Of a stretch of 64,000 nucleotides of DNA, positions 1 to 64,000 are shown one piece after another. The stretch is taken from positions 7,876,001 to 7,940,000 of the forward strand of contig CM097885.1 of NCBI GenBank assembly GCA_044892525.1, written 5' to 3'. The stretch comes from Schmidtea polychroa. Taxonomy: Eukaryota. A program made the translations under genes and the position numbers. Under the pieces are notes generated by a model. That model searched no databases. It worked only from the letters and a program-made list of their open reading frames with translations, and had not been told where the DNA came from. Positions within the stretch are counted from its first letter, which is position 1, and each line of letters begins with the position of its first letter.

Positions 1-294
1 CAATACTATCAAGATTTCTCTTTGCGTCAGGTAAGTATACAATATTGCTGATTCACTCTATTGAATACTTTCCCCGATACACTGGAAATCACATCGTTTG
101 CAAATTAGCTTGGTCACAAAAAAATCTGTAAACTTGTAAGCATGGCCTATGAAAAATCATAATCACCTCTGCGGACTAAAAACTTAGTCGATACACAGAA
201 ACTGTTTACAAGTGCATCTGATTACCTTTAGTATTTTTAACTTATAAAATAATGTTGTAACATTTTTGTCGGATGTCTCACTTGAAATCTTCAT

Positions 295-422
295 GTCTCC
301 TGCATAGTACTGATGAGAGCCAAAAATAAAATAAATAGTACAAGCTTTGTGATACCCAGTACAATTTCCCAACAGTAGACTTGTTTCGAGCTGTTGGCTC
401 TCATCAGTACTATGCAGGAGAC
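295..422. repeat. Perfect 29-bp inverted repeat containing the 5' half of the hammerhead
   Basis: gtctcctgcatagtactgatgagagccaa (295-323) is the reverse complement of 394-422. Resembles the inverted pseudo-LTR arrangement of PLEs. Confidence 0.85.
372..413 (-). ncRNA. Minimal type I hammerhead ribozyme motif (Penelope pLTR type)
   Basis: Minus strand reads ATAGTA-CTGATGA-GAGC-caaca-GCTC-GAAA-C-AA-G-TC-TACTGT: stem I ATAGTA/TACTGT, intact CUGAUGA and GAAA cores, 4-bp stem II, very short stem III, GUC cleavage triplet. Confidence 0.85.
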
Positions 423-1766
423 GCGAAAATTTATGCTAAAGAAAAATGCTTAGAATTTATATTCAAATAAAATAATTGTAGAACTCTTTAAATAGTAGAG
501 TTTGCGTAATCACTAACTAATTGTATTGTATTACACAATGTACAATAAAATTGATTATATATTCGGTATTTGGCCTTTGATGCAATATCATATCTAACGT
601 TATTATGAGGGGTGAGTAATATCATTTAGAAATTGAAAAATTAAGTTTGGTTTTAATAAAATTGAGATTATTAAATTTTGATTTTATTTATAATGTTAAG
701 AAATTTAGAATTTAATTTAAGATATAATATATAAAATATTTACACAGCATGTCGAAATGTATGTTTGAAATGATAACTTGTAAAGAAGAATTATAGTTAA
801 ATGAAATTTTCCGCTTCGGTCATTATATGACACCCCCCCTGCTATATTTATTTGTTTTCCAGCCTTTTATAATTTGTTAATATGAGGCGACAAATTAATG
901 AATTTTTTTCTACAATCTCTTCGGTTTCTTATGCATATATCTTATTATAAAATAATAATAAATATATATAAAAAAATATAAAAATTATTAGTGATATAAT
1001 ATATAGTATAATGTCATATTCTGTCTTTTCAAAATAAGGGGTTATTGTAAAATAAAATTTTTAATAAATATTAAACTCAATGATTGAATTTCCATGATAT
1101 CTTTTAATTATAATTAATACAATTGTTTTAATTAATCAAAAATAATTCCAATCGATTTCCAAAAAGATGAATATAAACAAATTCCCACATTTTCTAAATC
1201 CCTGTCGATGAAGCATAAATTTAATTTACAATAATCCATTTGATGCTAGAATTATCAGAAAAAAATTAATTGCCTTATAGTGAATGTCTATCAAAATTTC
1301 TCCTAAATTTCCACATGTCGATTCTATATTTTTATAATTGAAAAACCATATTTACTATTAATTTAAATTTAAAAAAATATATAATTTCTTTTTTTTTCAC
1401 TCACGTATTGCCTAATTGTTTAAATGCATTCAAATTTATAAACTTCATTTTATAAAGTAAAACAAACTTAATAAAAAGCAATTAGACAAACAAATCCCAA
1501 TTTGTTATTCTGGAATTTGAAATCAGTATAAAATTTCTTGTTTAAATTTCCATTGCTCCATTTGATATTTGGAATTTGAAAATTAAGCCGGTTTGTAATT
1601 ACTTCAGACGACTTAAAAGGTAAATAAGGAAAAATTCAAATAAATAAAAAAAAATCTTTATAAACTGTTACTTTGAAACTCTATCTTCGACTTCAAAAGA
1701 TGATCAATGAAATACAAAGGTTATTTCGGATATAACTAAAAATAATTTATAGAAAAAAAGTATTAA

Positions 1767-1940
1767 CCGTTTGCGACGGATTTTGTTCCAGACGTTCTAC
1801 AATGTATAATGGCCAGCTGTGCTGGCCAAACTTTAAAAAAATCATACCACGATATCGGGCATTCGTATACTAAAAGATTTTATGCTAAAAAATAATATAT
1901 TAAAATACTACTTATTAAAATTAATTCCATCCGCAAACGA
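1767..1940. mobile_element. piggyBac-type MITE
   Basis: TTAA on both sides (1763-1766, 1941-1944); imperfect TIRs ccgtttgcgacgga / tccatccgcaaacga. Confidence 0.65.
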
Positions 1941-2470
1941 TTAAATCAAATTTAAAATTAAAATCTTACACTTTTATACACAGAACATCTGCAATAATTA
2001 AACATATAACATATAACTAAACCGACAGTTAACCAAGATGCGACAATCTAGCACAAATATTAGTTTTAACAGATGACGCCAAAATTATTCGCAGTCGACA
2101 ATACAGTCTCCTAGTTTATAATAGTTATCATTAAGGACAGAAATACACTAAAAAGCCCTCTTCACAAAACATACGAAATTTAGGTTCATTGTAATGGACA
2201 TCAGGTCTGTAGAGGTTAAATTTAATCTTATAAATATTTTATAAAACTTTTTCAGATAAATAACACCTTGATTAATAATATTTGAATTTTCTATTGTTAT
2301 TCTAACGTTGCTCTCCACATTTACCAAACACCTACTAAAAATGTTGGATTGAGGTCGGCTGAGATCATGGGCGCAGAAGAAAATATTTGGGTTTCTTAAA
2401 GAAAAGCAGAGAAAAACTATTAAAAATAAAAATATGATAAATAAAAATTATGCACTAAAATTGGTATTAG

Positions 2471-2601
2471 AAGAACTTTTTTTCAATTTTTACCCCTGAT
2501 TTCTTTTCAATTGACATTGTATTTATTAAAACGCTTCACTAAATATATCAAAATAACATCGATATATTTTCTGATTCATAGTTTAGCTTTTTAATAAATA
2601 C
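2471..2601 (-). mobile_element. Degenerate copy of hairpin element family B
   Basis: Shares aagaac...tgatttcttttcaattgacattgtatttattaa and catcgatat...ctgattcatag with the copies at 31320 and 33695. Confidence 0.65.
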
Positions 2602-2603
2602 TA

Positions 2604-2817
2604 CCGTATTAGCCTGAATATAACGCGACAATTTTTAACATTTTATTTTTATTAAATTTTGGTTTAAATTAATTAAATTTATTGTCATGAATATAACCTA
2701 TGTATTACTTTTAATTACCTAACCAAACGCTTATCTGATTGAATTTCCCTTAATTTTAATTTTTTTATGAGTATTTTTTTCTAAATTAAGGGTCGCGTTA
2801 TATTTGGGCTAATACGG
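2604..2817. mobile_element. Tc1/mariner-superfamily (pogo-like) MITE
   Basis: ~26-bp TIRs ccgtattagcctgaatataacgcgac / gtcgcgttatatttgggctaatacgg with TA on both sides. Confidence 0.8.
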
Positions 2818-2962
<145 letters not shown>

Positions 2963-4371
2963 AAAGATAAATTCTGGTCTCATTGATTGAATAAATATTA
3001 ATTTTAGTCCGGTTTCTTTCAAAACGGGAAAAATAAACAAAAAAATTATTCTCGTTAAATACCTAAGAATTTATAATTTTAAATTTCTGATTTAAAATAT
3101 TTTAAGTCATTTTTTAACGAACTAATATAAAAAATCCAGAGAAATGGCTTGACCCGACCGCAGATATATTGACAAGACGATGATTTTCGGGTGAAACCAA
3201 AGCCCAAATGTGCAATTATTAAAATTATATAATTATTTCAGCTTTCTTTATCTTTATTTCCTTCCATGCTGAAAAACAATATGAAACAAAATATTGGTTT
3301 TTAGTCTGGTAAGAAATGAAAATAAATAAAATATTTTATTTTCCATAATTGTAATATATTTCTTTCTTTACTGAGAAATTACAAATGAAATGATTGAAAT
3401 GATTAAATTATTGAAATAATTAACATGAAAATGTGATTGTTTGACATTTGATGAGACATTTTAGTAAATTTATTCATTTCATTATCAAATATTGAAAGTA
3501 ACATATTTTGTTTAATTTATGAATTTTTCTTCAAAAAATTAATTAAAAATATTTGAAGGATTTCATAAGAGTTGTCCTGTGAATTGGTTTTCTTTAATAG
3601 TTTCCCTTTACCCATAGATCATGCTTATATTCATACTTACCAAAAGAAGGTTTCAACGTTGTGATTATTTGTTTTTTTTTAGCCTGAAGGTCGTAAAGAA
3701 GCTTTCATTTTTAAAGTCAACATAGAAAAGGAGTTTTAAATTCAAAGTCTGAATAAGAAATTCCAAAGTATTATTATTAAAAACATTCACTAACTTTAAA
3801 ATGTTTTTGTTGAATTTTTGTTAAAAATCTTTACTTGTGTTACACTTCAATAATTTATATCACAACAATATTGCAAGGGGGTTCATTAATTATCAATCTC
3901 AAATTTGATTGGATAATTAATTATCTATAATCTAATTGGATAAATCTCATAAAAAATATTTTATTTACAAAAAACCATATTTTCAGAAAATATATTTGAT
4001 AAAATATGTACGGTATTATTTGTCGTGTGACAATTTCGTTTACCTTTAAATTATGCAAGAATACAAAAAATAACTTTTATTACGGTTAAATCCCATATTC
4101 TCAAATTGTGATACTCGTACCGCTATTTGATTTCAAATTGGATAATTTATTTTGATTTTCTACTTTCTGCATTAATTACCAAATATTTTTATTACCATTA
4201 TTAAAATGTTTAAATGGATAGGAATTAAAAATTCAAATAAAAAAGACAGGAAATAGTACTTAACTTTCAATTTTAAACTTCCTCCCAGTTTTGATGATAA
4301 GCTTTCGCGGTCACGACTTGCTTACTTGTCTTATAATTTTTTTATATTTTTGTTGGGGTTAGTAATAAAAC

Positions 4372-4411
<40 letters not shown>

Positions 4412-6034
4412 CAGGAAGGTATAACAAAAACGATTATTTGGTAGCAGCATAAATTCAATGTTAAACAAGTATCAGAGTAACTGTTTTTTTAAAACAATAA
4501 GAAATTTGAATAATATAAAATTTTGTTTCATCACAAAGTGAGATAAATAAAGTTCAACACAATATATCAGTTATTTATTAATTATTACTTTAAACATTTA
4601 AATATATGAAAACGTTAAATATATTTACTTCTAAATTTATTTCTCATCAATTTAAATTATATTCAGAAAATTTTTATTTAAAATTTATAAATTTTGTTTA
4701 ATATTTAATTTTTTAAACATTTTTCCGATTTAATATTTAAAATTTAACATCTCACAAAAAGCAATTGATAGGAAAAGCCTTTACTGCAAAATATGTATTA
4801 AATGAAAAATCCATTAGAACATAATCTCATGTCAAAATTGGAGGCTTATCTTATTGTTTATTTTTTTAACATAATATTATTATTGTAACAACTTTTTTTT
4901 GTCTTTTTCTTTAGTTGAACTCGGTTTTAAAAAAAAAGCAAAAAAGAATATTAATTATTTATTTTAATGGTGATATTGAAATTTATTATCAGAAACCACA
5001 ACTTAATGATCTCGGTGAAAATGTGGCCAATTCCAAAATTTTATCCAAATGATTGATGACTCTCAAATTTTCTAAAGTTCACAAATAAATTTTATCAATT
5101 AATTAAATGATTTTCAAACAATTTTCACTATTAATTCCTTCAATATCGGAATGAAAAAAATTATGTGGAAAATTATCTTGATAAATCGAGTCACTCAAAA
5201 TTCAGGATAATTATAACTGACATAACTTTTACTCCTGAAATTAATTTACATTTGCATAATTTTAGAATTTACAACAATCAATAAATTATATTGTAAATTT
5301 TCTTTATTTTCATTTCAGACTTCAGATCAATATTTCTATTTATTTAACAACAAAATAATGAAAATAAAAAATTAAACATCAAGTATATTGAATTGTAGCT
5401 AAAATTAGAAAAAAATAAAAAGAAAAGAGGAATTCATCATGGACATATGATAAATGGATCAAGGAGTCATATGGAAATTTGGAATCGAATTTAAATTATT
5501 TAAAAAGTCTTCAATTTATACTTTGGTTGGAGATAAGTTGAAAAGAATTTATAATCATTTAAAAAATGAATTATTAATTAAATGTTCAGTAATTTATGTT
5601 TCAGTAAATAAGATAATGTGTTAAGAAAACAGATTGTTGTGTAAAGTAAATATTTTTTTTGGTCTATATATTATCAAAAATAGAAATTAAAACAAACAAT
5701 TTATACTGTATAAAAACAAATTGACCAATATACTGAAATTCAAATTCAAAAAAAAATAACCTATATTGGTAAATATTTAAAAAGATCAGTAAAACCTTTA
5801 GTCAAATTTATTGAAAATATTTAAATAATAGAAATGTTACTAGGTTAACAATGCTTTTTTAGCTTTTGAGGTCTACCATGCTTAATAGAAACATTTTAAA
5901 CGAACATTTATTTAAATCACTGAACATTTAATCCATTTTACTGAGCATAAAATTACTGAACATTTAAATTGCAAGAAATATTTTAGATGAAATAAGTTCA
6001 TTTGCTTTTGTAATAAATTATAAAATAATATTTA

Positions 6035-6228
6035 ATTTATTAAAAACAGAGTTTGAAAGCTATAAATCAATAATATATCGATGTTATTTTTCAAGTGAAA
6101 AGGGCAGTGCCGAAAATTCGTGAGTATCAACAAACATCGATATATTACTGATTTATAGTCTTCAAGCTCTCTTTTTAATAAATTCAATGGAAAAAATAAT
6201 CATTGGTGAAATTGGAAGAAAAAAAGTT
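6035..6228 (+). mobile_element. Hairpin element family B with hammerhead-like loop (6091-6123)
   Basis: Inverted arms atttattaaaaacagagtttgaaagctataaatcaataatatatcgatg / catcgatatattactgatttatagtcttcaagctctctttttaataaat around gtgaaaagggcagtgccgaaaattcgtga. Confidence 0.8.
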
Positions 6229-6242
6229 TGTTTGGTAATTAA

Positions 6243-6921
6243 CTACTTGCCGGGCGATTTTTTTTTTCATGTTTTCGGTAAAAAAAAACATTTTTTTTAA
6301 ATCATTAATTAATAGTATATAATCAAAATATAACGTAAATATTTTTTTTTAATTTTCCGAGTTTGTATTCACTAATTATTAATTATTCTTATTATATAAA
6401 TAAATAAGAGCCACTGTGTAGATACCATCAGGTTATAAATAATGAACCCGCTCGATGAACCCATTTTATAAATCAATAAAATATATTTTTAACAGTTAAA
6501 AATGAAATAGTTCAAAGTGCACACACACACATATACAAACAAAAAAAACAGTTTGAAAAACACAAAATGTCCGAAGAACGAAGTGAAACAATTCTAAAAC
6601 GATGCAGTCGCGCGCGTGGTTATTGGACAACTGATATTTTAGAAAATATGAAAAAAATACGAACCTGGAATTTATGTGTGTATAGCCGAAGATTCACATG
6701 TGTTTATAAAAAAAATGACCTAAGAAATGGCAGCTTAGAACATAAATATCGTAAAATAATGTTGTTCGAAATATCGCTCATATGTTAGTCCACGCCCGAG
6801 ATCAGATTTCTTATTCAAAGGACAATATTTTTTCTATATGAGTTTGCGCTCACATGTGAGCGCTCGCCCGAAATGGTACACATTTTTTGCACTCATATTT
6901 GAGCGTGCGCCCGGCAAGTGG
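6243..6921. mobile_element. Non-autonomous piggyBac-type element
   Basis: TTAA TSD (6239-6242, 6922-6925); TIR c(c/t)acttgccgggcg; internal palindrome gcgctcacatgtgagcgc; shorter sister copy at 33708-33932. Confidence 0.85.
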
Positions 6922-6984
6922 TTAATGATATAAATATGTAATTTAAAACTTTTTGTAGATTTTCTATAATTTAACCTTATATAA

Positions 6985-7436
<452 letters not shown>

Positions 7437-10259
7437 TATAAATTAATCTCTGAATATAACAAATATAATCACAACTATAAAACATGATTTCTTCGAATTG
7501 ATAATATATTTATATTTTTTCATTGTTAATCCGATCCTTTTTGACGCATTTAAGTGAGTACATGTCATTATCATCATGGACCTAATTGTACCATTAATTC
7601 CCTCAATATGTAAATAACACAAACAGTTTTCTGACTTGTTTTAATTTATACATAAATTTTCATTATTTTTAATAACTTATGGAATAATGTAAAAAGAAAA
7701 AAAATTTATTCAATTAAGAAAATCCATTCACTTGTTTGAGTTTGATTTTGATGTTGAATAATTGAATTTTAATTACGAGTTGTTGATAAAAGTTTCTGTT
7801 AGAAAATTTTGGTATTTATTTTTTGCGGGGAAATTACATAATAGTTGCAAAATCATATACTAATATAATTCGACGTCATTGTTTGTTTGAATCATATAAT
7901 AATCATACATTTATACATACTATAAAGGGAATACAATTCAAACTTCAAATGATAAATATAAATAATTAACAATAATTATACTTTTTCCTATTTAAACCAA
8001 ACCTGAATTTATTTCTATTTACAAAATACTTTAAAATATGTCCTTAGTTATTTTAATTCACATTTAATGACTAATAGATTTTTGTTTTATTACTTAATAT
8101 TATATAAATTTTAAAGAACATTGATAAGAAATAAATTAATTAAATAATTTAAAAATATATGAGGGTGTTTACTAATTAATTAATCAAATTTTAAAATCAA
8201 AATTAATTTTCATAATTTAAAATCAAATATTATTAAATTAGATATGGTAATTTAATTTAGTAATAAAATTTAATTTATATTTATATCAATTGAACATTGT
8301 TAAAAAATATCTGAAACAGTCATATATTAAAATAAAATGTATTTTATAATGACATTTCCTTGTCAATTATTATTCAAAGATTTACTACCTTAAGACGGTC
8401 AATCCAAATCATTGCATACTAATAGCTCATTATCTCATTACTTTAAAAAATACCGTTAATTTAATTATAGAATTTATATGAATTAAAAGTTAGTAATTTA
8501 TCAACAATCTAAACCAACATTTATCGATTTTCAATTATTATTTTTTCAAGCTTTCCCATTGAAACAATATATTTGAGAATTAAATTAATAAGGTTTTTAA
8601 TAAGGAACCAAAATATGGGAAGTATTATTAATTAAATCGTAAACTTCCACAAATTATGAGTGATTTCGGCTGCAAATATCATTAATACACTAAAAATAAA
8701 ACTTCAACTTAATTAAGTTATTAATTTATAATAATTCATAAAATTATTCTCGAACAATCTCTAATCATTCTGTTAGTGCTGTTGCGTTTAATCTTCAATG
8801 TGCTCTTGTACCAGTTATTATAAATGCAGTGTTTTTTGGGGAACATTTATCATGTTAAATTCAGTAAATTCAGAAAAGTACGCTAACCTTGAATGGGAAA
8901 TTTATTCAAGACTTATAAAAGCATGACAACCTCCCTCGATCCTCAAAAATTAAGAAAATGTGTTGCTCAGAAATTAAAACAATTAATTTGATAGTGAAAT
9001 CTTGCTGTTAAGCCGAGGCTTCTGTTAAAATTTCAATGAATTCTGAAAATAATTATGCTAACCAAGCAGCAACAATGTCACTTGACAAAGAAACTCAAAA
9101 CAACAATGCAAAAAATTTTATTTCATTTCAAAGGATTTATTTTTGTTTATTTTCTTTTATTAAGTCTTTCAGAAAGGAAATTAAAACGATATTAAAGAAT
9201 AATATTTTATCTAAAACTTGTGAATATAATATATTATTATTTATTAATAATAAATTTATGAAATATATTTCTCAAGACAAAAATCATCGAAGAAGACGGA
9301 ATTATATTTCTGGGTTTTTTTTATTTGAAGAAAAAGTTTGCAATTTTATTAAGAAAATTTAATTGATCTCAAATAAATTTTTCTAGATAATTTTGCTGGA
9401 TATTAAATTTATAATTTTAAATTAAACTGGCGGGAAATTTCCAAAAGAAATTTTTTTTCAATTTTTTACAAAGTTCGTTTAAATTAAATTTATATTAATA
9501 TTAACTTTGCATTTTATTTTAACAAATTTATTTATTGTGAATTTATATAAATAGAACCCCTCTCCCTTTAATTGACAGTATTGTAAAGGAAATTAAGAAA
9601 TTACAACCCCATCATAAAATAAAAGTGAAAACCATACTATGTAAAGACGAATCAATTTTCAAATAAATAGAATATTCTGATTTGTGATTGACAGTTTCAA
9701 TATGATTTCCAAAAAGCATAATTACTAGGTGAATTGGTTTTAATACACAATTTCCAAATTCAATTTGATAGGAGCAGAAAAATATACACACTGTCCAATG
9801 AATGCGCAAATACGGAGTATGAAAATAAAGTCTAAATTACAAGACAAAGGCGAAAGACATTTGGTTCTATCCACAAACATTATAATAAAATATAAGCATA
9901 CAACTTTGAGATAATTACATATTTGTGTATTTTTTATGAAACCCCAAACAATGTCACGTGAACATTATCTCTGAATAATCTGCTTATAGCAAATTTTATT
10001 TTGAAATGATGTAAGAGACAGTAATAATTTTTTAATTGATTAGATAAACAAGTTTCAATGAAGTTGAAATAATGAAAAGTTGGTAAAAATAATTATAATA
10101 TACGATACTAACGAAGAGACACGACTTTCATTGTCCTCCTTCATGAATAGATAAGAATTTATATTGAAATAAGTAAATAACACTTGATTTGACATGTCAT
10201 TATTTTTTTAAATTAACCCACTTTCCATGATCGAATCGATCGAAAATTCTGATAACATG

Positions 10260-10435
10260 CAGTGTTCTCAACAACGAATCTACTTGCCAAATATCAGCTC
10301 AATCCGATCAGTAGGTTAAGTAGGAAGGTAGGTGAATTTGGCCTCACAAAATTTGAGTGACACATACAAACATTGGTGAAGTTAATATAGACTCTACTTT
10401 CGATAGCTACGCGGTCGACGCTTTTGCCAGCCCTG
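10260..10435. mobile_element. Possible degenerate hAT-type MITE
   Basis: Ends cagtgttctcaa / ttgccagccctg resemble hAT TIRs (CAG..); no clean 8-bp TSD. Confidence 0.4.
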
Positions 10436-10441
10436 ATATAG

Positions 10442-10747
10442 AGAGTAATGATACTACTGTTTAATCATTATTGAAATTTGAACCAAAGTTGATATTTGAA
10501 ATGAAACTGAATTGCCATATAAATCTTTACGAATACCCACATCGTATTTCATCATGCTGTTATATGTTGCCTCACAACTACCGTACATCGTATGACCACG
10601 CATTAAAGCGCATAACTGTGTAGCTAATTGATCAATTGGAATTGTCTCGTACAAAGTTAGAAAATAACAATTTGCATTTGATCTCATCTGATCTGAGAAA
10701 ATATTACTAATTCCAGCCATTGCACATGAAATATTTTTCTTTACCAT
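10442..10747 (-). pseudogene. Chimeric ORF: proteasome alpha3 (PSMA4)-like fragment fused in frame to actin fragments
   Basis: aa1-57 NISCAMAGIS..NIFSDQMRSNANCYFLTLYETIPIDQLATQLCALMRGHTMYG resembles alpha3 [55 protein letters not shown]. Then EATYNSMMKYDVGIRKDLYGNSV matches actin [23 protein letters not shown], and STLVQISIMIKQ*YHYS resembles the actin C-terminal STFQQMWISKQEYDES. Confidence 0.7.
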
Positions 10748-12030
10748 TCCTCATCTTTGTAAGTCTTTCTTCCTTACGATTATGTTAACAAATATTTGAT
10801 CATTGAAAATAGATCTGTGAAATGTTCAGCAAAATCAAACTTTTCTTTTATTCATTTGAAATTTGTCAGAAAAGAAAATAAAATGTAATCGGTCTAAAAA
10901 GCCTCAAAATTTTCATTTCTCAATTGCAGTATTTAAAACAAAGGGAAATTGCAATAGAGTATGATCCGATCATCCGCTGAACTAATGTTTTTAGAACAAA
11001 AATCATTGAATCTGCAAATTTTCATGAGTCTAGACTTTTGACGGTTTCTGCCTATTAATCGTCTGCGGCATAGGGGAAATAGTTCAATAGATGACAGGCA
11101 TTAGTTTACTTTTATAATATTATTTGTTTGTTTAGTGAACCAATATACCTGAATACTGAGTCGAGAGCCAGTTTAATTTTCATTTCCTATATGTAAAAAT
11201 AATTCATTTTAGAGAAATAGTTAAATACTTATTTTTTGAAGCCTTATGTTATAGTGATGGATCAGTTAAACAGTAATGAGAAACCCTCTTACATATATAT
11301 TGAGATGATATATATATATATATATAGACGGTAAAAGGATAAAAGGATAACAGAAACCATAATGTCTTTGTCACTAAAAAGTACATGAGTAAAAACAAGC
11401 AATTTTTTTCTTATCCCCCAAAAATGTATTTCTAAGAGAAATATTTATGAAAAATTTGTATAATTGTCTTTTAGTTCTTCTAGACTCCCGATAACGAAAA
11501 TATAAAATATAAATCTTTATAACATGCTTCTTGCTATTTAGCTTAAAGTCAAACTTGATTAAAAATTAAATTTTAAAAATCTAAAAATTATTGTTCTCAT
11601 CTGAATTTGCAGTCGACTGTCAAATTATATTATTTTCAATCCACTTTAATTTATCTTCAGAGAAATTTATTTATATAATTATAAATATAAATAAAAATTA
11701 ATAAGATAATTACTATTATTATTATTACACATATGGTGGTCCACGAGACTAAATATAATGGGGTAAGTGAGACATGACATGCATGTCTCATGGCAGCTAA
11801 CATGTTAAGAAGAAAAAAATGAGAATTTTCGATTATGAAATCCACCTCTTTAATCTGCATAAGAAAATATTTTGAATGTGAATTTGAAAATGTTGATCTT
11901 TTATTTTTGAATTTTCTGCCTTTTTATTGGATTTTTATTTAATTTTGAAATTCAAATTTTTATCAAAAATGAACTTTTACAACTTTATTTATTATTTATG
12001 ACAAATTTTCTTAATATCTGCAATCCTTGT

Positions 12031-13349
12031 TGTGAGGTGTTTTCAGCTGAGAATTGAATATTTCAATGATTTATTAAGATAATTTTGAATGATAAATAAT
12101 TGACATTTAATATAAGTTTTAAAATAATTTTTAAATTAAAGAGATTTTGTTAAAAACAAATTTTAAATAAGTTTTAATAGTAAATAATTTTTATATAAAT
12201 ACATTTTAATTATTGAAAATTTTAATAAATTGTTTTGAAAATATTTTATTCAAGGCTGAAATTTGTTTGAAAATTATACAATATTTCATTAAATAAATAC
12301 TTGGAATTATGACGTTATCTTTTAAACCTAATTTAAAAAATAATTTAGAAGATTTTCTAGCAACTTCTAATACATTTGAAACAAAATATTTAAGTAAAAT
12401 AAAACTTCAAAACAAAAGTTTAAAACTTTCAAATGCAAAAATAAACTTAAAACCTTTTTCAAACTCATAAAATTAAAATTACTGTTGTTTGCTATAATTT
12501 TGACACAGAACTTTTTTCTACTTTTGTTCTGGTTGACAAAGTTAATGACTGATAAATTACTACAAGGATCTAGGTGTTCTTTAATTCTTTGATGTTATTC
12601 TCTACGCGCACTTTCTATTTATATTTTTGCCAATGTATTGCACAGAATTCATTAGACCACCTGTTTTTTGCAATTCTCAAATGTCCTTTTTAGTATTGGT
12701 AATGAAAGTATGTTTCAGTGTCCAAGATTTATGTGCTATGAGAATTGGAAAGCCGATCACTATATTTACTTTGAAGATTTTGCAGTAAAGGTGATTGCTG
12801 AAAACGATTTCTTTAGATAAAAATATTTTCTATTAATCAAATTTCCTAGACTATCAAGATAGAATAAAAATCTTTAAATTTCATTGTTATTGTAGCTGTT
12901 TTGATTAAAGAATTTATTGAATATTGTCAGATGTTTTGAGTTTTCTCATAGCTGCTGAATATGAAAATAAAATCGATGTATACAATCCAACAATTTGTAA
13001 ATTATCAATATTAGAAGCTTCCTACACATCTTCTAAATTATTTTTTAAATCCGGTTCAAAAGTTAACATCATAATTCCAAGTATTTATTTAATGAAATAT
13101 TGTATAATTTTAAAACAAATTTTCAGAGTTGAATAAAATATTTCAAAAAACCATTTATTAATAAATTTCGATATTTAAAATATATTTATTTAAAAATGAT
13201 CCAGTTAAAAAGCTTGTTTAATTTAATAATTCAAAAATTTCAGTTTAAATATTATTTTCAAAGTTATTTTAAATAGTCAATTATTTATCATTTAAAATTA
13301 TCTTAATAATTTTTTGAAATATTTAATTCTCAGCTGAAAACACCTCACA
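12031..13349 (-). mobile_element. Foldback Penelope-like remnant with long imperfect inverted arms
   Basis: tgtgaggtgttttcagctgagaat... at 12031 is mirrored by ...attctcagctgaaaacacctcaca ending 13349. The centre on minus has GIY-YIG-like IGK..R..RIKEH remnants and shares sequence with the PLE at ~33300. Confidence 0.65.
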
Positions 13350-13832
13350 ATCAAGTAAAACATTACAAATGAAGCATTTAAGCCATTAGTAATTGTAGTG
13401 AATTGTTATATTTTCTTTTGTTGTAATTATAAAATTGTTAATATGATTTGCAATGTACAGTTATTTTTTATGTTAATTTTACTAAAATAAATAATTAATA
13501 GAACTAAATAGCTTAATTCTCTATAATAAATAATTACTATAGAGAATTACAAAAAAAAATAATTAATAAAAAAGAATAAAACAACCTAAAAAGATTTTCA
13601 TAATGATTCGAAGTGAATGGAATATTTGGAATATTTAATTGATTAAGAAGACCAGAAAATTTATTATTGTGAAATTTAATTATTCAGGCTAATAAATTTT
13701 TATATCATTATTTTTAATATTTTTTAGTTACATTTTGACATAACTTAAACCACACACAATCACATCAACTGTCTCTTAGAAAGTTTCTTTTTAAAGGCGA
13801 GTCGGTGGGGTCTTACAAATCTCCTAGACATA

Positions 13833-13930
13833 TATAATAACAATTACATTTATAATAATTACATATATAATAACAATTACATATATAATAATTACATATA
13901 TAATAACAATTACATATATAATAACAACAA
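13833..13930. repeat. Minisatellite (tatataat(aac)aattaca-like unit)
   Basis: Direct reading. Confidence 0.8.
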
Positions 13931-14809
13931 ATATAACAATAAACAAAGTAAAATACGCCATAATATGAATTATTGTAATGATGCTCTTGGTAAGAGCATA
14001 AACTGTCCTTCAAAAAATGCATTTTATTCGTTTCGCAACGGATTTCTTTCATCTGAATTTTAGATTTCAAAGTGATTTTTCTTGAATAATTGATTTTTCC
14101 ACACCAATTATCGAATTTCAATTATATTTATTCAATTTTCCAGAACAAAAATACAAATGAAAACTTATTTATGTTTGTAATTCCTATCGAATAAAACCTG
14201 TAAAACATGTAAATGTTTCAGCAAACATTTTCTCATTTTATTTCGATAATGTTTTATTTTGGCAATAATATTTTGGGAAAAAAAAATCTAAATATTTTCA
14301 AACCCTAAAATTTCTCAAGGTCGTTTGACCAACCAACCTTGACATTCCAACTGAGTTGGGCAATTTTACCTCGGTTTCTATTTTTCCAATTATTAAATAA
14401 GTAAAAATATATTTTGTTAATTTAATTACTAATTACAAAATTTGTAATAAAAATACAATTTGTTGATTAACATTTGTGATTAAAAGACAAATATCATTTG
14501 AATGTGATATGGACTTTTTCATGAAATCAAAAACTGCAACAATTAAAGTATAAAATTAGACAATGTATGCATTAACTAGTTAAAGTTTACATCACAGTTA
14601 AAGTATACAGTCACTAGTAAATAATTTAGTAGTCAAATATTTAGACAATAATAAAATAATAATAAAATGTATATTATATCTAGTTAGTATGCTGTATTGC
14701 AACATAGTATACTAGAATAACATTTATGTCTTTTATTAGAGAATGTATACATTGTCTAAGTTTATACTTTAACTTAAAATATATAAATATATATAAATAT
14801 TCATTGATT

Positions 14810-15022
<213 letters not shown>

Positions 15023-17128
15023 ATATGTCGAAAACAAATTACAAGCAAATATATTTAGTAATCATCTGTTTTATTTCAATAAATAATAAGAACAAAAAAA
15101 TATTTTTACCAAATGAGCTCAAGAAATCCATGTCAAAAACAGGAATTCTGTGAGATTTCCAACTCGGAATAGAAACCATTAATCTTTTCATTCTCAGTCA
15201 TTCGTGAGGCCAAATTAAGTCATATTTAGAGATTTCTTTATATTCGTAGACGAAATTATTCCAATTTTCATTTGTTTTAATTTTACGGATAATTTCCAAA
15301 AAGAAACTTTTTTCAAAATTGTAGTTTTAATAATGGAAAATTTGCATCTGTTTCAAATGGAACCAGACGCCAGTTTGTAACTTCTAAAGAAGCTTTTTAT
15401 ATTTACATGAGAAAATATGAGTATTTATTCAATTTTCTATTTTTCAATGAAATTATAAAACATTTTTAATTGATTTTATAAGATTTGTTTTCAAAATTTG
15501 TTGTTTTATTACAGTATTTTCTCTGCATTAATTATAGAATTCTGTCTTTTAAAACATTTTTTACATTTTATAAATAGCACATATCGGTTTTTTTCTCTAT
15601 TTTCAACTATCGATTTATATTTTATTTAATATTTAACACAAATTTTCGACAGTATATTTTAAGCTGTAGTGTTTCGACTCATCTACTTTTATTATGATTT
15701 GTTTTTATCGAGTGGATTTATCAATTATTTTCTTTCGCATGTTGCTATTGGAGCTTTTGTATGTATGTAGATGTGTGCTTTGTATGTGTTGTGCGTGCTC
15801 TATGTGTGCAAAATTTAGTGTTTGACAATATCAACGCATATAGCAGGAACTTGAGTGAATACAGAGAAGATAAAATCGATTAAATGGAAATAATATAAAT
15901 CGGAATTCATCGAGAAAGATAGTGAGAAGCGGTGGCGACAAGGTTTGCTTGGTTCAAATTTCAATGGAAAAGTTCAATCTAGTTATCACAAATCTAAGAA
16001 TTTGATGAATTTTAAAAGAACTTATAAAGATATGTATTTCATAAAATATGCAAAAATATCTTTCAAATGTCTTGGAATCTTGAAGTTATAATCAACCGGA
16101 ACATAAAGTGTTAACTTATAATTTCCATAATTTCTTTTTAACTTTTAATTTTGAGGAATTCTACATTTAATTTCATTCAATCAATTTAATTTTATTAACT
16201 TCTAATCTCTATAGTAAATGTTTTTATAGTGATTTTGTTTACTTCTTTTTTTGTGAAGAGGAGATAGGGCAACAAAAACAGTAATAAGAATTACATTATG
16301 CTCAAATTTCTAATTTAAATATTATTTGCTTGGAACCGGAAGACTTAGGTAGTTCATCTTTCAATATCAGTTCACTTGGCAAGGATTCAATATCATAAAA
16401 AACATTTATTTTTGTTATTATTATTTACATTTATTATTAATACGACGTGTTTGTGTCCGTAATTTAATTATAAAAATCGATTTAAAAAAATTTTCCTCAA
16501 AACTAAAATAATTAAAAAATTATAATTAAAAAAATTTTAAAAAAATTCAAAACTGACATTATTGCAGTAGGTATATTAAATAAATTTATTTTTGAGTATT
16601 TTTCATTTAAGTGACCATTCTCTCAATAGATATGATAAAACTGATATTTAAACAATAGATATCTAAGAAGTAACGGACTTTTTTCATAAAATACAAACAA
16701 TTTATATGACATTTATAATCTTCAATAATATTGATGGTGGCTTCATGGTCGATGATATTATCAGACATTATGAGACTCAAATATTGTTGCAAAGACTTAT
16801 TTTCAATTAATAAATATAATTTATTGTAATAATTTTTAATAATTTTATTTTAAAATTGTTTTTTATCATTATAAATATTTTGTGAACTTCGAAATAGTTT
16901 TTCATTTATCTTCTCTAAATAATTGTATAAACTCTATAACATAAATTTAAATTTTGTCTCTTGTTAATGGAAACCATTTTTCTTTTATATTAGTTTTATT
17001 TATGTTATTGCAACTTAATTTACTGTTTTTAGGGTTCTTACTTATTTCTTATTGGTATATAAAATATTATTTGTTTTCCTTATTATGTAAAAAAACTAAA
17101 CAAGCTTATCTTAATTTCTGTTTTCTTG

Positions 17129-17186
<58 letters not shown>

Positions 17187-17665
17187 AATATAATCTGATA
17201 TTATTTGAGGCTCTGATGTGCTGACCTGAGCAATTCGCTGTAAATCAATAAAAACATGCATTTAGATTATGTAATGTCAAGCATGAAACGTGTCATCTAG
17301 TCTACATAACAATGGCAATGACGACTAAATGTTTCTAGACAATCTGACAGACTGTTCAAACAATACTAGTAGCTATTTCTTATTTATGAGGTTCTTAGCT
17401 TGTCAAAACTTTTATTTATTAAAACCCAGCGGAATTTATTTAATAATGACTTTTCTTTCTGTTTATAAATATTTCTATTTTAAAATATGATATGTAAACA
17501 GATTATTAAATACACACAATTGCAAAAAAAGAGCCAAATCAAATATTAAATTACTTTAATTTGAATTATATTTTTGAGTTCATACAATGAGTTATTGAAG
17601 TATATACATGGGAGAAGCAAATATAATTTTTTCTTATGGTGCCAATTAACTTGGTGGTGGCCCTG

Positions 17666-17738
<73 letters not shown>

Positions 17739-18090
17739 CTTTAAAGATATAAATTGCATTTATTCAATTTAAACAAATGACATAAATCAGTTTTAATTAA
17801 CAGATGGAATTATCGTAATTAAAATGGTTGAGAAAAAATATAGAAATATGTAATATTCAAGAATAAATCATTGTCGAAAAGAGACAAGTGAAATATTATC
17901 TAGTCTGTATCAATTATCTTTCGTTTTTATTTCCTAGATGTATTATATTGTGTGCTATAATTTGAAATTTTCAAACATTTTACGGAAGATTTTTAATTAA
18001 TATGGAATGTAGAATAATATTTGTTCAAGTATGGAGGTCGGAAGGTCGGCAACCTCTGACTTCCTTTATTGACATTTTTCTATTCATATA

Positions 18091-18155
<65 letters not shown>

Positions 18156-19363
18156 AATAATTGATAGAACACAACAAGTCACAATTTTGTATATTATTTT
18201 TGACATCTAAATTGTGTCTCAAAATTTCTTAAAATAATGCAGAATTAAATAATTGTTTTGGTGTAATACAAATGAGTCAAATAAAATTCAAGTACAAAAA
18301 TCGAGTATAGATCTGACAGGTAGTGACATCTATGTATGTGGCATTGCACTCATTACACGATGCACCATTTTCAAATTAAATATGTTAAAATTAAACAATT
18401 TGTACGTCACACTCACTCATATGACACTTTTTGTGGTTTAGCACGGGCTAAGGAAATAGACAAATAGATAACTTTGATAATAATTAAGAGCCTGATCTTA
18501 TGAATTAAAAAGGAATATGGATGTTTTCAAAATAATAATGTTATGATTTCTTGGTAGCAGCATTTATTATCACTTTATTTTTTCAAAATAATATTTGATG
18601 TTTACACATCAACAATTAGTTCATATAAACTAATATGTAAGTTTATTTAGTTAATTATAATATTTTTTCCTTTCACAATCTTAACTTTCAAAATATTTTA
18701 TTAAATTAACAATATAAAAATTAATTACTAAATAATTTTAAATTTACATTAAAATATATTTTTACACTAACAAATAAAATTATAATAAGTTAAATAAGTA
18801 ATACTTGTCTATTAGCGTAATTGATAGGCTCTTATTAAATCTCTTAAATCTAGACCCTTACTTATTGCGCTTCGGTGTATAACTGTTACTAAATGCTTGT
18901 ATGTTCATGCATCATGTAGTGTAAACATTTTACTGCTTATCACATGTTTAATTGCAATAATAACATCTATAATATTAAAAAATCAATAAACTTATATTAT
19001 AGAAACACAAACTTACATGTTTGTTAAATTTAATGTTTCATGAATAACATTTAATATAGAAATGAAGAAAGTGGTAGAAAATAATCTGTGACACATAGAA
19101 TAATACCATATAATAAACCATATAATAAAGAATGCATGTAATCTTTCGGTAATTTAAAGTATTGCATGAAATAAAAACATTTGAAGAAACTATGACAAAT
19201 AAAAATCCTTAAAAAATAAATAGGAAACTGTAAATGATGAAGACGAATTTCATTTGAAACGGTTTTTATAAATATCACAAAGTTTATTTAGCTTTATAAT
19301 TTACAAATTTGAAAATATAAATTTTAAAAGGTTAATATAAAAACTTAAAGACATTATTTTATA

Positions 19364-19743
19364 CAGTGCTTTTTTTCTGGAAAAAAATCTGCCGGAACGT
19401 ATCTCTACTATCCTTTATAAGCAAAAAAATGAAGCTGAAATTAGCTAACAAATAAAATAATTATGTAGGACACAAAATATACACTTATTACCGACGACAG
19501 GAAATGATTTTAATGACGTAGTATATTAATGGCGTATATTTACCGTGAGCGTGTTTTATATAATAGTAATAACACATAGGAAGCATGGACTTCTACTTTT
19601 AATTTGATTGTATTTGACTATTTGAAATGTCAGAAATAGAAATATGACAAAAAACCAAAACATATGTCAATTTTTTAAAATCTTTCAGCGACAAAAGGTG
19701 CCGGAACGCCGCTTCGGAGCGTTCCGTCAGCAAAAAAGCACTT
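19364..19743. mobile_element. hAT-superfamily MITE
   Basis: TIR cagtgctttttt / aaaaaagcactt; exact 8-bp TSD ATTTTATA (19356-19363, 19744-19751); subterminal ccggaacg repeats. Confidence 0.85.
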
Positions 19744-20115
19744 ATTTTATAAATATTCAACATCTTTTCTCAAAGGGCATAAATATAGCGAATAATATAA
19801 ATATATCAAATTAAAAATAATTAAAACTTACTTTAATCCGTAAAAAATCTAAAAAGGACAAATTTTGTAATTTTATAATTTGTCACAAACCTTCATTATA
19901 AACGTAATGCAAACCGGTGTAGCAGATTGAATTTAGAAATAGTATATTACTGTTTTCAAACATTCACTGATGAATCTAAAACCTTGTTTGGATTGTGTTT
20001 ATATCTTTAATTTAAATTGAAGGATTAAATTGTTATGATAAAATAATAAAAATTTATTTAATTTAATAAAAATATTTTTTTTATATTTCAATATTTAAAA
20101 TTTTGTAAGGTAATA

Positions 20116-20898
20116 GAGGTAGTCCCCGACTTACGACCGTTCGACCTACGACTAATCGGGCTTACGACCATTTTTTTGCAATTTCTTTCATAGAAAATAC
20201 TTAAAGAAGACAAATATGTAGTTGCGGGGAATCCCTAAAATATATGAAAAATATTTAAAAAAAAACAAAGTAAAAAAAAATCGATTTACATACATATCGA
20301 CTTACATTATATTAGCTGAGTCGGAATTTTTTTAAGTGAATAATTTTATATCATCCCAAAAATGGCTGCAACTAGTAAAACTAGTAAAAATAAAAGAAGT
20401 GTTATAGACTTGGAAACCAAACATAAAATAATATTACAATTTGAAAGTGATAAAAAAGTGAAAGATATAGCACATGATCTTAAACTGTCTCATTCGACAA
20501 TATCGACGATTTTAAAGGATAAAAAACGAATTTTGGAAGCTATAAAAGAATCGACATCTATGAAATCTACAATAATAACCAAAAATAGAAATGGTCCCAT
20601 ACATGATATGGAAAAACTATTAGTGATTTGGATGGAGGATTTGATTCAAAAACGAATTCCTCTAAGTCTCGCAATTATCCAAACCAAAGCATGTAGTCTT
20701 TTCATGATGTTTAAAATTAAAGGACGGTAAAAACTATGATTAGACTTTTACTGCAAGCCATGGTTGGTTTCAAAGATTTAAAAAAGACAACTAATTTTTA
20801 AATGTAAAAATTGGTGGAGAAATTATGTAAAAATTATGAAATTCGACTTACGACCGATGACCAGGAACCTATCTCGGTCGTAAGTCGGGGAATACCTG
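20116..20898 (+). mobile_element. Internally deleted Tigger/pogo DNA transposon
   Basis: TIRs gaggtagtccccgacttacgac / gtcgtaagtcggggaatacctg with TA on both sides; contains a CENP-B-type transposase N-terminus. Confidence 0.92.
20362..20790 (+). pseudogene. Tigger transposase N-terminal fragment (psq-type HTH + CENP-B HTH), no DDE domain
   Basis: KRSVIDLETKHKIILQFES..IAHDLKLSHSTISTILKDK..MEKLLVIWMED..IPLS..IQTKA; after a frameshift FTASHGWFQRFKK. Confidence 0.9.
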
Positions 20899-21253
20899 TA
20901 GATTAAAAATAAGGATTTGTAAATAAATTTTTCAAAAAATAATTGTTTTTTGAATTTGTTTGAATTAAAAATCTAAATGACCTTTTATTTTTATTTGTTG
21001 ATGACAATGCACCTTTCGATAATAATAATAACAATATTAATAATATTTATTAGAGCAATATAATACTCAGAGGCAATCTTAGTGAATCAGGCGTTCAAGG
21101 GGAAATTTTTTTCTTTGCTCCTTAAAAACGATAATGTGATATTTAATTATTTGAATAATTTAGTCATTAAAAACTAAATACATTTTTAATTAAACGAAAC
21201 AATTTTTTAACAATCAACTGATAAATAAATTATTTAAAATCTGCATTCTAAGC

Positions 21254-21522
21254 CAGCGATGGTGAACCTATGACTCAAGGGTCAGACACTGACCCATGCA
21301 TCAAATTCAAGTAACCACAAGTTGTTTTTTTTTAATTTTAAAATAATAATCATACGAATGTGTTCAAATATATATCTAATTAATGTATAATCAAATCATA
21401 TTATATTTACATGAATTTTTGCTAAATTTTTAATAACTAAAATAATATTTGACCCTTAGGTTGATATTTTCAAAAAATAAATTCAATTGTGAACCCGTTG
21501 TCAAAAGGGTTCGTCATCACTG
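21254..21522. mobile_element. hAT (Charlie/Buster-like) MITE
   Basis: TIR cagcgatggtgaacc / ggttcgtcatcactg; exact 8-bp TSD TTCTAAGC. Confidence 0.88.
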
Positions 21523-22044
21523 TTCTAAGCCTTATTATCCGAAAACTGTTATTTGAGTAGAGATGTTTCCATAAAAATTTATATTAAAATTTAAAAAAAT
21601 TGAAATCTTTAATTTATTATGTCTACTTACAAAAGTCAGTAGTTTAAAACAGATAATATAGGTTAAACTGAAATTGTATTGTGAAATTGCATGTTTGACC
21701 GGTTAGCGTCCCAAACCGTAAATATCTAAAAAAAATCTGAGGGGTTACCTAAAATTTTCTTTCCTTTAATGTTTGTTTATTTCTAGATAATTTGCTTTTT
21801 TCTCATTAGCGCTTTATTTTAGTAAAATATTTGACAGCTCTCTTAAATATTTTGAATTATTATTTTGTTTGGATTTAGTAAATGAATAAAAATAAAATTT
21901 GAATGTATAAAAAATTTTAAAAATTTGATTGAAAAATTCTGGAAATATAAAAATAAAATTTAAGTGCATTTAATTTAAAAATCGAAAATTGAAAGTTGAA
22001 GACGAATATAATAATTATGAATCTATAGGGCCCACAGACAATAT

Positions 22045-22535
22045 CAGTACCGTACTATCGCAAGTGCTAAAAGTGCGATCGTATTGGAGAACATATTTTT
22101 GAGGGGCCCTAAAAATTAAAAACATTAGAAAAACTTGTTTAATGGGGAAAAAATAACAGGAATTGTAAAACAGATCAAAAAAAAAAAGATCAAAATTCAA
22201 AATAATCCAAATGTATATATCGTATATCGAATAATTTTAACAATATCCATTACCGTTGCTGATTGTGAATGATCATTTTCAAAACTATAAATTATTGAAA
22301 ATTATCTACGGCCTAAAATTTCATAGGAAAGACTTTTTGGATTAGCATTACTATAGATAGAAAATGCAACGGCCAGAACTATTGATTAGAATAATATAGT
22401 TGATTAATTTGCCAGCAAGAGCTAGAAAAATTGCTTTATAATTTCTTTATATTATTTAATTTAATTAAAATCAATAAAATTAAAAAAAAAGTTTTAGTGT
22501 CTGCACAGGGTCCCAAAAATTAAAGCACGACGCTG
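22045..22535 (+). mobile_element. Deleted hAT element retaining a decayed C-terminal dimerisation domain
   Basis: Exact 8-bp TSD GACAATAT; CAG...CTG ends; ~22200-22430 translates with stops to PNVYI..RIILTISITVADCE*SFSKL*IIENYLRPKIS*ERLFGLALL*IE. Confidence 0.88.
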
Positions 22536-22940
22536 GACAATATAATTGTAAAGTAACAAACTAATTAATTATAAAAATGTTGGCAGCATTACCTTATCTT
22601 AACGAAAAAATCGCACAGACGTGTTACCACGTAAACCCATTTAAACCGTCTATTGTTGCTCTTCGCGTTCAATTAATTGACTATTGAAAATGCAATTGTA
22701 TTATAGCATATCCAATTGTGTAGTTTATAAAAGAGATTGTTATTTGTTTAAGTGATATTATTGATATAGATCACATATAAATTTAGTTCACTTCATTGCA
22801 TAGACAAACATGCCTACAATAGCTATGACATGGCTATATAATTAATTTATTATCATTAAAAGAACTTCTTTCGATTTTAAACTCTCATTTCATTTCAATT
22901 ATCATTGTATTTTTTAAAAAATTTACTAAAAATTAGGAAG

Positions 22941-23010
22941 GACATTGATGTATATTTTGATAATCACGAATCTTCGGCAGATCCTTTTTCAAGTGATGTT
23001 GATCATTATC
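22941..23010 (-). mobile_element. Family B fragment with hammerhead-like motif (22964-22996)
   Basis: Minus strand reads tcac-ttgaaaa-aggatctgcc-gaag-at-tc-gtga. Confidence 0.65.
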
Positions 23011-25630
23011 AATAAATCTTTGAAAATATAAATAAAATTAAATTGCATTTAAATTTCAATTTATTAAGAATTTATTATAGCATCACTCTACATCTCTTCT
23101 ATTTAAAACCTTTAATTCTTTCTACATTTCGAATATTTTCATTGCCCTGTTTATTTCTTAGCACATTTCTCATATCATGTCATTTTTTAATAATTTCATA
23201 AGGCTCTTCTTTTTATATTTGTGTTGTTTATTTTTAATTTCATCAAAAATTTCTCTTCTTAGACTGTTTGAATCGTAATTTCCTAATTTCACTTTGTTTT
23301 ATTTTAATTAATTGCCTACAATTAGTCTCACAAAATATTAGGTATTTTTTCTCAGGTATGTTTTGGCCGAATGAGGGATTGGGGTACATATATATTCTTT
23401 TTCGGGACCCCCCAAATTTTATTTTTTGGACACCCCCCATATCTATATTTTTTAAATTATTGAGTTTTGTTTCAATCATCGATTAATTTTTATTTTTTAT
23501 AAGAACTTTTTATATCAATATACTTGAAACTAAATTCTCTATTAAATGAGACTATGATGTAATCAAATTTGTGAAATATCATTTTGTAGTGCACCATTTT
23601 TGAATTTACACATCTTTAAATATCTTAAACAACTTGAGATATTTTCACTCAAAAATATATAGATAGAATTTAAATCTCTACAAAATGACATCATTATTTA
23701 TTCACACTCATAACACCTTAAACAATGCCTTTTCAGCCAACTTTTACATACACACACATTTTCAACTTTTAAAAAATACAAATTATTCATCTATACTTAA
23801 GAAATCTCATTCTGATATTAAAAAATTATTTTAAAAATTAAAAATTTATAAAAATACCAGAGAAATTCGAGTACTATCTCGAATTGGTGATATGACATCT
23901 TTCTCATCCATTTTATATCCTTGTATTGAAATATTTACAAACCAACATGTTTTAATTACAAAAATAGTTATAAATAAATCAAGTAAGGGGAGGAAATTAT
24001 TTAGAATGAATAAGTAACATACAGACCTTAGTGTAATATGTGTTAATACATATTACAATAAACCAACTCACATAAAGAAATATCATATCACCGATATTAT
24101 CCATCTTTTTTTGAAAATATAGTCTCTAATTTTCATTCTTCTAAGCATTATCGAATTCCATCATGTTATATATCTGAGCGCCATTTAGCATATTTATCAT
24201 CTAATATACATAGATATAGGAAATTGAGGTCTCTCCATAATTTTTAATTTTAATAAATATTTTCACTAATAACGTTTAGTCTGGCTCCTGTGTCATGTAG
24301 AAATGCCATTTATTATTCACTTAAAGGTTCTTTCAGAATTTCAACTATTATTATTAAAATTTTTTTGGTTTTTGCCACTGGTACACTTACCCTTAATTTC
24401 AGTTTATTTTTGAAAATTAAAGTCAGGAACATGAAATTGTAATACTATTTATAGTACTTCCAACATAATAAAAAAAATTGAATGATATTAGTTTAAGCAA
24501 TATTATTGATACAGATCATATACATTCATTTCATTGCACACAAACATCCCCGCATCAATCGCCAAAAATCGAGATCAAAGTAACTTTGTCATATAGTTAG
24601 TTTATGGTTTGTTTATTATGAATTATTATTAACTCATTAACGCCCAAAAGAAAACTACACGTAATTTAAGAGATCTAGTGGTCTCATCTATATAATAAAA
24701 TAAATATGAATAAAGTAGTGAGATGTAGGTAGTGAACTTAAAATAGTGAGATATCTATTGTTGAAATGGGTCACTACTTCCATCAAATCACGCCTTTAAC
24801 CAGTATAAATATGTGAGTACAGTGGGTGGTAATGGGTTTAATTACCTAACAGATAAATTATGCCTTTACTGGGAAAATTAAATATTATAAGACAATTTAA
24901 TCTATGCTGCTACCAAGAGACTATTATATTATTATTATCGATCCCAATAAGCTAGGGGCTTTATTGTATATATATAATATGAAGCTCCTATTATAAAATA
25001 AAGGTATTTGACTAGAGTACTAATTTATACAAAGCCAAATGAGTTCATCATTGAAAGCAGTCAAGAAATATTTTACAGACAATGTAAAATGCAGATTAAT
25101 TTATTAATGAAGACAACCCATTTAATCAACCAGAAATTCCCTAGTTATTGTGATGGCTAGTTCATCTGGTGCATATGGTGTCTATTCCTTAGGGATATAT
25201 TTATACATTTATTTATGATTTCCTTGAATATATTGCATATGTAAATTATTTATTTATATTTCCTTTCTTATCGGCTAACGTTTATTTGCCTAGCTTGTTT
25301 TATTTAACCCCGTGAACGAGAATCTTTATTTACATTAAGGTGGGGTTTCTTATAATTATTATGAAATTTTTATTTTGTTTATTTACCATTATATATATTT
25401 CATTTTTTGCATTTGGCATAATTTTTGACGTCATGCTACTGCTAATTGGGCAAATGCAAATTAGTTATAATTATTCCTTTGCACGAGTGATAAAATATTA
25501 TTCAACTCATTTTTTCAACAAGGACTTCTTTTATAAGAAACACTTTAAAATTTCATAAAAAAAATATAAAAATAAACAAAATGATCAAATGCGTCTAATT
25601 TTGTAATATATTTTAATATTAAATTATTTA

Positions 25631-25828
25631 ATTTATTAAAAGAGACCTTGAAGACTATAAATAAGTGACATATCGATGTTCAAGTTCACATGAAAAAGGC
25701 AGTGCCGAAAATTCGTGAGTATCAACAAACATCGATAAATTACTGATTTATAGTCTTCAAGCTCTCTTTTTAATAAATTCAATGGAAAAAATAATCAGTG
25801 GCGAAATTGGAAAAAATGTTCTTATAAT
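25631..25828 (+). mobile_element. Family B hairpin element with hammerhead-like loop (25686-25718)
   Basis: Arms atttattaaaagagaccttgaagactataaat..atcgatg / catcgat..atttatagtcttcaagctctctttttaataaat; loop tcacatgaaaaaggcagtgccgaaaattcgtga; tail ..gttcttataat. Confidence 0.82.
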
Positions 25829-26771
25829 TAAATTATTTATTTTGATTTTGACATAATGAGTATAACATTAAATAATATTTGATCTTTTGTCAATATTAAA
25901 TGAAATATAAATAAATATGCATCAGAGATAACCAATAAATAAAAGGTTTTATTAATAATACTAAAATAATTTTAAATATGAAATATGTTGTCTTTATTTA
26001 CAACATTATTTGATATCTGGTCTTCTTCTAATGTAATATTTGACTTAATCTTATTCATAACTTCCTATACTAGTTCAATTAAGACAGTTGAAATATCAAC
26101 GGATTCAAGTCATATCAACAATGTTTCTGTAGATATTATTTTCATTCATTGCATTTTCTTAATTTGGATTTGAATTCAAATAACTATTAACAGTTTGTAT
26201 TACACAAAGGACTTCTTTCTGAGTTTTAGGTGCAAGGCTTTCGATATATTACTATTTACAGGTATCATCAATATATTTAATAGTATCTCCTTCTAATTTC
26301 ATGCTTTTTTCATAGCACAATGAGATACGCTTTACACTATAGAAATCGAAAAACTGGTAGAAAAATTAAATACTGCACACAAACACAAACCTACTAAAAA
26401 TTCATTCAAACTTTCGATATATAGAAACGCGCCTCTGAGATAAGTTTCTATAATAACTTTCTATAATCTATTTATGAATCAATTACGTTAAGTTGTCATG
26501 AAAATGTAGGAATATTACCTTAAGATTTATTTTAAAGTTAAAATTAAGTTATTTATTCCTTAGAATTTCAGATATTTCTATAAAAACTTTCTTTAATTAA
26601 TTATAATTCCAAATTTATTTAACTTACATTAAATTAAAATAATTGCAAAAAATATTTCAAGCATAAAATCCTTAAAAATTAGGGGAAAAGTAAAATAAAA
26701 ATATATTATAATAAAAATGTTGACTAAAAGTAATATTTAATTAATTATATGGAATTAAAATGCAATCTTAA

Positions 26772-26939
26772 CCCTCTGACCGAGTATCTCGCGATTTGGA
26801 CGTGCTCGCATTTATTTATGTTTTCTCATGTTGCTATTCCGCGATTTCTCATTTCAAGTTCTTTTTGAGCTGATAATTTTATGCATCCCGATTTCGATGT
26901 ACTATAAATTAAATTTGAAAAGAAAACGCGGTCAGAGGT
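26772..26939. mobile_element. piggyBac-type MITE
   Basis: TTAA both sides; TIR ccctctgaccg / cggtcagaggt. Confidence 0.72.
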
Positions 26940-28478
26940 TTAATATACCTAAAGATAAAATCTTGAAAGCCATTTCTAGAATTCCTGAAATAAATTACAT
27001 AAAATAAAATCCATTTTCGCATAAATGGCGAGTCACAAATAATTGATGTACACACCAACCACCATTATAGAAATCGCATCTCAATGGTTTCTGGTTTAGC
27101 AAAATAATGAATCCCGCATACGCTCATCAAGACATAGACGCAAGAAAATTTATCAATTATATGTACATTATCCTTAAGAGAATTGCAGTAGTTAACATAT
27201 AACATTATGTCAAAAACAGGAATTTTATTAAAATTTCCTGCTTAGAATAGAAACTTATGACGTTCAAAGCTGTTTATGAAAATAATTCTTTATGCTATGT
27301 GTTTTGTGGATAAATATTAAATAACTTAGATATTATCAGATACTTTTCCGTGTTGAAGGTCAAAGGAGTTAAAATATGCCCAGGTCTTCTAAGGGTTTTT
27401 GAAATTAGTTTACATATTTTTGAAATCTTGGATGGTAGATCGAGTTCTTCTAACATCGGTCTAATAAATTTTCACATTAACGACATAACTTGTTCGTTGG
27501 TTCGTTTGTGGAGAAAGCAAGGTATTATTACACAGATTCATATAATTCAAGGATAAAATCTTTTATAACAACTCTCTCTCGCTCTTTATCCATGTTCTTT
27601 TTGATACTCAATTCACGTGAATAATCAAAGCGGTTACAGCGAGACTTATTTTATCTGCCTATGATGTTATCATGTTATTCTGTCTATATATGTTATTCAA
27701 ATTATCAAATCTAAATTATAAACTATAACGAACCCATAGGTTTACTATATGGCAACCTAAATAATGGTACTGGAAGGTATCTTTGGTCAGATATTACTAT
27801 TTCTTTCATTTCTTTGGTCAAATTATGGTTAAAAAATCTATTAGATTACTATTAGATTAACCGTTAAATACTTTCACTGCACCTCAGTGGCTATTTTAAA
27901 TTTATATTTTTGCAATATTTGAATTTATTTTAATTGAAGATTTTGTGTTCTTTGATGAGTGAAGAAATACATATGTTCTTTTAAAAAAAGATTATCCAGA
28001 TCTGCATTAAACTTATATTGGAACTACTGTAGTGCAAGGAAAATGTTTGTATAACAACATTTATGTCATATAAAATGATATAATTTCTAATGCAGACTAG
28101 TTACGAGTTTATTAACCAATCACCAATGTTATATATGAAAATTGGTTATACTCTGTGTTAAACACAATCATACTGCTATCAGGTATGCTAATCTAGTCAC
28201 TACATCATCAGACCATGTTTGCATTTTAAATCTTCAAATAATCAAATACATATTTATAATATTAATTACTTTTAATAATAATGTTTATTTCAGGGGGCTA
28301 AAAATAATTTAATTAAGTCAAAAAAGAAAGTCTTAACGACGATTCGTACGTCACCATTATGTAATGTTTTTTGTAAAAAGCTTTTTGATAATTATTCAAT
28401 TTATAAATAAATACATTGTTTCGACCAGTCAGAGGGGGATTGCCTCTGACTGGCAGTTTGTTGCATGCTTCTTTTGGT

Positions 28479-28542
28479 TCGCGTCTGTGTGCGCGGTCTG
28501 GTTTTGTTCGAATATTGTTGGTGTGCGCACACAGACGCGAGA
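28479..28542 (+). promoter_or_regulatory. Inverted pair of the CGCGTCTGTGTGCGC motif upstream of cassette 1
   Basis: tcgcgtctgtgtgcgc (28479-28494) and gtgcgcacacagacgcgaga (28523-28542); the same motif occurs six times upstream of cassette 2. Regulatory role inferred from position. Confidence 0.55.
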
Positions 28543-28672
28543 AGTAGGTAATTTCTTGGGTTATTGTAATTTTTGTGATATTAATTTTTGTAGAAATTAG
28601 ATTTGATTTTGTCGTTTGTTTTATTGATTAATTTTGGAATTCGGGAAGTGTGGAATTTAAAAGAGCGAAAAT

Positions 28673-29198
28673 ATGAAAGCGAAGATTGTGGAAAATGAAA
28701 AGGGATTATTCCAAGTCGAATATGCATTTAAGGCAATGGCATTAGATGGATTGCTTTCCGTTGGTATTCGAGGCAATAATTGTAGCTACACAAAGAAAAG
28801 TTCCAGATAAAATGATTGAGAAGAGTTCAGCTACAAGATTGTTTAATATTACTGAAATTACTGGAGGTGTTATGATTGGTATGATCCCTGATTGTCGATC
28901 TCAAGTATGTCGTGAACAAGTGGAAGCAGCTCGATTTAAATCTAAAATTGGATATGCAATGCCTTGTGACATAATATGTCGTTCTACTGCGGAATTTGTT
29001 CTATTGTTCGATCAACTCTATACCCAATCGGCTGAGATGCGACCATTAGATCCTGATTTCATTCAATTTCGGCCAAGGAGGGCATTATCTCATGATATTG
29101 AAATGGACAAACTATTATTATTCAAAACTGATCCACGTGGCCCTGTAGATGCCAATAAAATTGTTATACCATTTCTTGGATTTATTTGTTTTTTGTAA
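28673..29198 (+). pseudogene. PSMA6: Truncated, frameshifted proteasome subunit alpha type-6 (alpha1) fragment with a foreign N-terminus
   Basis: ATG 28673 gives MKAKIVENEKGLFQVEYAFKAMALDGLLSVGIRGNNC. An 8-nt deletion relative to copy 2 shifts the frame to ATQRKVPDKMIEKSSATRLFNITE..YTQSAEMRPL..KTDPRG; homology stops after KTDPxG. Confidence 0.88.
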
Positions 29199-29329
29199 AA
29201 AGCTTTTTGATAATTATTCAATTTCTAAATAAATACATTATTAAAATTCCATTGATATTTCCGAATACAGACCAACTGGAGTTGGAGACTTATAAGTACA
29301 TATGCTACCAACCTTACAAGACGTTGAAA

Positions 29330-29745
29330 CAATTCTAAATATAATCCTATTTATATGTTTAAGGATATTATGGTTGAATTCTCTGAAACCTTCAGAATAA
29401 GGTAATATCAACACATATTTTGATCAGTGTGCTTAGATCGAATTTTTCACCTTCCAAACTTGACAACATATTAACATCAACAATATATTCAATATCCATT
29501 CATCAACGGTCTCTTTAGTCATGTACTCTAATAAAGATTTAGAATATCCATTTTTAAGAAGCAACACAACCAAAGAATCAATACTTTTCACTGAATTGAT
29601 AAACGTGGATGATAAAGACCATGCACAAGAAACTAATCCTCTCACCATATTTCGCTTGTATTTATATTCACAAAAGCTCTCAGTAGTATAAAGACCAGTA
29701 TCAGTCGCTTTTCTTTATATTTCAGTCTGATAGTCTTTTTTATCG
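29330..29745 (-). mobile_element. Penelope-like RT thumb/linker fragment
   Basis: KATDTGLYT..SFCEYKYKRNMVRGLVSCAWSL..LLKNGYSKSLL..YVLILPYSEG, typical of the PLE post-RT region. Confidence 0.75.
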
Positions 29746-30843
29746 TTACGTCAAATTATATTACAAATACTATAATGAAATTTTCACCATCACCGAAAAG
29801 TAGTAAATGTAAACTACAAATGGTAATCCCCATTTTGAATGACCTTTAATGTGAAACAATAAAGCCAATAAGGTTTCAGTTTCATAAATTGAGTTGTTTA
29901 AAAAAGCAATTGTATATCATTTAAACAATTAAATAAAATAAAATTTAAAATTATTTAATTTTATTAATTTAATCGATAATTTAGGAGAAAATATTAAATA
30001 TTTCACGAAGAATTTTGTATTAACGAGAACAGTTTCACCTCGGAGAGTATAAAATTGAAACTAATCAAATCACTAGAACTAGTGATAAATTCTCGTTGCA
30101 AATATGTTAGACTAATTGAGTGTTTTGGGAAATTTATTCGGGAGAGGAATAATATCCTGTAAATGGATGCCCCCATTTTTGTTATTGATTCATTTGTCGA
30201 GTAATAATTTGAAAATGCAAAAAGAAAAAAACAAAATTTTGTCAATTAAAAGAATTGATACAGATGCAATTGATAAAACATATCCATGTATAACTTTCCG
30301 AGTTAATTCTACATTTTTTTGTTTAAAATTCATTTTCATCCTCATTATATGTGATTATTATCAAAATGGAAACAAATAGTTTTTTATTATGATAATTACT
30401 AAAGAGAAAATTGAAATATAATTTGTTTTAATGAGTATTTTATTCAATTATTTTTTAAAACAGAAATTTTAAAATTTCCTATAATTTTCTTTATATAAAT
30501 ATGATAATCATTAACAAATATTTTTTCACTACTTTGAAACAGAATTAAGAATAAAAATAAAAATTTAATTTAATTACAGATAAAAAAAATAAACTAATAT
30601 TAATAATTTTAATTCGTTATATTTTATTTATATATTTTATTGACACAACTGACAAAAATTTAAAAATATATATTTTTATTCATAAATATTTCTTTTAAAT
30701 CAGCGTAAAATACAAAAGTAATGTAAATTTTATAATTTAAATATAGAAAAACATTGGAGAGATCTGATTCGTTAGTTGTTAGCCAATGAGATTATTTTTT
30801 GAAAAATTGATAAATTTACACTTTTTTTATTGGGATCATTTAC

Positions 30844-31246
30844 ATGACAATGCAATTTCAAATCATATCAATAAATGCATTGATTATTTCTCTTTTGATC
30901 GATGTTAGACGAAGTTCCAATCAAAAAAGCTTTAACGTCAAATTTCATAGTATTCAAAGCTTTCAAAACATCATTACGACAGTGCGCACCTCGAATCTAT
31001 CAGAAATTAACAACTCACAATATAAACATTCATTCGTAAATTCATTTGATTTAGATGATCTCGACAGTGCTGTCTTGTTGCAATCAAAAAAGTGTACCAG
31101 TTTTGAAATACAAGAAAAACTTCAATGTTTCGAAGACCTTCCTCAAGATCGATATGAAGTTCTTCACAATTCCAGTGTTGTTATCAAATGTATCGTTCGA
31201 AATCAGCATGGAAAAGTTCAGTGGCGAGCTCAAAATGTTGTACTAG
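30844..31246 (+). CDS. First coding exon of a nephrin/Kirrel (Neph/SYG)-family Ig-domain adhesion protein
   Basis: Hydrophobic N-terminus (IISINALIISLLI), then QCFEDLPQDRYEVLHNSSVVIKCIVRNQHGKVQWRAQNVVL-G (Ig A-C strands with Cys and Trp). Donor G|gtatta at 31247, phase 1. Start codon uncertain (30844 or 30850). Confidence 0.85.
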
Positions 31247-31248
31247 GT

Positions 31249-31311
<63 letters not shown>

Positions 31312-31319
31312 TATAATTT

Positions 31320-31547
31320 TATAAGAACTTCTTTCAATTTCCACCACTGATTTCTTTTCAATTGACATTATATTCATTAAAAAATTGACTATGAATCAGT
31401 AAAGATATCGATGTTCACGAAGGCTGTCCCGAATTCGTGAATATAAAAAAAACATCGATATCTTTACTGATTCATAGTAAAGTTTTTTTAATAAATGTAA
31501 AGTCAATTGGAAAGCAATCAGTGGTGAAAATTGAAAAAAGTTCTTAC
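31320..31547. mobile_element. Fully palindromic family B element at the start of the intron
   Basis: ~95-bp imperfect arms (taagaac...atcgatg / catcgat...gttctta); degenerate loop; flanked by aataataataattataa on both sides (TSD-like). Confidence 0.8.
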
Positions 31548-32296
31548 AATAATAATAATTATAAATATAATAAAATATTAACTATTTTCTCATGTATGTA
31601 TATAATTTTGTATATTATTTTCTGAAATGTAATTTATTTCAAAATTCATTAAAATTGTGTCAGATAGAACTCATTTTTTTGATCTTTTGTCGGAAAGAAA
31701 GTAAATGAATTCTCATAAAAGGAAAACAGATCAAAGTTGACCAAAAAACAGTTTAAATATCGATACAATTTAAACAAAATAATTTAAAATCAAAAATTTT
31801 AATTTTAGCGTTCAATAGAATAGATGAAACCAATTTTTTTTAGAATTTTGATTGATTAAAACAAATTTTAAGTAGAAAAAAATTAATCAGATGTCGTTAC
31901 AATCTTTTTTTTGTCAATATAGAAATATCAGTGTAAATCTCTTGATTCGACGAAAGACTCGTTTGAGAGCTAAATTGTGCGAGATTGACGGTAGCGATTC
32001 CGATGCAATAAATGTCAGCTGATTAATGCATTTGATGTTCATAATTTTCAATTTAAATACTTTTAAACAAAAAAATGAAAATTAAATTTTCCATAGAAAT
32101 CTAATTCCATGCATTTGCTTTTTATTGAACGGTACGGAAATGAAATTCATTGATTTACAATTAAGATTATCTAAAAATCAAATGATTTTGATGAATTAAA
32201 ACAAAACTGAAAATGAATAAAAATGAATTATTATTATTTTGAAACATAACGTTATTCACATGGTGATTTATTATATTTATTATTGTGATGATTACA

Positions 32297-32437
<141 letters not shown>

Positions 32438-33694
32438 TTATTATTAATATTATTATTATTATTTTAAACAATTTAATGATAATTTAAGTTTCTTGCTGCA
32501 AATCATATATTTAATACAAATTTAGACTATAAGATGAGTCTTTTTCAATTTTCTGGAATTTTGCTTCTTCTATTTTCTAAAATGCTCTTTCACCTTCTCT
32601 TTTATTAATTTTTTCTTCTCATTTGTTAAATATAATAATACACTTTTTTTAAAGAATATAAAATTTAAAATTTTTTAATTAAAATCTTCTAAAATTCAAA
32701 ATGAAACAATTTTTTAAAGTTTTTAAAGCTTCTGTAATTAACTCAATGAAACCTATTTCCAATAACCATTTATACACAAAATTTAAATATTTAAATAAAA
32801 TGTTTCTATTTTGATTTTTATTCTTAAATGATCTTTTAAAAGTAAATTTGATCTTTTTTTCTATATTATTTTAAAATTATTATTTTTTAACTTTTAATTT
32901 AATTTTTTACAAAAGCTATTCTCAAGGTCAAAAACAACAAATCAATTTCATTTATGTATTCTTTATTGTTGATAATTGGCCGTTTGTTTATTATGAGAAT
33001 TGCTTCTTTAAATGTGACATATTTTTTTTGGATGTTTCCATTGGCTAAAATTTTTATTGAAATATTTTTTCTTTCCTTCCTTGGTTCACATTGTTGGAGA
33101 TATCTGTATACCGATGATTTTCAACCATGATTTAAATGTTCTTTAACTCTTCAGCGCAAGATCCTGAGCATACTTCCAATGTATATTTCCTTACATACAT
33201 TGCGTGTGATGCAATAGAATGTTTTTTCGAAAGCACATATCTTTTAGTGTCTGGCAGTTTTCCATTGTGCAATTGGTTTCTCTTTTTGTGTTGTTTGCCA
33301 GAGCTTTTCTCAATGTCCAAGATTTATTGTGCTATCCAAATTGGAAAGCCAGTGCGTTCAGTTCTTACAGGATCTTGAAGGATCTTGTAAATAGTTCTCG
33401 TTTTATTCAGTACATCACTAATCTTTGGTGCATAAATATTTGTTTTACAGCTGGTTTTCTGTAGAACTTGTATACTCTACTTATATTTTATTTTTTTAAA
33501 TCCAGTAGATTGATGGATCTTTCCGGATATTCGATTTCAAACTTAATATCTCAGTGAGCCGCATTGAATGTATGAAATATTTCCTCATCATGATTTGTCG
33601 TTCGAGGTTATCCATAAATAATGATTGCTAACAATCCTTATATGCTAGAACCCATAGGCAGACCTGTAACTTGTTTATAGACATTTTGTTCAAA

Positions 33695-34069
33695 TTGTAT
33701 TTATTAACCACTTGCCGGGTGATTTTTTTTCATGTTTTCGGTCAAAAAAAAACTATTTTTTTTAAATCATTAATTAATAGTATATAATCAAAATATAACG
33801 TATATATATTTTTTAATTTTCCGAGTTTGTATTCACTATTTTTTCTATATGAGTTTGCGCTCACATGTGAGCGCCCGCCCGAAATGGTACACATTTTTTG
33901 CATTCATATTTGAGCGCGCGCCCGGCAAGTGGTTAAATAGCTTGACTATGAAAAAGTAAATTTATTGATATTTTTGATATATTTACTGATTCATAATCAA
34001 GCATTTTAATAAATACAATGTCAATGGAAAAGAAATCAATGGTGAAATTTGAAAAAAAGTTCTTATAAT
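33695..34069 (+). mobile_element. Family B element inserted in the PLE RT, with 12-bp TSD
   Basis: ATTTTGTTCAAA duplicated at 33683-33694 and 34070-34081; family B arms and gttcttataat tail. Confidence 0.85.
33708..33932. mobile_element. piggyBac-type MITE (deletion derivative of 6243-6921) nested in family B
   Basis: TTAA TSD; TIR ccacttgccggg / cccggcaagtgg; both ends match the 6243 element. Confidence 0.88.
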
Positions 34070-34178
34070 ATTTTGTTCAAAGGTAAAATAGGTGTCCTCG
34101 AAGGTAACATTAGAAAGTTTGAAGATATTCTCGGTATTTATTTCTTTTATTAACTTGTTGCTTTCTCTTATAAATATA

Positions 34179-34231
<53 letters not shown>

Positions 34232-34444
34232 CATTATTATTATTATAATTATTATTATAATTATTATAATAATAATTATTATTATTAAAAGAGAAATACA
34301 TCAAAAATACAATTTTCAAATATAATTAATTAAATTATTATGACTCTGAAACTAATGATTAAAAGAAAATATTTTTAATTAATTATTTAATTAATTATTC
34401 TAATTATATTCTAGCAAAAATTTGTTTTACAAATTTTATAATAT

Positions 34445-34547
<103 letters not shown>

Positions 34548-36881
34548 CAATTTAAAAGACATTGTTTGAATGAAAAGCAGGTTGTCGTTTACTGAACGTT
34601 GATAGACATTGCATTTAATAAATTATCGTTCCCTGTCAGTTTCATAAAAATAATTTATGAAATTTTAAATGTAAAATTTCCCAGAAATAAAATCACAATT
34701 GAAATTTTCAACAGTTGAATTTCTAAATTTATTTTTGCCTCGATGAAATAATATTATGGCGATGGGAAATGTTATACAGAATCACACCTGTCATGCTGGT
34801 TTTAGTAAAGTTTCTAACAAAAAATATTATTTAATAAAGACAAAGGAAGAAAATGAAAATAAATAGATTTGCAAATGGGAAAATTACGATTCAATATATA
34901 GTAGACAAATGAGCATGGAAAACAAGTGCAGATTTTTTGTAAATACCATAAAGCAATAAATAATGCATTTTGTTTTAATTGTTAGGCCTAAAATGAATTT
35001 AATAATGCGGAAATATTTTGCCATAAGCTGGTCATTGTTTGATTTGTATTAAATAGTAGTAGGGATAATAATTATAATTTAATATTTATTTTGTCATTTT
35101 GATTTTTTGATGAATTATCTTCCTTTCAAAATATTGTATATCTTTTTGATAGTTTGGAGGATTTCACATTTTTCAATCTATGTTAAGCTTCTTAGATTCA
35201 CTTAAATTTTTGCCTTCATTTGTTTCTTGACTTTATTTTTTCCTTTTGAAAATTTGTTGTAAAGAATGTTTTGCTAAAATGTTGGTAAAAGAAAATATGG
35301 TAATTAACTTCAGAAATAATTCAATATTAAATATATTCTGGATTCGAGGTAAAGAATATTAAATTCATAATAATTGCTGGTTTATGTGTTCATTTAATAC
35401 ATAAATAGTAACAGTCAATGGATATTTGAAATGATTAAGTTACGAGCAATACAAGCACACGTACACATACATACACACAATATATCAGACATGCTTGTGT
35501 AAGAACTTTTTTAGGTTTTTTATTTTTTTATCAGAAGATTATATTTTAATATTTACAAGATATTTTTATTTTACAACATCATTCAATTGTCCTGAAGGTC
35601 GTTGGAGATTTTAAAATGTTTTTAAATTATCTATAGACTTTAAAAGTAATTTGAATATGTTCACGTATGATATAATAAAGATTATTGTCGAATATATTTC
35701 TACCAAGCCAATTTCTATGAAGCCCATTACGACTTGTTTTGTTTTAATGAAACCATCATTTTAATCAGAATTCTAATAAGATTCCAGAAAAAAAGTTACA
35801 AAGTTTATTCTAAAAAAAACCTTGTAATTCTTTAAAAAAAGATTAGATTTCAATTTTTTAAAGTTTAAAAATTTAATCATTTGATCTATTGTTGATTAAA
35901 TTATGAGGAAAGTAATTAAAAGTATTTAACCTTTAAGGCTTTAACCTTTTATTTACAATTCCTTTATTTTTATTTTATCGATCAATATATTTTGCATTTT
36001 GCAATATTTTTGAACTGTTTGATAGCTTATCTAAATCATCATCAGCAATGTAATATAACAAGCAGCTTCTCAATAAGACGTATCAGTTATATATTATTGC
36101 TTTTATAACAACGTGCGTTTTTCAAATATAGTTTAAAGTTCAATTATTATAATATTTGTTCAGCTGACACTTAATGCACATATATCTCTGCTGATTGGCT
36201 GTGGATGTGATATTAATGATATAGTTACATCCTAGCAACTGGTGGCAGACTGTAATTATTTTTTGTAATACAACATATTAAATATCAGTAAAGTTGAGTC
36301 AAATAATAAATTTATTTAAATAAATCAGAATAAATCAAACTTTCTTTATTCCTTTTGAAAAAACCTGTTTACGTCACTGTTACTCATCAACGTTTTTTAA
36401 ACATTGATCTATAATCTGGACGAAATGAAGACAATAAACATCGATAGATTCTAGGAGATAAAGACAATTAAATGATATGTTTAGTAGCATAGACATAAAA
36501 TTTGATGTGATAAATATAAATTATATTTTCCCCTTGCTTGTAATCATATATAATATTATAATAATGTATATGAAACAATTACCCACTATTAATTTTCTAC
36601 TTTCAATGAGGAAAACCAAATAATAAAATGCGATACTTTTTATTAATTAAGAGTTAATAAAATATAATTTTTAGAGAAAACTTCTATAATAACTTTTTAT
36701 TCATTGAATTTATCGTATTATTTATTTTATGAAAATAATATTTTATTTTTTTATTTTTATTTTTTTATATTTTATTTTTGATAACATAAATAAAAACACT
36801 TTGAGCATCAATTTGTCTTTGATCAAATCAGGTTATAACAAAATAATTAAAAAGAAAGAATAAATAAGCTTTTTCTTTGAA

Positions 36882-38645
36882 TTAAGAAATCGGGACTAAA
36901 ATTAACCCTTAGAAATGCGAGTTCTTAGTATCTGAGTTAAAGTTTCTTGGACATATAATTAATGAAAAAGGTACTATAACAGATAATTCTAAGATTGAAA
37001 CAATTAAAAATGTAAAGCAACCTAATCGTGTGAAACATATTAGGAGTTTATTAGGATTGTGTGATTACTATAGAAAACGTTTGCAAAACTACTCAAAAAT
37101 AGCTAGGCCATTGGAATCTTTGATTGGAGGTAAAAACAAAAGTATTGTTTGGACATCACAGTGTGAAAAAGCTTTTGATGAGTTAAAACATAGTTTGATC
37201 AGTCCACCATTACTATGTCATCCGGATTTTAATAAAACGTTCATTTTAGATACCGATGCTAGTTTCGATTGTATTGGTACTGTTTTATCGCTAAGAGATG
37301 ACAATAATGAAGAAAAGATAATCGCATATAGGTCATAAAGTATGCATAAACATGAAATTCGGTACTGAATAACAAAAAAGTATTATTATCTGTTTTCCAT
37401 TTTATACAGCATTTTAAACATTATCTCTACGGGAAAATAATTATTTTAAGAACTGATCATAAGGCAATCACATTTATGTTAACTACAAATAAACCAATCG
37501 CCGCTCAGTTTCAAAAATTGGATCAATTTTTTAAGTATTTTGGACATGAAGTTAGAATATCGCAAAAGCGAGAAACACAGTAATGTGGACGCACTATCAC
37601 GACTGAATATCAAAAATTGCACACAATGTCAGATGAATCATATTGGTGCTAAAGCAGAAAAAATTAAAATGTTAGCAATGTCAATAGAAGATCAAACATT
37701 TAAATGACAAAATAATTCTGAAGATATAATGGAAATAAAAGAAAACATTCAGAACGGCAAAACTGAAGATTCTTATGTGGACAATGGAACTATTATGACT
37801 CATAATAATAAAATATATATTCCTTCATATAATTAAAATGATTTTATACCAGAAATCCATAAAGAATTGTGTCATGCAGGAATCAACAAAACGACAACTT
37901 GTTAAATTTGCCAGAAACATAAAACATTCATTAGGAAAACAAAAGAAGTTATTGAAAAGTTTATTGCATATGAACCGTTTGAAAAATTATATATTGATTT
38001 TTGTGGCCTCTTTAAAATGACACCAACTTGCAAAAGATATGTGATGGTTATAATAGATTATTTTAATAAATATATATAGTATTAAAAGCTGTGAGAACAC
38101 AAGAAGAAAAGACATTAGTTAATAATGTGAAAAGTTCGTGAATATTGAAGTTTGGACCGTCAAAGGAAATTCATATCGATAAAAGAAAATGTTTCGAATC
38201 CCAAGTTTTTAAAAATATGGCAGTAAAGTATCACTTGAAGATAGTTTATTCAGGTCCTTGTCATCATCAATCTATTGGACAAATTGAAAGACAATTTAGA
38301 ACGCTAAGAGACTGGATTTTATGCTGCCTGGTAGTGAAACAATTTAAGACATGGGAATTAAGACATATAGAATTTGCAATGAATTCAATAATGCAGTCAA
38401 GTATAAAAGTTAGTACTGTTGAAGTAATAAATAATTATAATCAAGAAAATCGAATACATTAATCTTTCAGAGTCGGTGAATTGGTACTCGTCAAGGATGA
38501 TATCAGAAACAAACAAGATAACATGTATTGCGGATCTTTTGAAATAATGGAAAAATACAATGAAAATAGTTATTTATTAAGGAATACTGATAATAAATGT
38601 ATTACTAGAAATGTGGAATGGCTAAAGCCATTTAAAACTAGGGGA
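36882..38645 (+). mobile_element. Decayed Ty3/Gypsy pol (RT C-term, RNase H, integrase)
   Basis: KFLGHII, RSLLGLCDYYRK, LLCHPDFNKTFILDTDASFDCIGTVL, LRTDHKA, NVDALSR, HKELCHAG, PFEKLYIDFCG, GQIERQFRTL; RT-RH-IN order; many stops and frameshifts; PPT-like aaaactagggga at the end. Confidence 0.93.
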
Positions 38646-38883
38646 TGTGATGTAATTATAATGGAATATTTGATTTCCCTAACCTCTACTCTATATTATG
38701 TAATGCCTGCATGTGTGATTGATTATTTTTGACTGCCTGGGACTTCAAATTATGTCACTGTTTATTATTTCCCAATAAGATATTGCTGATTGTGTTGGTG
38801 TCGGCACACCGAATACTATACATTGTGCTATAATTTCTTAAATAAAGTTTTTGGAATGTCTAAAATTATTGTTATTCTTTACA
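38646..38883 (+). repeat. Putative 3' LTR of the Gypsy element
   Basis: Begins TGTGATG directly after the PPT, contains AATAAA, ends TTTACA. Confidence 0.65.
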
Positions 38884-38939
38884 TGTTGTGCGCGATGCTT
38901 TTGAATATTTATCACTATTTATCATAACCCTAATATATA

Positions 38940-39062
38940 TTATTTATTAAAAAAATTGATTATAAATCAGTTAAGATATCGATGTTTTTTGATATTCACG
39001 AATCTTTACTGATATTTACTGATTCATAGTAAATACAATAAATACAATGTCAATTGAAAAGA
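38940..39062. mobile_element. Partial family B element abutting cassette 2
   Basis: tatttattaaaaaaattgattataaatcag..atcgatg..tcacgaat..tttactgattcatag..aataaatacaatgtcaattgaaaaga. Confidence 0.7.
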
Positions 39063-39599
39063 TTATAGAAAAGAAAAATATAGAATATCAATTTTATTGT
39101 CATCAACAGAGCCACTGGGATCAGTTTTGAATAATAACGGTTTGTCCATTTCAATATCATAAGATAATGCCATCATTGAACAACCTAATGGTCGCATCTC
39201 AGCCGATTGGGTGTAAAGCTGATTAATATCCGCAATACAACGACATATTATGTCACAAGGCATTTCATATCCATCTTTATATTTAAATCGAGCTGCTTCC
39301 ATTTGTGCACGACATACTTGAGATCGCCAATCAGGGATCATACCAGTCATAACACCTCCAGTACTTTCAGTAATATTAAACAATCTTGTAGCTGAACTCT
39401 TCTCAATCATTTTATCTGGGACTTTTCTTTGTGTAGCTACTACATCACAATTATTGCCTCGAATACCAACGGAAAGCAATCCACCAAATAAATTTGATAT
39501 TAGTTGGCCAAAAACACCATTGACGTTATCAGATTCAAAAGACCATTTATCCTCGATTATATTGTTTGATTCATAAATTTCTTCATTAAAAGCAGCCAT
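39063..39599 (-). pseudogene. PSMA6: Open 178-aa chimeric ORF: 38-aa foreign N-terminus + proteasome alpha type-6 (alpha1) fragment + foreign tail; expressed status unknown
   Basis: GGLLSVGIRGNNCDVVATQRKVPDK..VMTGMIPD.RSQV.RA..EAARFKYKDGYEMPCD..IADINQLYTQSAEMRPLGCSM..KTDPSG matches alpha1. Lacks the N-terminal FDRHITIFSPEGR motif and the C-terminal third. Confidence 0.85.
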
Positions 39600-39744
39600 A
39601 TTTTATCGGAAGCACATAAACTCCAAAAAACCGAAATCGATAAGTAAATCTTACACCCAATCACACCATTAACAATCAAATTTTTTAATCTAAAAAATTA
39701 CTACAAAAAACACAACTAACAAAATAAATTGCCATACCTCTTAC

Positions 39745-39969
39745 TCGCGTCTGTGTGCGCACATCCATATTACCATAATTCTGCACACAGACGCGAGAAC
39801 ATTCAACAAAACATACTCATAAATCTTCACAATTCTTTACTCGTCTGTGTGCGCACAGAAACCAAAAACAAAGATAAAGGCGCACACAGACGCGAGATAA
39901 ACCAACAACCCGACCATTTTACGCGTCTGTGTGCGCACACAACCCAAACAAAAACGCACACAGATGCGA
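39745..39969 (-). promoter_or_regulatory. Array of six alternating-orientation CGCGTCTGTGTGCGC(AC) motifs upstream of cassette 2
   Basis: Copies at ~39745(F), 39783(R), 39841(F), 39880(R), 39921(F), 39955(R) with divergent spacers. Regulatory role inferred. Confidence 0.6.
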
Positions 39970-40805
39970 CAAACTAATAATTTACCAATAAATACAATGT
40001 CAAATACAAATGTCAAAGTTTTTATAATGTACATACTATTTTCTATAGATATGATCTATTCAGTTCACTCTTTATTGTTTGAACTGTAAAATAATTTGAC
40101 CTTGAACATGAAAATAAATAAAATAATCTTACATTACAATATTTAACAGCACAACACCAAAATAATAAAAGTGGTAATAAAAAAATAATTAGCCGTAGCA
40201 TTATTATTGGTATAAATAGAAATATTGTAAAAGGAAGCACAATTTTACAACAATTTAATATTTATTCTTTATAAATTTCAAACAATTCCTAAATTCTAGG
40301 AATATATGTATAAATTTAATTAAATTCTTACAAGAGAAACTTTTCTTTTGTATATTATGGGAGAAAATAAAATTGGTTTTGGGAATTATTTATGCTGTTA
40401 TTTTTGATAATATTTATTATCCGTCAGTTGCGAATCTCCTATATTCTCAAGCTGGACAATTTTCCAACATGAACTGACTGGATTAGAACTAGCTGTTATA
40501 TTTATTTTTAAAATAAATACTAAATAAATACTAAAAGAGAATTATAATAATTTTCCTTTTGTCGAAATTAGTTGTTAATCTCTTCTAATAAATGGAAGAT
40601 TACCATTCCCATAATTTAAATCTAATTTGGAATTTATTAAGGATTTGAAATTATAATACCGTCACAGTTGTTCACGTAGCGGCATCCTTTTTACATGTCT
40701 TTCTGGGATCTCTCATATCAATCTTAATAATCGTTTACACAAAACAATCAGTGAAACGTATTTTATTAAGCTTCCGTTTCTGTAACACAATATGATTATC
40801 TAAAT

Positions 40806-41181
40806 AAAAATTGCAAAAGAAAAAACTTTTAAAAATCTCTAAAAATAACTTTTATTATTTCCATTTAAATTAAAATAGAAAATAAAAAAATATATAAAAA
40901 ATATTATTTTAATTGGAAATATTAAAAGAAATTTGATACATTTCAAATAATTATAACTGTAAAAGATATTATTATATGATTAACATTATAAATATGTTAA
41001 CATGTAATATGTTAACATATAATATGTCAATGTTAATCACTTACTTGATTATTGTATATTACAATAACAAATTGATGGAAAATTCATTATGTATGCATAA
41101 TATTTTAAATTATTTTTATATACAGTTACGGTATATTTAATAACAAAACAAAATCTAAATTTTAGGATTTTTAAAGAAAGT

Positions 41182-41223
<42 letters not shown>

Positions 41224-41752
41224 TGAAAAATAATAATAATAATAATAACATCTCCCGCGAGTGTTAATAGGTTTAAATCTAGTAATGATATCTAATTTTT
41301 AAAATTATTTTACGATGAGTCATGTCTTTGTTCATTAAAATGTCTTTGTTTAAAATGATGAGTCACATAAAAATTGCAAAAGAAGAAACATTTAAAAATA
41401 TCTAAAAGTAACTTTTATTATTTCCATTTTATTATTTTATTATTTCCTAAAATAGAAAATAAAAATATATACAAAATATATTATTTTAATTGGAAATATT
41501 AAAAGAAATTTGATACAAATATTTATAACTGTCAAAGATATTATTATATAATTAACATTATAAATATGTTAACATGTAATATGTTAACATATAATATGTC
41601 AATGTTAATCACTTACTTGATTATTGTATATTACAATAACAAATTGACGGAAAATTCATTATTTATGCATAATATTTTAAATTATTTTTATATACAGTTA
41701 CGGTATATTTAATAAAAAAACAAAATCTAAATTTTAGGATTTTTAAAGAAAG
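40806..41752 (+). repeat. ~375-bp direct duplication (40806-41182 and 41369-41752) around a ~185-bp spacer
   Basis: Both copies run from aaaaattgcaaaagaa to ttttaggatttttaaagaaag with few differences. Confidence 0.92.
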
Positions 41753-43061
41753 CTTTCTCAATTGTTTATTTTGCATATTCTGATAACAACGATTTTATGC
41801 AAAACCTCTGACAAATTGAGAAAATGATAACATCAAATATATTTTGAATTAACTTTCATAGAAATTCACATCAATTTAGAAACATTTTAGTGTAATTGAA
41901 TGTTACAATACAATTGGGTTACCATGAACGCTTTGTATTATGAAATGAAATACTTTGCCTATGATCAGATTTCTTAGACTTTTTTCACCATTTCCTCTTG
42001 ATTTATGATGTTTAAACTGTTTACTCGTTCTTGCAGTATTCCCAAGAAATTTGGCATTAAGATTCGCATTAGTAGTAGTATTTTTTATATTTTGAAAATA
42101 ATAATTATTCAATAACAGTATTTAACCTAATTTTTTTACTTCTATTTGTACCAAAAATTTAGGATCAGCCAATAAACATTTAAAGAAAGGTTTGCAAAAT
42201 GAAAGTCAAATGGAAAATAATTGACCAATGGGGAAGAAGATAAAAGAATTTACTGATATTTAAGGTTTTTACCTACATAATGAAATGCATAATGATAAAT
42301 AATTTAAAATCATACGCGTGTTGAATAATTTGTAAACGTAAAAAAAATATGTTAAAATGGTATGAAATGTGATAAGAAGGAAAGGATTTATTATTTAAAT
42401 TCAATTTTCTAATTTGCTAGTTAAATTTAATTATTTATTAATTAAAGAATATTTTGACAAAACTAATCAACAAACGAGAAGGAAATAAATATCGTCAAGA
42501 TGGATAAAAATATATATAGGAATTAATATAAATTATAAATTAATTATAAATAATATATAGAAATAAATTACTTTATAATGTAAAAATGAGTCAATCTATA
42601 TGGTAACAGGAAATATGTCATTAAATAATTATATGGAAAGAATCAAACTAAAAAATAATATTATTGAGAATGTATAAATTGAAGAGAAATAAAATGTTAA
42701 TGCAAAGAGAGAGTGCAAAGAAATCAAAAATTAGAAATTCAAACAAATTCAGAAAATTTAATAAAAATTTGAAAAATGGTAAGAGCAATATTTCTGATGG
42801 TGAAAAGTATGATCAGATGGCAAACAATAAGATAAGCATAAATATGCATCCGTTTGCATGAAATAAAAACGTTTATAATACAGGTTGTTGTACAAATATG
42901 TAGATGACTCACAATTTGTCATTAATTATTTTCATTCATATTATCAATTTGTTTTTATTTGGATTTAGAATAAGTTTTAATTATTTTAAACTTAATTTTA
43001 AATATTAAATTTTAAATATTAATTTTAAATATTAATTTTAAAATGACAAATATTTATTAAA

Positions 43062-43206
43062 TTTATTAAAGAGAGTTTGAAGACTATAAATCAGTAATAT
43101 ATCGATGTTTGTTGATACTCACAAATTGTCGGCACTGCCTTTTTCAAGTGAATTTCACTTATCAGAATTCAATAATTAGTGGTGAAATTGGAAGAAAATA
43201 AAGTTT
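43062..43206 (-). mobile_element. Family B element with hammerhead-like motif on minus (43119-43151)
   Basis: Minus strand reads tcac-ttgaaaa-aggcagtgcc-gaca-at-tt-gtga. Confidence 0.75.
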
Positions 43207-43794
43207 AAAATGAAGGTCGATCTTATTTATTATTTATCTCTTTATTTTCACGACATCTAATATTTATTTTTAAATTGAATTCAGCAGTGTCTTTGATATT
43301 GAATTTTTAATTTTAATCTGCCATTTTATTTCCATATAACAAAGTTTTTAAAAAAGTACATGTTTGTGTGTTATATTTATTTTTTCTATCACTTCTCGAT
43401 TTCTATAAAAAATCTTTATTCTGTGAAACATTAAAATTCAGTACAAATGAAAGTTTGTATGTTTTGATATTAGAGGTTTATTGGCTTTTTTTTATTATTG
43501 AATATTTTATTTCATGTAAACGGGTGTTTTAGGTTTATATCTAAAAAATACAAACTAATTTAATAGTTAATTAAAATAGTAATTATTTCAGAACAATCAG
43601 TTAAAATACAAATTTCTGTTCTTGATAAGCTGATAGTCTCAAGTCCAAGTGAAAATAATCAAACTTTTTAATTTAGTTATCAGCTTCTATTTGTTTGGAA
43701 ATGTATCCAAATAAAATTAACAATATATTTAAGATTATAAGAGGTTAAGTTGATTATGGATTAGAAATCTATATATAAGGAAAAATGCCAAAAT

Positions 43795-44150
43795 AGTAGG
43801 GTAACATGTGGACCCGGGAACAAAGACATATGACATCATCGATGACGTAACAAATGCATATATCCCCGGGCCACCGGGGAGGAGCTTTTCTTCTTAAGGC
43901 AACTTAAGGTCATAGAAAATTTTAAGGCCACGGTAATGTCAACCTAAGATCAAAGTTTAAGGTCAATGTCATTATGGGGACAGTGTAAGGTTAAATTCTG
44001 AGGTCAAAGTCGATTTAAAGCCATTTTAAGGTCAAATTTTAAACAAAAACATATGACGTAACAAATACATTTTACGGAACAAAGACATATATCGTAACAA
44101 ATACATTTTATGGAACAACGACATGTGACTTAACAAAAACATAAGACTCA
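43795..44150 (+). mobile_element. Possible Polinton/Maverick-like terminal region
   Basis: Starts AGTAGG; GC-rich cccggg block; repeated (t)aaggtca and ~36-bp aacaaagacatatgacgtaacaaatacat units. No partner TIR or hallmark protein found. Confidence 0.3.
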
Positions 44151-46030
44151 TCGCTTTAAACAAAGACATTTAACGGAACAATTACATATGACTCTTTGCA
44201 AGAAGCAATAAATATCTTTAAAATTTATCAAAAATATATATTTTTGGGCTGATAATCTATGTGTGTGTCTGTATATGAAAACATTGATAAGAGGCAATAA
44301 ATAATGGAAAGTTTTACGCAAAATATCATTGAAAGATTTATCCATCCGATAAAATCTCTGTATTCCTTCAATAGATTTTACCCTTAACTGATATTCAACC
44401 GATTTAATTTCTAGAAATCTAATTAAAATCATAAATTTTCCTCAATAAAGATCAATTTTCTTTAGTTGTTTTCCAACTCTTTTAAGTCAATATTTCTCAA
44501 GTTTTGTCGCCGATATTCTCACAATGAATAAAATAACAAATAAAAATAAAATAATTTAAAGCAATAACCTTTGATATCAATCCCAATTAATTCTAAAGAT
44601 TTCAAATATTTCATTGTCAAAACCAAGTAAATAAACACCCTAAGTGACATAATAAAACCGTGGATAATTAATAAAAACTGGTTCTAAATGTAAAACAAAT
44701 CTAAATTACTGTGCAATAACATTCATCACAACCTAATAAACCTCTAAAACGATTTAATTTCACAGGAACTATTATTAATTCATAGCTAATTACTGACTAT
44801 TTCCCTTGAAAATTTAATATTTTACAAATAAGAATATTTAAATATAGATATTCAAAACATTAACCGATTCCTCATGAAATATTTCTACCCCTTTAAACAT
44901 CCGACCGACTATATCTCTTAACAAGTCAATAAAATATAGCAAATTATCAAAAAATTAATTAAATTTTTCTTTTTTATTGTTAAAAACACGTGAAGTCAAA
45001 AATAAAATAATTTTTTTCCTTCAAAAACTCAACATTTTATTAAATAATAAAAATTTTTTAAATAATAAAAATAATTAAATAATTTAAATAAATTAATTTT
45101 CTATATATATATATATATATTAGCAGATTTAATGAATTAGTTCGTCTACATCTGATAAAGACATTGTCAAAAATTTGTTATTAGACAAATGAAATTAAAA
45201 TTTATCTAAGTATTTGTTATATTTAAATCGTTTTCATTTTTTATATATTTATTTTATAATTTTGCATTTGAAAAGAATTTGAACAAAATAATTGGAAATG
45301 ATTACTTAGGTATGATTTAATATCATATACTAGAAGTCTAATTTTTAACTTTATAATTTCATAAACATTGACAAATTGCAAAGCAGTGGCAAGGCAGATT
45401 CAAAGTTGCAATTAAGGTTTTATGATAACTTACATTCTTTCTAAATTCAATTTCTATAAGCCGAAAAATGCGTACATTAACCGATGAATGCACATAAATT
45501 CAGTCAAAACCATGTTGACAAAACTGCAGAGTATATTATATCCATATTATATCCATAATTATTAAAATGCCAAATTTAATTTAAAATATTGTTTTTTAAA
45601 ATAAAAATATCTATATTTGTTTTAATATTATATTTATTAATAAACATTTCTATAGGAATTCATTAAGTTGAGCGGTATAAAAAGTTTCGTTTAAAAAAAA
45701 GTAAACTAATTAAAACAAAATAATTAATATCAAAAGAAAAATAATCAGTAATAAATATTTACTATTTGATATCTATAATACAATTTCCTTTTCGTGACAA
45801 CTTTCCGTCTATGTTTATTTGTTTATTCAGAGATAAAGAAAAAATTATATCATACTTCCTTCGTATTCATTTAAACAATTTGAAATACATGTGGATATTA
45901 ATAAGATCTAGAGAATACAAGAAATTTACTCCGAGATAGGAAAATTTCTTTTCTAAGCCACTCATAAATTTTATTTTAATAAAGAGAGGATTACAAATTA
46001 TATTAAATGGCTTCAATCAATTATCATTTA

Positions 46031-46263
<233 letters not shown>

Positions 46264-48498
46264 TTATTACCAGTGCTTTTGGCTAATATTATGGAAACAT
46301 ATTTTCAACAAAATTCATTTATAAACAAAACTATATTACCATATGGGAAGCATCCGAGTTGGATAAGAAGAAGGAAAATACGAATAGTTGATTCTTGTGG
46401 ACGGTTTTTTTAAAGTTGGTAAAACACCAAGATTACAATATTTATATTTGTAGAAAAACATTTTTCAAAAACACATTGGACTGAAAGTATTTGATGTAAC
46501 TAAAAGTTGTTTTGGTCTTTGTTTAAACAAAAAAATAATTTTGTTTCATTAAATATTTAATATTTTTGTATGGGATATTTTTTCGTGTAGATAATTATTT
46601 CACTTATCTGATCCCATATTATTAAAAAAACAATATAAGTTACAAATATTTATTCAAAGCAAAATTGTAAAAATCTAATATACTCTTTTATTGTTATTAT
46701 TTAATCAAATTTCCTTGAGACATTTTTAATAATAATTCAAAAAGCACTTTCATACAAATTCCACATGGAACTAAAATTGCATTCTCGCTTTAATTTTGTT
46801 TTTAATATTTCATCGAGTAGATTTTCAAATTATAAATTTTCCATTCAGTTTCGGTTCCTTTAATATTTTAATTTAATTCTATGATGTATAATTTAATATG
46901 TATTTTAATATAAATTAATTATAATTTAATTCAAGTATAATTACAATGTATGACTAATAGAATGTTTTTAATTCTTAAATAAATTCTTGAATTTTACTCA
47001 ATAAAATTTCAATAGTTTTACCGGAAAACATTTTGTAACCCTTTCAAATATTTACATATTCTTTACTCAATTTGTCAATTATATATTTTTTACTGTAAAA
47101 AATTGTTTAAATTATTGTTTTTGTCTATTTAGAGATTTTAAAAGTTGTTCAAAATAATTCATTACACTTGACAGTTTGATAATCTAAAACCAAAATGTCA
47201 TTAAAAATTAATTCAGAATTTTAAAAATTTTAAATTTAAAAAAATTAAAATACTTTACAAATACAGTGAAGAAATTTGTTTTTCTACTTTCCTATAATAA
47301 CTTTATTTTAGAAACATTTGAGAAAAATTAGATCACTGAAAATGTTTTTTAATGTATTTTTAAATAAACTACGTTAAATTATCATGAAAATGACGAAATG
47401 TCATCGTAAGAATTATTTTTTAGTTAAAATTAAGTTAAATATTCATTAGAATTTCTAAAATTTGTTTTAGAAATATTTTAGAAAAATACATTTTAGGCGA
47501 TTGATTTAATTATTTAATTATAATTAAAAATATATCTGACTTACATTATATTAAATAATTCCAAAATCATTATAAAATAAATTTCATTAAATTCCTAAAC
47601 AACCTGAAAATTAATTTAAAATAATTTATAATGCAAATGTTGACTAAAATTATTATTTAAGAACTTGGATTTTGTATCAAAATTCTAGACTTAAAATTTG
47701 CTTAAAATTAAACATCTTACCTTAAAGCCATTTCAAAAATGGCAAAAAACAAATTTCTAGAAAAATGTTATTTATTAAATATTTAGACCAATTGGTGTAC
47801 ACACTAACCACCATTATAGTAAATGTATCTCAGTGGTGATTGATGACATTTGACAAAAGTTGTGCCGAAAATCTGTCGTTATTTCTGAGAATACCATTGC
47901 TCTTTTGCAAATTATCAATAAATACTCTATTAAAAAAGTAATCTAACTGCAATTTTTAAATTAAAAAGACCCAGCATTTATTTGCAGGAGAAACTTTGCA
48001 AGGTTAATCTGTAAATGATGTCAATTTTAGACTTATATATTAGATAAGAAAGAGTTAAACGCACTTATTCCAAGAATATAAAAAACATACCAAGATCTTT
48101 ACTTGTTCATTTAGCAACATATGGAGTATGGAAGATTGGTAATTCAGAGAATTCAAGAAATACAAATCTAAATTAAAATAGATTAAAATAATAAGAAAAA
48201 ACTTATTTTTTCTCTCAGTCATTAATATAATCTACATTTCAAAATAAAACGTGGAAAGATAATTATTTTTGTTCACAAATTATTATAATTTCTTTAATTA
48301 TATAATTAGTCTAATTAAGTCTTTTCAATTGATACTTCAGTAAAATATTCATTTAAGCTAAAATTTACACATTACGATTGGACATTTTTGAATCTTTCAC
48401 CTTTTTACATAGTGACATAAATGTACCTTTAGGACCACTATGCAAAAGAGTATCTTAGAACCGCACTTAATAATTTAATGTTTGTTAGTGTTAATATT

Positions 48499-48570
<72 letters not shown>

Positions 48571-48584
48571 AATAATAATAACAT

Positions 48585-48782
48585 TATGATTTATTGGTAG
48601 CGGCTTAAATTAAATATTGAATAAGTAAATGATTAGATAAGCCATTTATTTGCAAGGAATGTATTCAATAACAAAAACTTTTTCGATTAACAGATAATCA
48701 TCAAAATATATATAAAAATTATTTTCTCATAATCGAAAATAATTTCATTTAATACATATTTTGCAGCAAAAGACTTATCTTT
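48585..48782. mobile_element. Degenerate hairpin element family C
   Basis: ttggtagcggc, tttgcaaggaatgtatt and aatacatattttgcagcaaaag match the element at 54603. Confidence 0.55.
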
Positions 48783-48807
48783 ATTATTATTATTAATATT
48801 ATTATTA

Positions 48808-48899
<92 letters not shown>

Positions 48900-48922
48900 T
48901 ATTTTTATTATTATTATTATTA

Positions 48923-48955
<33 letters not shown>

Positions 48956-50027
48956 AATATTATTATTAATAATATATTACCGACATTTCTATAAAGATAT
49001 GGAAATATGGAAAATCTGAAATGTAATAAAACAAAATACCAATTTTAATTTTTTAACATTTTCTTTAAATATCAAATTACACTTTTATTCATTTCATTAA
49101 AACACGAAAATTTAATGAATTGAATTTCCAGAAAAAAATTCCATAAAGTTCATGTCGGTAATTCAAAGTCGGTTGAGTAGTGAAAATTTGGTAGCAGGAA
49201 ATAAAGTGTAAATTAAACATAAATGCTTTCTGAAATACCAACGCAAAATATACAGGTCGACCATCTGTTAATTGATAAATATATTATTTTACCTCATTTT
49301 AGTCATCGAAACAAAAATCAAAAAAATTTTCTTGGCATGTTATGCATTTTCCATGTAATGCATTTTTCATGTAAAATATCTTTTGAAAATTTATAAGAAA
49401 AAAACCGAAACTATCAGGAATTGATTTTTTGTTTTAATTGGTGTTCCTATTAATGAAATAAACTAGGGGGGAAATAATGAATTTCAAAACATTTTAATTA
49501 CTTTTTGGAAAATTTTATAGTTTTGTTTCAGCGAATCAAATTAAAAGTCTTTAATAAGTATGTTGAATAAATAAAAGATTTGATATAGAAAAAAATGAAT
49601 CTAAATGAAATTGAAAATGAAAAGTAGATCAATAAGGAAATGCATAAAATATTTTACTAAGATATATAAGAAATGATAGATTAAAATAAAAATCAGTGGC
49701 ATTTGGTAATATTAAATTTTTAATAATTATCAATTTTTACCTCTTTCTGTTATTATGATTCCTTTTCGACATATTCTTAAGAAATTTGCCTGGACTGTAG
49801 AAATCAGGATAAAATTATACCATTTTCAACTTCAATCTGCTATAATCAGAAAAGTGTGTATATAGGATTGATGCAAGTACAGACATTTGTTAGTGGCATA
49901 CAGTCAAATTCATGCGACTAATACAATTGGATATATTTGAATCTTTTAATTTACAAAAGAATTTGTACGCTTAAGTTATTTGCACGTTGGTTTATTGCCA
50001 GGTCATTTAAAACCACAAAAATGTCGC

Positions 50028-50328
50028 GTGAGTGTCATGTACAAATTGTCTGTTTTTAGCACATTGAATATGGAAATGATGGTGGCCGGACAAAATGTCG
50101 CGGACAAAATGTCGTGCACAATATGTCATGGACAAAATGTCGCGGAAAAATGTCGTGGACAAAATGTCATGGTATAAATGTTTTTGATAATATACCATTG
50201 CGACATGTTGAGTGTGATCAGTAACTTTGCGACCAATACCCATATGGGGACAAAATATTTTGTCGGATAAACTCTGAGTATGTATATTTTGTCCACGACA
50301 TTTTGTCCGTTACATTTTGTCCTAGAAT
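50028..50328. repeat. Tandem ggacaaaatgtc(gc) 14-mers with an inverted block; foldback/MULE-like subterminal repeats
   Basis: About six forward copies at 50088-50170 and three reverse copies at ~50287-50321. Confidence 0.7.
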
Positions 50329-51317
50329 CAAAATGATATATGTTAACGGTTATAAACAAAAAATATTATTTTTTCAGCGGTACTCAACAATTAAAGAAAT
50401 GTTACACTAAACACTCGATCTTAGCTAGCAAAATGAGTATAAAGTCAAACACATTTTAACTCGCTTATGACCATTAAAGAGTTAAATAAGAAAAAGAATG
50501 GAAAGTGAAGTGCTACTGATATTTGCATGTATTTTAAATATAGGTAGTTAAATTATTATAGATTACTTTATTATAGAATCATTAAGGAAATTGGTAACTT
50601 TAGTGATGACATCTCATGGGTAAAATTTAAAGTGACAAGGAACTTAATTTAGGATATTGAACCCAAGCTTATAGAGAAAACTCAGTACACTCAGAGGTTA
50701 AACCGAGATACCAAAATCATTTATTAGTTAGAATATCACTGGGAGGTTTATAAAAAGGCGGGATTTTGAATTATATGGGAATTGATGTAATGACTCCTTC
50801 ATGCGTCCAATGTATTAAATGTGGCTAAAATGTAATAAAAATAATTCAAATCTAATTTCAAATAAATCCTTAACTATAAATAATTAAAAATTATTTAATT
50901 TTATTATTATTCGCAGTTCTCTGTTGAAATGAAATGAAAAATTCCTAATAATAATGAACATTTTTAAAGAATCCCTGGGAGAGGTCCATTAATCTATTTG
51001 TTAATGATATTCAAAATATATTTTAATAAATGTTTTAATTTATATTTATTTTTATCGATCTTTAAAATTGCACAATGGGGCATCTCGAAAATAACAATGA
51101 AATCGAAATTGAGATACAATTTATAATTGACAGGATAAAGATCTAATAATTATTATAATTATTATTAACTGATATTATATTCTCCTCTTTGAAAATGTAT
51201 TTAATAATCAAATAAACAAATCAGATTCAAGATAAATGAATAATGTAAAATGATAGAAAATTATGATAATTATAATAATTAAAGATGCAAAACTGATGGT
51301 AATGAAACAATATTTAG

Positions 51318-51497
51318 GTTATGACAGATCTGTTCCAGGAATGGAAAGGTTGAACATTATTGGCGATGCTAGCAAAGGAGAGCACAACTTACAGATATTA
51401 AACATTCAACCGGAAGATAGTGGAGAATACGAGTGTCAAGTTCAGCCGGTTTCCAGACATCCTTTATTAAGAAAAAAAGCACAAGTTACAGTTCATG
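51318..51497 (+). CDS. Second coding exon of the nephrin/Kirrel-family gene (completes Ig domain 1)
   Basis: Acceptor tttag|gt at 51317 restores the Gly split at 31246; YDRSVPGMERLNIIGDASKGEHNLQILNIQPEDSGEYECQVQPVSRHPLLRKKAQVTVH (DxGxYxC); donor G|gttggt at 51498, phase 1. Confidence 0.92.
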
Positions 51498-52119
51498 GTT
51501 GGTTGATTTTATATTAAATTTAAATTTAATTAAAACATTTAATTAATTTAATTAATTTTAATTAAACATTAATTATACATTTAATTATACATTTAATTAA
51601 ACATTGAAAAACCCAACAATAAGGAATATCCTATTGAAAGGGTTTATAGTGCTAACGGTAGACATTTATCTATTTAGGAAGTACTAGCAGAACTTTATAC
51701 ATTGTCGCTTTAGGTATTATACTAGTATTATAATAGGCGACATAAGCAGCTATCTAGAGAAGCGGCAAAATTATGAAAAATTAAAGTTTAAAAATATTTT
51801 TATGCTATGAAAGTTATTTGTTGTGCTTCGTGCTACTAATATCACTTTTTATGATGCCACTCGTGCCCCATAATTTCATCAGGTTAGAAAAAATTGATTT
51901 AAAGAAATGTATAATAAAATATGTACAAAAATATGTATTTATGTACAAAAAATCTTATTACATCAATATTTTCGCGTCTTCTGCTCAAAGATGTCTGGGG
52001 CTGACTGTCTGTATACTACGTTTTATGAATGTATCAATATTTCTTTATTTTTTATTATTTTAATTTCATGGAAAATATATTGGAAAATAATATAATTAAT
52101 ATTTATTAAATAGTTAAAC

Positions 52120-52600
52120 ATGCATGGCAACTATGTAATTAATAGGACAGACTTCCCGTCATCTCGAGGTCGAGAGCATTATATACCGAAGACATTGACC
52201 AATATAAGTGAGCACAAAAATGGTTGTAAGAGTAAATTAGGTATGTCTGATTTTAAAATGTTATTAAAAATTTTTGATAATTATTGTGAGGCGTTGTTGA
52301 TAAAATTATTGAATCCGAAAATTAATGTGCAGAATGCAGTAAATACTTGAATTTTAAATGTTTTTAAATAATTTTTTTTATATTGTATGTATGAATTATT
52401 GTTGTTGTTAAAATAAATAATTAATAAATTAAATAATTTTTCAATATATGTTAAAAGTTAAAAAAATAATATATTATTTGAATTGTAATTTTTAAAAATA
52501 AGTAATAAAATTAATAAATTTGCTTAAAAATCCTTGATTTCTATAGTTATTATATCCTACCTGATGATAAAAGGAAAACTGTCGAAATATATCGTGAAAC
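52120..52600 (+). mobile_element. PLE 3' end: GIY-YIG C-terminus and degenerate hammerhead
   Basis: ISEH..CEALLIKLLNPKINVQ, then ctgatga..actgtcgaaatatatcgt at ~52561-52595. Confidence 0.72.
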
Positions 52601-54439
52601 GAATATTTGAATGGTTCTTTCTTATAATATTTATTAAATAATAAAGATTAAATTAAATTAAAATTTTTAATATTAATAAAAATATTAAAAAATAAAACTA
52701 TATAATACTTGAATCGTGAAGCAAAACCTTGAAAAGATGTATTAAAAAAATAATATCTTTGGTCAGAGTACAAAATTTACCCTTGAAAGCACATATAAGA
52801 CGTATATAATCCGATGAAATTCATTATCATTATTTAGGGGAAAATATTATGAATAAGATTATTCAACTTTTAAGTAAAAAGCTAAAATAGAAAGTGATAA
52901 ATGATTTAACAAATGTAAAATATTACTCTATATTACCTCTTATATACACTATTTTTGGATTTTGATGTAAAACATGGTAACTATATTTTTGCGTACGTCG
53001 TACATAATTTACATGGTATATTGTTTTAATAGATATATTTAAACATATAGTTAAGACAATGAATATAATTCTACATTATTGTTTTGACTTTGAGACTCTA
53101 AGACCTTTCGTTAGATTTTATGATTCAATTTATATTTCAATCCATCTTTCTTTCAATAAATTCCATATGAACGATCGTAAGGTCTTTAGGTCTTAAATTG
53201 AATTTATTTTTATTTTATTCAATTTTCTTATACCCACTATCAATATTTAACTCTTCTTTGCTAATTAATAATGCTGAATATTTAACTATAGAAAACTTCA
53301 GGTGAAACACTGAACTTTACGATATATACATGAATTGATATTTGTAAACCTTACAGCAATACAAATAGAAGAAATACAAAAACATTAAAAATTGTAAAAA
53401 ACAACAGTAGAAAACATGTTATTAACCGCTTGTACATGTTTCAAGTGACAAGAAGATATTCAATACAAAAACAAAAAAAAATAAATAGTCATTGTGAAAT
53501 TAAATTTAAAAAAAATTTAAATAAAAATTTAAATTTAAAATAAACTAATTAACATAATGTTGTATTGAATGATTGTGGATTGTTGCAAATCTGCCAAATA
53601 TATTTGTTTAACTAATGTTAACTAACATAGTTGTTTTGAAATAGACATATTATAGTGATGACATTTTTAATAAACAATTTGATCCGATTATGGATGTTTT
53701 AAACACTAAAGGTTCTGATAAAGTCAGTAAATTATATAGTTTTTTGAGAAAATTAAAACATGTTGAAAATTTGAAAGAAAATTATAATGTTGGTCAGAAG
53801 TATGTCATAAAAGTCATGTCATAAATCCCCTCTATGTACAGGTCACTTAATATTTTCTTATCACGTGTAATTTCGAAATTTGCTCTTTAAATGAGCTTTA
53901 ATTTAAACTAACTTGAAAAAAAAAACCATAATGAAACCTTATATTTCACATTTATATGTATATAAGATAACTGATATGTATCATTTAACAATTTTAAGTA
54001 TCTTGATTTCTCCTGGTAATCAAATCTACAGCCCACATGTACTAGCATTTGAGAGAAGATTAACATACATGAAAAATCAAAATAGCAATATTTGTATTTC
54101 GAGTACAATTATATACAATATACACTATGGCACATCAAACATTTTACCACTTTAATATTGCAAGAAATCGAAAAAACTATTTTTTTCACTTATGATTATG
54201 TATTTTATCTCTGGAAACCTTTAAATTTATCAAAAGAAAGAAATGGGCTATTGGGGACATGTTTAGAATGAAATTGGTTAAAATTCAGTTTAAAATTGTT
54301 TCAGGATCCGAGGAAATCTTTCATAATCCAAATTTAGTCTTCAAATTAAAATCAACAAAAATCTTAATGTTTTAAAAATTTCTTTATTAATGACATTTTG
54401 TTATTTTTTATATTTGAATTATATTCGAAGGCGCTACTC

Positions 54440-55160
54440 AAACATTTTTTTTACGATATACTTCGGCAGTTTTTCCGTCATAGTCAGATAGAATTGAAAT
54501 ACCTATAAATATTATAGATTTTATGAACAAATTGTATTAATCTTTCTTTAAACTAAATTATAATTTAAATAATAAATTATTTTTCAATCTATACTAAGTA
54601 TATAAAACAATAAAATGATAATTTAAGCCTTTTGCTGCAAATAATGTATTTAATGAAAGAATTTACGATTGACAAGGACTATCGTATAGTCGAAAATTCT
54701 TTCATTAAATACATTATTTGCAGCAAAAGGCTTAAATTATCATTTTATTGTTTTAAATAATAAATGCTGCTACCAAGCAATCATCATTTTATACTATATT
54801 AAGTATATTTGAAAGATTTTAAAATATTTTATTATAATTTTTAATTTTGACAATCTATAAATTTTATAAAATTTGAAATTTAAAAATTATTTAACTTCAA
54901 AATTTAATATATTTAAAACAACAACAATCCACTTACCCGCAATAAAATATATCTAAGGACATTCAAAACACCAAGTATTCACAGCATTTTGCATATTAAT
55001 TTTCGTATCCAATGATTTTATCAATAATACTTCACAAATCACATTTACATTATAATATGTAACATTTTTTAATTAGACATGCCATTAATTATTTATATAT
55101 TCTTTTCTATGCTCAGCAATGTTGGTCATTGCCTTTAGTCGATAATCATCACGAGATCGA
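54440..55160 (-). mobile_element. PLE 3' end of the same family (minus), interrupted by family C
   Basis: ICEVLLIKSLDTKINMQNAVNT-like remnant at ~54970-55045; degenerate ctgactatgacggaaaaactgccgaagtatatcgt at ~54453-54487. Confidence 0.65.
54603..54793 (+). mobile_element. Hairpin element family C: perfect 62-bp arms around a hammerhead-like loop
   Basis: 54603-54664 is the exact reverse complement of 54694-54755; loop ttgacaa-g-gacta-tcgta-tagtc-gaaa-at-tc; 14-bp TSD ctata(c/t)taagtata. Confidence 0.85.
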
Positions 55161-55266
55161 GAGCAAAATTACCGGAAGTGTCTCCAATGCACTCATTACA
55201 TGTATTCTGATAAACGAAATCAGAACCCAATACAACGGGAGTGTTAGACTTAATAATAAACATATT

Positions 55267-56589
55267 GCACTATTTACTTGAATTAGACACGAATGGTTTT
55301 CTCTCGCTTATAATATGTAAATCCTTTAGAGTACGGTAATATCAATACAAATTTAGGCTCATTGTCCTTACATTAACTATTAAATCTATTTACTTAACCC
55401 TCTACTTATTCGCACTACTTAAATTACACTCATTCTCATAGAATTTATAATAAATTTATCAACAATTTCTTTATTCATTATTAACCCTTTCCTATCTTGT
55501 GTCTATAAAAATATGACAAAAAAATTAACCATTCTATCCTCTGTCTGTAAAAAATTATATTACTGATGGTGATAATGACCATGAAAATGATATACAAGAT
55601 GCACAGTTGAGCACTGACGATGATGACGATAATTCTTTTTAATTTTTAAAATTTTTTAAAATTTTATTAGGATCGGAACGGGCCGGACACATAAAATAAA
55701 GAAGATAGAAAAGGGTTAATAAAAATGAATTTAAATTCTTAATTGACAACCTAACCAATTTTTCAATAATTTTACTGAATTTTTACACGTTTTTCTTTCT
55801 GGCATATTTTAATTTACTTTGTCTTTAATTATCATGGTTTATTAGGTCCTTGATCAATAATTTCATTTATTTAAACACAAATTTTCATCATAACCTTTTT
55901 TCTATTTTATCCAAAATATATGTATAAAATAAAAAAATTTAAATTTGATTTTAAAAATTTTGTAAACATTATTCTAATAATAATTATTATGTTATTTTTT
56001 AGTACATAACTGTAACAGTCTGCAACATTTTAAATTATTCGATTAAACGATTTTAAGAAATTCATTTTATTTTCTTAAGATTTTCTTAACATTTAAAATA
56101 ATAGAATTATCTAAAATATTTAATTATTAGTAAAAGAACTTGTCATAAGACGGTTGTATAGCGGCCCATAAAAATAATAATAATAATTGTGTTCTTTCAG
56201 TATACTCAATGATTTGAAAAAATCGAAGAATTGATCTTAATTTCCAGAAATTTATTTTAATTTGTTTCAACTCATGTAAATGCCACATACTTTTTAATTT
56301 TTGATATGAAGAATTTTTTTAATTTTAAATGAAACTCGGGCTCAAGAAACATTATATCATTTAATTATTACATTATATAAAAGTCATTAATTATTCCACA
56401 TGCATTAACTTAATGCTCATTTAACGTTTGAGAAATTAAATTTAATAAATAATTAAATTAAAGTTTATTTGATAACATATTTGCTAGGATTATTAAACAA
56501 AATTTAAAATTAAATTGCTAAATTCTAATAAAATAAATTTTCAATATTTAATAAATTTTATATTATACCATATAAAAGTTGAAGTAGTA

Positions 56590-56636
<47 letters not shown>

Positions 56637-56784
56637 CTTGCACTATCCAGTGAAAAATTGCATGATGCATTGACATTATGTATAATAACAGTTGTCATGA
56701 GAATGTTGGTTTGCAACTTAGCTATACTAGTATGTGACTGTAATAATATAATATACATAACGGTACCAATGTCAACAAAATTTA
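55267..56784 (+). repeat. Donor copy of a ~1.5-kb inverted duplication
   Basis: Near-identical reverse complement at 60485-62078; differs mainly in (TA)n length. Confidence 0.96.
55485..55715. mobile_element. piggyBac-type MITE (duplicated at 61633-61860)
   Basis: TTAA both sides; TIR ccctttcctatctt / aagatagaaaaggg; internal Asp-rich codon remnant like a piggyBac acidic N-terminus. Confidence 0.8.
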
Positions 56785-58199
56785 CGGTTAATATTTTAAT
56801 TTTAATATGGTAATTTTAATTATTTTAATTAAACATTATTTTTGATATTTTTAGATATTTTAAATTTGTGAAAGTTATTTAAATTAAACAATAATATATA
56901 TTCATATAAATATTCGAAAATATTTTCTTATTTCATGACTTCTCCCTTTTCTTTTTTTATGGAAGCTATCCATTTTACTTGTATCTGGGTACTTTGTTTT
57001 TATCTGTATTATAGACATTCTCCATTTTCTATGACAAAATTAATTTGAATTGTTCAACAGAGATATTCTAAAAAATATTTAAAAATCTTTATAACGACGT
57101 CTGGAACATCTGATGTGCTTATATATTTCGTTTATTAAATATTTTTAATTTATTTTTTTCGAGTGTACCTTAACTTTTGCTAATTTTTCATTATAGTAAT
57201 TGTTTGTTGTGGTTACACTGCGAGTTCTTTTGTTTTCAGTGACCTACTTTATTTTTTTAACCTTGTAAAACTTCCATGCTTAATACTTCGAACCTTTTCA
57301 ATTGAAAGAAGGCAATGCTATCAGAGTAAGTATGTATATGTTTTAAATTTTTTTAAATTTTTAAAAATTTTTTTTTTTTATATGTTTTGAATTATTTTTT
57401 TTTATATTATATAATTTTTTTAGTGTATCTTAAGATTTGGAATTCGGTATATCTGTTGATTTCAAATGTGACCTACATAACGTTACATTTGACCTAATTT
57501 TTTATTTATTTTTAAATGTAATCTACATAATTTTATTAGTAAATAATGAAAATAGATTATTATTTAAAATTTATTTATTTAAATTATGTAAAAATTTTAA
57601 TGAATTTCTAATTTCTATTATTATTAACAGACTGAAATATTTCTTTCAAGTGTAAAACAAATTATAAACTTATTATTTGTTTTAATGTGAAGATATTCAA
57701 AATAATTCTGTTAGATATTTTATATATAACTCTCTTAAAACAAAATTTATAATATGGAAATTATTAGCAAATCTCAAAAGGTAATTTTGCTTAAATGAAA
57801 CTCTTGAAACATCATAGTAGCTAAAGTTACATGTAAATCAAGCATTATTTTATGCCCGCAAAAAGGATATCAAAATGATCAAATAAAATTTAGTATTGGC
57901 AAGGAAATATTCAACAACATCAGTGAAAAATATTTTTGTGTCAATAACTTTTAAGGGAATTACTGAATTTATACATAAGGAGATTTTATTTAATACCAAT
58001 CCCAATTGTTATAGAAATTATTTCTAGGTAATTTATTTGTTATTATAGAAAGTCTGTATAATAGATTCCATCAAAGGAGAATAAGAATAAGATCAAAATA
58101 TTATTTGAATTAAAAATAAATTCTTTTTAAAACTGTTTAAAAATATAATTAAATTAATTTTTGATAAATTGTTGACAGTGGAATAATTAAAAATATAAT

Positions 58200-58836
58200 T
58201 AAAAATTATTAGAAGCTGCTAACACATCTTCTAAATTATTTTTTAAAATCTTGTTCAAAGGTTAACGTCATAATTCCAGGTCTTCTTTCTCTCACTACAT
58301 AGATCTCTTCTGCAACTATACGAGATTTGTGTAACTTCTTGATTTTTTTCTTCACTTCTGTTGTTTCTTTGGTGTCACTTAGAGACAATTCTCATTTTAA
58401 AGTCTTCTCGACTGCACAGTGTACCAGCAGATATTCTGTTAAACTTTCCTTGTTTAATTCATGCCCCAATATTTTATCTACTAACTCGTCTATGATAGCA
58501 AAATACTTATCGGGCTCCTCACTCGTCTGTCTATATGACATAGCACAACATATTTTAAAGAAATATTGTATAATTTCCAAACAAATTTTCAGCGTTGAAT
58601 AAAATATTTTAAAAACATTTTATTAAAATTTCGATATTTAAAATATATTTATTTAAAAATGATTTACTAATAAAAGCTAGTTTAATTTTTTTAAATTTTC
58701 AATTTAAAAAGTTTAATTTTAAAAATTCAATCTAAAAATGTTTTTAAAAGTTATTTTAAATAGTCAATTATTTATCATTTAAAATTATCTTAATAAATTA
58801 TTGAAATATTTAATTCTCAGCTGAAAACACCTCACA
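58200..58836 (-). mobile_element. Third copy of the 12031/13349 element end, with ~275 bp extra coding-like sequence
   Basis: Ends ...ctcagctgaaaacacctcaca; collinear with ~13010-13349 except an extra segment at ~58280-58560. Confidence 0.7.
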
Positions 58837-60317
58837 GAAATGTTTTCGTTTCTTAAAAATATTAAAACTATTTTTAATGTTTTTCTTTAAATTTCTCACA
58901 ATGAAAACAAAATAAAGTAGAGAATAAATTGAAAATTAATCAAAATTAATTAATTATTATTTAATTATAATATTTAATTATTACTTTTTGATTCATTTGT
59001 TTATATAAAATGTTTGAATATAGAAAAAGATTTAAGTAGAGAATTATGCGTTTTAATTTATACACCACTATGACATAAAAATAAATAATTATCTAAAGCT
59101 GAAATTTAAACATGTAGACAGCCGTCATTTTGACAGGTTACATCAAATTATTTAATAATGATTGAGTGATATGGGCATTTATATATATTTATACATCATT
59201 GTAATAAGTGTTTGTTACATAATAAATAATATTAAAAATCATAATGATATTAAATTAATTATTATTAATATTAATATAATTTATTATAATTATTATTAAC
59301 TTATTTAAAGTTTTGTATGAGAAAGATTAATTAGTGTAAAAATACTACCTCATTTTGGTCTATGTGAATCGTTCCAATCCGGCCGATGGGAAACGTCAAT
59401 TGTCAAACAAATATTTCAGAAAGTATAATTAAAAAATAATTTAATTCTCATAAAAATTATCAAATTACCAAACATAATTTGAGGTTTCTATCTGGCTAGG
59501 AAAACATTTCCTACAGATTTCATAATCCAGCATCCATTAGGTGAATTTTCTAAATCTACGAAAAGAAATTAGAAAGTTAATTGAAATGGAAATTAATGAA
59601 TACATCACTCAACTGAATTAGTTTGTTAAATTATTAATTTTTGTTTAATAATTTTTGTCAGAGAGGTGAGTTTTGATTTTATTTTGTTGTGGAAATCAGT
59701 TTAATAAATTGGTTGACATTGTTGGCCATTCGCTAATTTTACAAATTTTGCATTAATAATTTTTTATCAAAATGTTTTTAAAAAAATCAATTATTTTTAT
59801 GAAGTGTTACCAACATGTTTTAGATTAATTTTTTACATTTTAAAATCGAAAATAGTTAAATGATATTTTAGATTAATTTAATTGGTTAATTATTTTAATG
59901 AGTTTTTTGTAATTATTTATTATTCAATTCATTAAATAACAATTGTTAGAAAATAAATCTGTGTTCAATTAATATTTATTTGAAAATAAAGAGAAACAAA
60001 ATTGAAAATAGTTGACCATTAGTGAATAATATAAAAGTTTTTTTTGATAGCATGAGACAATTTTTAGTTTTAATATGTTCGACGATGGCAGGTAAATTGG
60101 ACATACATACATTTAGGTAATAAAAAAACAAAGTTGTATCTGAATATTTTTTGACAAACCAAATGGAACCTAGTAATTTGCAGAATTCACATAAATCAAC
60201 ATTTTTTGAGCGAAACTTTCTATAAGCTCTACATAAAATCTATCCTAATTACTTTGGTTAATTGTAAAATCAAATTTTCATTCGATACGAAACACATGGT
60301 ATGGGGATTGCAATATT

Positions 60318-62243
<1,926 letters not shown>

Positions 62244-63141
62244 TGTTATTATTTTTAAGTTCAAAGATCAATTTAATTGTAAGTTTTATAGTCTATTTTG
62301 TGGTACATAATTTAATTAATAATAATTAAAATCTAAAAATCTGTTCGTCAACATGTTAACTTCGTGGGAAATTATTTCATACATGCCTACTAAATTTTCA
62401 AATCTGACACTTATTTATAAATTCGATATAATTTACATTATAAATTTAATTATCTATTTATTGATATCTAATATACTTTGGAAAATTTATTAGCAAAAAT
62501 GTTATGTGTAATATAAAATTAATTAAATTATCTAATGCACATTGATTGCTTAAATGAAAATGTTTTTGATTTTGAATTTTTAATTTGACCAATTTCCTTA
62601 AAAATTTGAACAAGTAGCATATCGAGTATGCTGATCAAAATTATTGTTATCAGTTATTAACATTACATGAACACGATATTCTTGAATTTAAAATGCAATA
62701 AAATTAAAAGAATAATAATATTTTGTCGGAATTTATCAATTTGAGTTACAAAAATTTGAAATTAATTCCAGCAGAAATATTTTTTGATTAAAATATTTTT
62801 ATAAGACTTAAAAAATCATCTATGTTCTCTAGATATGTGAGTGAATATGTATGTTTGTCCATAATGTAATAAGGCCCCTATTGATGGTTTTCAAATTTTT
62901 TTAAAGTCATTATGTATTATCATAGTGAGAGAATTATGCATTTTGATTGATAAAATATGATGTATAAACAAATGTTCAACATTTTTGGCGAGGTTTTGCT
63001 ACTACTTTGCATAAATTAACTTAATGAGCAATTAGTTTGTAGATATTTTTTAGATACATTAATTTCTCGTAATTTATTTGTCATTATATAGGTGTAAATA
63101 GTAGTTATTAAAATTTAAATATTATTAACATTCACGACGGA

Positions 63142-63196
<55 letters not shown>

Positions 63197-63367
63197 TATA
63201 TTGATAATATATAAACAAATTATAAAATACATAAGTTTTAAATTATAAATAAAAATTTTCAATAATCAATTATATTAAAAATTTTGAAATTATTAAAAAT
63301 ATTATTTTAATTATTTTTTTTAATTATTTAACATAACTATTATTAATATACATCAACATACAAAAAC

Positions 63368-63600
63368 TTAATTAAAAACATTCAACACACAAGTATTCAC
63401 TGCATTCTGCACATTGATTTTAGGATTAAAGGTTCTTATCAATAATGCTTCACATATCACACGCTCAACACAATTATCAAACTTTTTTGATAAGATTTTA
63501 AAATCAGACATTCCTAATTCTCTCATACACACTTTATTGTGATCCTTAATATTGGACACTCCCTTCGGTCGACAGTGTTCTTGAACTTGAGTACAGAGAT
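63368..63600 (-). mobile_element. PLE GIY-YIG C-terminal fragment
   Basis: NIKDH..ICEALLIRTFNPKINVQNAVNT; same family as 52120. Confidence 0.75.
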
Positions 63601-63756
63601 GACACGTGAATCAATATTCAACGAAAAAGGAAGTTGAGAACAAATAATTTCAAAAAATAGTAATATATAAAAAATATATATATAATATATATAATATATA
63701 TAATATATAATATATATAATATATATAATATATATAATATATATATAATATATATA

Positions 63757-63789
<33 letters not shown>

Positions 63790-64000
63790 TAAATTGCTTT
63801 CCAGAATTTCAAGGGAATGTTTTGTCAAAAAATTCAAGCAAAAATTATACATTTTATTAGAGTAAATTTTCTTTAGAGGCAAAAACGAAACAAAAAATGG
63901 AAATTGGCAGTCACGAGAACTTTTGTCAAAATATTGTAATAATTTAATAGCATGCGTACTAGATTAGCAATCAGTTTCGAATTCAAAAATATTTGGTGGA

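Follow-up and report, generated by a model that had tools for sequence, protein, structure and literature searches.

What is a reading frame that fuses a piece of a proteasome subunit to a piece of actin doing in the genome of Schmidtea polychroa? The frame lies in a stretch of 64,000 nt that we analyzed as a whole (hereafter, the window; about 23% G+C), on contig C1 of a 781-Mb genome. It encodes 97 amino acids on the minus strand (positions 10454-10747, stop codon included), and the original prediction described it as an in-frame chimera of proteasome alpha3/PSMA4 and actin. We found that this chimera is real. For residues 4-58 the best match is proteasome alpha type-4 (E = 1.4e-5), and the matches for residues 54-82 are actins (E = 1.1e-4; both by phmmer against proteins of solved structure). 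The genome's own PSMA4 gene (L023) and an actin gene (L082) also align to the DNA of the frame, in a single orientation and a single reading frame, as had been proposed. A domain search had been suggested as a check and its outcome was split: phmmer supports the proteasome segment, but Pfam returned no family for the 97-aa sequence at E ≤ 1. A protein search yielded no candidate among proteins of 53-170 aa, with a query that is a short mosaic of low power. Finally, independent DNA sequencing runs from two studies contain the locus, including the junction and both borders: one record of run X3 spans 10505-10817 with zero differences, and records of run X5 span 10436-10530 and 10506-10622.

The reading that we consider highly probable is that this frame is the 3′ remnant of a decayed long terminal repeat (LTR) of a BEL/Pao retrotransposon, from a family whose LTRs carry spliced pieces of host genes in frame with ubiquitin-Gag, and that the chimera is likely the product of a template switch in which reverse transcriptase left an actin-cargo element for PSMA4 mRNA. 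What we observed is the LTR anatomy, the missing intron, the ends and the deletion shared with an actin-only LTR, and a frame that runs continuously from LTR through primer site and ubiquitin into Gag in young relatives.

The chimera is present in many copies. Among 40 scored matches to positions 10200-11100, 28 span just 10458-10750 at 76-82% identity, one is the window itself, and the other 11 belong to a separate high-copy repeat (window 10141-10430, with very high contig depth) that starts about 30-65 bp past the LTR end. Copies of the junction elsewhere had been suggested as a search target, and a 28-letter junction pattern indeed has 61 matches in the genome, on all four large contigs, against 0 for the reversed control. 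The longer copies start with TGGTTAATTATG, followed by a paired CGCGTCTGTGTGCGC leader and the PSMA4 start codon, and end in ATTAAACA or TTCAACA, with unrelated flanks. Full copies measure 546-760 bp; the window copy (10458-10750, minus strand) is thus the 3′ part, 293 bp in length, and lacks the leader that its sisters carry. Its missing 5′ half corresponds to the leader, the start codon and PSMA4 codons 1-35. The 5′ halves of four sister copies, aligned beside the window copy, gave no match, and no displaced 5′ half or left target site was found in the window or in the preceding 10 kb.

Read along the minus strand, the window copy opens with PSMA4 codons 36-40 (10738-10750 by alignment to L023), which include the ATG of the ORF, an internal codon equivalent to host Met37. 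A 90-nt in-frame deletion follows, which we called in 14 of 44 copies, and then PSMA4 codons 71-127 approximately (10571-10737, from the phmmer match and the DNA blocks against L023), where a 9-nt in-frame deletion is seen in the window copy. The original prediction placed the junction near 10577, and we located the switch zone from PSMA4 to actin at 10582-10571; there, host PSMA4 reads GGTGGTCGT and host actin reads GGTATTCAT, with six of nine bases alike and in codon register. Actin codons 273-300 occupy 10501-10582, which also carry the phmmer match to actins, with 82% identity over 82 nt to L082 and 84% over 125 nt to the actin-only LTR L127. After an in-frame deletion of 45 nt come actin codons 316-328 (10460-10497), which read EISALAPPTMKIK in the host gene L082 and form the LTR's own 3′ end. 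This deletion is found in 19 of 44 copies and in L127, and the undeleted form is found in L121, L135 and L142. These three actin-cargo relatives keep the middle of the segment, show ...EISALAP(S/P)(S/T)(M/I)KIK or an eroded version of this sequence, and terminate at the same CA, which shows that the tail of the chimera is not the KQEY of the actin C-terminus, as had been thought.

The apparent Q-stop-Y that led to this assignment is in fact flanking DNA. Homology to the sister copies stops at the terminal CA of the LTR (10459-10458), and the third base of the Gln codon, the TAG (10454-10456) and the Tyr codon lie in flank that differs in each copy; the stop of the ORF is therefore outside the element. 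The last nine bases of the LTR match the family's 5′ end, TGGTTAATT, as an inverted repeat at eight of nine positions, and in L120, L121 and L245 the terminal CA is followed by primer-site sequence. With actin codons plus CA making up these nine bases, the match suggests that captured actin DNA supplied a usable integrase end.

Could the 97-aa ORF be a functional gene newly gained by the host? In its favor, the frame is uninterrupted between ATG and stop and occurs in the DNA runs of two studies. However, its ATG is an internal PSMA4 codon, its stop belongs to the flank and its leader has been lost. The last 90 codons are likewise free of stops in six of 20 sister copies, so that the open frame of the window copy is unremarkable. 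Its end branch in the tree of copies (0.12) is also as long as those of broken copies (median of 0.097). We regard a new host gene as very improbable here. The window copy looks like a dead fossil, which adds an older traceable lineage, and it is probably not expressed; on its own, it matters only as a fossil of the capture process. Two sequencing runs presumed to be RNA gave no coverage of positions 10100-11300, a result that says nothing about expression.

We then examined the lineage as a whole. A set of 54 loci was reduced to 44 copies by removing three without a PSMA4 match and seven repeats; most were found through the junction. The host PSMA4 gene contains a 41-nt intron after base 46, and all 33 copies that span the join between exons 1 and 2 lack it. 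The original prediction had invoked template switching between abundant mRNAs: capture through RNA agrees with this absence, but a switch directly between two host mRNAs is probably not what happened, since the actin half shares both of its ends and the 45-nt deletion with the actin-only LTR L127. The termini are of the TG...CA type, with 15 of the 17 copies whose two ends were called ending in CA; the window copy retains the CA end alone. The 5-bp flanks are alike at four to five positions (at most one mismatch) in six of these 17 copies. The remaining 11 show no clear target duplication, a count to be read with the facts that two of them are not solo LTRs and that some ends are loosely called. 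A non-LTR processed pseudogene was rejected as the source: the copies have no intact mRNA 3′ end with poly(A) and stop at a fixed CA inside actin coding sequence. A second subfamily (L201-L228 and L245; 18 of 44 copies) is distinguished by a longer actin deletion (87 nt in L222) and different last 12 bases.

The identity of the carrier emerged from its leader, CGCGTCTGTGTGCGC, which has 6,424 exact matches genome-wide. A search for spaced leader pairs recovered L113, where two 936-bp repeats, 99.9% identical and carrying the leader, are flanked by the target duplication GTTAT. The primer site TGGTAGCAGAGCGTGGTT lies right after the CA of the first repeat and a G-rich purine tract lies before the TG of the second. 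Pfam recognizes ubiquitin, DUF1759 (E = 1e-11), DUF1758, RVT_1, Peptidase_A17 (E = 9e-46) and an integrase zinc-binding domain in this element. L111 has the same layout, with EAP30 and proteasome (PSMA6) cargo, the duplication AATAT, the primer site and the purine tract, and without pol; several PSMA6 LTRs also show an exact target-site duplication. The polypurine tract before the 3′ LTR is clear in L113, L111 and the actin-only L127, and worn in the PSMA4-actin copy L012. The primer site is complementary over 18 nt to genomic tRNA-Met plus CCA, and corresponds to the 3′ terminus of tandemly arrayed tRNA-Met genes; this array (L242, on G000:C1 from 79326000) has a period of 454 bp, with dozens of units listed. 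The window itself contains no tRNA gene within its 64 kb. The combination of LTR end and primer site has 351 exact matches in the genome. Overall, the family comprises elements of 4.8-7.7 kb with Pao domains and exchangeable LTR cargo, and the cargo lies inside the LTRs, in both of them and in solo LTRs, and not between them. Judged by sequence, the carrier of the PSMA4-actin chimera is an LTR of this BEL/Pao family.

Short inverted ends, duplications of 5-6 bp and hairpins near one end could instead point to non-autonomous DNA transposons that captured gene pieces in the manner of Pack-MULEs or Helitrons. The paired direct repeats around Pao gag-pol, the primer site, the purine tract and the absence of the intron in 33 of 33 copies make this explanation hardly tenable. 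Readings as DNA transposon, Helitron or non-LTR element had been drawn from the ends and were dropped, the full-length elements contradicting the first two. We also discarded a candidate LTR pair at C2:42.30/42.34 Mb, which proved to be a long duplication with 100% identity. In L111 (3050-5900) and L112 (2661-4310), without pol, Gag runs into a long low-complexity frame; these are likely non-autonomous derivatives. A search with Gag alone returned nine relatives elsewhere, and the ubiquitin family was listed in none of the nine; a query of linker, ubiquitin and Gag was swamped by polyubiquitins.

The connection of the PSMA4-actin lineage itself to internal sequence is more worn. L245 reads CA followed by TGGTAACAGAAGGTGG, with three mismatches to the primer site, and the sequence beyond it aligns to the pre-ubiquitin linker of the actin-cargo elements L143 and L148, and of L137. 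The scores were 80, 75 and 55 (L143, L148 and L137, respectively) against maxima of 39, 55 and 43 from 100 shuffles; against four other elements, the scores were not above those of the shuffles. L012 is preceded by a worn internal end along with its worn purine tract. Ubiquitin, gag or pol was found correctly placed beside none of the copies (among 30 primer-site loci and by tblastn on the copies), and no paired-LTR PSMA4-actin element was found; the link of this lineage to Gag is consequently drawn from one worn primer site, its linker and the sister LTRs. The only internal domain detected beside the copies was a pol piece on the opposite strand: a Pao integrase fragment in L214 (771-1045), just upstream of a truncated copy and 91% identical to L113 over 35 aa. 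An AT-rich repeat (window, about 12030-12372) also precedes the copies L003 and L012, at a distance of some 0.85-1.5 kb and in matching orientation, and has no match to gag or pol.

The younger relatives show how the cargo is read. We took the first 30 of the 351 loci with LTR end and primer site, which represent 23 distinct LTRs after removal of repeats. In 24 of the 30 loci, at least 100 stop-free codons lie upstream in the frame that crosses the primer site, and none do in the other frames. The primer site is read as His-Gly-Ser-Arg-Ala-Trp in this open frame. Counted by distinct LTR, 17 of 23 have at least 100 open codons adjoining the primer site. Because one of the other frames has a built-in stop at the LTR end, we recounted by the longest run anywhere (699 nt, 23 distinct LTRs), and 18, 0 and 0 LTRs reached 100 codons in the three frames. 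The window copy uses this same cargo frame, and its terminal CA is the start of the would-be His codon. Ubiquitin (Pfam E = 3e-22) lies downstream in 28 of the 30 loci, and in 11 of 30 no stop interrupts the frame over the whole of the 1.5 kb fetched. Among 21 ubiquitin ends, LRLCGG is the most common (12), 17 read LRLCGG or LGLAGG, and four read LRLRGG. Cleavage after Gly-Gly is predicted but is not assured, since ends other than LRLRGG are the most common. Two ubiquitin units precede Gag in L167-L170, L172, L173, L175, L176 and L191.

A mechanism can be proposed from this arrangement. Transcription would start near the paired leader, and translation would start inside the 5′ LTR. Host deubiquitinases would cut after Gly-Gly and so give Gag a fixed start whatever precedes it, and this would leave the first-copied part of the LTR free to be exchanged: the part first copied from the tRNA-Met primer could be swapped by template switches onto co-packaged RNAs and then be copied into both LTRs. 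Only stop-free, in-frame swaps would still make Gag, which in a region of 23% G+C would favor coding pieces in sense and in frame. Captured host coding sequence in frame with a viral protein is also known from cytopathic pestiviruses with ubiquitin insertions and from transducing retroviruses with Gag-onc fusions, and the ubiquitin of cytopathic pestiviruses is a processing signal cut by the host. Unlike the LTRs described here, those cases concern an RNA virus or a retrovirus, arose as single events and carry their cargo outside the terminal repeat.

The main rival to cargo taken up by chance accepts the same LTR anatomy and holds that the cargo was chosen for its function, with fragments of proteasome, ESCRT, ubiquitin-ligase or actin genes, or host-like RNA, blunting host degradation or silencing. 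Pieces of protein-turnover and trafficking genes do recur among the cargo (by Pfam, proteasome, EAP30, RING, Ras-family and DSPc pieces), and two different proteasome alpha genes were taken; other cargo we take to be gamma-COP, Hsp70 and a WD40 protein. Mid-frequency changes in the PSMA4-actin lineage lean synonymous as well (35:18 nonsynonymous to synonymous against about 3:1 expected). On the other hand, the pieces are cut, shuffled and shortened regardless of domain borders, and the chimera has no Pfam match. The source genes are also abundant housekeeping mRNAs, which fits chance co-packaging. We consider selection of cargo for function unlikely.

The order of events within the lineage can be approached through actin. 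L082 is the closest host actin, and L127, the actin-only LTR that follows an integrase end and purine tract homologous to those of L113, shares its 5′ end, 3′ end and 45-nt actin deletion with the chimera. L120 has an LTR similar to that of L127, followed by a worn primer site and remnants of Pao gag, protease and RT. The actin part of 15 chimeric copies averages 82% identity with L127 and 79% with L082, compared with 66-73% for 11 other host actin loci (L120 was left out, as an insertion broke its ungapped match). Within PSMA4, two further deletions, one of 45 nt in 19 copies and one of 90 nt in 14, have nearly the same starting point, and the three common deletions are all multiples of three. 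In the tree, the window copy groups with support (98/95) in a clade of 10, and the median length of end branches is 0.097. The simplest reading is that actin came first, then its deletion, then replacement by PSMA4 and then the further deletions, an order that we infer, given the small margin of L127 over host actin (82 vs 79%) and a tree in which only 2 of 42 branches are well supported. PSMA4 thus likely replaced the front of an older actin cargo, as far as the alignments indicate. In this order, one lineage would have acquired actin and shed 45 nt; PSMA4 would next have displaced the front of this cargo and itself been shortened by 45 and then 90 nt. The lineage would then have spread, been reduced mostly to solo LTRs and decayed, with the window copy later losing its 5′ half. 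Such a lineage offers a natural series in which steps of capture, replacement and deletion can be ordered.

Alternatively, PSMA4 and actin might have been joined in DNA, if an actin LTR recombined with a PSMA4-only LTR (or retrocopy) or the two were brought together during repair. All LTRs of the family share a leader that could pair, only six of nine bases are alike at the join, and the loss of the intron shows just that PSMA4 passed through RNA at some stage. Against this, template switches at such short similarities are a route documented for LTR elements, according to the passages of Tan et al. 2016 (PMC5131818) on retroposition. No PSMA4-only LTR was found among the 44 copies, a weak test given that most of them were found via the junction. 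We judge a join in DNA to be quite unlikely and retain the switch of reverse transcriptase from an actin-cargo element onto PSMA4 mRNA.

We further analyzed the substitutions that accumulated in the copies. Rare changes (398 nonsynonymous, 106 synonymous and 30 stop) are near the neutral expectation (1324:449:83), which indicates that inserted copies decay. No stop occurs among the 53 mid-frequency shared changes, against 30 among the 534 rare ones. In the 25-75% frequency range, changes are distributed 35:18:0 (nonsynonymous:synonymous:stop) and those at 75% or above 13:15:0, a class that mixes in change on the host side. These numbers hint that stops were kept out of the frame as the lineage multiplied, and that residues were only loosely constrained. 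Against such selection, a 1-nt loss in a T run is common to four copies and a 46-nt call to three, both out of frame. The tally of rare indels (42 of 170 in frame) is noisy with alignment artifacts and was set aside. The in-frame bias of deletions at short similarities in coding sequence may also arise without selection.

The window contains two other members of the family, and the original prediction suspected that a mechanism shared with these PSMA6 cassettes, or a local hotspot, accounted for their proximity. The shared mechanism is supported by the sister PSMA4-actin copies, which carry the same leader as the PSMA6 cassettes. The first of the two, an LTR with PSMA6 cargo (28417-29187, plus strand), starts with TGTTTCGACCAG, has a leader pair at 28480-28539 and no recognizable terminal CA, and is 75-78% identical to PSMA6 LTRs over 755-811 nt. 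The direct duplication around it is about 50 bp long (28365-28416 and 29188-29240) instead of 5 bp. The second (39075-39987, minus strand, 3′ coordinate approximate) carries RING-gene-like and PSMA6 cargo, has three leader pairs and an eroded 3′ end, and is 79-88% identical over about 700-850 nt to L064, L067, L185, L187 and L188, the last three of which adjoin the primer site. Its flank duplication measures 15 bp (39046-39060 and 39988-40002). Counting two leader matches per LTR, we estimate about 3,000 family LTRs in the genome, or one per 250 kb; three in one window is above average but requires no local cause, and a hotspot is unneeded, with exact leader matches in the thousands and junctions on all four large contigs. 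A profile search of the genome with PF00227 gave at least 151 matches (150 scored of 1,376 candidates), and 16 of the top 30 loci are leader-bearing PSMA6 LTRs. Actin pieces are LTR cargo in 12 of the 30 primer-site loci. The matches listed in a search with PF00022 (1,145 candidates) include about 21 whole actin genes and, in addition, dozens of broken pieces of actin. Annotation should take note that what look like proteasome and actin paralogues in this genome are LTRs in hundreds of cases.

How does this family compare with known systems? BEL/Pao elements are described as metazoan, and the Flow BEL/Pao superfamily was reported from a planarian (PMC3118150). As in the elements outlined there, L113 combines DUF1759, DUF1758, RVT_1, Peptidase_A17 and integrase zinc-binding domains with TG...CA LTRs, a primer site and a purine tract; unlike in those outlines, its long ORF starts inside the LTR and ubiquitin precedes Gag. 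The giant planarian elements Burro and GYPSM1 (PMC6431247) are likewise LTR elements and also include additional host-like domains, among them a ubiquitin/SUMO-like one, but are presented in that account as gypsy-like, longer than 30 kb and with the extra domains fixed in the polyprotein. LTR-mediated retroposition is closer to our case: the retrocopies treated by Tan et al. 2016 (PMC5131818), who also cite maize Bs1, are partial spliced host mRNAs joined at short similarities, and include multi-gene chimeras, further copying rounds and one case in a BEL element. In the cases set out there, the retrocopy takes the place of some of the internal ORF sequence that the LTRs enclose, whereas here the cargo lies within both LTRs and in solo LTRs, forms the LTR 3′ end and is in frame with ubiquitin-Gag, and the Pao domains are kept. 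Our literature search turned up no account of host cargo that is carried in LTRs and continues in frame into ubiquitin-Gag; repeat databases, which could hold these families, were outside its scope. The PSMA4-actin LTRs would extend LTR-mediated gene capture, with cargo placed in the LTR and read in frame with ubiquitin-Gag, and would represent a route that seeds an animal genome with thousands of promoter-bearing, in-frame chimeric reading frames.

A broader and more tentative proposal is that the LTR acts as a translated, swappable gene slot, in which pieces of host mRNA are sampled, shuffled and kept only when in frame, ubiquitin frees Gag and even the integrase end can be host coding DNA. 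The PSMA4-actin copies would then be a fossil series of turnover from long before the young families, and some cargo (proteasome, ESCRT, ligase) might be kept for disarming host protein turnover or silencing. This is possible but doubtful as a whole.

Two further features of the family LTRs were observed. In many of them (L032-L050 and L057-L080), the last leader copy is followed by AGGT words that resemble splice donors, then by a T-rich stretch and the ATG, and a leader intron is possible. Finally, many LTRs lie in (ATT)n or (AAT)n microsatellites (L008, L009, L034, L036, L042, L045, L049, L050, L062, L073 and L078), which suggests either a target preference or a survival bias.

Follow-up and report, generated by a model that had tools for sequence, protein, structure and literature searches.

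Long terminal repeats of a BEL/Pao retrotransposon family in Schmidtea polychroa carry spliced host mRNA mosaics, likely translated ahead of ubiquitin-Gag

Introduction

A 64,000-nucleotide stretch of the Schmidtea polychroa genome (assembly GCA_044892525.1, contig CM097885.1, positions 7,876,001 to 7,940,000; hereafter the window) contains two units on opposite strands that share a truncated fragment of the proteasome alpha1 gene, PSMA6. The question raised by this locus is what kind of unit carries part of a housekeeping mRNA, and how it came to do so. The initial annotation described dispersed mini-gene cassettes with a GT..AG leader segment and suggested that they could be a Pack/Helitron-like vehicle, a small-RNA source against PSMA6 or a producer of a dominant-negative peptide. 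Judged from sequence, the units are solo long terminal repeats (LTRs) of a BEL/Pao family whose LTRs hold mosaics of spliced mRNAs in one frame with ubiquitin-Gag(-Pol). Translation of these mosaics is likely and would yield a variable N-terminal extension, to be removed at the ubiquitin Gly-Gly; we hold this overall reading with good confidence.

The two copies in the window

Both copies with the shared PSMA6 fragment were found where the initial annotation had placed them. The units are real, but their limits were corrected to 28417-29186 and 39987-39078, and 28365-28416 is host flank (Table 1). Over 212 nt the core is near-identical, as described, with 12 base differences that affect 11 codons and alter the amino acid in 10 of these; the full shared block, indels included, spans 435 columns at 85% identity. 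The unlike N-termini, the KTDPxG end and the AATAAA tail are also as described, although the tail lies inside the open frame and encodes N-K. The motif pairs are present and form inverted repeats. Copy A has one such pair and copy B has three, and their hairpins fold at -23 to -34 kcal/mol. They do not belong to the native PSMA6 promoter, as no match within 3 mismatches occurs in the host PSMA6 locus. The GT..AG segment of the leader is not a shared feature, and a conserved leader intron was rejected: among the 164 LTR ends tested, only 39 have a donor-like GT after the last motif.

Copies A and B are independent solo LTRs of a young BEL/Pao retrotransposon family. One composite element covering both was rejected because their 5' end types, flanks and closest relatives all differ. 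In both copies the 3' junction is abnormal and a 4-6 bp duplication is missing, and they would be separate damaged leftovers of LTR-LTR recombination.

The 5' end pattern of copy A has 921 exact matches genome-wide, and its 3' end was judged against the relatives L067, L075 and L174. The 52-nt repeat flanking it is either an atypically long target duplication or the result of later repair. Its inverted motif pair is likely a U3 promoter element. The PSMA6 part covers host codons from about 17 to 159, with introns 1 and 2 missing, and the frame is interrupted by insertions and by an 8-nt deletion relative to the host gene at 28783/28784.

Copy B is located within a dispersed AT-rich repeat, is 96% identical over 908 nt to the solo LTR L015, and retains a 178-codon frame. 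The ATG at 39599 comes from the first of three cargo modules, whose donor is the host locus L118 (93% identical, no LTR motif); the continuation of the donor sequence has one match in the genome. The second module matches the cargo of L135 and L059, and the L135 cargo is 85% identical to P0029, a protein with a zinc-ribbon (PF14369) and a RING domain. The third module, PSMA6, is 97.4% identical to the host coding sequence.

Table 1. Features of the two copies (positions within the window)
Feature	Position	Strand	Remark
Left copy of 52-nt flank duplication	28365..28416	.	1 mismatch to 29187-29238
Copy A, solo LTR	28417..29186	+	BEL/Pao family; TG start, without the terminal CA of relatives
Copy A, inverted motif pair	28479..28540	+	Fold -34 kcal/mol
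Copy A, cargo frame	28673..29151	+	ATG, short remnant of another cargo, PSMA6
Copy A, AATAAA	29154..29159	+	Close to LTR end, within reading frame
Right copy of 52-nt flank duplication	29187..29238	.	
Copy B, solo LTR	39078..39987	-	TG start; final 14 nt absent
Copy B, three inverted motif pairs	39743..39969	-	
Copy B, cargo module 1	39538..39619	-	5' UTR end and first-exon start of a single-copy host gene
Copy B, cargo module 2	39475..39532	-	Piece of RNF115/126-type RING E3 ligase mRNA
Copy B, 9-nt microhomology	39475..39483	-	Common to RING-ligase piece and PSMA6; in-frame junction
Copy B, cargo module 3	39106..39483	-	PSMA6 host codons 32-159, intron 2 absent
Copy B, AATAAA	39093..39098	-	Within reading frame

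Anatomy of the family

The family is dispersed, as the initial annotation had supposed: a 26-mer of the PSMA6 core has 1,084 matches in the genome, and the motif has 6,424 exact matches. Relatives of the window copies are bounded by TG...CA and flanked by target duplications of 4-6 bp; they also possess a primer site for tRNA-Met, a polypurine tract and Gag-Pol. These traits identify the units as LTRs of a BEL/Pao retrotransposon and not as free-standing mini-genes. Among the 30 best PSMA6-core loci, both ends were recognised in 21; 15 of these have a target duplication of at least 4 bp (2 of the 15 inside microsatellites), and 2 others adjoin a primer site or polypurine tract. In twelve two-LTR elements the LTR pairs are 99-100% identical, and 9 of the 11 examined have 5-6 bp duplications together with a G-rich tract ahead of the 3' LTR. 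The primer site can pair with 18 nt of a genomic tRNA-Met, and LTR/primer-site junctions give 343 exact genome matches.

Elements are about 7.7 kb long. Their cargo precedes Gag and lies within the LTR, and the internal Gag-Pol is complete in several of them. All three full-length frames scanned against Pfam contain ubiquitin, DUF1759, RVT_1, Peptidase_A17, Integrase_H2C2 (a match below its cut-off) and DUF5641, the single Gag-Pol frame with characteristic domains that defines BEL/Pao. An AATAAA signal lies 25-50 nt before the LTR end in 50/70 LTRs, compared with 0-10/70 in control windows.

Origin and diversity of the cargo

In the host, PSMA6 is interrupted by 3 introns. The intron-2 junction is spanned without the intron in 68 of 77 PSMA6 copies and the intron is retained in none, which bears out the proposed capture of a spliced housekeeping mRNA. 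Besides this intron loss, the retrocopy hallmark of microhomology (9 nt) was found at the one junction examined. The PSMA6 end point is common to both window copies but not fixed family-wide: the cargo ends at host codon 159 in 31/77 copies, and elsewhere between codons 98 and 187. Captured cargo is 74-97% identical to the host sequence.

Other cargos are Rab-, ESCRT-II-, phosphatase-, chaperonin-, RING- and adaptin-like and are joined in mosaics; they were named through translation in the Gag frame, by which out-of-frame cargo would escape notice. PSMA6 cargo occurs on both Gag lineages of the family, and cargo is often replaced. One cargo fusion is already listed as a protein, P0025, in a public set.

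Reading frame into ubiquitin-Gag

The open frame of the LTR in Gag phase continues through the primer site into ubiquitin-Gag. For the frame test, 70 LTR/primer-site junctions were chosen by junction pattern alone. In the last 450-60 nt of these LTRs, the Gag frame has 168 stops, compared with 588 and 884 in the other frames. It is the frame with the fewest stops in 57 of the 70 5' LTRs and not in the other 13, and it is open for at least 100 codons up to the primer site in 51 LTRs and for fewer than 100 in 19. Gag phase is held by 25/26 distinct PSMA6 segments; one compensating -1/+1 indel pair, common to 7 copies, was found. The 354-nt leader has no stop in the Gag frame, and 0/20,000 shuffles were stop-free. 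Some ATGs of this leader are in frame, which would allow Gag translation to begin downstream of the primer site as well.

Selection on cargo, ubiquitin and Gag

In the PSMA6 cargo, pN/pS is 0.81 for shared variants and 0.82 for singletons. For shared stops, 0 were observed and 5.1 expected; for singleton stops, the figures are 6 and 6.6 (Fisher p 0.039). The test has small numbers, and some copies are segmental duplicates. The earlier view that selection does not act on the protein is right in that the identity of cargo residues drifts, but the open frame and the Gag phase are kept. Ubiquitin and Gag are under purifying selection, with pN/pS of 0.27 and 0.21, respectively, for variants common to at least 4 copies.

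The two Gag lineages are 34% identical, and both have a diverged ubiquitin ending in Gly-Gly directly before Gag. This ending is present in 44/49 type-I and 17/17 type-II copies, and Gly75 is encoded by all four codons. Gly76 is altered in 5/49 type-I copies, including a young long-frame copy; the backgrounds differ and the changes are unshared. The tails are non-canonical at positions 72-74 (LRLCGG and LGLAGG against LRLRGG), and ordinary deubiquitinases may be hindered by this. A protein search for ubiquitin-Gag fusions elsewhere gave results crowded by polyubiquitins.

Proposed mechanism

The element RNA would start after the motif hairpins and end near the LTR end, placing the cargo in a long R region, and the first ATG of this RNA would lie within the cargo. 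With the first ATG there, captures would spread only if they left the frame open as far as Gag. In this AT-rich genome, in-frame host coding sequence would be a ready supply of long stop-free filler. This part of the scheme is very likely correct. Cargo was probably captured by template switching of reverse transcriptase onto co-packaged mRNAs at microhomologies, after which plus-strand synthesis would place copies of it in both LTRs. A host deubiquitinase may then cut after Gly-Gly and release Gag with a fixed N-terminus, which would leave the cargo free to vary; by analogy with viral polyproteins, we consider this step slightly favoured.

A broader interpretation is that the LTR acts as a frame-locked, ubiquitin-insulated cargo slot: the long R region would sample abundant host mRNAs, the chimeric proteins ahead of Gag would be shed by ubiquitin cleavage, and likeness to essential genes would provide a shield against small RNAs. 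This interpretation is tentative and is judged rather doubtful as a whole.

Alternative explanations

The reading frame may be only an added constraint on cargo kept for another purpose. LTRs that resemble essential mRNAs would be hard for piRNA to silence without harm to the host, and swapping of cargo would escape small RNAs. The named cargos do belong to housekeeping families, cargo is replaced often with PSMA6 on both Gag lineages, and the same conflict has been described for maize elements with captured genes in a 2026 review (PMC13317346). However, abundant mRNAs are the likeliest to be co-packaged anyway, so the housekeeping bias needs no selection, and the cargo diverges from the host after capture. 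Protection of this kind is possible, though we lean against it. A different proposal places the cargo in U3 as a passive passenger that is not translated with Gag, its frame match inherited from one ancestral arrangement. The in-frame ATGs of the leader would allow this, but many unrelated cargos and their deletion and duplication variants are all in Gag phase and shared stops are absent, which makes it improbable.

It can also be supposed that released cargo peptides, from solo LTRs or the polyprotein, are functional as dominant-negative or decoy molecules. Several cargos touch protein turnover or trafficking (proteasome, RING ligase, ESCRT-II, Rab), and copy B keeps its long frame. Against this, pN/pS of shared variants is near 0.8, cut points are variable and fusions random, and a solo-LTR transcript is likely a non-stop mRNA because the frame of an intact LTR has no stop before the LTR end; the dominant-negative peptide suggested in the initial annotation is thus unlikely, slightly more so than a U3 passenger. 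Least credible is a Pack-type DNA transposon or a Helitron-like cassette, a mini-gene that would bring an intron and poly(A) site of its own, an impression that the window copies give when viewed alone, without normal LTR junctions or an internal region. Their relatives are LTRs with a primer site, polypurine tract and Gag-Pol, two-LTR elements refute this view, and the cargo is spliced. A Pack-type TIR transposon or Helitron was accordingly rejected, since the ends are LTR ends and the cargo lacks introns.

Comparison with known systems

The LTR-borne, Gag-framed mosaics that we favour resemble several described systems in part. Two families from Schmidtea mediterranea belong to the Flow superfamily of BEL/Pao (de la Chaux and Wagner 2011, PMC3118150). 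The BEL/Pao elements described there share with the S. polychroa family the single Gag-Pol frame with DUF1759, RT, Peptidase_A17, an integrase region and DUF5641, as well as LTRs, a primer site, a polypurine tract and short target duplications; the words 'ubiquitin' and 'proteasome' are absent from the main text of that paper. LTR-mediated retroposition (Tan et al. 2016, PMC5131818, including maize Bs1 cited there) is alike in its partial spliced mRNAs, multi-gene chimeras, microhomology at fusion points and repeated rounds of copying. In the cases described there, the retrocopy takes the place of a stretch of the internal ORF, and the resulting elements are rare and non-autonomous. In S. polychroa the cargo instead lies inside both LTRs, is Gag-framed, is found in full-length Gag-Pol elements and exceeds a thousand copies. 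Cassandra (bioRxiv 10.1101/2023.07.14.548913) also has host-derived sequence within the LTRs of a high-copy family. According to its description, these plant elements are non-autonomous and the host sequence is a single 5S rRNA promoter piece that is non-coding and conserved; the S. polychroa cargo is instead protein-coding, interchangeable and in frame with Gag, and full-length elements exist.

Cytopathic pestiviruses such as BVDV CP Rit (PMC8310069) are reported to carry captured host mRNA and ubiquitin in their polyprotein, and host ubiquitin hydrolases cut after the ubiquitin to give a defined N-terminus. In the S. polychroa family, too, an in-frame ubiquitin ending in Gly-Gly precedes the protein that would be released, and pestivirus processing serves as a working model for it, by analogy. 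The pestivirus case, as reported, concerns an RNA virus with sporadic insertions, near-canonical ubiquitin and demonstrated cleavage, whereas the ubiquitin here is old, diverged and fixed in two Gag lineages, and its cleavage is predicted. The planarian Burro elements (PMC6431247) are LTR elements with host-like polyprotein domains, including a ubiquitin/SUMO-like motif. They are described as gypsy-like and over 30 kb, with the additional domains placed internally, behind a Gag at the N-terminus, unlike the much shorter BEL/Pao elements with cargo in the LTR ahead of Gag. A published description of the S. polychroa cargo-LTR family was not found in the literature, and Repbase reports, subscription papers or supplements may describe it; the terms 'proteasome', 'solo' and 'captured' were not found in the text of PMC8532177.

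Significance

The family indicates that capture of host genes by LTR elements can take place within the LTR itself and in full-length elements, and that it can reach at least a thousand copies for a single donor gene. Its many dated captures provide a natural system for measuring template switching, and it is suited to asking whether sequence taken from essential genes shields a transposon against silencing by piRNA. The sequence also suggests ubiquitin as a host-cleaved linker within a retrotransposon polyprotein. The approximately 1,000 near-identical PSMA6 fragments, together with the other cargos, will be a source of error when genes are annotated, reads mapped and RNAi designed in this animal. 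If the LTR does work as a cargo slot, the family would shuffle exons autonomously and scatter thousands of units, each a promoter with a chimeric ORF, throughout the genome.

Identity and size of the element family

The PSMA6-bearing units are LTRs of a BEL/Pao retrotransposon family. Both ends were recognised in 21 of the 30 best loci (TG...CA, 0.5-1.1 kb), and 15 of these 21 have a target duplication of at least 4 bp, two of them within microsatellites. Downstream of one of these LTRs come a primer site and ubiquitin, then a DUF1759 Gag and a G-rich tract, and finally another LTR with 97% identity. The LTR-end/primer-site junction has 343 exact genome matches. An 18-nt match links the primer site to a genomic tRNA-Met that bears the initiator mark, an A1:U72 pair; a 22-mer of this primer tRNA has 1,226 genome matches. 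A Gag search returned 851 candidates, of which 150 were scored; frames of at least 1,850 codons hold 12 of these, and another 20 share a frame length of exactly 1,153 codons, a type without Pol. Twelve Gag-bearing elements, picked for long frames, were examined in detail. All have two LTRs that are 99-100% identical to each other and are therefore young. Three full-length frames contain ubiquitin, DUF1759, RT, Peptidase_A17, DUF5641, and an integrase zinc domain (below cut-off). These two-LTR relatives with Gag-Pol, together with the terminal features, contradict the Pack/Helitron-like mini-gene cassette offered as one option in the initial annotation.

Its proposal of a dispersed, high-copy family was borne out by 1,084 matches to a core 26-mer (at most one mismatch), 6,424 exact matches to the 15-mer motif, and 921 matches to the 5' end of the copy A type; reversed-pattern controls gave 0 in each case. 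A core DNA search found 1,439 candidates, and the 40 scored are 97-100% identical. Several insertions are hosted by (TAA)n or (TA)n microsatellites (L016, L022, L028, L030, L067, L098).

Origin and variety of the cargo

The host PSMA6 gene (locus L096) has three GT-AG introns of 42-50 nt and a full 246-residue frame. The LTR motif is absent from this locus, so the comparison with the native gene proposed earlier shows that it is not the native promoter. When 77 distinct copies were aligned to the L096 coding sequence, 68 crossed the intron-2 junction with no intron there, 4 crossed the intron-1 junction, and none kept intron 2. Since introns are missing at the crossed junctions, the cargo came from spliced mRNA, in agreement with the earlier view of a captured housekeeping mRNA fragment.

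Further cargo domains in family LTRs, single or fused, are Ras/Rab, EAP30, DSPc, Adaptin_N, Cpn60_TCP1, RING, and several unnamed ones; from their sequences, we take the genes to include Rab1, SNF8, DUSP12, COPG, and CCT3. An intronless ubiquitin-conjugating enzyme frame and a degenerate PSMA6 copy were also observed outside LTRs (table).

No published description of the family was found among the open-access papers searched. The family shows the BEL/Pao hallmarks. It works like LTR-mediated retroposition but without the internal-replacement feature of that class (PMC5131818). Host sequence in the LTR is common to this family and Cassandra, although the cargo type differs.

The two copies in the window

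Both cassettes with the same PSMA6 fragment are present as first described, and their core differences are few and mostly amino-acid changing: 12 bases in 11 codons, 10 amino-acid changing, over the common 212-nt core. Both frames match the proteasome subunit (Pfam), and the closest public proteins are flatworm proteasome alpha-6 (60-68%). Together with the AT-rich composition and the short introns of 42-50 nt, this suggests a planarian-like host. The copies have unlike 5' end types and flanks and are thus separate insertions.

Copy A carries PSMA6 codons about 17-159, with the frame disrupted by an 8-nt deletion. The copy B frame is a mosaic of three genes, namely the beginning of a host gene present once in the genome (donor locus L118), part of an RNF115/126-type RING ligase, and PSMA6 codons 32-159, with 9-nt microhomology where the last two meet. 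The RING/PSMA6 junction is bridged by a 132-nt contig (run X1) and a 279-nt contig (run X5, second organism label); as the RNA status of these contigs is a guess, they give a hint only.

Features of the window and of related loci
Feature	Position	Strand	Remarks
Copy A	window 28417-29186	+	solo LTR; terminal CA absent; 52-nt duplication on flanks
Copy B	window 39987-39078	-	solo LTR; last 14 nt absent; 96% identity to solo LTR L015
Dispersed AT-rich repeat family	window 2468-2603, 6027-6221, 14814-14892, 22856-22974, 25622-25816, 31319-31514, 33920-34033, 38934-39060, 43049-43126		one member hosts the copy B insertion
Broken frames	window 36913-38732		beside copy B; presumably gypsy-type reverse transcriptase and integrase pieces
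Frame	window 10454-10750	-	presumed actin fragment
Frame	window 20344-20730	+	presumed Tigger/CENP-B DNA-binding piece
Frame	window 51257-51517	+	presumed immunoglobulin-domain exon
Inverted duplication	window 55267-56806 and 60463-62078		~1.4 kb, 99-100% complementary
Ubiquitin-conjugating enzyme frame (UQ_con)	L031:3562-4221	-	intronless; ~2 kb from element, outside any LTR
Second copy of PSMA6 3' part (L097)	G000:C3:79.62 Mb		degenerate, with stops; apparently retains last intron; not LTR cargo
tRNA-Met tandem array (L189-L192)	G000:C1 about 79.33-79.39 Mb		454-bp period; primer tRNA of the family
Element tandem runs	G000:C1:253.41 Mb; C2:93.44 and 97.52 Mb; C54:0.13-0.14 Mb		primer sites 3.4-4.5 kb apart

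Reading frame and selection

In all 12 two-LTR elements, a set picked for long frames, the frame is open through the primer site into ubiquitin-Gag. Its ATG lies 187-219 codons upstream, inside the 5' LTR, in 10 of them, and the other 2 are broken within the LTR. In view of that choice, a second set of 70 of the 343 junctions was selected by where they lie on contig C1 (the initial 30 of the list plus 40 more, with six already used and two close neighbours skipped); 4 of the 70 are copies within one segmental duplication. Over the last 450-60 nt of these LTRs, the Gag frame has 168 stops vs 588 and 884 in the other frames, and it has the fewest stops in 57 of the 70. At least 100 codons are open in 51, and the 19 that fall short include truncated LTRs. 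PSMA6 is present in 35 of the 70 by DNA match alone. Although end points, deletions, and internal repeats vary, 25 of 26 distinct matched PSMA6 segments keep the Gag phase.

Compared with the host sequence, pN/pS of the cargo is 0.82 for singletons and 0.81 for shared variants; therefore, cargo residues drift. Singletons include 6 stops (6.6 expected) and shared variants none (5.1 expected; Fisher p 0.039). Frameshifts common to more than one copy amount to a single compensating -1/+1 pair, carried by 7 copies. The earlier argument from non-synonymous bias against selection on the protein thus holds for the residues but not for the open frame, which is kept.

Ubiquitin, Gag, and leader variants were scored against one natural copy, using those shared by four or more copies, and pN/pS was 0.27, 0.21, and 0.72, respectively. 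The leader is stop-free over 354 nt, which none of 20,000 shuffles matched. There are two Gag lineages, with 34% identity between them. In both, a diverged ubiquitin is directly followed by Gag, and it ends in Gly-Gly in 44/49 and 17/17 copies; Gly75 is encoded by all four codons across copies. As counter-evidence, Gly76 is altered in 5 unrelated type I copies, and the ubiquitin tails of both lineages deviate from LRLRGG. The second lineage has an extra near-canonical ubiquitin upstream, whose Gly-Gly is gone in 4/14 copies.

Proposed mechanism

In 50 of the 70 LTRs, an AATAAA or ATTAAA signal occurs 25-50 nt upstream of the LTR end vs 0-10 in control windows, which puts the probable end of R close to that of the LTR. 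Phase selection needs the cargo at the RNA 5' end, read into Gag, and the cargo is therefore likely in R. R would then probably be about 600 nt long and contain the cargo. Reverse transcriptase has to switch templates in R. Erroneous switches to mRNAs packaged alongside would fall in this region, and both LTRs would receive the copy. Captures that break the frame would lower Gag output and cease spreading. Ubiquitin may let a host enzyme free Gag, a step modelled on pestivirus ubiquitin insertions, for which such release by a host enzyme has been demonstrated (PMC8310069). The whole frame is open in the Pol-less type too, which suggests that it is needed in cis.

What the first reader, a model, noticed from the sequence alone, without database searches (positions are those of the whole stretch)
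39745..39969. CpG-rich alternating-orientation motif array with variable spacers
Seen: six copies of a 15-18-nt motif in strict F/R/F/R/F/R order, forming three ~80-95-bp units whose spacers have diverged while the motif is kept, within a CpG-poor background. Cassette 1 keeps one F/R pair. Each pair can fold into a hairpin, and the core includes TGCGCAC, which fits the metal-response-element consensus TGCRCNC. Inference: a conserved binding site for a dimeric factor (transcription factor or transposase), or an RNA hairpin signal.
Basis: partly seen in the sequence, partly recalled or inferred. Interest (0 to 1): 0.7.

Follow-up and report, generated by a model that had tools for sequence, protein, structure and literature searches.

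The report
Promoter repeats of gene-capturing retroelement
The repeated motif is real, but it is the conserved front end, probably the promoter, of an abundant flatworm jumping element that carries stitched-together pieces of host messenger RNAs, not a metal-sensing switch of a host gene.

Summary
The array is real: six arms at 39744-39970 form three inverted pairs, and a fourth pair lies at 28479-28540; shuffles give none. The background is GC-poor, not CpG-depleted. Both arrays lie 135-148 bp upstream of an ATG that opens an intronless mosaic frame ending in a proteasome alpha-6 fragment. Both cassettes stop 8 nt past an AATAAA and are flanked by long duplications (56 and at least 17 bp). 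In two public runs, array and proteasome piece are about 10^3 times deeper than the unique flank. Other copies differ in unit number, spacers and upstream gene modules (one is SNF8/EAP30). Arms are kept in sequence without compensatory changes, loops are unrelated, and the metal-element match is missing from 3 of 8 arms. One adaptor-tagged cDNA end lies about 6 nt before the ATG. Best reading: sequence-specific promoter repeats (U3-like) of a retroelement that captures host mRNA by template switching, probably a relative of the BEL/Pao LTRs noted elsewhere in this genome. The LTR tests on these two copies fail (no TG..CA ends, no short duplication), so membership is unproven; a Penelope-type terminal repeat is the main rival. 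New variant of a known kind; moderate interest.

The parts
39920..39970 (-). Cassette 2, unit A: inverted pair of arms with a 17-nt loop (one arm has a single substitution)
39838..39896 (-). Cassette 2, unit B: inverted pair with a 25-nt loop (3' arm 2 nt shorter)
39744..39797 (-). Cassette 2, unit C: inverted pair with a 20-nt loop
39600..39743 (-). T/G-rich, C-poor leader from the last arm to the ATG; homologous over its length to the cassette 1 leader (64%); holds a possible 48-nt GT..AG mini-intron at 39737-39690; adaptor-tagged cDNA end at about 39604 in one contig of run X13
39063..39599 (-). Open 178-codon mosaic frame: module 1 (codons 1-21), module 2 (about codons 23-42), proteasome alpha-6 fragment (39482-39093)
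39093..39482 (-). Intronless proteasome subunit alpha-6 fragment, residues 35-164 of full-length P0029 at 81.5% identity
   Evidence: exon-limited matches
39085..39098 (-). AATAAA (39098-39093) and the point 8 nt further where homology between the two cassettes ends
39037..39053 (-). 3' copy of the 17-bp flanking duplication, part of a MITE-like repeat that reads through it once in 4 other copies aligned
39987..40003 (-). 5' copy of the 17-bp flanking duplication
28365..28420 (+). Cassette 1: 5' copy of a 56-bp flanking direct repeat (54 of 56 identical to the 3' copy)
28425..28453 (+). Cassette 1: perfect 11-bp-stem hairpin at the 5' end, absent from cassette 2
28479..28540 (+). Cassette 1: single inverted pair of arms, 16 bp perfect, 30-nt loop, same polarity to the cargo as in cassette 2
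28541..28672 (+). Cassette 1 leader; possible 46-nt GT..AG mini-intron at 28548-28593
28673..29167 (+). Cassette 1 cargo: ATG, about 10 codons unrelated to cassette 2, then a longer proteasome alpha-6 piece, at first in frame, broken by an 8-nt gap relative to cassette 2; AATAAA at 29154-29159
29187..29242 (+). Cassette 1: 3' copy of the 56-bp direct repeat

Best explanation
The array is the element-borne, sequence-specific cis module, most likely promoter/enhancer repeats, of a high-copy retroelement family of a planarian-like flatworm. SHOWN: the array is followed by a shared leader and ATG, then by a mosaic of intronless host mRNA pieces; the family is abundant; unit number, spacers and cargo modules vary between copies while the arms stay fixed. 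INFERRED: a host (or element) DNA-binding protein reads each arm, several arms add up, and transcription starts just before the ATG, so that array plus leader behave like the U3 of an LTR and ATG-to-AATAAA like a long R. Reverse transcriptase switches onto co-packaged host mRNAs at short shared words and so swaps the cargo. The two copies here would be U3-R pieces, that is the 3' end of the element's RNA, set down by a non-integrase route (target-primed copying or repair capture). That would give one fixed 3' end just past AATAAA, ragged 5' ends and long target duplications. Odds by layer: part of an RNA-mobilised, gene-capturing family about 0.9; array acts as promoter-type binding sites about 0.55; carrier is an LTR element (BEL/Pao-like) about 0.45.
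For: Abundance: summed contig depth over arms is 972-1024 times (run X1) and 1804-4301 times (X5) that of the unique flank, the proteasome piece 1406 and 3474 times, the leader bin between them only 2-3 times (not a copy number; one single 122-nt contig has depth 1863 against 34 for a flank contig). Variable unit number and spacers: joints 39809>39746, 39933>39866, 39954>39876/39880, 39895>39972. Module swapping: loose ends at 39440 (runs X1, X5, X8) match, by my reading, the SNF8/EAP30-to-proteasome junction of P0025/P0031; further switches at 39475, 39532, 39538. RNA origin of cargo: two long contigs at single-copy depth match only 39130-39270 and 39271-39419, the second with an intron-like 3' end at 39419, while the cassettes run through. 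Shared leader and ATG context (64%, 0 of 500 shuffles). Shared 3' end 8 nt past AATAAA; another copy goes on with a G/T-rich run. A loose end at 39604 in X13 that I recognise from recall as a cDNA template-switch adaptor. No compensatory pairs. Precedent: microsimilarity switches and multi-gene chimeras in LTR elements, one by a Pao element (PMC5131818, passages); U3-R ends with variable duplications in LINE-copied HERV-W (PMC5016936, passages). Unchecked earlier notes describe BEL/Pao LTRs with host-mRNA mosaics in this genome.
Against: Neither cassette has TG..CA ends with a 4-6-bp duplication near its boundaries, nor a primer-binding-site-like word. No poly(A) tail is left, which the LINE-copied HERV-W model expects (5-15-bp duplications there, 56 bp here). 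No Gag, ubiquitin or Pol link was seen: the search for longer fused proteins gave 1 hit among 43 candidates, an ordinary proteasome subunit, and the cassette does not match the windows of the earlier BEL/Pao notes by sequence. The start-site evidence is one contig of a run from a differently labelled organism (B), in a variant whose frame continues differently and which may be a host gene; the adaptor identity is recalled and two papers checked did not print it. A possible mini-intron in both leaders would put the start further upstream. No binding protein is identified.
Confidence: 0.5

Rival explanations
1. The array lies in the pseudo-LTR of a Penelope-like element and acts as promoter or as the cis signal for mobilisation in trans; host sequence is captured behind the first codons of the element's own frame.
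For: In rotifer Penelope elements the pLTR holds the first 12 codons of the ORF (22 with the tail), may start with an 18-38-bp palindrome, and mobilises unrelated sequence in trans (PMC3846280, parts 1-2 of 5). Here about 10 and 21 codons precede the first switch, cassette 1 starts with a hairpin, and both leaders hold a possible retained mini-intron (post hoc pattern, 0.3-0.4% of shuffles; the two are homologous, so one observation).
Against: No second repeat at the 3' end; no hammerhead core in either cassette on either strand and no Rfam hit; duplications in that paper are 8-10 bp; Penelope-mobilised genes there keep introns, whereas this cargo has lost them.
Confidence: 0.2
2. The array is an internal, transcribed promoter or RNA hairpin in the 5' region of a LINE or SINE-like element (like mouse L1 monomers); cargo came by template jumps during target-primed reverse transcription.
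For: Fixed 3' end, ragged 5' end and long duplications suit target-primed insertion; unit number varies; spacers and leader are strongly strand-biased (C 4-9%, T 44-48%); planarians have many NeSL/R5-type LINEs (PMC4640811, passages).
Against: The one tagged cDNA end lies downstream of the array; no poly(A) or short 3' repeat tail; no compensatory base changes; multi-gene mosaics joined at short shared words are better documented for LTR elements.
Confidence: 0.17
3. The arms are transposase or Rep binding sites at the end of a DNA transposon or Helitron that captured gene fragments.
For: Alternating subterminal motifs are typical of CACTA/hAT ends (own knowledge); Helitrons capture host fragments (PMC6431247, passages); cassette 1 begins with TC and a hairpin.
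Against: No terminal inverted repeats and no motif at the other end; duplications of 56 and 17 bp; cargo lacks the parent gene's introns.
Confidence: 0.08
4. The array is a host enhancer, such as clustered metal-response elements, controlling a nearby or proteasome-like gene.
For: 5 of 8 arms contain TGCRCNC; the cassette 2 frame is open for 178 codons.
Against: The 7-mer is missing from 3 arms and occurs at 16 other sites; the array is part of a family about 10^3-fold deeper than unique DNA; the two cargo copies differ by 11 nonsynonymous and 1 synonymous change in 70 codons, and both lack the C-terminal third of the subunit.
Confidence: 0.04

Closest known systems
LTR-mediated retroposition in metazoans (PMC5131818; passages)
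   Same: Partial, intronless host mRNA pieces, sense-oriented, often in frame, several genes in one chimera, joined at short shared words, able to multiply further and transcribed from the element's promoter.
   Different: There the retrocopy replaces internal sequence between two LTRs and numbers are small; here the cargo follows the promoter module directly, no flanking LTR pair is seen, and the family is very abundant.
BEL/Pao LTRs holding host-mRNA mosaics, as noted earlier in this genome (e1-7907883, e1-7907913, e1-8073268, e1-8072467; unchecked AI notes; Flow/BEL families in planarians: PMC3118150, passages)
   Same: Size (766 and about 930 bp against 873), leader plus ATG plus in-frame mosaic of spliced host pieces, swapped N-terminal modules.
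   Different: Different cargo, no sequence match to those windows, no ubiquitin or Gag link and no clean solo-LTR ends here.
LINE-processed HERV-W pseudogenes (PMC5016936; passages)
   Same: An LTR element's RNA end (U3-R) inserted without U5, with a variable-length target duplication.
   Different: Those have poly(A) tails, a TT/AAAA site and 5-15-bp duplications; here no tail and 17-56 bp.
Penelope pseudo-LTRs of Adineta vaga (PMC3846280; parts 1-2 of 5)
   Same: Promoter region plus first 12-22 codons, 5' palindrome, capture of host DNA in trans.
   Different: No flanking pair of repeats, no hammerhead, much longer duplications, cargo without introns.
Metal-response element (TGCRCNC, bound by MTF-1; own knowledge)
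   Same: 7-mer match in 5 of 8 arms; clustered, in both orientations.
   Different: The conserved unit is 13-18 bp, the match is dispensable in 5' arms, and the array belongs to a mobile family.

Membership tests
LTR of an LTR retrotransposon (BEL/Pao-like) | TG..CA termini with a 4-6-bp target duplication | tested here: not met
   Scan of both ends of both cassettes: none for cassette 1; for cassette 2 only two 4-bp hits reaching far outside the cassette. Duplications are 56 and at least 17 bp.
LTR of an LTR retrotransposon (BEL/Pao-like) | Primer-binding site after, or polypurine tract before, the repeat | tested here: not met
   No PBS-like word found by a simple pattern; none expected for a lone or truncated LTR; a polypurine tract was not scanned for.
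LTR of an LTR retrotransposon (BEL/Pao-like) | Two direct copies flanking Gag/Pol in full-length elements | not testable with these tools
   No whole genome is held for this window; the longer-protein search found no fusion, which is weak evidence.
LTR of an LTR retrotransposon (BEL/Pao-like) | U3-R-U5 order: promoter, start site, poly(A) signal, G/T-rich downstream part | tested here: inconclusive
   One tagged cDNA end about 6 nt before the ATG, AATAAA near the 3' end, G/T-rich continuation in other copies; single contigs, adaptor recalled.
Template-switch retrocopy chimera | Intronless, partial host mRNA cargo in sense orientation | tested here: met
   Proteasome alpha-6 residues 35-164 without interruption; single-copy-depth contigs match exon-sized blocks that abut at 39270/39271.
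Template-switch retrocopy chimera | Pieces of two or more genes, joined at short shared words | tested here: inconclusive
   Several modules shown; a shared word at the 39475-39483 junction was read by eye from the two loose ends; parent sequences of modules 1 and 2 were not identified.
Penelope-like pseudo-LTR | Hammerhead ribozyme motif (recalled as typical) | tested here: not met
   No CTGANGA..GAAA core on either strand of either cassette; no Rfam match in the window.
Penelope-like pseudo-LTR | Repeats on both sides of the mobilised sequence | tested here: not met
   Motif only at the 5' side.
Penelope-like pseudo-LTR | Contains the first 12-22 codons of the element's frame and a 5' palindrome | tested here: inconclusive
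   About 10 and 21 codons before the first switch; hairpin in cassette 1 only; origin of these codons unknown.
LINE-mediated processed copy | Variable-length target duplication and ragged 5' end | tested here: met
   56 bp and at least 17 bp; 5' ends differ.
LINE-mediated processed copy | Poly(A) or short-repeat 3' tail | tested here: not met
   None at either 3' junction.
TIR DNA transposon subterminal repeats | Terminal inverted repeats with motifs at both ends and a short fixed duplication | tested here: not met
Metal-response element cluster | TGCRCNC core kept in every site | tested here: not met
   5 of 8 arms
Metal-response element cluster | MTF-1 binding and metal inducibility | not testable with these tools
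   needs bench assay

The most novel reading that the evidence does not exclude
A family of hundreds to thousands of mobile expression cassettes keeps a fixed promoter array while swapping, in frame, pieces of housekeeping mRNAs (proteasome alpha-6, ESCRT-II SNF8 and others), and the element's RNA end is itself spread by a second, non-integrase machinery. The family would then be an exon-shuffling and ectopic-expression device, and a possible source of small RNAs or truncated proteins aimed at protein-degradation and sorting pathways. Both ATG-to-proteasome frames in the window are in register (1 in 9 by chance) and the two patches inserted in cassette 1 add 12 and 18 nt, but amino-acid sequence is not conserved between the two copies (11 nonsynonymous, 1 synonymous).
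Probability: 0.15. Interest if true: 0.75.

Novelty: new variant of a known kind. Interest (0 to 1): 0.45.

Why it matters
It turns a supposed host regulatory cluster into the cis module of an abundant mobile family, which matters for anyone calling planarian enhancers or motifs from open chromatin and for RNAi or expression work on the proteasome alpha-6 and SNF8 genes, whose pieces exist in many extra copies. If the promoter reading holds, a short, GC-rich, copy-number-variable array in an AT-rich genome is a directly testable planarian promoter element and a handle on how these retroelements capture and shuffle host mRNAs at scale.

Tried and rejected
No whole genome is held for this window, so no genome-wide motif scan. 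Rfam at gathering threshold: 0 matches in the window. Viral contigs: paired pattern 0, protein 0 confirmed of 4 candidates, 18-mer 1 match that I did not inspect. Metagenomes: 24 loci match the paired pattern, all on contigs of 59-76% GC with unrelated, mostly self-complementary loops; rejected as unrelated prokaryote-type hairpin repeats. The N-terminal 42 residues of cassette 2: no Pfam family at E up to 1, 0 hits among 1.84 billion representatives, 0 of 3 candidates among longer proteins; the Atlas gave proteasome N-terminal clusters at 0.91-0.94 with under 170 shared features for two of the three best, which I take as a context effect, since the loose ends show other origins. Longer fused forms of the proteasome piece: 1 hit of 43 candidates, an ordinary subunit. 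The flank of cassette 1 looks like a decayed Penelope RT/GIY-YIG frame that reads once through the 56 bp, but this label is recalled: Pfam gave nothing convincing, tblastn against another piece in the window only noise, the Atlas only leads at 0.86-0.88 to other retroelement domains. The run list named no holder on record as RNA, and X8 and X13 are RNA only by guess, so contig cover there is no evidence of expression; leader bins without cover in these runs say nothing. The bacterial promoter scan is not applicable. Earlier notes: no look-alike by place or sequence except one irrelevant bacterial hit. Print: the motif strings occur in 0 papers of the library; searches on planarian gene-capturing elements (listings, with passages read where cited) showed no description of this family. 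Repbase-type libraries and supplements were not seen and may hold it under a family name. The adaptor sequence was not printed in the main text of two droplet-sequencing papers.

Full report
Observation. CGCGTCTGTGTGCG with up to two mismatches occurs 8 times in the 64-kb window and never in 100 dinucleotide shuffles: six arms at 39744-39970 in strictly alternating orientation and two at 28479-28540. The arms form four inverted pairs with loops of 17, 25, 20 and 30 nt. Arms are 92-100% identical; none of 6 loop comparisons beats shuffles. The units have polarity: on the strand that carries the downstream frame, the second arm always holds the palindrome TGCGCA, the first usually not. The background is GC-poor but not CpG-depleted (observed/expected 0.97; array 1.54 at 45% GC). 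The metal-element consensus is in 5 of 8 arms and at 16 other sites of the window.

Context. Both arrays lie 135-148 nt upstream of an ATG, and the two leaders are homologous over their length (64%, 0 of 500 shuffles), T/G-rich and nearly free of C. Behind the ATG lies a piece of proteasome subunit alpha-6 (Pfam PF00227); the best named homologues are flatworm proteins, and earlier notes treat this genome as planarian-like. In cassette 2 the frame is open for 178 codons (39599-39066) and holds residues 35-164 of the full-length subunit P0029 at 81.5% identity behind 38 unrelated codons; in cassette 1 about 10 other codons lead in frame into a longer piece, and the frame is broken further on. 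Homology between the cassettes ends at the same point, 8 nt past an AATAAA. Cassette 1 is flanked by a 56-bp direct repeat (54 of 56 identical), cassette 2 by a 17-bp repeat that belongs to a MITE-like family and occurs once in the 4 other copies aligned, so both look like insertions with long target duplications. For cassette 1 this rests partly on my recalled reading of the flanks as one decayed Penelope frame, which Pfam and the Atlas did not confirm.

The family. No genome was held, so I laid contigs of 4 of the 23 listed public runs on 38880-40200 at 80% likeness. Summed depth over the arms is about 1000 times (X1) and 1800-4300 times (X5) that of the unique flank, over the proteasome piece 1400 and 3500 times, over the middle of the leader only 2-3 times. 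These are not copy numbers, since short overlapping contigs inflate the sums, but a single 122-nt contig alone has depth 1863 against 34 for a flank contig, and up to 82 contigs differ at one place of the array. Of 9 variable places listed inside the array, 8 are in spacers; the ninth is where the window's arm itself deviates (40 of 105 rows shown). Joints that go back or skip within the array show other unit numbers and other loops. Loose ends show swapped modules: at 39440 (5, 4 and 1 contigs in X1, X5, X8) the letters match, by my reading, the junction of two database proteins that fuse an SNF8/EAP30 piece to the same proteasome piece (P0025, P0031); further switch points lie at 39475, 39532 and 39538. 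Those proteins share with both cassettes a glycine where the five full-length subunits aligned have cysteine, which points to one captured ancestor. Two long contigs at single-copy depth match only 39130-39270 and 39271-39419, the second with an intron-like end at 39419, so the parent gene has introns that the cassettes lack: the cargo came through RNA. Between the two cassettes 70 codons differ by 11 nonsynonymous and 1 synonymous change: no sign of selection on the protein.

How the array probably works. The arms are kept letter for letter; 0 of 15 predicted pairs show a compensatory change, and the few changes break pairs (four similar units give little power). Loop length varies from 17 to 30 nt, which argues against one dimer spanning a pair and for independent sites that add up. 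One contig of run X13 ends about 6 nt before the cassette 2 ATG in letters that I recognise from recall as a cDNA template-switch adaptor (not verified in print). If that variant belongs to the family, transcription starts downstream of the array, which is then upstream promoter DNA. An RNA-mobilised element can keep such DNA only if it is also copied at the RNA's 3' end, as the U3 of an LTR or in a tandem or pseudo-LTR. The order array, leader, start, frame, AATAAA, G/T-rich run (seen in other copies) fits U3-R-U5 with a long R that carries the cargo. Template switching at short shared words, with multi-gene chimeras, is documented for LTR elements including a Pao element (PMC5131818, passages; PMC5470649, passages). 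Earlier unchecked notes report BEL/Pao LTRs with in-frame host-mRNA mosaics elsewhere in this genome, and BEL/Pao families are known from planarians (PMC3118150, passages). These notes changed my reading but are leads only.

What speaks against it. The direct LTR tests fail on these two copies: no TG..CA ends with a short duplication, no primer-binding-site-like word, no link to Gag or ubiquitin, no sequence match to the earlier windows. I explain this by taking them as U3-R pieces inserted without integrase, as known for LINE-copied HERV-W (PMC5016936, passages), but those have poly(A) tails and 5-15-bp duplications, and these have neither. The tagged cDNA end is a single contig from a differently labelled organism and may come from a host gene. 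Both leaders hold a possible 46-48-nt GT..AG intron right after the last arm (post hoc, 0.3-0.4% of shuffles), which would place the start upstream. That, the 10 and 21 codons before the first switch, and the 5' hairpin of cassette 1 recall Penelope pseudo-LTRs (PMC3846280, parts 1-2 of 5), the main rival, although no hammerhead core and no second repeat were found. A LINE-type internal promoter (PMC4640811, passages, for planarian LINEs) remains possible; DNA-transposon and metal-element readings are unlikely.

Comparison and novelty. It works like LTR-mediated retroposition with the cargo directly behind the promoter module; membership of BEL/Pao is not shown. The motif strings occur in no paper of the library, and eight searches on planarian or gene-capturing elements showed no description of this family; passages on Burro elements list other cargo (PMC6431247; PMC11410931), and a planarian promoter study names no such motif in the passages and the section read (PMC10558129; its motif logos are figures and supplements that I did not see). 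Repeat libraries were not available and may hold the family.

Verdict. Observation confirmed; interpretation partly supported. The array is the conserved cis module of an abundant, RNA-mobilised family that shuffles host mRNA pieces (about 0.9), probably promoter-type binding sites (about 0.55) of an LTR-type carrier (about 0.45). New variant of a known kind; interest 0.45.

Noticed in passing
window 39737-39690 (-) and 28548-28593 (+): Possible 48- and 46-nt GT..AG mini-introns at aligned places right after the last arm in both leaders; no splice joint among the 15 of 25 joints shown.
   Followed up: partly
window 28425-28453: Perfect 11-bp-stem hairpin at the very 5' end of cassette 1, absent from cassette 2.
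   Followed up: partly
window about 28980-29090: Two patches in cassette 1 add 12 and 18 nt net relative to cassette 2, each keeping the frame; they look templated from other sequence.
   Followed up: no
window 31298-31571 and partial copies near 2465, 6113, 14800, 22856, 25653, 33976, 38932, 43049: Palindromic MITE-like family of about 274 bp; very deep in all four runs laid.
   Followed up: partly
window 36913-38930 (+): Decayed Gypsy-like LTR retrotransposon piece (RT-RNase H Pfam hits) with a purine tract and probable LTR start near 38647, directly left of cassette 2; no link to the cassette seen.
   Followed up: no
window 29187-29800 (-) and 63368-63610 (-): Decayed frames resembling Penelope RT thumb and GIY-YIG (label recalled, not confirmed by Pfam or the Atlas).
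   Followed up: partly
window 55267-56806 and 60463-62078: Large, very young inverted duplication (935 nt at 100%, 436 nt at 99%).
   Followed up: no
window 40804-41755: Tandem duplication with period about 570 bp, 91% identical.
   Followed up: no
window 51257-51514 (+): Exon-sized immunoglobulin-domain frame (V-set/I-set), probably part of a host adhesion gene spanning the region.
   Followed up: no
window 20344-20730 (+): CENP-B/Tc5-type transposase N-terminal fragment.
   Followed up: no
window 10454-10750 (-): Frame resembling a decayed actin piece (recalled; no Pfam hit).
   Followed up: no
window 50087-50181 and 50286-50322: 14-bp tandem units with an inverted group nearby, another locally CpG-rich spot.
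   Followed up: no
L003-L007, L010-L015, L017-L021, L023, L024: GC-rich metagenome contigs carry dispersed intergenic-looking hairpin repeats with the same 11-12-bp arms and a 26-nt conserved loop, many in one assembly; unrelated to the finding but a REP-like family in its own right.
   Followed up: no
P0025, P0031: Database proteins that fuse an SNF8/EAP30 fragment in frame to the same proteasome alpha-6 fragment.
   Followed up: yes
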